Source: an uncultured bacterium (GTDB lineage Bacteria > CAZSTA01). From it: a DNA stretch of 38,199 nucleotides. Below, one piece after another: positions 1-38,199 of this stretch (its first letter is position 1; each line of letters starts with the position of its first letter). The stretch lies in the NCBI GenBank assembly GCA_964609495.1, contig CAZSTA010000009.1, positions 1 to 38,199 of the forward strand. The letters are read 5' to 3'. The notes beneath the pieces are model-generated. The model was not told where the DNA came from. It searched no databases and saw nothing but the letters and a program-made list of their open reading frames with translations. The translations under genes and the position numbers were made by a program.

Positions 1-2
1 TA

Positions 3-815
3 GGAAAGGGGCGACCCGGTTGGCATATCGAATGCTCAGCGATGAGTATGAAATATCTAGGGGAGACCTTTGATATTCATACTGGAGCAGTTGATAATAT
101 CTTCCCTCACCATGAGAATGAGATCGCTCAAAGCGAGGGAGCAACGGGTAAGACCTTCGTCAGATATTGGATTCACTGCGATCATCTCATCGTTGAGGGA
201 GAGAAGATGTCCAAATCGAAGGGTAACTTCTTCACTCTGAGAGATCTCCTGAATAAAGGATACGATCCGGATGCGTTGAGGTATCTCCTCCTCTCCGTTC
301 ATTATCGAAGTAAGCTGAACTTCACGGAGGAGGGAGTAAATCAAGCGGCGCAAACTGTTGAGCGCTTACGAGAGTTTATGCTCAGACTCCAAGAAGCCAA
401 GGTTGATGAGGGGAAATATAACGATTTACATCAGAGGATTGAGGCGGCTAGAGTGGAGTTCGAGTCTGCTATGGATGACGATCTCAATATCTCACGCGCT
501 TTAGGAGCTATCTTCCAATTGGTGAGAGATATAAACATCGCTCTTGATAGGGGACATATAAAGAAGGGGGATGTGGATGAGACTATCGCTTTGATGAGGA
601 AATTCGATACAGTTCTGGGAGTAATCGAGCGAGAGGAGGAGGTGCTTGAGGAGGAGATAGAACGACTTATCGCTAAGAGGGAAGAAGCCCGAGCAAATAA
701 GGATTACGCCGAGGCGGATAGGATCAGAGATTATCTGGCTGAGAGAGGAGTAATCCTACGGGATACTAAGGATGGAGTGAGGTGGAGGAGAAAGGGTAAG
801 TCCTCTACCTCTTAG
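3..815 (+). CDS. cysS: Cysteine--tRNA ligase, C-terminal part (5' end lies outside the window)
   Basis: Frame is open from base 3: GKGRPGWHIECSAM, DIHTGAVDNIFPHHENEIAQSE, KMSKSKGNF, DALR-domain AMDDDLN, and terminal DYAEADRIRDYL. All are hallmark CysRS motifs. Confidence 0.97.
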   Translation, partial: GKGRPGWHIECSAMSMKYLGETFDIHTGAVDNIFPHHENEIAQSEGATGKTFVRYWIHCDHLIVEGEKMSKSKGNFFTLRDLLNKGYDPDALRYLLLSVHYRSKLNFTEEGVNQAAQTVERLREFMLRLQEAKVDEGKYNDLHQRIEAARVEFESAMDDDLNISRALGAIFQLVRDINIALDRGHIKKGDVDETIALMRKFDTVLGVIEREEEVLEEEIERLIAKREEARANKDYAEADRIRDYLAERGVILRDTKDGVRWRRKGKSSTS

Positions 816-915
816 ATTATGATTTCGGTAATGCAAGCCTTGTGAACCTATTTTATTCGAGAAGCCAGTTAAAAGGTATGAGAGGTTTTTCTGGTCTTCT
901 TAGAGAGGAGGGAAT

Positions 916-1443
916 ATGATAATAGGGGAAAAGGTCAATATAAGAGCTGTTGAGAGGGATGATCTACCGAGATATGTCAGATGGTTAAACGATCCAGAGG
1001 TGAGGGAAAACCTAGCGATGTTCTACCCGATGTCTCTAGCGGAGGAGGAGAAGTGGTTCGAAGATAAGATCCTTAAAAGAGATGAAAATAACAAAACTTT
1101 CGCTATAGAAACTAAGGATGGAGTTCATATCGGAGGGACAGGACTTGACAGTATCAATTGGAAGGATAGGAATGCTGAGTTCGGGATATTCATCGGGGAG
1201 AAGGACTATTGGAATAAGGGATACGGAACTGATGCGACTAAGACTATAGTGAAATTCGCTTTTGAGGAGATGAACCTGGCTAGAGTATATCTTCGAGTCT
1301 ATGATGATAATCCCAGAGCTATTCGCGTCTATGAGAAAGCAGGATTCGAGAGGGAGGGAGTCCTGAAAAAACATATCTTCCGTAAAGGTCGCTATTCCGA
1401 TGTGATCATTATGGGGATATTAAATCCCAGTATCAAATTCTAA
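916..1443 (+). CDS. GNAT N-acetyltransferase, RimJ/RimL (SpeG-like) type
   Basis: IGEKDYWNKGYGT acetyl-CoA loop, NPRAIRVYEKAGF, GAGGAGG SD upstream. Confidence 0.9.
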   Translation: MIIGEKVNIRAVERDDLPRYVRWLNDPEVRENLAMFYPMSLAEEEKWFEDKILKRDENNKTFAIETKDGVHIGGTGLDSINWKDRNAEFGIFIGEKDYWNKGYGTDATKTIVKFAFEEMNLARVYLRVYDDNPRAIRVYEKAGFEREGVLKKHIFRKGRYSDVIIMGILNPSIKF

Positions 1444-1462
1444 TAATATAAGGAGGCTACCG

Positions 1463-2515
1463 ATGAAGAGAGTTATCTCAAGTATGCTAGTTGTTATGTT
1501 GATATTAAGTTCGGGAGCTATCTTAGCTCAGGCGGAGAAACAGAATAAGCTTTTTGTCTATAACTCTACTTATGATCTACTTAAAGGCGATATATGGGAG
1601 TATATAACCACCTCTGAGGTCAAGATCGATCTAAATTCCTATCCCCAAGATTATATTATCATTGGAGTAGGGACCACTGATCAGCACTATCGAGTGGGAG
1701 AGTTAATCGTTGCGGGAACTGTGGAAGACCTTAAATTCCTCTGGGCTGACCCGAATTATCCTCACAAACTAAAGAGCTTGGATAAGGGGGAATTTCCCTA
1801 TCTCCAAATAGCAGTCTGTGCCCCAGGTAAGGTCTTGAAACTGCCCCTTAGGGAGGTGGTCGATCTACACAGATATCTAGCTGATAGGCTGGAGGGAATG
1901 AATATAAAGCTGGCGGCGATCGAGATCAGGGGGGATTTCTCTCGAGTGGATTATACTATCGCCTATAATCTTCCTAAGAGTGGCTTGGATCTGAGCGGAG
2001 GGCACGTCGGTGATGAATATTTCCGTTCTTTCAGCGAGGATCAGGTTGGAGAGTGGATGATGAGGGGAACTTACTCCCAAGGTCACGAGCTACAATTGAT
2101 AAACTCGACTCCGGGCAAACCTTTGCATATCCATGGCTACAATCATCAAAAGATGCAGGGAGGACATATCGGATATGCCGAGGTGAAGAGAGCTACCGCG
2201 ATGATCTATGTTATAGATGAATACGAGCTATTCGAGAGCGATCTGAGCATCGAAGGGGTTGAGATTGAGGAGGGGATGATCACTGTTCAAGCGGTTAATA
2301 GGGGTTGGATGATGGTAAAGAACGCAGTGGTAGAGATAAATTTAGCAAATGGTAAAGCCTTAAGCACCGCTTTAGCGAATATGAGACCTTTCTCAGAGTT
2401 AGAGGTCAAGTTCGAGGTGAGCGAAGGGATGCCAGAGGTAGTATCAGTTAGAATCGATCCGAGAAATGATATTCTGGAGTTGAGGGAGGATAATAACGTC
2501 TTTGTAGTCCATTGA
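1463..2515 (+). CDS. Secreted protein: acetolactate-decarboxylase/PPC-like Zn-binding domain plus C-terminal CARDB-like Ig domain
   Basis: Signal peptide (MKR, hydrophobic core, AQA). AAIEIRGDFSRV and LHIH...GGHI resemble ALDC motifs. SDLSI...VNRG...IDPRNDILELREDNN is CARDB-like. AAGGAGG SD. Confidence 0.55.
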   Translation: MKRVISSMLVVMLILSSGAILAQAEKQNKLFVYNSTYDLLKGDIWEYITTSEVKIDLNSYPQDYIIIGVGTTDQHYRVGELIVAGTVEDLKFLWADPNYPHKLKSLDKGEFPYLQIAVCAPGKVLKLPLREVVDLHRYLADRLEGMNIKLAAIEIRGDFSRVDYTIAYNLPKSGLDLSGGHVGDEYFRSFSEDQVGEWMMRGTYSQGHELQLINSTPGKPLHIHGYNHQKMQGGHIGYAEVKRATAMIYVIDEYELFESDLSIEGVEIEEGMITVQAVNRGWMMVKNAVVEINLANGKALSTALANMRPFSELEVKFEVSEGMPEVVSVRIDPRNDILELREDNNVFVVH

Positions 2516-2529
2516 GGGCGGGTTCAAAA

Positions 2530-2580
2530 GTAACTCTCCCCTTAGCTAGGTTATCCCTTAAGGCTTAGGGGAGAGATTAC
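2530..2580. terminator. Intergenic stem-loop, possible terminator or mRNA stabiliser
   Basis: CTCTCCCCT (2534-2542) pairs with AGGGGAGAG (2567-2575), with GTAA/TTAC flanks. No clear U-tract. Confidence 0.4.
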
Positions 2581-2667
2581 ATCTGTTGAGAAAGCAGTTT
2601 GAGATGATATCTGGGATTATATAATTTCCCCTCTTTTTATCCCTCTCTTCCTTGAAAGGAACTGCTT

Positions 2668-3189
2668 ATGTTTGAATTACAAACCGAAAGATTGAGATTA
2701 ATACCTCTAAATTCTGAGAATTTGAAGTTATATCTTGAAGATCCAAAGAAATTGGAGAAAAAACTAGGATTAAAAATTACCAACGTGGCACTTGAAGGAC
2801 ATATCAAAGAGGCTGTAAAAGAAATGTTTGAAAGTGTTATTAAAGACGAAGAAAATTATCTTTGGTATACCAATTGGCAAATAGTATTAAAGAAAGAGAA
2901 TCGTATTATAGGTGGCTTCTGTTTCAAGGACTATCCTAATGAAAATGGTGAAGTAGAGATTGGTTATGGGATACAACCTGCATATCAAGGGAAAGGTTAT
3001 ATGACTGAGGCTTTAAGAGAAATGGTCAAATGGGCTTTCAAACAACCCCGAATTTTAGCTGTAATAGCTGAGACAGATAAAGCAAACATCCCATCTCACA
3101 AGGTACTAGAAAAAGTAGGGATGGTAAAATGTAGAGAAACTGAGCAAAATTTTTGGTGGAAACTTTCGCGACATCAAGTAAACCTTTAA
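2668..3189 (+). CDS. GNAT N-acetyltransferase (RimJ/RimL family)
   Basis: LQTERLRLIP, VEIGYGIQPAYQGKGYMTEAL, NIPSHKVLEKVG. Visibly more AT-rich than its neighbours. Confidence 0.9.
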   Translation: MFELQTERLRLIPLNSENLKLYLEDPKKLEKKLGLKITNVALEGHIKEAVKEMFESVIKDEENYLWYTNWQIVLKKENRIIGGFCFKDYPNENGEVEIGYGIQPAYQGKGYMTEALREMVKWAFKQPRILAVIAETDKANIPSHKVLEKVGMVKCRETEQNFWWKLSRHQVNL

Positions 3190-3264
3190 TATTTAACAAA
3201 ATATAGATTTTTCTGACAGTCTTTTCTATATCTTTTGATGCTAAATTGAGGAGGAATATCCAAA

Positions 3265-4494
3265 TTGGAATACCGTAACTATGATCCTAAAAGGGATAAG
3301 GACGCTGTCCATCGCATCTGGCGTGAGACTGGCTGGCTCGAGAAGGATAAGGAGGAGGTGATGGATCTCTTCGTCGAGTATAGCCGCGCGCTCGTCAGCG
3401 ATATCAACGGCGAAGCGGAATGTTTAATCCTTACTACGCCTGGCACCATCCGCTACCTCGATGGAGAGCTTTCTTTTTCCTGTGTCACTGGCGTTACCAC
3501 TAGCAGAATTGCCCGCAAGCAGGGATTAGCGAGACGGCTGACCGCAATGACAGTGGCTAACGACGCCGCTGAAGGCGCGTTGGTCTCTGGTCTGGGGATG
3601 TTCGAGCAGGGATACTATAATCGGCTTGGTTTCGGCACCGGAGGATATGAGCATTGGATTGCCTTTGACCCAGCACGGCTCAGCGTCAAGATAAAAGCTC
3701 GGATGCCGCGCCGCATCACCGCTGACGACTGGGAGATGGTGCATGCCTCACGGCTTACCCGCGCTCGCGGTCACGGCTCCTGTAATCTTAATCCGCCCGA
3801 GATTACAAAGGCGGAAATGATCGGGGATGAGAATGGCTTCGGCCTCGGTTACTGTGATGGCCCCAACGGCGAACTCACTCATCACTTCTGGTGCAATGTG
3901 AAGAGCGTGGAAAGCGGTCCCTACAACGTGGAGTGGATGGCCTTTCAGACCTCAGAGCAGTTCCTGGAACTGATGGCACTCCTCAAAAGTCTGGGCGACC
4001 AGGTGCGGTTGGTGAAGATGCGCGAACCTCAAGGGATCCAGCTTCAAGACCTGATTGAGCAACCGTTCAAGCAGCGCCAGGTGAGCGAGAAGTCCAAGTT
4101 CGAGAGCGATATGCACGCCGCGGCTTACTGGCAGATGCGAATATGCGACCTGCTAGGATGTATGGAGCGAACTCACCTTCGAGGGGAGGAAGTTCGTTTC
4201 AACCTAAAGCTCGTTGATCCTATTGAGACCTCCCTTGATGAGGAAGCACCATGGCACGGCATAACTGGTGATTATGTAGTCACCCTAGGACCTTCTTCGG
4301 GAGCTGAGCTAGGCACGGACAAGTCTCTGCCTACGCTAAAAGCCTCGGTGGGCACCTTCACCCGAATGTGGCTCGGAGTGCGTCCGGCGACTGGTCTGGC
4401 TATAACCGATGAGCTCTCCGGACCGCAGGAGCTTCTGAAAAAACTAGATTGGACACTGCGTCTTCCCGATCCTAGACCAGACTGGAACTTTTGA
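3265..4494 (+). CDS. Eis-like GNAT acetyltransferase with SCP2-like C-terminal domain
   Basis: VTGVTTSRIARKQGLA and YYNRLGFG GNAT motifs; 409 aa. WQMRICDL and a C-terminal SCP2-like segment as in Eis. TTG start after GAGGAGG. Confidence 0.75.
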   Translation: MEYRNYDPKRDKDAVHRIWRETGWLEKDKEEVMDLFVEYSRALVSDINGEAECLILTTPGTIRYLDGELSFSCVTGVTTSRIARKQGLARRLTAMTVANDAAEGALVSGLGMFEQGYYNRLGFGTGGYEHWIAFDPARLSVKIKARMPRRITADDWEMVHASRLTRARGHGSCNLNPPEITKAEMIGDENGFGLGYCDGPNGELTHHFWCNVKSVESGPYNVEWMAFQTSEQFLELMALLKSLGDQVRLVKMREPQGIQLQDLIEQPFKQRQVSEKSKFESDMHAAAYWQMRICDLLGCMERTHLRGEEVRFNLKLVDPIETSLDEEAPWHGITGDYVVTLGPSSGAELGTDKSLPTLKASVGTFTRMWLGVRPATGLAITDELSGPQELLKKLDWTLRLPDPRPDWNF

Positions 4495-4628
4495 GGTTGA
4501 CTTTATTGCAATAGGAGGTTGATAGGATTATCGATCAGCATAATTAGGATAAACTCAAGCTAATCATTTAAGACCTCATCCCAACTAATCCCCCTTCGAG
4601 AAGAGGTGAGAGGTTAGGATGAGGTCTT

Positions 4629-5972
4629 ATGGAAAGGAAAAATCTAAAATTATCGATGAGTTCAATATTGATCAAAGATGGGTTAATTATCACTATGAAT
4701 CCCCAACAAGAGGTGATAAATGGTGATATCTACATAGAGGAGGGGAGAATAGCTGAGATAGGAAAGATCGAGCAGGAAGGGGAGGAGATAATCGATGCTG
4801 AGGGCAAGGTTATTATGCCCGGCTTTGTCCAGACCCATATTCATCTATGCCAAACACTCTTCCGAGGGCTAGGAGATGATCTGGAGCTATTGGAGTGGCT
4901 GAGGCAGGTTATATGGCCCTTGGAGGCGGCCCATGATGAGGAGACCATATATTGGTCCGCTATGCTCAGCGCCGCCGAGCTGATCCGGGGAGGAACTACC
5001 TGTGTTCAGACTATGGAGACAGTCCATCATACGGAGAGTGCTTTTGAAGCTGTAGCGGAGAGCGGCCTGCGCGCGGTTATGGGAAAGGCGATGATGGATG
5101 AAGGAGAAGGTCTCCCTGTCGCTCTTAGGGAGAATACCGAGGAATCTATAGAAGCTAGCGTAGAGCTACTAGAAAAGTGGCATAAGAGGGAAGGACGTAT
5201 CCGCTACGCTTTTGCTCCTCGTTTTGTTCTTTCCTGTTCGGAGAGGTTGCTATGTGAGGTGAGGGATCTAGCGGAGGAATATCGAGTAGGAGTGCATACT
5301 CATTGCTCCGAGAATCCAAAGGAGACACAGTTAGTTAGGGAGAAGAGGGGATTCGATAATTTAATCTATTTTCATCATCTAGGGTTGACTGGAGAGAGGT
5401 TGAGGCTGGCTCATTGTGTATGGCTTACCGAGGAGGAGATGGATATAGCTGGCAAGACCAAAGTTAAGATATTGCATTGTCCAACAGCCAACTTGAAGCT
5501 GGGATCGGGAATAGCTCGGGTTCCAGAGATGATGGAGAGAGGTATAAATGTATCTTTGGGAGCGGATGGAGCACCCTGTAATAATAACCTCGATATGCTT
5601 CGAGAGGTGCGGCAAGCGGCTTTGATCCAGAGATTGAACAATTCCGCTATTCCCGCGATCGAATTGCTTCGTATGGCGACTTTAGGAGGGGCGGAAGCGC
5701 TCCTGTGGGAAGATGAGATCGGGAGTATAGAGAGGAATAAGAAGGCGGATATAATTATCCTCGATATGAATAAAGTTCACTCCTCGCCCTGGTGGGAGGG
5801 GAACTTAATATCAAACTTGGTATATGCTAGCTCTAGTTCGGATGTGGAAACGGTTATAATAGATGGTCGAATCGTTATGCGCGATAGAGAGCTTCTTACC
5901 ATAGATGAGGAAAGGGTAATTGCGGAGTCTCGTAAAGCTATCCGTAAGCTCTTAAAGAAAGCCAATATTTGA
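4629..5972 (+). CDS. Amidohydrolase: 5'-deoxyadenosine / methylthioadenosine / SAH deaminase family
   Basis: MPGFVQTHIHLCQTLFRG (HxH), HTHCSE, LAHCVW, HCPTANLKLGSG, LGADGAPCNNNLDM. Confidence 0.85.
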   Translation: MERKNLKLSMSSILIKDGLIITMNPQQEVINGDIYIEEGRIAEIGKIEQEGEEIIDAEGKVIMPGFVQTHIHLCQTLFRGLGDDLELLEWLRQVIWPLEAAHDEETIYWSAMLSAAELIRGGTTCVQTMETVHHTESAFEAVAESGLRAVMGKAMMDEGEGLPVALRENTEESIEASVELLEKWHKREGRIRYAFAPRFVLSCSERLLCEVRDLAEEYRVGVHTHCSENPKETQLVREKRGFDNLIYFHHLGLTGERLRLAHCVWLTEEEMDIAGKTKVKILHCPTANLKLGSGIARVPEMMERGINVSLGADGAPCNNNLDMLREVRQAALIQRLNNSAIPAIELLRMATLGGAEALLWEDEIGSIERNKKADIIILDMNKVHSSPWWEGNLISNLVYASSSSDVETVIIDGRIVMRDRELLTIDEERVIAESRKAIRKLLKKANI

Positions 5973-6046
5973 GTTAGGAGATCAGCTTCTGGAGCTCTGA
6001 AAGTTTGAGTTCCCCTATAAATTTCTTATCTTTATCTTGGTAGCTC

Positions 6047-6075
6047 TTGAAGTTTCCGTGAATTTATGTTATTAT
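6047..6075 (+). promoter_or_regulatory. Putative sigma70 promoter for the sugar ABC operon
   Basis: TTGAAG-17bp-TATTAT with extended -10 TG. Confidence 0.45.
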
Positions 6076-6210
6076 TATGCTAACTTTCGATTAAGGGCGA
6101 GAGTTCACCTTTAGGGATTTCGATGTTTAAGGAGGTGGTAGGTAGGAGAATAGTAAAGATCGTCGTTTTCAGGATCAAATTTCCCAAGAGATTAACAAGG
6201 AGGTAAAAAG

Positions 6211-7476
6211 ATGAAAAAGTTGGTAATAATTGGTATGTCTGTAATGCTTCTGATTGGCTTTAGTATCACAGCAGTTGCTGCTGAGGAATTAAAGATCGCC
6301 ATTATGAGCGATATACAGGCCGATGAGCCCTGGCCTAATGTGATGAGGGAGATCTTCGCTGAGTTCGGGAAGCTATATCCCGATCTCAAAGTCGATATCG
6401 AGACTGTAGTCTGGGATCAGATAGATACTAAGCTGATGATGACAGTGAAGGCCGGAAATCCTCCGGATTTGAGCTGGTTCAGTGGACAGAAACTGAAAGC
6501 CCAGCTCAACGCCGGAAGCCTAATGCCCCTGGATGATCTTATGGCCAGAGATATGACTGAGGAAGAGATTAACGACTTCGCTTCGGTCGACCGAGATACC
6601 TGCACCTCAGTTCTGGATGGAAAGAGGTATGGTTTTCTGACTTCCGTTCACAGCCGCTTGCTCTGGTATAGAAAGGACTTGATCCCTGAACCGCCAAAAA
6701 CTTGGGACGATTTAGTCGAGATCGCGCAGAAGATCAATGACCCAGAGAATAAGTTCTGGGGATATGTGTTCTATGCGGGGCGACACTACCGCACCGCGGA
6801 GGAGGATCTCTCCCCTTACGTCTGGTCGAACGGAGGAAGATACTCCGATGAGACCGGAAGAGCCGCTTATAACACTCCTGAAGTAGCGGAGGCGATCCAA
6901 CTTCTATCCGATATGGTGAATAAATATAAGGTATCTCCGCCTGGGGTAGTTAGCATGGAGGTAAGCGATATCTGGGATTCCTTCCTAGCTGGAAACTATG
7001 GTATGTATATTGCTGGAACTTATCAGTTAAGCTCGGCTAAAGAATCCGAGCTATGGAAGGAGGACAAGATCGGAGTAGCTCTGAATCCTTCTCCTAAGGG
7101 TGATACCCCTCGTAACTTCGCCAATGGTTGGGCGCTAGGTATCCCCAATGGAGCTAAGAATCCCGAGGCCGCGTGGAAGTTCCTTCAATTCTTCACTAGC
7201 CCCGAGATCCAAGTTAAGCATGCCATAGTGGAGGGAGGAATGCCCATTAGGAGATCAGCTTGGACAGATGAGGTTTTCCAAAATCCAGTCCATCAGAAGT
7301 TTATCGAGAACATAGATAAGGCTGGTCATCCTATGGATCCGCTGATCTACTATGGAGAGTGTCTCGATAGCATCGCCATCGCCTTCCAGGATTACCTCCT
7401 CCATCCCGATAAGGATCTGACGGAGCTCTTGGATGATGCGGCTAAGAAGTTCAATAAGAGATACTATGGAGATTAG
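6211..7476 (+). CDS. Carbohydrate ABC transporter substrate-binding protein (CUT1 family)
   Basis: Signal peptide; AGNPPDL, LLWYRKDL, PKTWDDL, NPEAAWKFLQF motifs of family-1 binding proteins. Confidence 0.92.
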   Translation: MKKLVIIGMSVMLLIGFSITAVAAEELKIAIMSDIQADEPWPNVMREIFAEFGKLYPDLKVDIETVVWDQIDTKLMMTVKAGNPPDLSWFSGQKLKAQLNAGSLMPLDDLMARDMTEEEINDFASVDRDTCTSVLDGKRYGFLTSVHSRLLWYRKDLIPEPPKTWDDLVEIAQKINDPENKFWGYVFYAGRHYRTAEEDLSPYVWSNGGRYSDETGRAAYNTPEVAEAIQLLSDMVNKYKVSPPGVVSMEVSDIWDSFLAGNYGMYIAGTYQLSSAKESELWKEDKIGVALNPSPKGDTPRNFANGWALGIPNGAKNPEAAWKFLQFFTSPEIQVKHAIVEGGMPIRRSAWTDEVFQNPVHQKFIENIDKAGHPMDPLIYYGECLDSIAIAFQDYLLHPDKDLTELLDDAAKKFNKRYYGD

Positions 7477-7499
7477 GTAGCTTCTCGTTTTTAAATCAG

Positions 7500-7545
7500 G
7501 AGGGCTTGGGGATGATTTGATATTCCGAATCATCCCCTAGCCCTC
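7500..7545 (+). other. Intercistronic stem-loop after the binding-protein gene (mRNA stabiliser or partial terminator)
   Basis: GAGGGCTTGGGGATGATTT pairs with GAATCATCCCCTAGCCCTC in a long near-perfect stem, at the position typical for ABC operons. Confidence 0.7.
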
Positions 7546-7562
7546 GTCTCAGGAGTGAGAAG

Positions 7563-8435
7563 ATGAAAATTTTCAGAGGCAAGATCACCCCTTATCTTTA
7601 TATCCTTCCCGCGATGATAGTTGTGTTCTCCTTAACCGTCTATCCTACTATCTACTCCTTTAAGTTGAGCCTAAGCCGAATGGTTATGGGGACTGGGGAA
7701 TTTGTATTCACGGGTTTCGATAACTTCGCCGAATTATTCACCAATCCCGATTTTTGGGAAAGTTTAAAAACTTCCTTTATCTTCGTTGGCTCTTATGTTA
7801 TAGTAACCGTAACGTTGGGGTTGATTCTAGCCCTATTATTTAATCAGAGGACACGTTTCAGCGTTGTCTATATGACCTTGATTTTCATCCCCTGGGTTAT
7901 CTCCAACGTCGTGGCTGGGATAACTTGGCGTTGGCTCTTCAACGAGCAGGCGGGGATATTAGAAGGAATAGCTAAATCTTTAGGTATCTCGAAGATCGGG
8001 ATGTTAGCTGATCCTAGAGGGGCGATGGCGGTTTTAGTTATGACCAGTGTATGGAGAGCCTTAGCCTTCACTATGCTCCTGTTATTGGCTGGGCTCCAGG
8101 GAATTTCTTCCGAGATCCTAGAATGCGCTCTAATCGATGGATGCACTAAGTGGAAACGTTTCACCGCCATTATCTTCCCTTTGCTTAAACCCACTTTGTT
8201 AGTTGTTATCCTGCTCCTGACCATCGGAGGGATGAGTTCTGTGGACATATTCTTAACTATAACCGGGGGAGGTCCTTTGAGATCAACAGAGGTGCTCAGC
8301 CTTTATATGTATAGAGAGGGATTCCAATTCTTCCATCTGGAATTCGGGGCGGCGATCTCGGTGCTTCTATTTTTCGTTAATATGACGCTAGCTCTGGCCT
8401 ACATCCGGATATTGAGATCAAAGGTGGTTTACTGA
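7563..8435 (+). CDS. Carbohydrate ABC transporter permease (MalF/UgpA-like)
   Basis: Multiple TM helices; EAA-like loop ECALIDGCTKW; TGGGP. Confidence 0.93.
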   Translation: MKIFRGKITPYLYILPAMIVVFSLTVYPTIYSFKLSLSRMVMGTGEFVFTGFDNFAELFTNPDFWESLKTSFIFVGSYVIVTVTLGLILALLFNQRTRFSVVYMTLIFIPWVISNVVAGITWRWLFNEQAGILEGIAKSLGISKIGMLADPRGAMAVLVMTSVWRALAFTMLLLLAGLQGISSEILECALIDGCTKWKRFTAIIFPLLKPTLLVVILLLTIGGMSSVDIFLTITGGGPLRSTEVLSLYMYREGFQFFHLEFGAAISVLLFFVNMTLALAYIRILRSKVVY

Positions 8436-9283
8436 TGAAGATATTATCTCCTAAGACTGCAAGAAAGACCGGGTATGTCTTTAAGCATCTGATCTTGATA
8501 ATCATCTCCTTCTGTATGATATTTCCTGTTCTGTGGACAATCTCCACCTCCCTTAAGACTCAGGATGAGATGTTTCGTTATCCGCCCGTCTGGATTCCAA
8601 AGACTGTCCAGTGGAAGAATTATGTAGATGTGATCAGAACCCAAAGGTTGCCCAGATATATGCTCAACAGCTTGATCGTATCTGGCGGGTCAGTGATCGT
8701 CACTATTATCATCGGCAGTCTGGCAGGATATGGTTTCTCTCGTTTTAGCTTTAAGGGGCAATATACTTTACTATTTCTCATTCTAGCTACGATGATGATC
8801 CCGGGGTTGACAAATATGATCCCCCTCTACTCCATTATGACCTCTCTCAAGTTGCTCGATACCTATGCAGTTCTGATCATCATCTATGTAGCTTGGATGA
8901 CCCCCTTCACCGTATGGATAATGAAGAGCTTCTTCGACTCCATACCGAAGGATTTGGAGGACGCGGCTTTGATAGATGGCTGCAATAGAATTCAGTTGTT
9001 GATGCGGATAGTAGTGCCAATAGCTAAGCCAGGATTGGTAGCGGCTGTGGTGCTTAACTTCGTCAACGGTTGGAATGAATTCCTAACCGCTTTGATATTT
9101 ACCTCCTCCAATGAAATGAGGACAGTTTCCGTAGGTATCTATAATTTCCTGGGCTTCTATCGGAACTCCTATGGACCATTAGCCGCCGCATCTATTTTGG
9201 TGATAATTCCGGTAGTTACCCTTTTCCTGATCTTAAGGGAGAGGTTTATGAAGGGAATGATCGAGGGGGCGATAAAGGGTTAA
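8435..9283 (+). CDS. Carbohydrate ABC transporter permease (MalG/UgpE-like)
   Basis: IPKDLEDAALIDGC EAA loop, WNEFL, terminal GAIKG; TGATG coupling to the upstream gene. Confidence 0.93.
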   Translation: MKILSPKTARKTGYVFKHLILIIISFCMIFPVLWTISTSLKTQDEMFRYPPVWIPKTVQWKNYVDVIRTQRLPRYMLNSLIVSGGSVIVTIIIGSLAGYGFSRFSFKGQYTLLFLILATMMIPGLTNMIPLYSIMTSLKLLDTYAVLIIIYVAWMTPFTVWIMKSFFDSIPKDLEDAALIDGCNRIQLLMRIVVPIAKPGLVAAVVLNFVNGWNEFLTALIFTSSNEMRTVSVGIYNFLGFYRNSYGPLAAASILVIIPVVTLFLILRERFMKGMIEGAIKG

Positions 9284-9393
9284 TACCGAGTATATCTTAT
9301 AAAGAAGTATTTGACTTGGATTGTCGTTCGGTGGATAGGGGAGTCGAAGCAGGTTTTGTAATTGACAATATTAAAAGGGAAAGGAGAGCAAAT

Positions 9394-10071
9394 ATGAAGA
9401 CAAAACTTCTGGTAGTAACTGTTTTAACATCTTTAATGGTTCTTTGTTCAATCTCGACGGGGGGAGCTTCCCCCTCGGTAAGTGGTCCGACAGGCCTTGT
9501 TCATATGCCCGAGGCTGATGTTGTTGACGGGGGAGATATCAATTTAGCCGGGCATGTTCTACTGGGTGATAATACAGAATTGAGTCTAAAAGCTAACTAT
9601 GGACTAATCGATGATCTCGAAGCGGGATTAAGGCTCGATTTAGGCGATGAGACCAATTTTACTCTATATGGAAAGTATAAGGTCTTAAAGAAGACTGTTG
9701 AGCAACCATTCTCCATAGCTGTCGGTGGTGGATACACCTTTGCTGATGTCTCAGTCTTAAATCTATATGGAGTGGGTTCTTACTATCTCGATGGAAATCC
9801 TCACCCTCTAGTTTTGAGCGGATCTCTTTACTGGGAAAGACGCTCTTGGGAAGCTGCTAGCGATTCGGATGTGGCTGTAGTCCTTGGAGCAGATTACATG
9901 GCCACTCCTCAACTGGATGTTGTAGGTGAGTTGTGGATCGCAGAGGCAGATCAGCTTAATGCGGGAATACGTTATTATATAAGTGATACTATATCTGTCG
10001 ATGCCTTCCTCACCAGTTCACCTATATTAGACAATATCCATATAGTTGTAGGAGGAAGCACTTACCTATAA
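9394..10071 (+). CDS. YjbH-like outer-membrane beta-barrel protein
   Basis: ATG at 9394 after AAGGAG. Signal peptide, GPTGLVHMPEA N-terminal motif, alternating amphipathic beta-strands with aromatic residues. Confidence 0.6.
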   Translation: MKTKLLVVTVLTSLMVLCSISTGGASPSVSGPTGLVHMPEADVVDGGDINLAGHVLLGDNTELSLKANYGLIDDLEAGLRLDLGDETNFTLYGKYKVLKKTVEQPFSIAVGGGYTFADVSVLNLYGVGSYYLDGNPHPLVLSGSLYWERRSWEAASDSDVAVVLGADYMATPQLDVVGELWIAEADQLNAGIRYYISDTISVDAFLTSSPILDNIHIVVGGSTYL

Positions 10072-10089
10072 TTATCCTCTCATTATGCC

Positions 10090-10205
10090 TTGAACTCACC
10101 TTAAATCACCCTCCCCATCGAGGGAGGGGGAAAATCAAGAGAGCAGTCTTATCTCAATGTTCCCTCTCCCCTCGTGGGAGAGGGCCAGGGTGAGGGGGAA
10201 TTATA
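10090..10205. repeat. REP-doublet-like intergenic repeat, copy 1
   Basis: Aligns with 25525-25650: TTAAATCACCCTCCCC...AAGAGAGCAGTCTTATCT..ATGTTCCCTCTCCCCTCGTGGGAGAGGG..AGGGTGAGGGGG..AATTATA. Confidence 0.85.
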
Positions 10206-10271
10206 ACTCGATCTGAAATCATTTTGATCCTCAATTTATATGCATCCCTTAATCGAAGGAGAATTGATATT

Positions 10272-11102
10272 GTGAAACTATGTATATGTTCCAAGATCCT
10301 TCAGGATAAATCTCTCGAAGATGCGGTAAGGATATCTGCTGAGATAGGATATAACGGTATCGAACTATTCGGCCTACCTAATCATTTACCAGTTGATATC
10401 GATTTGAATCGAGTCAAAGATCTAAGGAAGCTAGGTGATGATTTGGGGATGAAGGTCGTTACCCTAGCAACTTATGTCGGCGGTTATAGTCAACTAGGAG
10501 ATGAGGAGTGCGCCCGCCAATTGGACGATTTCAAGCGATATGTCCAGATAGGTCATATCTTAAACTGTGATCTGATAAGACAGGGTCCCGGTGGTCCAAC
10601 TCCAGATAAGGCTAGAGAGGATCATTGGCAGAGGAGCGCTTATTGGCTACAAAAGGCGGCGGATTATGGATTGGCTAATGAGGTTAATATCGTGTTGGAA
10701 AATAATTTCGTGTTAGTCGCCACTGTCGATTCCACTCTGAAGCTGATTCATCTCATAGACCGTCCTAACGTGGGGATCAACTACGATCCGGGGAATATCT
10801 ATCGGGCAAGCGAGCAATATGGAGTGGAGGCGGTCAGGCGTTTTGGTGAATTGATCTTTAATGTGCAGATAAAAGATGCAGATAAGACCGATGGTGATAA
10901 TTGGAAGCTTCTGCTGGGAGAGGGCAAGGTTGATTATCTCTCTATCTTCAAGGCTTTGAAGAGGATGGAATACAAGGGTTACTATTCCGCCGAATCTCAT
11001 AAAGAGCCGACCGAGGGGCTGGATACTGTCGGAATAGCTCGTCATGAATATCAGAAGATAAAAGAGCTTTTGGAGAAGGCTGAAGAAGAATATGATGTCT
11101 AA
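10272..11102 (+). CDS. Sugar phosphate isomerase/epimerase (xylose-isomerase-like TIM barrel)
   Basis: GYNGIEL, IVLEN, GINYDPGN, VQIKDA, LGEGKVDY, YSAE motifs. GTG start at 10272 after GAAGGAG. Confidence 0.85.
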   Translation: MKLCICSKILQDKSLEDAVRISAEIGYNGIELFGLPNHLPVDIDLNRVKDLRKLGDDLGMKVVTLATYVGGYSQLGDEECARQLDDFKRYVQIGHILNCDLIRQGPGGPTPDKAREDHWQRSAYWLQKAADYGLANEVNIVLENNFVLVATVDSTLKLIHLIDRPNVGINYDPGNIYRASEQYGVEAVRRFGELIFNVQIKDADKTDGDNWKLLLGEGKVDYLSIFKALKRMEYKGYYSAESHKEPTEGLDTVGIARHEYQKIKELLEKAEEEYDV

Positions 11103-12807
11103 CAGCGATATAGCTAGTATATTTGAGGAGATAGCGGATATCCTCGATATAAAGGGGGAAAGTTCCTTTAGGACTCGCTCCTATCGGAAGGTAGCCCAAG
11201 TGCTTGTAAATCTAACGGAAGATGTAGGAGAGATATACGAGCGAGGCGGATTGGAGAATATTCCTGGGATAGGCAAGAGTTCCGCCTCCAAGATCGAGGA
11301 GCTGTTGAAGACTGGAAGATTGAGATTTTATGAGGAATTGAAATCACAGCTTCCCTCTGGATTATTGGACTTCCTAAAGATCCCGGAGGTGGGCCCAAAG
11401 ACCGTTAAGTTGATATATGATAATTTAGGGATAGAAACCTTAGACGAGCTAGAGAAGGCGGCTAGTCTGCATCGGTTGAGGGAACTTCCGCGAATGGGGG
11501 CGAAAAGCGAGGAGGTTATACTGAAGGGGATAGAGCTTCTGCGAAGTAGAGGCGGAAGGATTCTGTTAGGTGTCGCTCTCCCCATAGCCAGAGATATCGA
11601 GGGTGTAATCTCTCCTTATGTGGATAGATCGATCTCGGCTGGTAGCTTGAGGAGGATGAAGGAGACCATCGGCGATATAGATATTTTAGCCTCGACAGAT
11701 GATCCAGATGAAGTTATGCGAGTATTTACCGAGATGGATTCGGTCGAGGATATCGTGGCTAAGGGGGATACTAAATCGAGCGTGATCTTAAAGAAGAACG
11801 ATCTCCAAGTCGATCTTAGAGTGGTGAAATCGAATAGCTTTGGAGCAGCTTTACAATACTTCACTGGCTCGAAGGAACATAACATTAAGTTGAGAACTTT
11901 AGCTCTGAAGAAGGGATTGACGATCAACGAGTATGGGGTATTCAAGGTTGATAGCAAGGAGAAAGTAGCGGGGAAAAGTGAGGAGGAGGTTTATTCTTCC
12001 CTTGGGTTGCCCTACATCCCTCCGGAGTTAAGAGAGGATAGGGGAGAGATAGAGGCAGCGTTAAATGGTGAATTACCGGAATTAATAGAGCTTGATGATA
12101 TCAAAGGGGATTTGCATGCTCATTCTGATTGGAGCGATGGTGTGAATTCCCTGGAGGAGATGATCGAGGCGGCTAAGAAGAGGGGCTACGAGTATTTAGC
12201 TATCTCCGATCATTCCAAATCTCTGAAGATAGCCAATGGGTTGGATGAGAAGAGGCTGAGCGAACAGATGGAGATTATAAGAGGGTTGAATGAGGAATCG
12301 GAGGGTTTTAAACTCCTAACCGCTACCGAAGTCGATATCCTAGCCGATGGCAATCTGGATCTAGCGGATGAGATATTGAGTCAATTGGATGTAGTTATAG
12401 CCTCGGTGCATAGCAACTTCAAGCAGGATAAGAAGACTATGACCAGCCGAATGATCAAAGCGATGGAAAATGAAAATGTGGATATAATAGGTCATCCCAC
12501 TGGTCGATTGCTGGGGAAAAGAGCACCCTACGAGGTTGATATGGAAAGGTTAATAAATGCCGCCGGGGAGACAGGAACTTGTTTGGAGATAAATGCCTAT
12601 CCTGATAGATTGGACCTTAATGATATGCACTCCCGAATGGCTAAGGAGAAGGGAGTTATGTTAGCCATAAGCACCGATTCTCATAGGACGTCAGAATTAG
12701 CCTTAATCGAGTTCGGAGTAGCTACCGCCAGGCGAGGATGGTTGGAGAAGAAGGATGTGTTAAATACTCTTAGTTTAGAGCCACTACTCAAGAAACTAGA
12801 GAGATAA
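11092..12807 (+). CDS. polX: DNA polymerase/3'-5' exonuclease PolX (PolX + PHP domain)
   Basis: HhH IPGIGKS, AGSLRRMKETIGDIDIL (canonical DxD), VDLRVV, YFTGSKEHN; PHP motifs DLHAHSDWSDG and STDSH. Confidence 0.97.
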   Translation: MMSNSDIASIFEEIADILDIKGESSFRTRSYRKVAQVLVNLTEDVGEIYERGGLENIPGIGKSSASKIEELLKTGRLRFYEELKSQLPSGLLDFLKIPEVGPKTVKLIYDNLGIETLDELEKAASLHRLRELPRMGAKSEEVILKGIELLRSRGGRILLGVALPIARDIEGVISPYVDRSISAGSLRRMKETIGDIDILASTDDPDEVMRVFTEMDSVEDIVAKGDTKSSVILKKNDLQVDLRVVKSNSFGAALQYFTGSKEHNIKLRTLALKKGLTINEYGVFKVDSKEKVAGKSEEEVYSSLGLPYIPPELREDRGEIEAALNGELPELIELDDIKGDLHAHSDWSDGVNSLEEMIEAAKKRGYEYLAISDHSKSLKIANGLDEKRLSEQMEIIRGLNEESEGFKLLTATEVDILADGNLDLADEILSQLDVVIASVHSNFKQDKKTMTSRMIKAMENENVDIIGHPTGRLLGKRAPYEVDMERLINAAGETGTCLEINAYPDRLDLNDMHSRMAKEKGVMLAISTDSHRTSELALIEFGVATARRGWLEKKDVLNTLSLEPLLKKLER

Positions 12808-14532
12808 TAAATACTTTCCGCCTCCTCCCGAAGAGAGAGCGTGCTTATAGTCCACATCCTTTAGGAGCCACTCATCCTCATCGATCTTAACCGAGATCAC
12901 CTTATAGGGAATCTCAAATTCTAAAGTTTCCTCCCTCTCATCGATCATAATCTTAGGATATCGCACTATTCCCAGCTCATGCTCTACGCTGATATCGATT
13001 GGCATCTTAAAGACCTTGCCCTCCTGAATCTGGACTATGTCGATCGAGACCTTATAGCTTCCCTCCTCCTGAGAAGTTTGATGGAACGAGACCTCATAGT
13101 GAGGATATCCACTCCGATTATACCACTCCTCGAAAAACCATTTCAGATCCCCTTCCTTGTAATGCTTCTCCATAATCACTCTGAAATCATCGAAATCGGC
13201 TTGCTTCCCCTGATAAGTAGAGAATATATCCTTCGTCCCCGCGAAGAATTCTTCATCTCCTAGAACATAGCGGAGCATATTTATCACCATAGCGCCTTTG
13301 GCGAAGACGATTTCCCCATAGGCAGGGGTATTATATACTTCGGGTGAGGAAATGGGAGCATCCTTCTGATGAGCGATATCAGCTTTATAGATCTGGGAAT
13401 AGGAATTGGTGTATTTCTTTAAAATCTCTTTCCCAGCTATATATTCTGCGAATAAGGTATCTGTATATTGAGCCATTCCCTCCGCCAGAACATTGGGGAA
13501 AGCTACACTATAAAAATTCCATTGGTGTGAGATCTCATCCGCTATCACCAGTGGCCCTTGAGAAGCTTCTAGGATGCTCATATCCTCGAAGTCATAGCTG
13601 ATATCTCCCGTGAAGTATTCGGTTGAGAGCAGAATTAGAGTGGGCAAACTTACCCCTGCTATTCCCTTCTCTGGCAATACGTGGGCAATCGCTAACTTCT
13701 CGAAGGCGAAGGGCCCGAAGATATCCTCATAGAAAGTTACCACATCTTCTGCTACCTTCAATCTCTGCTTCGCTATGCTTGCCTCCCCTGGATAGGCATA
13801 GATATCGATAGGAGTACCAGAGGGAGTAACCGCTCGGAATCTCTCATATTTAGCTATAGCGAAGCCGAAGGGAAGGGAACGAGGAATAGATATTCCTGTT
13901 ATCCAGTGGTAAGTGGTGAGCCCTCTTTCCTCATCTTCGACTATACCAACTAGTTTCCCCGCGCTTACTGCGACATATCCAGCAGGAACGGTTATTCTTA
14001 TATCTCCAGTGGCATCATTCATCTCATCTACAGGATAATATGTAATATGGGAGCTATAGGCCGAGTCCTCCCTGATCTGACCAAAGATGTTATATCCTGG
14101 GACAGGGGTTTTTTCTAGAAAAAGGATATAATCGTCCTGGTGGTAGCTCATTTCTAGCTCTATCTCTTCCTCTTTAGAGAGAGAAGAATCTAGCTCGATA
14201 GTCAGCTTCTTTACATCTCCCCCAAGATCATCCAAGGTGAAGTTTAACTCTTTATCTCCTCCCTTGATCCGATCTATATCTAGATCGGATATTAAAAATT
14301 TGAGGATCTTCAGATCATCTTTTTTGCTCAGGACCTTAAAATTATCCCTAGCAACTAAGCTATGAGCAGGAGGATCGATATTAAGGGATAAAGAATGATG
14401 GATGATCTTGGCATATTTGCTAGGGGTGAGGAGAAGTTCCTCTTCCTCTGATTCAGCAAGGCATATCGCTCCTATACTCATAATAGCTATTATAACCAGA
14501 GATTTTATAATGTGATTCTTCAACTTCATCAT
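12796..14532 (-). CDS. Secreted M1-family aminopeptidase-like protein with a non-canonical metal motif
   Basis: Signal peptide; FGPFAFEKL, IADEISHQW, LAEGMAQY, KGAMVINMLRYVLGDEEFF, LKWFFEEW, and a C-terminal Ig-like region, all typical of bacterial M1 peptidases. Confidence 0.8.
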   Translation of the reverse strand: MMKLKNHIIKSLVIIAIMSIGAICLAESEEEELLLTPSKYAKIIHHSLSLNIDPPAHSLVARDNFKVLSKKDDLKILKFLISDLDIDRIKGGDKELNFTLDDLGGDVKKLTIELDSSLSKEEEIELEMSYHQDDYILFLEKTPVPGYNIFGQIREDSAYSSHITYYPVDEMNDATGDIRITVPAGYVAVSAGKLVGIVEDEERGLTTYHWITGISIPRSLPFGFAIAKYERFRAVTPSGTPIDIYAYPGEASIAKQRLKVAEDVVTFYEDIFGPFAFEKLAIAHVLPEKGIAGVSLPTLILLSTEYFTGDISYDFEDMSILEASQGPLVIADEISHQWNFYSVAFPNVLAEGMAQYTDTLFAEYIAGKEILKKYTNSYSQIYKADIAHQKDAPISSPEVYNTPAYGEIVFAKGAMVINMLRYVLGDEEFFAGTKDIFSTYQGKQADFDDFRVIMEKHYKEGDLKWFFEEWYNRSGYPHYEVSFHQTSQEEGSYKVSIDIVQIQEGKVFKMPIDISVEHELGIVRYPKIMIDEREETLEFEIPYKVISVKIDEDEWLLKDVDYKHALSSGGGGKYLLSL

Positions 14533-14603
14533 ATTATCCCCTCCTTATAAGAAATTAACTTGAAGACGCCTGACATTCTGGCTCTGGGTCTTCGGACGAT
14601 TCT

Positions 14604-15302
14604 CTATAACAGTTTTTTGGCGATGAAAAGCAATGACTGACCGATTGGGGGGCCAGTTATCTTCTCAAAAAAACGGAAGAGAGGCATCAGTCTGTTGTAA
14701 AGCAACAACTGATCAGTTGGTAGAATATTTCTGTGTAATATCTTTCCATTTAAGAACCATCCAAACATACCGAAGAAATTCATATAAGCATCTTTCTCAA
14801 TTATAAATCCCTTTACCTCTAATCGCTCGCTCAGTTCTCCCCTTGAATATCGCCGATAATGGTCAAGTCCCATATCCAATGTTCCATAAAGCATTCTTAA
14901 AGCTGGCACAAAAAGAATAAGCCTTCCCTCGGGTTGAAGTATTTCGTGCATATTCTCTAAAGCTAGATCATCATCCTTTATATGCTCAAGAACATTTAGA
15001 CAGACGATCGTATCTATACTTAACTCCCCGAGCTTAACGATCTCTCTATCCTGTATATCAAAATGGAAGGCTTGAACTTTACCAGGAGGAAATCTATCCT
15101 TTATCGTTTTAATATGTCTCTCAGAGATATCTATAGCGATGAGTTCTTCACAGTGATCGAGCAAGTGATAAGTGAGATTCCCGCTTCCACATCCCATCTC
15201 CAGAACTCTCTTGCCTAGGTATGGGCGGAAGCTGTCGAATAGCCACTCGTTGAATTTATCCATTTTATTGATGCGACGCAGTGTTTCCTCTCCGATATCC
15301 AT
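14604..15302 (-). CDS. Class I SAM-dependent methyltransferase
   Basis: VLEMGCGSG motif I, LNVLEHIKDD, LQPEGRLILFVPA, HYRRYS. Confidence 0.9.
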   Translation of the reverse strand: MDIGEETLRRINKMDKFNEWLFDSFRPYLGKRVLEMGCGSGNLTYHLLDHCEELIAIDISERHIKTIKDRFPPGKVQAFHFDIQDREIVKLGELSIDTIVCLNVLEHIKDDDLALENMHEILQPEGRLILFVPALRMLYGTLDMGLDHYRRYSRGELSERLEVKGFIIEKDAYMNFFGMFGWFLNGKILHRNILPTDQLLLYNRLMPLFRFFEKITGPPIGQSLLFIAKKLL

Positions 15303-15303
15303 C

Positions 15304-15996
15304 TTAATCCATCAACCTATACTTTATTAAAGCGTAAATAGCTCGTAAGCCATCCTTCCAATTTATCTTCTTTCCCTCCGAATATTCCCTCCCCGTATAT
15401 GATATAGGGACCTCGTATATCCTTAATTTTCTCTTTAGAACTTTAGCGGTGATCTCGGGTTCAAAGTTAAACCTATTGCTCTTTATCTTAATATCTTTGA
15501 TAACCTCCGTTCGGAAAGCTTTGTAGCAGGTCTCCATATCGCTTAGGATAGTATTAAATAGGATATTTGCTATACCAGTTAGGAGCTTATTTCCCATATA
15601 GTGCCAGAACATAAAGCATCTATGGATTCCCAGAAACCTCGAACCATAGACTATATCTGCTTTCCCTTCGATTATGGGTTTTATCAAGATACGATAATCC
15701 TCTGGATCATATTCTAAGTCGGCATCCTGAATGATCACGATATCCCCATTAGTATAATTTATTCCCGTTCTTATCGCGGCTCCCTTCCCCTGATTCTTAG
15801 AATGATAAACTACTCTAAGATCACTGTTAAATTTCCCATTATCTCTGATATCCTTTATGAGCTCCCTTGTTCCATCAGTAGAACAATCATCGACAATGAT
15901 TATCTCCTTATCCAATTCGACTGCATCTACTCTATTGATGATCTCCCTTATGGTATTTACTTCATTATATACCGGTATGATAATCGATAATCTCAT
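15304..15996 (-). CDS. Glycosyltransferase family 2 (polyprenol-phosphate glycosyltransferase/DPM1-like)
   Basis: LSIIIPVYNE, VDDCSTDGT, NQGKGAA, IQDADLEYDP, SDMETCYK. Confidence 0.93.
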   Translation of the reverse strand: MRLSIIIPVYNEVNTIREIINRVDAVELDKEIIIVDDCSTDGTRELIKDIRDNGKFNSDLRVVYHSKNQGKGAAIRTGINYTNGDIVIIQDADLEYDPEDYRILIKPIIEGKADIVYGSRFLGIHRCFMFWHYMGNKLLTGIANILFNTILSDMETCYKAFRTEVIKDIKIKSNRFNFEPEITAKVLKRKLRIYEVPISYTGREYSEGKKINWKDGLRAIYALIKYRLMD

Positions 15997-16118
15997 ACTT
16001 TATACCTTTTTCTGATAATCCGCTCTAAAATCAATCCAGAAAAGTTCGATGATTTTTAGGGGCAAAAAAACCTCTGTCAGTGATGAAATCTCAACTTTGT
16101 TATCTACTGACACTAACT

Positions 16119-16147
16119 ATTATATAAAGTCTTTATCTAAATGTCAA
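16119..16147 (-). promoter_or_regulatory. Sigma70 promoter for the GT2-methyltransferase operon
   Basis: Perfect TTGACA-17bp-TATAAT on the minus strand. Confidence 0.8.
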
Positions 16148-16403
16148 GAGCAAACATAACTAAAAAGCATATAGAATTGTGTTGGGGATAGGTTAATATA
16201 TAATATTAGAGCATAAATGATTTTTACTCCGAGGGTTTATGAGAGGCAAAGTATATCTCCGAGCGTATCCATTATTAATGGTTGTTGATAATCCTCAAAG
16301 CAATGTGTGTAGGGGATGTTTATCCTTAGTTATCACTTTCAGCGGAATTTTATTAGAAATTCTCCTTAAAAATCCCTTAGCCCGAAATTTTACATACTTA
16401 GAT

Positions 16404-16437
16404 AAAAAACCCCCGTCCTGAAAAGGACGGGGGTTTT
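16404..16437 (-). terminator. Rho-independent terminator of the cold-shock gene
   Basis: Minus strand CCCCCGTCCT-TTTC-AGGACGGGGG followed by TTTTTT, about 20 nt after the stop. Confidence 0.9.
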
Positions 16438-16459
16438 AGGTAACTAGGTTCTATCGCCT

Positions 16460-16672
16460 TTACGACAATTTAACGACGTTATCCGCTCTTAATCCCTTGG
16501 AACCGCTCACGATGTCGAACTCGACTTCCTGATCTTCTTCCAAGGTCCTGAATCCACCATCATCCTGTTGGATAGCAGTGTGGTGAACGAATAGATCTTC
16601 TCCCACTTCCTGCTCAATAAAACCATAGCCTTTACTTGCGTTGAACCACTTGACTTTTCCTCTATTTCTCAA
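16460..16672 (-). CDS. cspA: Cold-shock protein (CspA family)
   Basis: [15 protein letters not shown] (RNP1), DLFVHHTAI (RNP2); TTG start after AAGGAGGT. The paralogue letter is uncertain. Confidence 0.93.
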
Positions 16673-16901
16673 CTGTCTACCTCCTTTTTAATATATCGAG
16701 GTTATTTCCTCGATCGTGCCTTATATGGCTTCATAGCACGGGATATCCTTCGGCCTCCAGGAGGTAGCTTTACAGACCTACTTAAGGTTCTCCAAGCTAC
16801 TCATAACCTGATTATCTTGAAATAACTGCCAAAGTGAGTACTTAAGCCTTTTCTACAATCTCAAATACCTTTTACGACCACATGCTATCCTGCCTAACTA
16901 T

Positions 16902-16930
16902 ATTATACCAAAATTTATATTTTTTGTCAA
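16902..16930 (-). promoter_or_regulatory. Sigma70 promoter for the cold-shock gene
   Basis: Perfect TTGACA-17bp-TATAAT with extended -10 TG. Confidence 0.85.
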
Positions 16931-17129
16931 GTTTTTCTATAATTTATTTTCCTCTTATTTTAGATCATCTCTCCTCTCTTATCTATCCCTCTTTTTCTTA
17001 AAGATCTCCTCATTTTATATACATCCCTGAAAGGGAGGTTGTAAATGGTAAGCAAAGTCTGATAGAGAGTGGATAAAAGGGAGGTGGTCTTACAAAAGAA
17101 GTATTATGTCTCCAATCTTATATGCATTT

Positions 17130-18014
17130 TTAAGCTCTCTCTCTCAACCTAGGGTTGCTTACCTCGTCGGAACCCAGATGCATTAAGTAGAGAGAGATGA
17201 AGAGGCATATAAGAGTTATTACCGGTGTTCCCCACCACCACCACATACCTCTAAAAACTGCCGAGTAGCTCAGAGACCAATAGATCATCATTCCCAGCGT
17301 CATTTCACCCTGCGGTCCCAAACCCAAAAGCGAAAGTCCCGACTCCGTGAGAATCGCCGCTAACGTGGCGTTAATAAAGTTGGCGCCCATCCAGGGAAGC
17401 ATATTGGGCATCAGTTCTTTAATTATAATCTCGAATCTGGACATTCCCGAAAGCATCGCTATATAAACGAAGCCCCTTTCCTTGAGGGAGAGCACCTGAG
17501 CCCTGATCTGCCTTGCAGGCCAAGACCAGGAGAAAAGCGCTATGATCAGCGCCATAGTCCTTACTGAAACGCCTTTCACCAAAGAAGCTATCAATATCAG
17601 AAAGAGCAAGGAGGGGACCGATAGGAACACATCTACTAATACCCTCAATATAGAATCTGGTATTCCTCCGTAGTATCCGCTTGTAAACCCTATTAATGCT
17701 CCAAGCAACGTCCCAATGATAGCCGCGATCAACCCGATTTGGAGGGAATTAATAATAGCGGTTGACATTTGAACAGCGATATCTCTTCCCAGGGAATCTG
17801 TGCCTAGAATATGTTCTCTCCCTGGAGGAAGGCTGGGTTGGGATGATCCTGTAAGACGATATTCGGAGGGCATAACTTGGCGAGCTATTATCCCTCCTAA
17901 AAGGATGATCATAAATATTGTGAAACCGAGAAGGAACTTTTGATTGGTGAATAAGGACCATAGAAAACCCCTTCTTATATTCCTCGACATCGCTGATAGA
18001 CTGGCATATAGCAT
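17130..18014 (-). CDS. Opp/Dpp-family ABC transporter permease (OppC/DppC-like)
   Basis: HILGTDSLGRD, RAQVLSLKER, terminal NPRLR. Confidence 0.92.
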   Translation of the reverse strand: MLYASLSAMSRNIRRGFLWSLFTNQKFLLGFTIFMIILLGGIIARQVMPSEYRLTGSSQPSLPPGREHILGTDSLGRDIAVQMSTAIINSLQIGLIAAIIGTLLGALIGFTSGYYGGIPDSILRVLVDVFLSVPSLLFLILIASLVKGVSVRTMALIIALFSWSWPARQIRAQVLSLKERGFVYIAMLSGMSRFEIIIKELMPNMLPWMGANFINATLAAILTESGLSLLGLGPQGEMTLGMMIYWSLSYSAVFRGMWWWWGTPVITLICLFISLYLMHLGSDEVSNPRLRERA

Positions 18015-18023
18015 ATTTGACCC

Positions 18024-19031
18024 TTACCTCCTTCCGTATCTGATTCTCGGATCGATGAGGGGATAGATAATATCTATGGTAAAGTTGGCTATGGCTACAG
18101 AGAAGATAATCAGCAGGACTCCCCCCTGTATCAAGGGAAAGTCGAGTCCGGTTATAGCGTTATATAGAAGCCATCCGACGCCGGGATAGGCAAATATCAC
18201 TTCGGTGATAATCGCTCCCCCAACGATACGACTGATGGAGAGTGCCAGACCTGTCACCTGAGGGAGAAGGGCGTTCCTGAATGCGTATCTCCAGAGTATC
18301 CGACTGTTGGATAGCCCCTTAGCCTCAGCTAACGTAATGTAATCCTCACCCTTCAGTGATATTATCATACTTCTCATACTTAGAAACCACCAGCCGAGGG
18401 AGACCAAGATAATGCTCAGAGCTGGGAGGAAAGAGTGCCAAACTATATCGAGAATGAATTGAAGGGAGAATGTTACCTGTGAGCCAGGTGTATATCCCCC
18501 GGATAAGGGAAAAACTCTCCATAAAAATGCTAGAAGGAATACCAGGACTATGGCTAAAATATAATATGGTATGCTATATAATATGAGCGCTACAGGAACC
18601 AGAAATTTCGATATCTTTGACTCACTACCTCTCCAACCGGCAAACGTCCCGATAATGGTTCCCAACACCCAGCTTATTATCGTCGTTACGGAGAGCAGCC
18701 CTATCGTCCATGGTAAAGCTCTTATCAGAAGCTCGGAGACCCTCGAGGGGAAGTTGGCGATGGAATATCCCAAATTGCCTCTGGTGATCTCTCTAAGGTA
18801 GCTTATATACTGAGTAAGTATATCCTTGTCGAGGCCAAACAATCGCTTGTATTCCTCCACTAGCTCCGTAGCTCCCAAAGATCCTCCCATCGCGGAGAGC
18901 TTGAGAAGAACGGCGCCGAGGGGATTTCCGGGGACGAGCCGGGGCACGACAAAAACTATGGTCACTGAGAGGAAGATCGAGACTATGAAGATGATAACTC
19001 TTTCGATAAGATATTTAGAATACGAACTCAT
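18024..19031 (-). CDS. Opp/Dpp-family ABC transporter permease (OppB/DppB-like)
   Basis: RLVPGNP, GNLGYS, EDYITLAEAKGL, RNALLP, IDPRIR. Confidence 0.93.
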   Translation of the reverse strand: MSSYSKYLIERVIIFIVSIFLSVTIVFVVPRLVPGNPLGAVLLKLSAMGGSLGATELVEEYKRLFGLDKDILTQYISYLREITRGNLGYSIANFPSRVSELLIRALPWTIGLLSVTTIISWVLGTIIGTFAGWRGSESKISKFLVPVALILYSIPYYILAIVLVFLLAFLWRVFPLSGGYTPGSQVTFSLQFILDIVWHSFLPALSIILVSLGWWFLSMRSMIISLKGEDYITLAEAKGLSNSRILWRYAFRNALLPQVTGLALSISRIVGGAIITEVIFAYPGVGWLLYNAITGLDFPLIQGGVLLIIFSVAIANFTIDIIYPLIDPRIRYGRR

Positions 19032-19065
19032 TGCTATAGAGTTCTCCTTCCTGTGCTAGTCGCTT

Positions 19066-20046
19066 TTAATCATTGATAGAAGTAAGTACACTATTAAAGA
19101 GCTTATCCCAACTCTCGTCGGAGTACATAATCCTATTACATTCTATAAGATGTTTATCTTCATGAACTTCTCCTAAATAAGATAATTCTTCTCCTTTCCT
19201 TTTGAGGGTATATTCAGATGCCTTGAAAAACCCACATATATATCCATTAATAGCTATTTTTTCTTCATACGCTGTTTCTTCTATAAAGTGGACTAAATCT
19301 ACAATATTATTATTTTCATCCAAATCATCTTTCATCCTGCTTCTTACAAAATTTAGAAGTTTTTTTAAGCTACTTATATGAGCAAGTATCTTCATAAAGA
19401 AATCTTTAGGTAAAGCAACTTTAACGAAAATCCCATATTCTGCTGTTATAGGAGCCTCTGCCCAAATACTTTCGAGCGTATCTGTCGATTTAATACTCAC
19501 AATATTCTTTGAATTAACTATATCTGACTTAAAAGTAGAGATATCAGTGCTAATTCCCCAATCCAAATTTATGTCTCTATCAAACTTTTGTTTTGCAAAC
19601 TTCCTAAAAGCGATTTCCCCTATTTTGCCAATAAATGTATCGGAAAAGATTTGTTCAAAATCCCGCTTCTTAGTTCTGCGGGTCTTTTCAGTCATAGTCG
19701 CTCTCGTCTCACCTTTAAGCATTTTGTAGGGCATTGCTAGTGAAAATATCATAAGTTTCAAAAGATCTATCTCATCTGGTCCTATTTCAACAGTATTCGG
19801 AGCAACCTTCTCTTCTATCCAATTTTTGATTCTTTCAATATCTACAATGTATTTTTCTCTACTTTTGTGTCTTTCGATATCAATGATATTCCATTCGTTT
19901 ACTCTTAATGCAGATAAGATAAGGCTAAATATACTCTCTTCGTTATAGTAAATTGAAGATTCTCTAAGATCAGAAATATAATCGTTCAATTTCTCTCTAG
20001 TCTTACTTCTACTCTTCAATGCTGTTTTAGTAAAAATTATATTCAC
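19066..20046 (-). CDS. Putative type II restriction endonuclease (PD-(D/E)xK-like)
   Basis: GTGA overlap with the upstream DNA methyltransferase; AT-rich. IGKIGEIAF helix followed by SDIV and SIKS resembles a divergent E...D...(S)xK active site. Confidence 0.55.
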   Translation of the reverse strand: MNIIFTKTALKSRSKTREKLNDYISDLRESSIYYNEESIFSLILSALRVNEWNIIDIERHKSREKYIVDIERIKNWIEEKVAPNTVEIGPDEIDLLKLMIFSLAMPYKMLKGETRATMTEKTRRTKKRDFEQIFSDTFIGKIGEIAFRKFAKQKFDRDINLDWGISTDISTFKSDIVNSKNIVSIKSTDTLESIWAEAPITAEYGIFVKVALPKDFFMKILAHISSLKKLLNFVRSRMKDDLDENNNIVDLVHFIEETAYEEKIAINGYICGFFKASEYTLKRKGEELSYLGEVHEDKHLIECNRIMYSDESWDKLFNSVLTSIND

Positions 20047-21364
20047 AACTTTTCACCTATAATTAGCCATTCCCCGGGTATCCCACTTGGGTTCTCATTT
20101 AGCCTATTTTTGGAAAGATGTCTGCTCTTTATAACATCAAAAAATGTATATTGAACATTAAAATTATTCTGAATCATCATCTCTGAAATTATATCCTTAG
20201 TTTTTATATGCCATCCAAATACTCTTGGTTCTCCTATAAGTATTGCTAATATCCCTTTCTTCACCAATAATTTCTCAGATAACTGGACAAAATATAGCAT
20301 ATCATTGAAATATGCCATAAAACGAGAGATATTCTCTTTGGTTTTGAAGTTCTTGGAGAGTTTTTCTATAGTATGAAGAGTATTTTTATATGGTTCGATC
20401 TTTAAAAGTTCTGAATTTAGATCACAAAATGACTTAAATTTCTGCCCTATTTCCTTCTTTGTCAGTTTTCTGATAGAGTCGTCATTCACCATATCTAACC
20501 AGTACATATCGATTTTTGTAGACCGGAAATATTCTTGAGCGTAAATATACGGGGGAGAAGTTATTATACAGTCCACCATCTCCCTTGGCAGTACTCGTTC
20601 TAATTCCTCTATACTCTTATCCAGAACCATTAAGAATTGTCCTTCGGTGTCATCCAATGAAGTTACTTTTTTGTATTCCGTTTTCATCTTTGAATTAAGC
20701 TGGATAATATAATCCAAATATTCTTCTGCCTTCTTCAGTAACTCTTTTCTCAATAACTCTTCACCATATTCATTAAATTTAGCTGTTAGTTCCTTCATCC
20801 TTATCATTTTTTGTTTCGACCTAAACAATTTTGGAGATTTATCCTCTCCGTAAGAATATTTTCTTGAGATATATAGAGCACTCGCTTTTAAAATATTCTT
20901 TATTTCGCTTTCGTTTTCATCGATATTATGAATACCACTCCATATCTTTGTTATTACCGATAGTATATCTGCGGGATACCAATAGTCTAAATTTTTCCAA
21001 TTCGGGACAAATCCCAAATTGCTTTCAAATATAGAGTCTATATGATGTTTTAATTTATTTATATAAGTAAAATAGTGTTTGGGATTTAGCTTTAGAGTCT
21101 TTATATCTATTAAAAATTTTGTTAAAGGGTTAATATCGTTTGATATATTGCTGTTTCCAGTTATTAGGCTTTCTACTGCCGTTGTTCCTGATCCAGCGAA
21201 AGGATCTAAGATTATCTTTTCCTTCAAGTTAAATGTCTTTATAACAAATCTAGGAACCTGGGGAATAAATTTGGCAGGATAAACATTGTGAATAGCATGC
21301 GTTAAATAAGTAGTACTTGAGATATGTTGTTTTAACGCTTCTCTTAGATTAATCAGATTTCTTG
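20043..21364 (-). CDS. DNA methyltransferase, N4-cytosine type (alpha motif order); 5' end lost in the assembly gap
   Basis: THAIHNVYPAKFIPQ, ILDPFAGSGTT (motif I), DINP, then IITSPPY (motif IV; SPPY suggests m4C). Confidence 0.88.
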
Positions 21365-21464
21365 NNNNNNNNNNNNNNNNNNNNNNNNNNNNNNNNNNNN
21401 NNNNNNNNNNNNNNNNNNNNNNNNNNNNNNNNNNNNNNNNNNNNNNNNNNNNNNNNNNNNNNNN
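21365..21464. other. Scaffold gap (100 N; true size unknown)
   Basis: Exactly 100 n characters. Confidence 1.
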
Positions 21465-23224
21465 CCGCCGACCCACTCTCCCGTCTCAGGAGACTGATAT
21501 CCGCATATAACAAGGTTCCAGGTTGCCCACCAACTCACCGGCATATTCCAAGGATTCTCCGCCGAAGGCCATCCAACCCAATAAGAGGTATTGAACGGGA
21601 CCAGGGCGGGAGCCTGAACCACCGGTATCGCCGGAAGGTCCTCAAAGTATATCTCCATCGCTTGTCGGAAGAGCTCTTTGACCTTATCCACATCACTGGG
21701 CGGGGTGGAAGCCATCTCGTCCACGATCGCATCGAACTTCGGATTCTTATACCTGAACGAGTTTCTCTCGAACCAGGGCGCCGGTTCTCCCAGAGGCACA
21801 TAGAATTTGCCGTGGAAGAGCTCTAGGTTGTCGAACACGTCGGTATCCCCGGGGCAGAAGGAGTGAAGCTTGATATCATACTCTCCCCGCAATATCGCAT
21901 CTGATAGGACGCCTGCACTCAGAGGTTTAACCGTTACGTCGATTCCCGCGGCTTTCAACTGATCCGCCAGCACCGCGGATACCTTCATCTCTTCCGCGCT
22001 ATTCGAATCAGCTAGATAGACCATCGAGAGTCTGGTTCCGTCCCCTGTGACCCATATACCATCTGCTCCCTTCTTGAAGCCCAAGGACTTGAATATCTCC
22101 TCCGCCTTCGCAGGGTCATACTTCGTCGTTGGATACTTGTCGCGCAGATCTTGGATATATTCGAAATAGGACTTCAATCCGCCATAGTCTGGATAGAGTC
22201 CCCAAGCCGGTGAGGTGGTGTTTTCATATGCCAGGTTGACGATCGCATCCCTGTCGATCAGGTAGGATATTGCCCACCGCACCTCTTTCTGGTCCCAGGG
22301 CTTCTTCGCATTCTGGACCATTAGCAACCTCGGGCAGGGGTCTAACCAGGCATAAGGGGCCTCATCATACCAGGCTGTGACATTGGGGTTTCTTTTCGCT
22401 ACCTCCAAGTAGGTGCCTAAGGAGAGAATTCCTATGAAGGGCGTATCGACGTCATTTGCCGTCAGGGCGATGGCGACGCTGGTCTCGGGTCCAAAGTATT
22501 GGAAAGCCACATACTTCGGGGCGGGCTTAACGCCGAACTTCTCCGTGACCCACCAGTCGTCTCTCCTCTCATAGATGATCGAGGTCTCGGAGGAGCTTGA
22601 GAGCTTATAGGGGCCGGTCCCAATGGGTGGATAATTCTTGAACTTTAGGGGATCTTCACCCTCCCATATATGCTTGGGAAGGATCGTAAGTCCTCCCCAA
22701 ATCCTCACATCGGGGTAAGCTTCTCTGATCATATGAAAACGTGGGTTTGCTTCTTTTAGCACCAATTTAACAGTGTAATCATCGATCTTCTCCACGGAAC
22801 TTACCCACTTGGTGACCTCGGCCGACCAGGTCATACCCGGATTCTCCATCAACAGTTCATACGTGAAAACGACATCATCGGCCGTGAACGGTTCTCCATC
22901 GCTCCACTTTACCCCTTCCTTAAGCTTGGTCGTTATGCTCTTGAAGTCAGAGGAATACTCGTAACTGTCAGCCAGCCAGGGGATATACTCCCCGGTCTCC
23001 AGATTGATGTAGAAGAAATACTCGAAGATCATCTGGTGCATACCCGTCCCAGATCTCGAGACACCTGGAGCGTAGATATTGAAGTTCGTAGGATCGGCGA
23101 CCCTGCCACTTAAAGCGATATAGAGCGTCTCCTCCCTAGGCAGGCGCTGAGCGGACGCATCCTGGGAGATAACTCCGAACACTAGAAGAACACTCAAGAT
23201 AACGATTACTTTGTTGAGTCTCAT
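21465..23224 (-). CDS. Family-5 (Opp/Dpp) ABC substrate-binding protein, probably oligosaccharide-binding; last codons fall in the gap
   Basis: Signal peptide; LPREETLY, WSDGEPFTADDVVFT, PIGTGPYKL, YWVGWPSAENP. Resembles Thermotoga-type sugar-binding family-5 proteins. Confidence 0.9.
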
Positions 23225-23407
23225 AATTTACATACCTCCTTTTTTATAACTAAAGTTTGGACAATTAGTAATGGCTACCTAAAAGGAAACCTTTTAACCT
23301 TGAGTTTTATTGTCTGCAAAAGTTTCCTTTCAGAGACGATCCGTCTTGGCGAGTAGCCTCGCACTGATGTGCCTTTTTCGCCCTCTTCTTCCCTCCTTTC
23401 TAATTTG

Positions 23408-23436
23408 ATTATAACAAAATTAACTCGAATTGGCAA
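23408..23436 (-). promoter_or_regulatory. Internal sigma70 promoter upstream of the binding-protein gene
   Basis: TTGCCA-17bp-TATAAT with extended -10 TG. Confidence 0.65.
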
Positions 23437-23451
23437 GTTTTTTAGCAATTA

Positions 23452-24417
23452 TTACTTGTAGAGATAGCAAGAAGCATAGTGATTCTCTCCCACCAGATAT
23501 AGCAGAGGGGGGCTTTTAAGACATATCTCCATAGCATAAGGACAGCGGTTATAGAACTTGCATCCTTCCACCGAGTTGACCTGCATCTCCTCCTCAGGGG
23601 GCAATTCTATGTGCCCTTCCCACTTCAAGTTCGGATCTGGAATAGGGATCGAACTGGTGAGCAACTGGGTGTAGGGATGCTTAGGGTTCTTGATGACCGC
23701 TGTCACATCCCCGTATTCAGCCACCGAACCCCGGTAGAGGATGAAGATGTTATCGCTGATCTGGTAAGCCGTCGAGAGGTCATGGGTGATGTAGAGGAAG
23801 GATATCCCGAAATCGCTCTTCAACTTCAGCATAATCTCCAGAACTGTAGCTCGCAGGGAAGCGTCTATCATAGAGACCGGCTCATCAGCGACGATCAGTT
23901 GAGGTTTCAAGAGGAAGGCTCGAGCGACCATAATCCGCTGTCTCTGTCCGCCGCTCAATTGATGGGGATATTTACCCGATATCTCATCCGATATCAGGCC
24001 GACGACCTCCAAGGCGTCCTCCATCACTTTTCTGCTCTCATTGTCGCCACTCGCTAGCTTGAATTTTTTGATTACAGTTCTGAAGACGTGATCGACCCTA
24101 TAGAAGGGATTATATACTTCGTAAGGGTCCTGGAAGATGGCTTGAACCTCCCGACGAAAGAGCGTCCACTCCTTTCCCGTCATATCCCATATATTCCGGC
24201 CCTTATAGAGGATCTCCCCCGAAGTTGGAGTCAAAAATCCTAGAACGAGGTGGGCTAAGGTGGTTTTCCCACTCCCGCTCTCGCCAGCGATGGTCGTGAT
24301 GACAGAGGTATCACTGGGTATCGTGAAGGAGAAATTTTCCAGCGCTATTGTCGATTCTCTCTTCCCGGCACTAAAGATCTTCGTCGCGTTTCTAACTTCG
24401 AGTAGAGGGGTTTCCAT
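23452..24417 (-). CDS. Opp/Dpp ABC transporter ATP-binding protein (OppF-like)
   Basis: GESGSGKT, LSGGQRQR, IVADEP, HPYT, C-terminal Cys cluster. Confidence 0.95.
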   Translation of the reverse strand: METPLLEVRNATKIFSAGKRESTIALENFSFTIPSDTSVITTIAGESGSGKTTLAHLVLGFLTPTSGEILYKGRNIWDMTGKEWTLFRREVQAIFQDPYEVYNPFYRVDHVFRTVIKKFKLASGDNESRKVMEDALEVVGLISDEISGKYPHQLSGGQRQRIMVARAFLLKPQLIVADEPVSMIDASLRATVLEIMLKLKSDFGISFLYITHDLSTAYQISDNIFILYRGSVAEYGDVTAVIKNPKHPYTQLLTSSIPIPDPNLKWEGHIELPPEEEMQVNSVEGCKFYNRCPYAMEICLKSPPLLYLVGENHYASCYLYK

Positions 24418-24426
24418 CTTATTCTC

Positions 24427-25386
24427 CTATTTGTATAAATGACAAGCTACAGTACGTCCTGGTTCGATCTCCCGAAATTCGGGTATCTCATCTTTGCAAA
24501 TCTCCATCACGTAGGGGCACCGAGGGTGGAAGACGCAACCTGAAGGTGGATTCAGAAGTGGGGGAGGGAGGCCAGGGATACCTTTGAGCATCTTTTTCTC
24601 TTTAAGAGATGGAACCGAGGCGATCAGCGACTGGGTATATGGATGTAGAGGCTTCTTATATATTTCGTTCACCTTGCCTATCTCAGCGATCTTGCCCGCA
24701 TACATAATAGCTAAGCGATCGACCAACTGGGCTTGAAGCCCCATATCATGACCTATAAGCATGAGGGAAGCCTCCAGTCTCCTCTGCACATCCATAAGGG
24801 TCTGGGTAACAACTCTCTGAACCACCACATCCAAGGCGCTGGTAGGCTCATCGGCGATAATGAGTTGCGGGCTCAGGGCGATAGCCATAGCGATGCAAAC
24901 CCTCTGCTTCATCCCTCCGCTCAACTCGTGGGGATACATATTATAGACCTTGCCAGGCAGACCAACCATACTGAGGAGTTCTCTGACCCTTTCTTCGCTC
25001 TCCCTTCTTGGTTGGGGACCCTCGTGCGTGGTTATCACATCAGCGATCTGGTTCTTGATCCTCATCACTGGGTTTAAGGAATTCATAGCGCCCTGGGGGA
25101 CTAAGGAGATCCTTCTCCACCTGACCTTTCTCATCTCCTCCTCTTCTAAACTAAGGAGGTCTAAGCCGTCAAGCATTATACGACCGCCCTCGGTGGAGCC
25201 TGGGGGCTTGATGAGCCGAAGGATGGACATAGCTGTCGTGGACTTACCACATCCAGACTCGCCAACGATCCCAAAGGTCTCACCTCTATTCACGGTGAGA
25301 TTTATACCATCCACAGCCTTGACGGGACCGCGCTGAGTCCAATAATAGACCCGCAAATCCTCGATTTTGAGTACCGTATGATTCAT
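24427..25386 (-). CDS. Opp/Dpp ABC transporter ATP-binding protein (OppD-like)
   Basis: GESGCGKS, LSGGMKQR, ADEPTSALD, HPYT, GCVFHPRCP. Confidence 0.95.
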   Translation of the reverse strand: MNHTVLKIEDLRVYYWTQRGPVKAVDGINLTVNRGETFGIVGESGCGKSTTAMSILRLIKPPGSTEGGRIMLDGLDLLSLEEEEMRKVRWRRISLVPQGAMNSLNPVMRIKNQIADVITTHEGPQPRRESEERVRELLSMVGLPGKVYNMYPHELSGGMKQRVCIAMAIALSPQLIIADEPTSALDVVVQRVVTQTLMDVQRRLEASLMLIGHDMGLQAQLVDRLAIMYAGKIAEIGKVNEIYKKPLHPYTQSLIASVPSLKEKKMLKGIPGLPPPLLNPPSGCVFHPRCPYVMEICKDEIPEFREIEPGRTVACHLYK

Positions 25387-25448
25387 CTTCGTCCTCTACT
25401 CAGCCACTACGATATAGGCGAAAATTAATTTTTCGGCTTCTAACTTAT

Positions 25449-25477
25449 ATTATAGCATAATTAATTCCAGTTATCAA
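25449..25477 (-). promoter_or_regulatory. Sigma70 promoter for the ABC ATPase genes
   Basis: TTGATA-17bp-TATAAT with extended -10 TG. Confidence 0.7.
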
Positions 25478-25524
25478 GACTCTTCAACCAAGAGGTAAGC
25501 ATGTAATAAATCGTGCTAGCAGTT

Positions 25525-25650
25525 TTGAACTCTCTTAAATCACCCTCCCCTAACCCCTCCCGTCAAGGGAGGGAGAACTAAAGAGAGCAGTCTTATCTGG
25601 ATGTTCCCTCTCCCCTCGTGGGAGAGGGATAGGGTGAGGGGGGAATTATA
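25525..25650. repeat. REP-doublet-like intergenic repeat, copy 2
   Basis: Two GC-rich palindromes (CTCCC.TCAAGGGAGGGAG and CCCTCTCCCCTCGTGGGAGAGGG) in inverted arrangement around a linker shared with 10090-10205. Confidence 0.85.
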
Positions 25651-25735
25651 TCCTGAACCCACTAGTAAAAAACTAAGAATATGATACTCCGATTAGAAGC
25701 TCAAAAACCGAGGGAGGAGAGGGGAGGAGTAATGG

Positions 25736-26473
25736 TTAGTATTTGTTCTCAATATATTTCATAGAATCAGCAGTTTTAGTCCACTCAGTTCCTTCATCTT
25801 TAGTTCTGGTTCGCAATGATAAACCACTACAATTATTCGCCAACACCTCGAAGACCCGATGGGCTATGAGAAGATTGCCTACGAAATTAGCATGGACTCC
25901 ATCCTGATGAATCACCCATTCTGCTTCTCCTTCTCCACTCCAGACATCAGCATAGAGACACTCATATCTCTCAGCTAATTGCCTGATAACCTCATTATAT
26001 ACCAGAGTCTGCCCTACTCCTCCTCTGTCGAAGGGAGCATACCATTCGAATCCGGTCATATGATATACGTTGGTCAGGACTGTCAGGCAATCACATCGAT
26101 CCTTTACATCAGTGATGATCTTAGCCATCTCCTCCCGAAAATCCTCGGGATTCATCCCAGCTCGCATATCATTTAGACCGAAAGACAGAATGAAGAGATC
26201 AGGTTGAAGTGCGATCACATCTTCTTCATAGTGTTCCATAGCACTAGGCTTAGCGGAAGCCTCATAACCAGGGCTTCTGGGACTGATCACACTAGCAGAA
26301 ACACCCTTATTGTGATATTCAACTGGCTCATCCTGGCAGGAGTTGATAAGCTTAGCTACCACATCGGCCCAGCGATAATCCTCGCTTTCAATCCATCCTC
26401 CGCCCTGGACAGTACTTTCTCCCAGCACAACCATTGTGCGAAACGGCTTGCTCCACCAATCTTTCTTAGTCAT
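25736..26473 (-). CDS. SGNH/GDSL hydrolase family protein
   Basis: VVLGESTVQG (block I, GES variant), NKGVS, FGLND (block III), DGVH (block V). Confidence 0.85.
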   Translation of the reverse strand: MTKKDWWSKPFRTMVVLGESTVQGGGWIESEDYRWADVVAKLINSCQDEPVEYHNKGVSASVISPRSPGYEASAKPSAMEHYEEDVIALQPDLFILSFGLNDMRAGMNPEDFREEMAKIITDVKDRCDCLTVLTNVYHMTGFEWYAPFDRGGVGQTLVYNEVIRQLAERYECLYADVWSGEGEAEWVIHQDGVHANFVGNLLIAHRVFEVLANNCSGLSLRTRTKDEGTEWTKTADSMKYIENKY

Positions 26474-26499
26474 TTAATCATCTCCATTTCGATTTTCGA

Positions 26500-27009
26500 T
26501 CAAGGCTTCCTTTCAAGATTACTAAAGCTCTGGATAGGACCATACCAAATCCCATCCCCCTCTGGTAATTCGGAGTAATTATCTTGAGTATATTCTCCGA
26601 TCACCTTCCTCCAAAATTGCTGAGCTACTAGATTATCTCCCATCTCCCGAACTTCCCAGTATCCTGGGAACTTATCAAATATCTGGAAGGCAGCCCCTCG
26701 ACCGATCCCTTTGCGACGATACTTTCGCATAACGAAAAACTCAGCTATTGAATGGACAGGATCAGGATATTCGAGGTAGACGTGGGCGTTGACTAGGACA
26801 AAGCCAGCTAGGTTACCATCCACATAGATGATGAAGGGACGTCGAGCTTCCTCTTGCCAGTATAGGTCAAGATATTTATACTCGAAGAGCCCTTCCTCAT
26901 TTATCTCAGTTCCTTCTATCTCGCTTAAATCGTGTAGATACAACTGCATAAGCCTGAAGAGAACAGGACTTTGTTCAATAGAAACTGGACGAATTTCTAC
27001 CTTAGGCAT
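26500..27009 (-). CDS. GNAT N-acetyltransferase
   Basis: SIAEFFVMRKYRRKGIG, AQQFWRKVI. Likely ATG at 27009, with TAATG coupling to the upstream stop. Confidence 0.88.
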   Translation of the reverse strand: MPKVEIRPVSIEQSPVLFRLMQLYLHDLSEIEGTEINEEGLFEYKYLDLYWQEEARRPFIIYVDGNLAGFVLVNAHVYLEYPDPVHSIAEFFVMRKYRRKGIGRGAAFQIFDKFPGYWEVREMGDNLVAQQFWRKVIGEYTQDNYSELPEGDGIWYGPIQSFSNLERKP

Positions 27010-27671
27010 TATCCAGCCACCCACTCGATGCCCTGTTGTAACATCTTCTGATAGGGTTTGCACTCGAAGGCTTTCTCATCGTGCCCTAGAGCGTTGTAAT
27101 ACACCCTGGCTTTCTCGTAAGAGGTGACCCAAGCCATAGGTTGAAGCTTTCCCTCCCAAAGGGCTGTCATCAAGGTATGGACCTGCCGAACGATAGTCTG
27201 AGTATGATAAAGCTCATCAAATATCTCGAAATCCTCAATACCCTTAGTGATCGGGTGGCATCGATCGACGATATGCATCCTATAGCCCGCCTGAAGCGGA
27301 CCATGCGCCGATTTTTCCCGATCCCAATAGCCACCCAATATCTGTTGAAACTCAGGCCAATTATCGAAGCAGATGGTAGCCGCATGCAGAGCCATCAGTC
27401 CTTTGCCAGCTCTCAGGAAATTCAATAGTCCTTTTTCCATCTCGGAAGTGATCTCGAAAACCCATTCCTCCCATCCCGGTGATATCACATAAGTGTAGCA
27501 AGCGCAGTTCATAGTTATTACATCGAACTCGTTGAGGCGAGGATCTGCGAGGATGCTGAAATCCTCGGTGATCTCGGATTCGATATCGACTTCCTTGAGG
27601 ATGTCAGCTAACATCGCTGAGGTAACCTCATAAGGATGATGAGTCCCACCGCTTAAAATTAGATTTCTCAA
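27009..27671 (-). CDS. ThuA-like domain protein (class I glutamine amidotransferase-like fold)
   Basis: LSGGTHHPY, GKGLMALHAA, HPITKGI, DELY, RVYYNALGHD. TTG start inferred after GAGGAG. Confidence 0.85.
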   Translation of the reverse strand: MRNLILSGGTHHPYEVTSAMLADILKEVDIESEITEDFSILADPRLNEFDVITMNCACYTYVISPGWEEWVFEITSEMEKGLLNFLRAGKGLMALHAATICFDNWPEFQQILGGYWDREKSAHGPLQAGYRMHIVDRCHPITKGIEDFEIFDELYHTQTIVRQVHTLMTALWEGKLQPMAWVTSYEKARVYYNALGHDEKAFECKPYQKMLQQGIEWVAG

Positions 27672-27711
27672 TTTTTTATCAACTCCTCTTCCTCTTAATT
27701 TCGCAATATCT

Positions 27712-28794
27712 TTAGATTTCTCCTTGAACAACCTTTCTAACTAGCTCCCGATAATACACAAAATTGCTCAGTGGCACATCAGGCGGAACAGCATGGTCAG
27801 TGTGGGGGATGTATCCACCCTGCTCTATCAGGTAAGGCACTTTTCTCATAACCTCTTCATAGATCTCATCTTTGGATCTCGCCAGAATCCGCTTATCGAT
27901 CCCACCCATCATAAGAAGATCCCTACCATATTCCTTCTTCAACTTCACTGGATCCACTCCCGCCGCGACCTCAACTGGCGAAAAACCATCCATCCCAGCC
28001 TCCAACCACAAGGGGATTAGAGGCTCTGGATTTCCATCAGAATCGACTAAGATAAACTTAACTCCACAACTTCTGAGATAATCCGCGAGCTTCCTATAGC
28101 TCGGAAACATAAATTTTCGGAACATCTCCGGGGAGATCATCGGCGCGGTCTTATAAGCCATATCCTCATTCAGAAGCACCAAATTGATCTTTAAGCTATC
28201 AATCCCTCGCTTAAGCACCTCGATTATAAAATCTGTTATATAATTCATCATATCCATCATTAGGTCTGGATCATCGTAAAAACAGAGGCAGGTATTCTCA
28301 AAACCCATCCATTGGCGAGTGGTCCAGAACAGGAAAGGTATAGTTAGGGAGACTGGAGCTGTGGCTCGATTCATCGTCCCCACCATCTCACCCCAATTCC
28401 CTGGATACCTCTCATCAGTTGATGGATCATATCTCCTCTTCATCCTTTCAAAATCCTCTCTATTCTCAACTGGGAACTTGATCCACTTACGGGTTACGAA
28501 CCCCGGCGTCTTATCCACCTCGAAGTCCTTCCTAGTCGCTCCCTCCTCATCTATCCAGATCTTGTAATCCTCGTACTCCTCTAAGATCACCGGCTCGAAC
28601 TTCGGACAATGCCCAAGATCGATCGGCACGGGAACAGAATAGGGATCGAGGCTGAGATATTCCTCAGGAGTTACTGTGAGTCCCTGTCGATGCCACTCCC
28701 TAAGAGTAGATTCCCTTATATGCCACTCCACCAATGGTATTCGATCGGGATTTCCGTACTTCATCGTCTCAATAAATCTCTGTCTCGCATTCAT
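27712..28794 (-). CDS. Uroporphyrinogen decarboxylase-like (URO-D/MtaA-CmuA superfamily) protein
   Basis: MNARQRF...PDRIP, WMGFEN, EDMAYKTAPMISP, DSDGN, GGIDK, GGYIPHTDHAVPPDVP. Confidence 0.88.
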   Translation of the reverse strand: MNARQRFIETMKYGNPDRIPLVEWHIRESTLREWHRQGLTVTPEEYLSLDPYSVPVPIDLGHCPKFEPVILEEYEDYKIWIDEEGATRKDFEVDKTPGFVTRKWIKFPVENREDFERMKRRYDPSTDERYPGNWGEMVGTMNRATAPVSLTIPFLFWTTRQWMGFENTCLCFYDDPDLMMDMMNYITDFIIEVLKRGIDSLKINLVLLNEDMAYKTAPMISPEMFRKFMFPSYRKLADYLRSCGVKFILVDSDGNPEPLIPLWLEAGMDGFSPVEVAAGVDPVKLKKEYGRDLLMMGGIDKRILARSKDEIYEEVMRKVPYLIEQGGYIPHTDHAVPPDVPLSNFVYYRELVRKVVQGEI

Positions 28795-28841
28795 TCTCCA
28801 GTTCTCTCTCAGGATCGTTTTGTTTGTTTCTTCTCAGCCTG

Positions 28842-30458
28842 CTAATCCGGGCGCAAAGCATCAAGGAAATTAAATCGATTTAAGGCTTTGAGTATCATAA
28901 AGGTGCTATCTTCCTTTTTGGGAGGAGGAAATGTTCTACTGATATAACGAGCTTTGAGTTTTTCTTGCCAGAATCCACCAGCTCTCTGTTCGCGGATTAA
29001 TAGGGGAACGGATCGTAGAATCAAGAACGCGGATAAGGGATGGCGAAATCTTTCAAGAAAATCAAACATACACGATAAGTAAGCATCACCCCATTTCCCA
29101 TGCGAGTTTTGACGATGGCTACATTCCAAAGCTGCGATCGTTTCGAGATTGGATCCGTGATACTTTGAATGATACGACAACGCTCTGTGCACCACGAGTG
29201 AGCAGTCGCCCATCGTCCGAAAATACTTCACCAATAGCGCCTCCCTTTCACCAACCTCTAAGCTTTTATAGTCGCCATTGCATACCAGCTTCAAAATATC
29301 ATTCCTCTTATTAAACCAGTCGAGCCTATAAATGTTTTCATTCTTTTGAGGGACGGGAAACCTCTGATCAAAGTCGATCGGATCGGTCAAATCAGGGATA
29401 TCAACTTTTGCATCTAGATATCCACAGCCACACCATTTCCCCCTCCTTAATGCCAAGAGCGTGTTAATTGCTCTTACGACTCGGCTCTCATTTTCCAAAC
29501 CACATCTCAGAAGCGCCTCAATAGCTATTGCCGAAGCCCATGTAACTCTGAGCTCACAAAGGGTGTTCGACACATTGGGCAAGACATCCATATTGTCCAA
29601 GAATTCCTGTCGTTCCCTGGCTACGGCTTTCCTGTATGGCCGACCTTGCGCACTAGGTTCTTCCTTCCAATTATTGAATCGATGAACAAGCTCTTCAGAA
29701 AACATAAATAATCCAGGCAAGCCAAACGGCTCAGTAGTTGACAACAACCATTTCGCGGCTTTCTCTACTGCCTGCTCCTTTATCGTGCTTCCTACTTCAG
29801 TTAATCTTATCAGATTGAAGGCAGTCTCTACTGTGTTGTCATCCCAGCTACCATTCGCTTGTTGGCGGTCGATGATTTGCTGCTTGTAATCGCGGATGGC
29901 ATCTATATCATCTTTCACGATACCACCCATAATCTCTTTTTGCGCGAGAAATCCAATTCTTCCGCCCAGGTGCTTGAAAGGAACAACAGGATCGTAGCGG
30001 AATCCGCCCATTTTCGAAAGCAATCGGTTCAGGGCGGAGTATGTAATTTTGTTGAGATCCGTAAGGACTGAATAGATCCTTTTGACGACGCTGCTATCAA
30101 ACTTGTCAATAATAATGCAACCGGGTATCTGAGCGGGTCGCTCGGTTAGTTCCAATCTCTTAATGTAGAATTTTTTCCCTCTTTCTGTAATACATATCGC
30201 GTCATCTGGATTAAGCGTCAGTTGGTTTACTACCCATTCAGGAAGTTCAGTTTTGCGACCACCGCTCTTTTTCGGGATAATCTCTATCTCCTTCCCTTGC
30301 CTGAAGCCAATACCACCAAAATCCGAGAAATATTTCTCCCATTCTTCTTTTCTTATTTTCAAAATTCTGCGAAATTTACCTGTGATAATTACTCTTTCCT
30401 TACTAGGCGGATAGTCTCTTGAAAGCAAATCTATCCAATCTCTATCGCTTAATACCAT
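28842..30458 (-). CDS. Hypothetical protein: AbrB-like N-terminus plus prenyltransferase/terpene-cyclase-like alpha-alpha barrel
   Basis: 538 aa with AAGGAG SD. QW-type repeats QQANGSW, RQNSHGKW, EQRAGGFW; ELPEWVVNQLTLNPDD is an AbrB-like segment. Confidence 0.5.
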   Translation of the reverse strand: MVLSDRDWIDLLSRDYPPSKERVIITGKFRRILKIRKEEWEKYFSDFGGIGFRQGKEIEIIPKKSGGRKTELPEWVVNQLTLNPDDAICITERGKKFYIKRLELTERPAQIPGCIIIDKFDSSVVKRIYSVLTDLNKITYSALNRLLSKMGGFRYDPVVPFKHLGGRIGFLAQKEIMGGIVKDDIDAIRDYKQQIIDRQQANGSWDDNTVETAFNLIRLTEVGSTIKEQAVEKAAKWLLSTTEPFGLPGLFMFSEELVHRFNNWKEEPSAQGRPYRKAVARERQEFLDNMDVLPNVSNTLCELRVTWASAIAIEALLRCGLENESRVVRAINTLLALRRGKWCGCGYLDAKVDIPDLTDPIDFDQRFPVPQKNENIYRLDWFNKRNDILKLVCNGDYKSLEVGEREALLVKYFRTMGDCSLVVHRALSYHSKYHGSNLETIAALECSHRQNSHGKWGDAYLSCMFDFLERFRHPLSAFLILRSVPLLIREQRAGGFWQEKLKARYISRTFPPPKKEDSTFMILKALNRFNFLDALRPD

Positions 30459-30582
30459 TTTTCTCTCCTTTATTTATCTGAAATAGGGGAATATATAGGG
30501 GGAGAAAATCTCCCCCCGTGGTAAGCTTTAATCAAATTCAGTATTCCCAAAATTTCCCGTCCTTGAGTCGTGGAGAGTCGTC

Positions 30583-31584
30583 CTACCTTGCATATACGCG
30601 AATCATACGATAAGGGTATCCCTCCTCAATAGCACTGACTTCATCTAGTTTCTTCAGCTCCTCCTCCGAGAGTTCCCAATCCACCGAGCCTAAGTTGTCC
30701 TCTAATTGCTCAGGAGTTCGCACTCCGATGATTATAGATGGGACAGCAGGTTGAGCTCGTAACCAAGCTAAGGCTACCTGAGCATAGGTCTTGCCTCGAG
30801 CCTCGGCTATCTCACCAACAGCGTCGATGATGCGCCAGTTGCGCTCAGTAGCTCGGCGATGCCAGGCCTCCTCGGTGATCTCTTCCGACAGGGCGATTCT
30901 ACTACCTTCTGGAGGTGGCTCTCCCTTGCGATATTTGCCAGAGAGGAATCCTCCCCCCAATGGACTCCAGGGTATGATGCCCACTCCCTCCTCTAAACAG
31001 AGGGAGGTAAACTCCCGCTCGATATCCCGCACTACTAAGCTATATTGCATTTGAGCGACTACAAACCGCGCCCAACCATTAGCATCGCTTATAGCTAAGG
31101 CTTTCATTATTTGCCAAGCTCGGAAGTTCGATACCCCAATATAGCGAACTTTTCCTGCGCTTACTAGATCATCAAAGGCTCGCAAGGTCTCCTCTAGGGG
31201 GGTCGATTGATCCCAACCGTGAGCATAGTAAAGATCGATATAATCTGTATTCAGGCGGCGGAGACTGGCTTCTATACTCCGCATAATGTGGAGACGAGAG
31301 AGACCTATATCATTAGGACCTTCGCCCACGCGAAAGCGAACTTTGGTAGCTAGGATCACATCTTGACGCTTCCCTTTCAACGCCCGTCCCACGATCTCCT
31401 CGGAGAGACCGCCGACGTAAACATCTGCGGTGTCAATGAAGTTACCACCAGCATCTAGAAAGTGATGGATCATACGTCGAGATGTTTCCTCATCCGCCCC
31501 TCGTTCCTGATCACCGAAGATCATAGTTCCCAGGCATAATTCTGAGACTAATAATCCCGTATTACCCAATAGTTTGTTCTTCAT
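30583..31584 (-). CDS. Aldo/keto reductase
   Basis: VSELCLGTM, FIDTADVY, LATKV, DYIDLYYAH, GKVRYIGVSN, PWSPLGGG. Confidence 0.95.
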   Translation of the reverse strand: MKNKLLGNTGLLVSELCLGTMIFGDQERGADEETSRRMIHHFLDAGGNFIDTADVYVGGLSEEIVGRALKGKRQDVILATKVRFRVGEGPNDIGLSRLHIMRSIEASLRRLNTDYIDLYYAHGWDQSTPLEETLRAFDDLVSAGKVRYIGVSNFRAWQIMKALAISDANGWARFVVAQMQYSLVVRDIEREFTSLCLEEGVGIIPWSPLGGGFLSGKYRKGEPPPEGSRIALSEEITEEAWHRRATERNWRIIDAVGEIAEARGKTYAQVALAWLRAQPAVPSIIIGVRTPEQLEDNLGSVDWELSEEELKKLDEVSAIEEGYPYRMIRVYAR

Positions 31585-31599
31585 CTCACACCTCCCTTT

Positions 31600-32679
31600 C
31601 TACCATTCAAAATTAATTCTTCGCTTCTCCAGGGGTGGAAGATCTGGCAACTCTTTATGAGGCTCGTATTGATACCAGAAGGCAACATTACAATAGTCAT
31701 TCTCGAGGTTGTTAGCATGGCCATGTTCAAGCGTTACCTTGATGGATTTGCGAAATCGTAGCGGATCGTTGATGTAGAAGCGATACATACCGGTTGTTCC
31801 CCACCACTCATAGCCAGCGCGGTTCTCGATGCAATGGAAGCCGGTATAAGGTCCAGAATATTCATCGTGAGGACTCGCTCCACCTCCGAATATCTCCTCG
31901 GTCCCGGTTCCGTGTATGGAGGGGGGAAATTCCTCACCATCGATGAATACCATATCGTCACCTTCACCCCACCAGCTACGATCTTTATTAACAACTGTTA
32001 GGAAGTAGCCAGCGAATTGTCCATCTCCCTTGATATCGAGGATGACGTAATTATCTTCGCCACTCAGGTTCTTCCATTCTTCAAAAAGCTCTTCCTCTGC
32101 CCCCTCGGGAGGATGAACGAGTGTTGGATACTCTCGATGCCAGCGAGCATGAAGTAATCCTGTTTTCTCAAGCTCGGAGGGAACCTCGTCATATAGCTCA
32201 TAGTCGATATGATACCAGATTCTGCTCTCTACATCCCCTTGATTTTCAAGCTCGATCCTAGCGGAACTATAAAAGGGCATCGGTAGATAACAATTGAATC
32301 CCCAGGAAAAATTTGCGACTGTAAAGAAGCCTGGGTTAACGGTAAAGGCAAGAGATCGAATCGGTCTTACCTGACCATTCGCCACCCCAAAGAAGTCCCC
32401 TAGTGGAGCCTCCACGCTAGGGTTGCTCTCATCGTTCCAAAACATACGAAGCACTAAACCACGAAACACATTCAAGCGAAGGGGTTCTTCTCTGTAGATA
32501 TAAGTCCAATAGATATGCTTAATACATCCAGCTCCCTTTTCTTCTAAAAGTGGATAACTCTCCCCTGGTTTGAGCGTAATCCAGTCGGTATTCCCCCCAG
32601 TGCGATCCCAACTTGAGCTTCGCTTACTCCGAAAATCTCTGAGTATGTATAGTTGATCCATGTTGCTAAAATCCACCAT
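31600..32679 (-). CDS. Glycoside hydrolase family 172 (DUF2961)
   Basis: SSSWDRTGGNTD, PSVEAPLGDFFG, NCYLPMPF, WWGEGDD, GTGTEEIF, EHGHAN. Confidence 0.88.
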   Translation of the reverse strand: MVDFSNMDQLYILRDFRSKRSSSWDRTGGNTDWITLKPGESYPLLEEKGAGCIKHIYWTYIYREEPLRLNVFRGLVLRMFWNDESNPSVEAPLGDFFGVANGQVRPIRSLAFTVNPGFFTVANFSWGFNCYLPMPFYSSARIELENQGDVESRIWYHIDYELYDEVPSELEKTGLLHARWHREYPTLVHPPEGAEEELFEEWKNLSGEDNYVILDIKGDGQFAGYFLTVVNKDRSWWGEGDDMVFIDGEEFPPSIHGTGTEEIFGGGASPHDEYSGPYTGFHCIENRAGYEWWGTTGMYRFYINDPLRFRKSIKVTLEHGHANNLENDYCNVAFWYQYEPHKELPDLPPLEKRRINFEW

Positions 32680-32750
32680 TATCTCCTCCCTGTTGATTAT
32701 TATTTAACCTCGGATAGTTAAGCGTATTAGACCACCGATCTCTCCAAAGT

Positions 32751-33545
32751 TCAGAAATCCTTTATCGTCCGATACATACAGCTCATAGCGACGCTCTTAA
32801 CCTTGAGCTGAGGGAATGTCTTTTTGAGGTAATCTGCCATGTTTCTCACTCCCCAAATTTCAGCAGTCTCATGATTTACAACGAGCAGAGGCAAATCGAG
32901 GTCTAACGCCCAAGCCCCGTCTCTCCAGAATGACATGCCGTCATCAGTGGCTAGGATCACATCTGCACCCATATCGAACATCGTTCTGACTTTTGTGATC
33001 GCTCCAGTGCCTATAGCTAAGCGGTTTACGGATTTCTCCATATCTCCCACTACTTGAACTGTATCCTGTCCTAGCTCTTTTACTCTCTTCCCAAGCCTCT
33101 TAGCTAGATCGGTCACTTTGATCGGCCCAACCTCATATACCGCATAATACTTCTGAGTCTTCAGGGGTTTTCCCTCTAATCCTAATTCTCTCGCCCAACT
33201 ATCAACGACGCCGATTTCGGGGAACACATCCCATACATCATGACAGCGATAGACCACTAATCCAGTCTCATCGAGAAACCGTACCTTTTCCCTAGCATTA
33301 GGATAATTGAAGACCGATTTATCATCCTCCATATGGCTATAGAAGGTCGGTTCGTGGGTGATAAACATATTGCATCCCGAATCGACTGCCTCGCGTAGCG
33401 CGCTTAGGATTGAGATCCATCCCACAGCGATCCCCTCGATCTCTGTCTGAGGATCACCATACTTGAAGCCGTCACAGGTTGTGCCCTCCCAATCTACCCA
33501 GGTCCCAACAGATTTCAGATGTTCATGAATATCCATCGCTTTCAT
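32751..33545 (-). CDS. Nif3-like dinuclear metal centre protein
   Basis: DGFKYGDP, FITHEPTFY, VYRCHDVWD, NHETAE. Confidence 0.85.
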   Translation of the reverse strand: MKAMDIHEHLKSVGTWVDWEGTTCDGFKYGDPQTEIEGIAVGWISILSALREAVDSGCNMFITHEPTFYSHMEDDKSVFNYPNAREKVRFLDETGLVVYRCHDVWDVFPEIGVVDSWARELGLEGKPLKTQKYYAVYEVGPIKVTDLAKRLGKRVKELGQDTVQVVGDMEKSVNRLAIGTGAITKVRTMFDMGADVILATDDGMSFWRDGAWALDLDLPLLVVNHETAEIWGVRNMADYLKKTFPQLKVKSVAMSCMYRTIKDF

Positions 33546-33600
33546 AGATATTGCCTCCCTAATTTATTGATGAGAATCTAAGTCTGAAGCGTTCAGATCC

Positions 33601-33629
33601 ATTATATCATATCGCCCACATTATAACAA
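33601..33629 (-). promoter_or_regulatory. Putative sigma70 promoter for the Nif3-GH172-AKR run
   Basis: TTGTTA-17bp-TATAAT with extended -10 TG. A second TGnTATAAT lies at 33620-33628. Confidence 0.5.
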
Positions 33630-33653
33630 GCTCAGTTGAGAGCAATCCGCTTA

Positions 33654-36014
33654 TTATATCTCCTCCTCAAAGTGGCTATACTTAGCTGTGCTTATATTCC
33701 CCTCCTCATCCTCGTATTGAAAGGTTTTAGTGAAGAACTCACCTGTTAAGGTAACTACTTTACCATCCTCTAATTTCACCTTCGTCCCTTTATCCAGCTT
33801 CCTTACCCTCAGCTCCTTCTCTAAATGAGGTGCTTCCTCTAATACCTCCTCCTCGCTTCTGAGGATATATTCTCCACTCTCTCCTCTTTCAAAGTAAGGA
33901 TTATATCCGTTCATCTGGAGGGCTAAGGCTAGACGCTGTTCAGGAGTGGCTTCCTCAAACGTGAGTTTGACTAGCTCCTCAAAGTTATAGCTTTCACCTT
34001 CGACTTTAAACCAAATGTCAATGGGATTTGCTTGATGTAAGATACGAGTCGTCTTCTGAAGTAGCTTGTTATGGAGATAGACCTTCAGCTCGTTAATATC
34101 TATTAGTGGCTCTAAAGGAAGCTTTATCCCTGTATTCTCCCTCACCACTTCCTTAAACCAGGTATCCTGTCTCTTCTTTTGAACTATCGCCTTGAATACC
34201 CCTTCCTCATCGGGTGGCTCGATGCAGATTCCCACTCTTAGTGCGTTATTCTCATCCTTCATGACTATCACATCTCCTCTTTCCACTCGGATGGAGAGCG
34301 CAGCTTTCCTAAGTCTGGCGTATTCATCCACTTTCCTCCTGGATCTAGGGGTATATATTATCTGTCTAGCCATCCTTCCCTTATCGAAGTAGATCATATC
34401 GGCTCTTAACAGATTGGATAGCTGACTCCGCTGGGCTTTTGAGAAGCCATCTCCGAACCAGAGACGGGCGAGTTCAGGTTCGGTATATCCCCTCCTCTCC
34501 CTAAGTTCAAGCAGTTGTTCCCATAGTTTGGGAAGATCATCTTGGGTGATAGTATCCTTTGATACTTTCACCTCACTTATGGTGCTTTTAGGAGGGCGGG
34601 AGGGAGTTGAAGCTACCGATATCGTTTCAACTTCGCCTCCTTTATATTCCCCACCTGGAGCTAGAGTTAGGGGATCGAAGCTCATCCCATTATCAGGCTT
34701 GATGACTTTGAAGTCCTTCAATTGAGAGGCGAGATTATCTATCGCGGTCTCATCCCCATGCACTAGCACTACTGAATGGGGGTTCAACTGCTTTATCATA
34801 TTCGCTATCTGATTCCTATCCGCATGAGCGGAGAGGTTATACTTTGCTACTTCGCAATTTATCGTCGTCGGAGTATCTTCCAAGATTATAGTTTGTCCTC
34901 TCTCCAACTCCAGTAGCTTCCTCCCCGGAGATTCCTCGTCTTGATAGCCCGTCATCAGGATAGCGTTTCTTTCGCCTTGAGCTATTTTCCTAGCATAGAA
35001 GGGAGAAGGACCTCCTGATAGCATCCCCGAGCTAGAGATGATACAGCAGGGATCCCCATCTACAATGCTCTTCCTGGAGGTCGCAGAGACCTTTATCACC
35101 TGTTGTCTTTGCCTATCGAAGAATATAGGTTGTTGAGTGTTCTTCACATAGTTCTGCAATTGCGAACTTAGATCATGCCCCAAATTCTCATAGATATCAC
35201 AAGCTGATCTCACCATTCCATCAACATACATTGGGAACAGGGGTATAGTATTTGAGTTCTGCATCGCTTTCAGGATCAAAATTACCTCCTGGGCTCTTCC
35301 CACGGCAAAGGCTGGGATCAGAACAGTTCCCCTTCTATTTATCACCTCAGCTACCGCAAAGGCTAGTTTCCTCTCCTCTCCCTTCCTACTCTCGTGCAAT
35401 CTCTCTCCATACGTAGCTTCGGAGATAACAACGTCTGGATGAAAATCGGGCTTTATCGCTCCTCTGAGTGTCCTTTGATTAGTAATCGAGAAGTCACCAG
35501 TTACGAGGACGTTTCCCTCTCTCGACCCAATGAGAATGAAGGATGCTCCTAAGATATGTCCAGCTGGATGGAAGGTGATAGAGATATCCCTATCTGGGAA
35601 GGGTTTAAAAGTCTTATCGAAGGGAACATGAGCGGTGTGATCGATCATCGCTTCCACTAGGGATTGATCGTATAGGGGTATCTCCTGTTGATCCTCAAGA
35701 AACTTACTCTCCATAATCTTTACCGCATCTTTAAGCAGAAGCTCTATCAGATGAAAAGTCGAATTGGTGCAGTGAATATTCACCTGGGGAAATCGCTGAT
35801 AGACCAGGGGTAAAGCTCCACTATGATCCATATGGGCATGGGTCAGTAGTATCAAATCTAGCTTCTCGATCCTATCGAGAAGAGGTTTTGGACCTATCTC
35901 CTTCGGCGGATTCATTCTTATCCCCGCATCTATTAATATTGATTTTCCCTCTATCTCCAAGAGCAAGCAACTTGCTCCTATCTCTTTTGCTCCTCCAAGT
36001 GTAGTTATCCTCAT
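33654..36014 (-). CDS. Metallo-beta-lactamase/beta-CASP nuclease (RNA-metabolising type) with a ~330-aa C-terminal extension
   Basis: LGGAKEIGASC, THAHMDHSG, AGHILGA, TGDF, SEATYG, FAVGRAQE, SSGMLSGG, LSAHAD, LVHGD. The extra C-terminal domains are not part of the beta-CASP core. Confidence 0.9.
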   Translation of the reverse strand: MRITTLGGAKEIGASCLLLEIEGKSILIDAGIRMNPPKEIGPKPLLDRIEKLDLILLTHAHMDHSGALPLVYQRFPQVNIHCTNSTFHLIELLLKDAVKIMESKFLEDQQEIPLYDQSLVEAMIDHTAHVPFDKTFKPFPDRDISITFHPAGHILGASFILIGSREGNVLVTGDFSITNQRTLRGAIKPDFHPDVVISEATYGERLHESRKGEERKLAFAVAEVINRRGTVLIPAFAVGRAQEVILILKAMQNSNTIPLFPMYVDGMVRSACDIYENLGHDLSSQLQNYVKNTQQPIFFDRQRQQVIKVSATSRKSIVDGDPCCIISSSGMLSGGPSPFYARKIAQGERNAILMTGYQDEESPGRKLLELERGQTIILEDTPTTINCEVAKYNLSAHADRNQIANMIKQLNPHSVVLVHGDETAIDNLASQLKDFKVIKPDNGMSFDPLTLAPGGEYKGGEVETISVASTPSRPPKSTISEVKVSKDTITQDDLPKLWEQLLELRERRGYTEPELARLWFGDGFSKAQRSQLSNLLRADMIYFDKGRMARQIIYTPRSRRKVDEYARLRKAALSIRVERGDVIVMKDENNALRVGICIEPPDEEGVFKAIVQKKRQDTWFKEVVRENTGIKLPLEPLIDINELKVYLHNKLLQKTTRILHQANPIDIWFKVEGESYNFEELVKLTFEEATPEQRLALALQMNGYNPYFERGESGEYILRSEEEVLEEAPHLEKELRVRKLDKGTKVKLEDGKVVTLTGEFFTKTFQYEDEEGNISTAKYSHFEEEI

Positions 36015-36016
36015 TT

Positions 36017-36943
36017 TTACCTCTTTCCATTTGAACCTTTAGTAGATTTCACATTCTCCTGGAGAGCTTTCAAGGTCTTCTGGACATATATCTGAGTGGT
36101 ATTCAAGCTCTCGTGTCCCAAGATATTGGCTAAACCTACTAGATCATTATTGTTTTGCTCCAGATAGTTATAGGAGAAGGTATGTCTTAGGAGATGAGGC
36201 CAAACTTTTATCCTAGCGAAATCAGCGTATTTCTTTACCACTTTCTCCACTCCATCCTTCCCTAAGGGACCCCGCTGACCAGCAAATAACCTTCCCTCGG
36301 TCTTATTTCTCTCCTCCAAATAGGCATTAAGCATCTTTCGAGCTTTTAAAGGGATTGGGATCTTTCGCTCCTTACCACCTTTGGCATGCTCTCCTCTAAC
36401 CAAAATAGTCCCCTTCCTCGGCGATAGCTCTATATCCTCTATTCGCAGGTGAACTAACTCCCCTAACCGTAATCCTGTGTAAAGCAAAGTGTAGATGATC
36501 GCTTTATCTCTCAGGTTTCCTCTCAGCTTTAGCTCCTTGAGCAACCTCCCAACCTCCCTGGTGTTCAAAGCTTTAGGAGCCAGAGCTTGCTTCCTAACAT
36601 AAGGGATATTCTTGATAGACTCATATATCTCCTTTCTTATCCCCTCTCCCCGCTCGTAGGCATACCTACAGTATCTCTTGAGAAATACCAGACGCCGGTT
36701 GATAGTAGCTGGGGAATATCCCTCTCTAAGACTGTAGCCTCGGAAATCGCTGACATCCAAGGCGGTCAGACGGGAGATATCGAATGGCTCCCCATTTGTC
36801 TGTTCATACCAGATGCTAAAGCGCTTCCAATCCTGTCGGTAGGAGTTGAGAGTAGCTTCTCTTCTTCCCTGCTCCCTAAGGGAAGCAAGGAATCCCTTAA
36901 GACGAATCTTCTCCCCTTCGGTGGCATAAGTTTCCTCAGTCAC
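36017..36943 (-). CDS. Tyrosine recombinase/integrase (Xer/resolvase-like) with N-terminal SAM-like core-binding domain
   Basis: Intact catalytic set: R (TGLRLGE), K (AKGGK), HxxR (HLLRH), H (LGHE), Y (TQIY). ATLNSY and SPATINRRL helices. GTG start after a G-rich SD. Confidence 0.93.
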   Translation of the reverse strand: MTEETYATEGEKIRLKGFLASLREQGRREATLNSYRQDWKRFSIWYEQTNGEPFDISRLTALDVSDFRGYSLREGYSPATINRRLVFLKRYCRYAYERGEGIRKEIYESIKNIPYVRKQALAPKALNTREVGRLLKELKLRGNLRDKAIIYTLLYTGLRLGELVHLRIEDIELSPRKGTILVRGEHAKGGKERKIPIPLKARKMLNAYLEERNKTEGRLFAGQRGPLGKDGVEKVVKKYADFARIKVWPHLLRHTFSYNYLEQNNNDLVGLANILGHESLNTTQIYVQKTLKALQENVKSTKGSNGKR

Positions 36944-37091
36944 ATTTTCCCCCCTCGTGGAAATTAGAGAGATGTCCTATATCGCTCTGATTACTTTTGG
37001 AGACCAGTTTCATTAACCCACTACTTTTAAGCAGTAAATATCGCAGTAAAGATATAAAAGTTACTCCGAAAATGTTAGCGGTATGAGATCT

Positions 37092-37121
37092 ATTATACTG
37101 CTAAATTACTCCGTCTGTCAA
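37092..37121 (-). promoter_or_regulatory. Sigma70 promoter for the recombinase-nuclease operon
   Basis: TTGACA-18bp-TATAAT on the minus strand. Confidence 0.75.
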
Positions 37122-37147
37122 GAGGTAAAATTTTTTCCTCGAATCTC

Positions 37148-37176
37148 TTGACAAAATCCCGATTTAGTGGTATATT
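37148..37176 (+). promoter_or_regulatory. Sigma70 promoter for the downstream sugar ABC operon (divergent)
   Basis: TTGACA-17bp-TATATT with extended -10 TG. Confidence 0.75.
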
Positions 37177-37248
37177 CTAAGTGATTTTACTAAAGCGATT
37201 ATAGAGCTATATTGCTTCTGACAAAGATGGAGGAGGTTATGTATAGAA

Positions 37249-38157
37249 GTGAGTAAACGTGGAAGGGTTAGTGCGGTATTAAGGAAAAATAGGCGGAATG
37301 GATTACTATTTATATTACCTTGGTTAATGGGATTCCTAATTTTTGGGTTATATCCGCTTGGAGCCTCAATTTATTACAGTTTTACCTCCTATGATGGCCT
37401 TACCTCCCCAAAGTTTATCGGCACTACAAACTATACAAATCTATTCCAAGATCCTCTTTTCTGGAAATCTCTATATAATACTCTATTTTATGCAGCATTT
37501 GCTATACCTTTAGGTGCAATCTGGGGTATAACTGTCGCCTTGCTTTTAAATTCAAATGTTAGAGGGATAGCTATATATCGCACTCTTTACTATATACCAA
37601 GTATAGTTCCGGTAGTGGGAATTTCTATAGTGTGGATATGGCTTCTAAATCCCCAATACGGAATTGTAAATAGCATATTATACCTATTATTTAGAATTCC
37701 TGGTCCAGGATGGCTCGCAGATGTCCGATGGTCCAAGCCTTCCCTCATTTTAATGAGTTTGTGGGCTATAGGACAAGCGGCCTTAATTTATCTAGCTGGT
37801 CTCCAAGATGTCCCTATATCCCTATATGAAGCCGCAGAGATAGATGGAGCTAGCAATTGGCAAAAAACTATTAATATTACTATTCCGATGATAAGCCCAG
37901 TAATATTCTTCAATGTGGTTATGGGCTTAATTGGTTCTTTTCAATATTTTACCCAAGCTTATATAATGACAGGCGGTGGACCTGCCGATTCAACGCTCTT
38001 CTATTCACTTTATCTGTATAACAATTCGTTCCGTTACTTTAAGATGGGCTATGCCTCAGCTATGGCCTGGATACTTTTCCTCATAATATTCGGATGCACC
38101 TTCTTATTATTTAAAAGCTCTGCTAGGTGGGTATATTATGGAGGTCAAGCTAGATGA
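37249..38157 (+). CDS. Carbohydrate ABC transporter permease (MalF/UgpA-like)
   Basis: FILPWLMGF, LYEAAEIDGA, TGGGP, MGYASAMAW, WVYY; GTG start after GGAGGAGG. Confidence 0.93.
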   Translation: MSKRGRVSAVLRKNRRNGLLFILPWLMGFLIFGLYPLGASIYYSFTSYDGLTSPKFIGTTNYTNLFQDPLFWKSLYNTLFYAAFAIPLGAIWGITVALLLNSNVRGIAIYRTLYYIPSIVPVVGISIVWIWLLNPQYGIVNSILYLLFRIPGPGWLADVRWSKPSLILMSLWAIGQAALIYLAGLQDVPISLYEAAEIDGASNWQKTINITIPMISPVIFFNVVMGLIGSFQYFTQAYIMTGGGPADSTLFYSLYLYNNSFRYFKMGYASAMAWILFLIIFGCTFLLFKSSARWVYYGGQAR

Positions 38158-38199
38158 ACCCGACCTTGACGGATAGCCACAATTACCAACTGTCGAACT
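38154..38199 (+). CDS. Start of the next gene (probably the second permease), truncated by the window end
   Basis: ATGA overlap with the permease stop, GGAGG upstream, frame open to the window end. Confidence 0.45.
   Translation, partial: MNPTLTDSHNYQLSN

Follow-up and report, generated by a model that had tools for sequence, protein, structure and literature searches.

The window, that is, the whole 38,199-nucleotide stretch analysed here, encodes on its reverse strand a 786-residue beta-CASP nuclease, which lies directly downstream of a gene for a Xer-like tyrosine recombinase; a sigma-70-like promoter sits ahead of the pair (Table 1). The stop codon of the recombinase and the start codon of the nuclease are separated by 2 nt, and the junction between the two genes was bridged by contigs from three of the four runs. 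The recombinase scored 155–172 bits against the XerA, XerC and XerD models, in each case below the cut-off. The nuclease consists of a catalytic core (residues 1–450), a linker (451–485) and a tail of four domains, in which two winged helices (wH1 and wH2) and two small barrels follow one another over ~300 residues in the order wH1-helix-barrel 1-helix-wH2-helix-barrel 2.

Table 1. Features of the recombinase–nuclease locus (window coordinates; residues are those of the nuclease)
Feature	Position	Strand	Basis
beta-CASP nuclease gene, 786 aa	33654..36014	(-)	ORF
beta-CASP core (MBL + Beta-Casp + RMMBL), residues 1–450	34665..36014	(-)	Pfam and motifs
Disordered linker, residues 451–485	34560..34664	(-)	Model and composition
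Winged helix 1 (wH1), residues 486–558	34341..34559	(-)	
Connecting helix, residues 559–576	34287..34340	(-)	Model helix 559–574
Small barrel 1, predicted five-stranded, putatively KOW/SH3-like, residues 577–635	34110..34286	(-)	
Long linker helix from barrel 1 to wH2, residues 636–662	34029..34109	(-)	Model helix 640–657
Winged helix 2 (wH2), residues 663–720	33855..34028	(-)	PF25255 second stretch; hhalign
Connecting helices, residues 721–740	33795..33854	(-)	Model helices 721–727 and 729–738
Small barrel 2, predicted five-stranded, residues 741–786	33657..33794	(-)	
Xer-like tyrosine recombinase gene, directly upstream	36017..36943	(-)	Phage_integrase 100.8 bits
Sigma-70-like promoter, consensus TTGACA-18 nt-TATAAT	37092..37121	(-)	12/12 hexamer matches

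The catalytic core and its relatives

The core was recognized by the Pfam models Beta-Casp (87.4 bits), Lactamase_B (60.6 bits) and RMMBL (54.2 bits), passing the gathering cut-offs of 27.7 and 21.6 bits for Beta-Casp and RMMBL, respectively. Pattern matching located the MBL motifs D29, H59xH61xD63H64, H153 and D174 as well as the beta-CASP motifs A (E199), B (H397) and C (H419), with all seven motifs intact and with H419, together with G420, near-invariant across the family alignment. According to the available portion of PMC3095777, His at motif C characterizes the RNA-processing proteins within the beta-CASP family and Val the DNA-processing ones. The top solved relatives of the core by sequence were aCPSF1 (2xr1, E = 2.8e-64), FttA, CPSF73, Cas14, INTS11 and TTHA0252, and every one of the 27 solved sequence relatives found at E ≤ 1e-10 is named as an RNA-processing protein of the beta-CASP type (aCPSF1, FttA, CPSF73/Ysh1, CPSF2 (CPSF100), INTS11, Cas14 and TTHA0252). 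Judged by its sequence, the core belongs to the CPSF73/aCPSF1 clade and is predicted to be an RNA-type, active-looking metallo-nuclease.

Comparison with characterized systems delimits this assignment. The closest solved core is that of the archaeal aCPSF1/FttA proteins (KH-KH-beta-CASP; FttA 9bct, E = 1.6e-52), which share its motif set, including the His at motif C, and, in the available part of PMC3095777, have a tandem pair of small nucleic-acid-binding domains that a flexible linker connects to the core; these, however, are KH domains at the N-terminus, whereas the window protein is bacterial and bears its accessory domains at the other end. Because it scored 321.8 bits against the NCBIfam aCPSF1 equivalog TIGR03675 (cut-off 580.2), matching model positions 175–615 only, the window protein does not qualify as an aCPSF1 ortholog. 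Thermus thermophilus TTHA0252 and the short bacterial beta-CASP RNases, which one source names 'Cft2 family RNA processing exonuclease', share the CPSF73-like core (2dkf, E = 4e-43) but lack the tail. Cas14 of type VII CRISPR systems likewise combines a same-clade core (8yhd, E = 1.1e-47) with a C-terminal add-on, yet its model NF045584 was matched at 273.3 bits (cut-off 800) over positions 1–435 of 612, leaving the C-terminal 177 positions unmatched; Pfam found no cas-family domains among the 33 window ORFs scanned. RNase J, another beta-CASP RNase whose C-terminus carries an accessory domain, falls in a different clade, its model TIGR00649 yielding 48.1 bits (cut-off 400) on the N-terminal MBL part only.

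An internally repeated tail related to RNase II and Dss1

The original prediction had placed a Pro/Ser/Thr-rich linker ahead of the tail, and the composition bears this out (37% Pro/Ser/Thr over residues 451–485), with a pLDDT of 29–34 for residues 452–485 in the full-length model. The span that it had described as an internal duplication of RNase II-like modules (33654..34560) equals residues 486–786 plus the stop codon, and the strings quoted for the two copies, LWEQL...YTEPELARLWFG...YTPRSRRKV and IWFKV...YNFEELVKLTFE...YILRSEEEV, are present in the translation, as are the beta-rich stretches VERGDVIVMKDENNALRVGIC and LDKGTKVKLEDGKVVTLTG. The AlphaFold model of residues 484–786 reached a pLDDT of 91.0 and a pTM of 0.80, implying that the tail may fold as one packed unit, and displays the winged-helix fold of the wH_RNase_II domain. 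Foldseek returned no PDB match at E ≤ 0.001 (only weak rows of Tudor, KOW and WYL-regulator structures), and when the tail profile was run against PDB sequences, no matches at E ≤ 10 emerged.

The predicted repeat proved significant by two approaches. Smith-Waterman alignment of residues 486–660 with 661–786 gave a score of 56, compared with 29.3 ± 4.8 for shuffled sequences (z = 5.6), a score reached in none of the 1000 shuffles, and hhalign comparison of the two modules, based on profiles built from 10 family sequences, gave a probability of 96.1% (E = 2.8e-9) over 89 columns covering the winged helix, the helix that follows it and the first barrel strand. The two winged helices alone were matched at 96.0% (E = 4.1e-9), compared with 0.3% and 0.2% for the control pairs wH1-barrel 2 and barrel 1-wH2; barrel 1 versus barrel 2 was not significant (2.4%), and BLASTP between the tail halves detected no repeat. 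In the AlphaFold model, both halves run through the identical order of three helices, a hairpin, a long helix and five strands.

The Pfam domain wH_RNase_II (PF25255) matched the tail in two stretches (E = 3.5e-11, 43.5 bits; 39.9 bits with the whole protein as query). When taken separately, copy 1 scored 32.3 bits, above the gathering cut-off of 27 bits, and copy 2 scored 16.4 bits, below it; copy 2 of the relative at locus L009 scored 31.6 bits, and six of 11 family members produced a PF25255 match at E ≤ 1. Against the RNase II winged helix, hhalign gave 97.7% for wH1 and 96.4% for wH2, and barrel 1 plus wH2 aligned colinearly with the barrel plus winged helix at the N-termini of 11 bacterial RNase II proteins over 139 columns (97.4%, E = 9.8e-12). 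On this profile evidence, both winged helices are members of the wH_RNase_II domain family, and the barrel 1-helix-wH2 segment shares both homology and domain order with the accessory module of barrel and WH that sits where RNA enters the channel in 3'-5' exoribonucleases of the RNase II/Dss1 type. In Dss1, as described in the available portion of PMC5758563, residues 92–170 form a KOW-like barrel and residues 170–320 a WH domain, both located at the RNA-channel funnel, and the tail helix 636–662 lies within the part of the alignment that, in Dss1, is taken up by the WH domain's long alpha1 helix. Barrel 1 would be the counterpart of the N-terminal CSD-like/KOW-like barrel in RNase II/Dss1, with the Pfam barrel families (PF23163, KOW and SH3) unmatched in all 11 family tails.

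A HMMER search of 401 genomes with the tail profile retrieved eight frames of 641–713 aa (E = 2e-7 to 5e-12), which match profile positions of about 85–254; four of them belong to the RNB proteins scanned here. The RNB catalytic domain was present in all 11 other PF25255 carriers examined and absent from the beta-CASP protein in a Pfam scan, the single RNB match of the host genome being located on contig C2, apart from the nuclease. PF25255 was found in two of 14 control genomes, Synechococcus elongatus and Thermus thermophilus. The previously proposed resemblance to the N-terminal winged helix of Deinococcus/cyanobacterial RNase II and Dss1 is supported by PF25255 and hhalign, but not for Deinococcus, as the domain was not found in the control genome of D. 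radiodurans. The best-scoring ESM Atlas result (0.82), in which clusters carry PF25255 in 16% of members, is taken as a lead only.

Dss1 and bacterial RNase II are organized as CSD_RNase_II (PF23163), wH_RNase_II (PF25255), HTH_RNase_II (PF23161), RNB and S1. The window protein, by contrast, lacks RNB, the double HTH and S1 and has beta-CASP as its catalytic domain; it carries the shared segment C-terminally on a disordered linker rather than N-terminally and packed on the catalytic domain, adds a winged helix before this segment and a barrel after it, and PF23163 is unmatched by either of its barrels. The notion of RNase II modules in tandem is upheld as to homology, with the amendment that the unit in RNase II runs from barrel to winged helix.

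That a unit of winged helix, helix and barrel was duplicated in tandem would most simply explain the tail, given that the repeat alignment continues beyond the winged helix through the helix to the first barrel strand and that both halves share the same secondary-structure order. That there was no intragenic duplication, and that two RNase II-type pieces were gained in separate events or beta-CASP proteins passed the module to RNase II, appears possible but less probable. In its favour, the match between wH1 and wH2 is no stronger than that of either one to the RNase II winged helix; 25 wH1 copies form one group in the domain tree (support 97/93), with the wH2 copies in two groups that branch without resolution relative to the RNase II winged helices; many long-form relatives have wH1 only, or wH1-barrel 1-wH2 followed by other sequence; and for barrel 2 no sequence similarity could be detected, whether to barrel 1 or to its RNase II counterpart. 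The tree, however, is based on 71 columns with many forks open and settles neither duplication versus two acquisitions nor the direction of transfer. The family of the window protein would represent recruitment, in tandem, of the RNase II/Dss1 RNA-channel cassette (KOW-like barrel plus winged helix) by an unrelated catalytic fold, a case of domain sharing among RNA-decay enzymes rather than a new principle.

Distribution, conservation and genomic surroundings

The combination of beta-CASP with an RNase-II-type tail is rare and defines a small family, and no description of it appeared among the titles and abstracts listed from open-access papers and bioRxiv. The family comprises a few dozen proteins, generically named 'MBL fold metallo-hydrolase' or 'Cft2 family RNA processing exonuclease' in the sources, for which a domain definition is now gained; the architecture, unrecognized in the original prediction, is indeed rare and only generically named, but is represented in public databases beyond this gene. 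Cultured carriers of the tail are Ktedonobacter racemifer, with the protein WP_007915280.1, and K. robiniae, and wH1 alone is common to further long-form relatives. Relatives of 522–594 aa share 44–51% identity with the core, and against the tail profile no protein of this length reached an E-value below 3.2. A related-locus search with a 4-row alignment found four genome loci and five metagenome loci; word-index searches with the tail returned only the protein itself or four proteins, these indexes being too coarse for such divergence.

Purifying selection acts on all four tail domains, with Ka/Ks near 0.1: comparison of the window copy with the one at locus L036 (Ks about 0.8) gave 0.065–0.12 per tail domain and 0.083 for the core, compared with 0.49 for the linker. 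The conserved residues are R508, E514, G521, R529, L536, Y542, F543, R547, Y554, P556 and R557 in wH1, W668, A696, L701 and P718 in wH2, and T757, G758 and G772 in barrel 2, with the wH1 arginines R508, R529, R547 and R557 retained in 21–25 of the 25 family sequences.

The host genome contains three copies of the nuclease, with unlike downstream neighbours and mobile-element-like surroundings; strain variants or identical repeats were rejected as an explanation because of the Ks of about 0.8 and the unlike downstream genes. The second copy (on contig C19, complete on L036) lies between an HTH_17 gene, a Phage_rep_O-like gene of 546 aa and a gene for ParA, not far from a PIN gene, and a further relative (L037) is near a PIN gene and an RRXRR+HNH gene. 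Upstream genes encode a recombinase or a Rep-like protein in the window lineage and an esterase in L039/L040, whereas L009, L010 and L012 have a BMC protein together with NifS/NifU at this place. No conserved neighbour gene hinting at a partner was seen across the loci examined. Candidate direct or inverted repeats that might delimit an inserted element around 33.5–37.2 kb were only short two-copy matches of 14–27 nt with 68–93% identity and were judged to be due to chance, and no Rfam family was found within the window. The idea that the nuclease replaces Rho is unsupported, since the host genome encodes rho (657 bits).

The surroundings raise the question of whether the protein acts on DNA on behalf of a mobile element (in processing, maintenance or conflict), with the winged helices as DNA-binding domains. 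This would fit the start codon 2 nt behind the recombinase gene and the perfect promoter, the company of the L036 copy and of the L037 relative and the differing neighbours of the three copies. We nevertheless consider it improbable: motif C carries the RNA-type His and is accompanied by RMMBL, an 'RNA specificity' domain, the close solved relatives are without exception named as RNA-processing enzymes, mobile-element genes adjoin none of the six loci from other lineages (L009–L012, L039 and L040, which share neighbourhoods and are not independent), and no PADLOC defence model matched the nuclease or its two window neighbours at E ≤ 0.001.

Possible roles of the tail

To our knowledge, bacterial CPSF73-like beta-CASP nucleases are widespread, and few have been characterized beyond TTHA0252. 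On balance, we favour the view that the tail, on its flexible tether, would serve the RNA-type nuclease as an RNA-handling platform. The ~35-residue disordered linker would tether the compact four-domain tail to the catalytic core, the tail would capture or select RNA substrates and deliver these to the nuclease, perhaps acting in trans inside a dimer, and wH1, the most widely shared element of the tail, with its four conserved arginines, would be the likeliest contact surface and a testable handle on substrate selection. This reading draws on two analogies, namely aCPSF1, which carries, on a flexible linker, a tandem of two KH domains (available part of PMC3095777) that have been proposed to capture and hand over RNA, and Dss1, in which the barrel and WH domain line the RNA entry funnel. 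Several observations run counter to the platform. The tail is not strongly basic and the second module of the window protein is acidic, the full-length model (pTM 0.56) does not place the tail on the core with confidence, winged helices more often bind DNA, and the copies in this genome adjoin recombinase, replication and partition genes.

KOW and WH domains elsewhere act in partner docking, and the tail might, although this seems rather unlikely, serve mainly to dock the protein onto a partner, for example the ribosome, RNA polymerase or an RNA helicase, without binding RNA itself. In the available portion of PMC5758563, the nucleic-acid face of the Dss1 WH domain is largely blocked and its kinked helix contacts the Suv3 helicase, suggesting by analogy that the same fold could also be used for protein docking, and in Mtr4/Ski2 the KOW-like arch domains serve as binding sites for ribosomal particles and for adaptors. 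The charges are compatible with docking: the second module of the window protein is acidic (wH2 −6, helix −4, barrel 2 −5), and the family-wide means over 25 sequences are near neutral (wH1 +1.6, barrel 1 +0.9, wH2 −1.8, barrel 2 +0.1). However, the neighbour genes vary by lineage, none being conserved as a pointer to a partner, and the four wH1 arginines suit phosphate binding at least equally well.

A highly speculative extension, to which we assign very little probability, is that the tail, beyond holding RNA, docks the nuclease onto a large machine and that mobile elements of the window lineage exploit such docking. As the copies travel with recombinase, replication or partition genes, the nuclease might then be an RNA-processing or transcription-terminating factor borne by these elements. 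It would in that case control the gene expression of the element or the host, and RNase II and beta-CASP enzymes would share a portable 'adaptor cassette' for one cellular docking site.

A beta-CASP nuclease with a tail related to the RNase II/Dss1 accessory module

Residues 1–450 of the nuclease form a beta-CASP core (Pfam Lactamase_B, Beta-Casp at 87.4 bits, and RMMBL) with complete catalytic motifs (D29, H59xH61xD63H64, H153, D174, E199, H397 and H419). The nearest solved structures by sequence are those of archaeal aCPSF1 (2xr1, E 2.8e-64), with FttA, CPSF73/Ysh1, Cas14, INTS11 and TTHA0252 as further relatives, and all 27 solved-structure matches at E <= 1e-10 bear names of RNA-processing beta-CASP proteins. 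Orthology with aCPSF1, Cas14 and RNase J was ruled out (321.8 vs 580.2, 273.3 vs 800 and 48.1 vs 400 bits needed, respectively). The core is followed by a linker (residues 451–485), which is Pro/Ser/Thr-rich as initially noticed (37%) and, at a pLDDT of about 30 in the full-length model, predicted as disordered, and then by the tail; the span originally flagged comprises residues 486–786 and the stop codon, and all peptide strings quoted from it were found in the ORF translation.

The AlphaFold model of the tail (residues 484–786, built from an 11-row alignment; mean pLDDT 91.0, pTM 0.80) runs from winged helix 1 (wH1; three helices and a hairpin) through a helix to the five-stranded barrel 1, and from a long helix through winged helix 2 (wH2; three helices and a hairpin) and further helices to the five-stranded barrel 2. 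Tail-model positions 93–241 (protein residues 576–724) take in barrel 1, the long helix and wH2. Foldseek with this model returned no match at E <= 0.001, and the position of the tail on the core was not fixed in the full-length model (pTM 0.56). Pfam wH_RNase_II (PF25255) matched the tail in two stretches (E 3.5e-11). Against a cut-off of 27 bits, copy 1 by itself scores 32.3 and copy 2 by itself 16.4; in the relative from genome locus L009, copy 2 reaches 31.6 bits. The two similar segments discerned in the tail constitute a real repeat, though weak in a single sequence: BLASTP of one tail half against the other detected none, and Smith-Waterman alignment of residues 486–660 with 661–786 scored 56, compared with 29.3 +/- 4.8 for 1000 shuffles (z 5.6; 0/1000 as high). 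When hhalign compared profiles derived from 10 aligned family sequences, module 1 (wH1 and barrel 1) matched module 2 (wH2 and barrel 2) at 96.1% (E 2.8e-9, 89 columns) and wH1 matched wH2 at 96.0%, with cross controls at 0.2–0.3%; barrel 1 against barrel 2 alone was not significant (2.4%).

PF25255 had matches in 12 of the 201 genomes searched, the window's own included, eight of them above the cut-off. All 11 foreign proteins also contain an RNB domain, HTH_RNase_II follows in eight, and the small N-terminal barrel was recognised as CSD_RNase_II in one; this arrangement is that of Dss1, with barrel, WH, HTH and RNB in turn. Within the window genome, PF25255 matches only copies of the nuclease gene, and the sole RNB match lies elsewhere, on contig C2. 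The family profile of barrel 1 plus wH2 aligned colinearly (97.4%, E 9.8e-12, 139 columns) with the N-termini of the 11 RNase II proteins, placing VERGDVIVMKDENNALRVGICIEPP opposite VEKGTLIEFRLGGERRLATIDRPEG. As single domains, wH1 and wH2 matched at 97.7% and 96.4%, and barrel 1 at 29% (E 5.9e-4); barrel 2 alone matched nothing in these N-termini. Another program, HMMER, run with the tail profile over 401 genomes, yielded nine foreign genomes at E <= 1e-5: eight matches are frames of 641–713 aa covering profile positions about 85–254, the barrel 1-to-wH2 part (four of them RNB proteins from the PF25255 set), and the ninth, a frame of 1060 aa, belongs to the long beta-CASP form. PF25255, the colinear alignment and the HMMER matches thus bear out the proposed resemblance to RNase II and Dss1. 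Where modules of winged helix plus barrel were originally envisaged, the RNase II counterpart needs correcting: in RNase II the barrel precedes the winged helix, and the part of the tail colinear with that unit is its middle. The mention of Deinococcus was not supported: PF25255 had a match in just two of the 14 control genomes, those of Synechococcus elongatus and Thermus thermophilus.

In Dss1 (PMC5758563), residues 92–170 form a KOW-like five-stranded barrel and residues 170–320 a WH domain whose first helix is long; the two domains decorate the funnel at the RNB channel entry. The other closest functional analogy is with aCPSF1, whose tandem KH domains, on a flexible linker, are proposed to hold RNA for cleavage by a partner subunit (PMC3095777). 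Because of these two analogies we lean towards the tail being a tethered RNA-handling platform. It might conceivably be a protein-docking device instead, a role that we regard as rather unlikely.

Distribution, constraint and origin of the tail

A phmmer search with the tail against 1.84 billion representatives returned 10 proteins at E <= 0.001, and the beta-CASP core was present in all six full-length matches (782–939 aa). One of the 10, P0005, was rejected as a false, low-complexity match. With the core (1–450), 4672 proteins were found at E <= 1e-40 among 8000 scored, and many of the 120 core matches listed are 750–1170 aa long. When tested on 130 proteins among the matches listed from both searches, the tail profile was matched nearly in full by 17 proteins outside the profile set (E 3.7e-85 to 3.7e-42) and up to about position 246 by 23 proteins of 990–1167 aa (E 4.5e-43 to 1.1e-16), in which wH1-barrel1-wH2 is followed by other sequence; 21 proteins (20 of 814–861 aa, one of 654 aa) matched part of wH1 only (E 4.6e-8 to 5e-4), and the 522–594-aa forms had no match. 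Sub-domain HMMs, applied to the 86 listed matches that are 640 aa or longer, agreed with this and recognised wH1-barrel1-wH2-barrel2 in 24, wH1-barrel1-wH2 in 12, wH1-barrel1 in 5, wH1-wH2 in 2, wH1 only in 34 and none of the tail domains in 9; since 23 of the 24 four-domain proteins had served to build these HMMs, only one such match is independent.

Ktedonobacter racemifer DSM 44963 and K. robiniae belong to the family, as do MAGs with the labels Bacillota and Vulcanimicrobiota; the proteins go under the source names 'MBL fold metallo-hydrolase', 'Cft2 family RNA processing exonuclease' and 'RNA-metabolising metallo-beta-lactamase'. The architecture, unrecognised in the original prediction, already belongs to a small public family, but every source name is silent on the tail; among the papers listed by full-text searches of open-access articles and bioRxiv, no title or abstract describes such a beta-CASP tail, and a search there for the Pfam accessions yielded no papers. 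Apart from this public status, the unit order and 'Deinococcus', the original observation and interpretation are upheld. The family is rare, with one other carrier among 400 sampled genomes. The 400 available relatives of the window genome are all of 'same domain' kinship only, and so include no near kin.

Compared with the complete second copy, from metagenome contig L036 (Ks about 0.8), the window copy gave Ka/Ks values of 0.083 for the core, 0.49 for the linker, 0.065 for wH1, 0.10 for barrel 1 and 0.12 each for wH2 and barrel 2, indicating that selective constraint on each of the four tail domains is about equal to that on the core. Residues kept in at least 80% of 25 family sequences are R508, E514, L515, G521, R529, L536, Y542, F543, R547, Y554, P556 and R557 in wH1, and G580, K615, L647, W668, A696, L701, P718, V724, T757, G758 and G772 in the rest of the tail. 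Mean net charges are modest (+1.6 for wH1, -1.8 for wH2). In a tree built from 71 columns of 61 winged-helix domains, all 25 copies of wH1 formed one group (support 97/93) and the wH2 copies two groups not separated from RNase II domains; therefore, both winged helices are older than the radiation of the family. They may stem from in-place duplication or from two acquisitions, and the cassette may have passed between RNase II and beta-CASP proteins in either direction.

Genomic surroundings of the copies

Coordinates of the nuclease copies and surrounding features
Feature	Contig or locus	Position	Strand	Remarks
Beta-CASP nuclease ORF	window	33654..36014	minus	786 residues
Xer-like tyrosine recombinase gene	window	36017..36943		upstream; nuclease start 2 nt after it
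Sigma-70-like promoter TTGACA-18-TATAAT	window	37121-37092	minus	12/12 hexamer matches; ahead of recombinase-nuclease pair
Divergent promoter-like site	window	37148-37176	plus	11/12; facing ABC permease gene
PolX-type protein (HHH_8, DNA_pol_B_thumb, PHP)	window	11092-12807	plus	adjoins AP_endonuc_2 TIM-barrel gene
Low-GC stretch	window	14001-22000		0.36-0.41 vs 0.44-0.49 around
477-aa ORF	window	20043-21476	minus	partial N6_N4_Mtase match only; overlaps start of next ORF
Second copy	C19 (same assembly)	29811-31505		83% identity; broken off by contig end
Third copy	C321 (same assembly)	3-1644		82-89% identity; interrupted near residue 648
Complete C19-type locus	L036 (metagenome)	846-7831
450-aa RRXRR + HNH protein	L037 (metagenome)	4713-6062	plus	RRXRR 233.6 bits; about 3 kb from beta-CASP copy
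Two-domain BMC shell-protein gene	L009 (genome)	3971-4513

The upstream recombinase scored 155–172 bits with the XerA/C/D models, all under cut-offs; a NIF3-family gene lies downstream of the nuclease, and the remainder of the window carries ordinary chromosomal genes (transporters, PolX, CysS). The recombinase-nuclease junction was bridged by contigs from three of four public runs, the best of which may be the window's own source sample. One public-run contig departs from the window sequence at precisely 36019, as it would if another gene copy had a different upstream gene. Within the low-GC stretch lie genes for a GT2 glycosyltransferase, a methyltransferase and ABC permeases, as well as the 477-aa ORF. 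The window genome has rho (657 bits).

The assembly contains three diverged copies in all (82–89% identity), with different downstream neighbours at each; related loci are L001, L002/L004, L036 and L038, and in the L038 metagenome copy (89% identity) the ORF also ends early. On L036, an HTH_17 gene, a gene for a Phage_rep_O-like 546-aa protein, the nuclease and ParA follow one another, with a PIN gene in the opposite orientation, and this block around the second copy is mobile-element-like. A DNA-directed role in mobile elements nevertheless appears improbable to us; the relatives at L009–L012, L039 and L040 are without mobile-element neighbours of this kind, and the PADLOC models gave no match. 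The HTH_17 gene on L036 is excisionase-like. At L037, a PIN gene and the RRXRR + HNH protein, a domain pair that we take to be typical of IscB-type nucleases, occur near the beta-CASP copy.

Of the four genome loci, L009, L010 and L012 (two with the label Vulcanimicrobiota and one with Synergistia) have a gene for a two-domain BMC shell protein immediately ahead of the family member, with NifU- and NifS-like genes upstream of the BMC gene in L009 and L010; L011, labelled Vulcanimicrobiota, has different neighbours.
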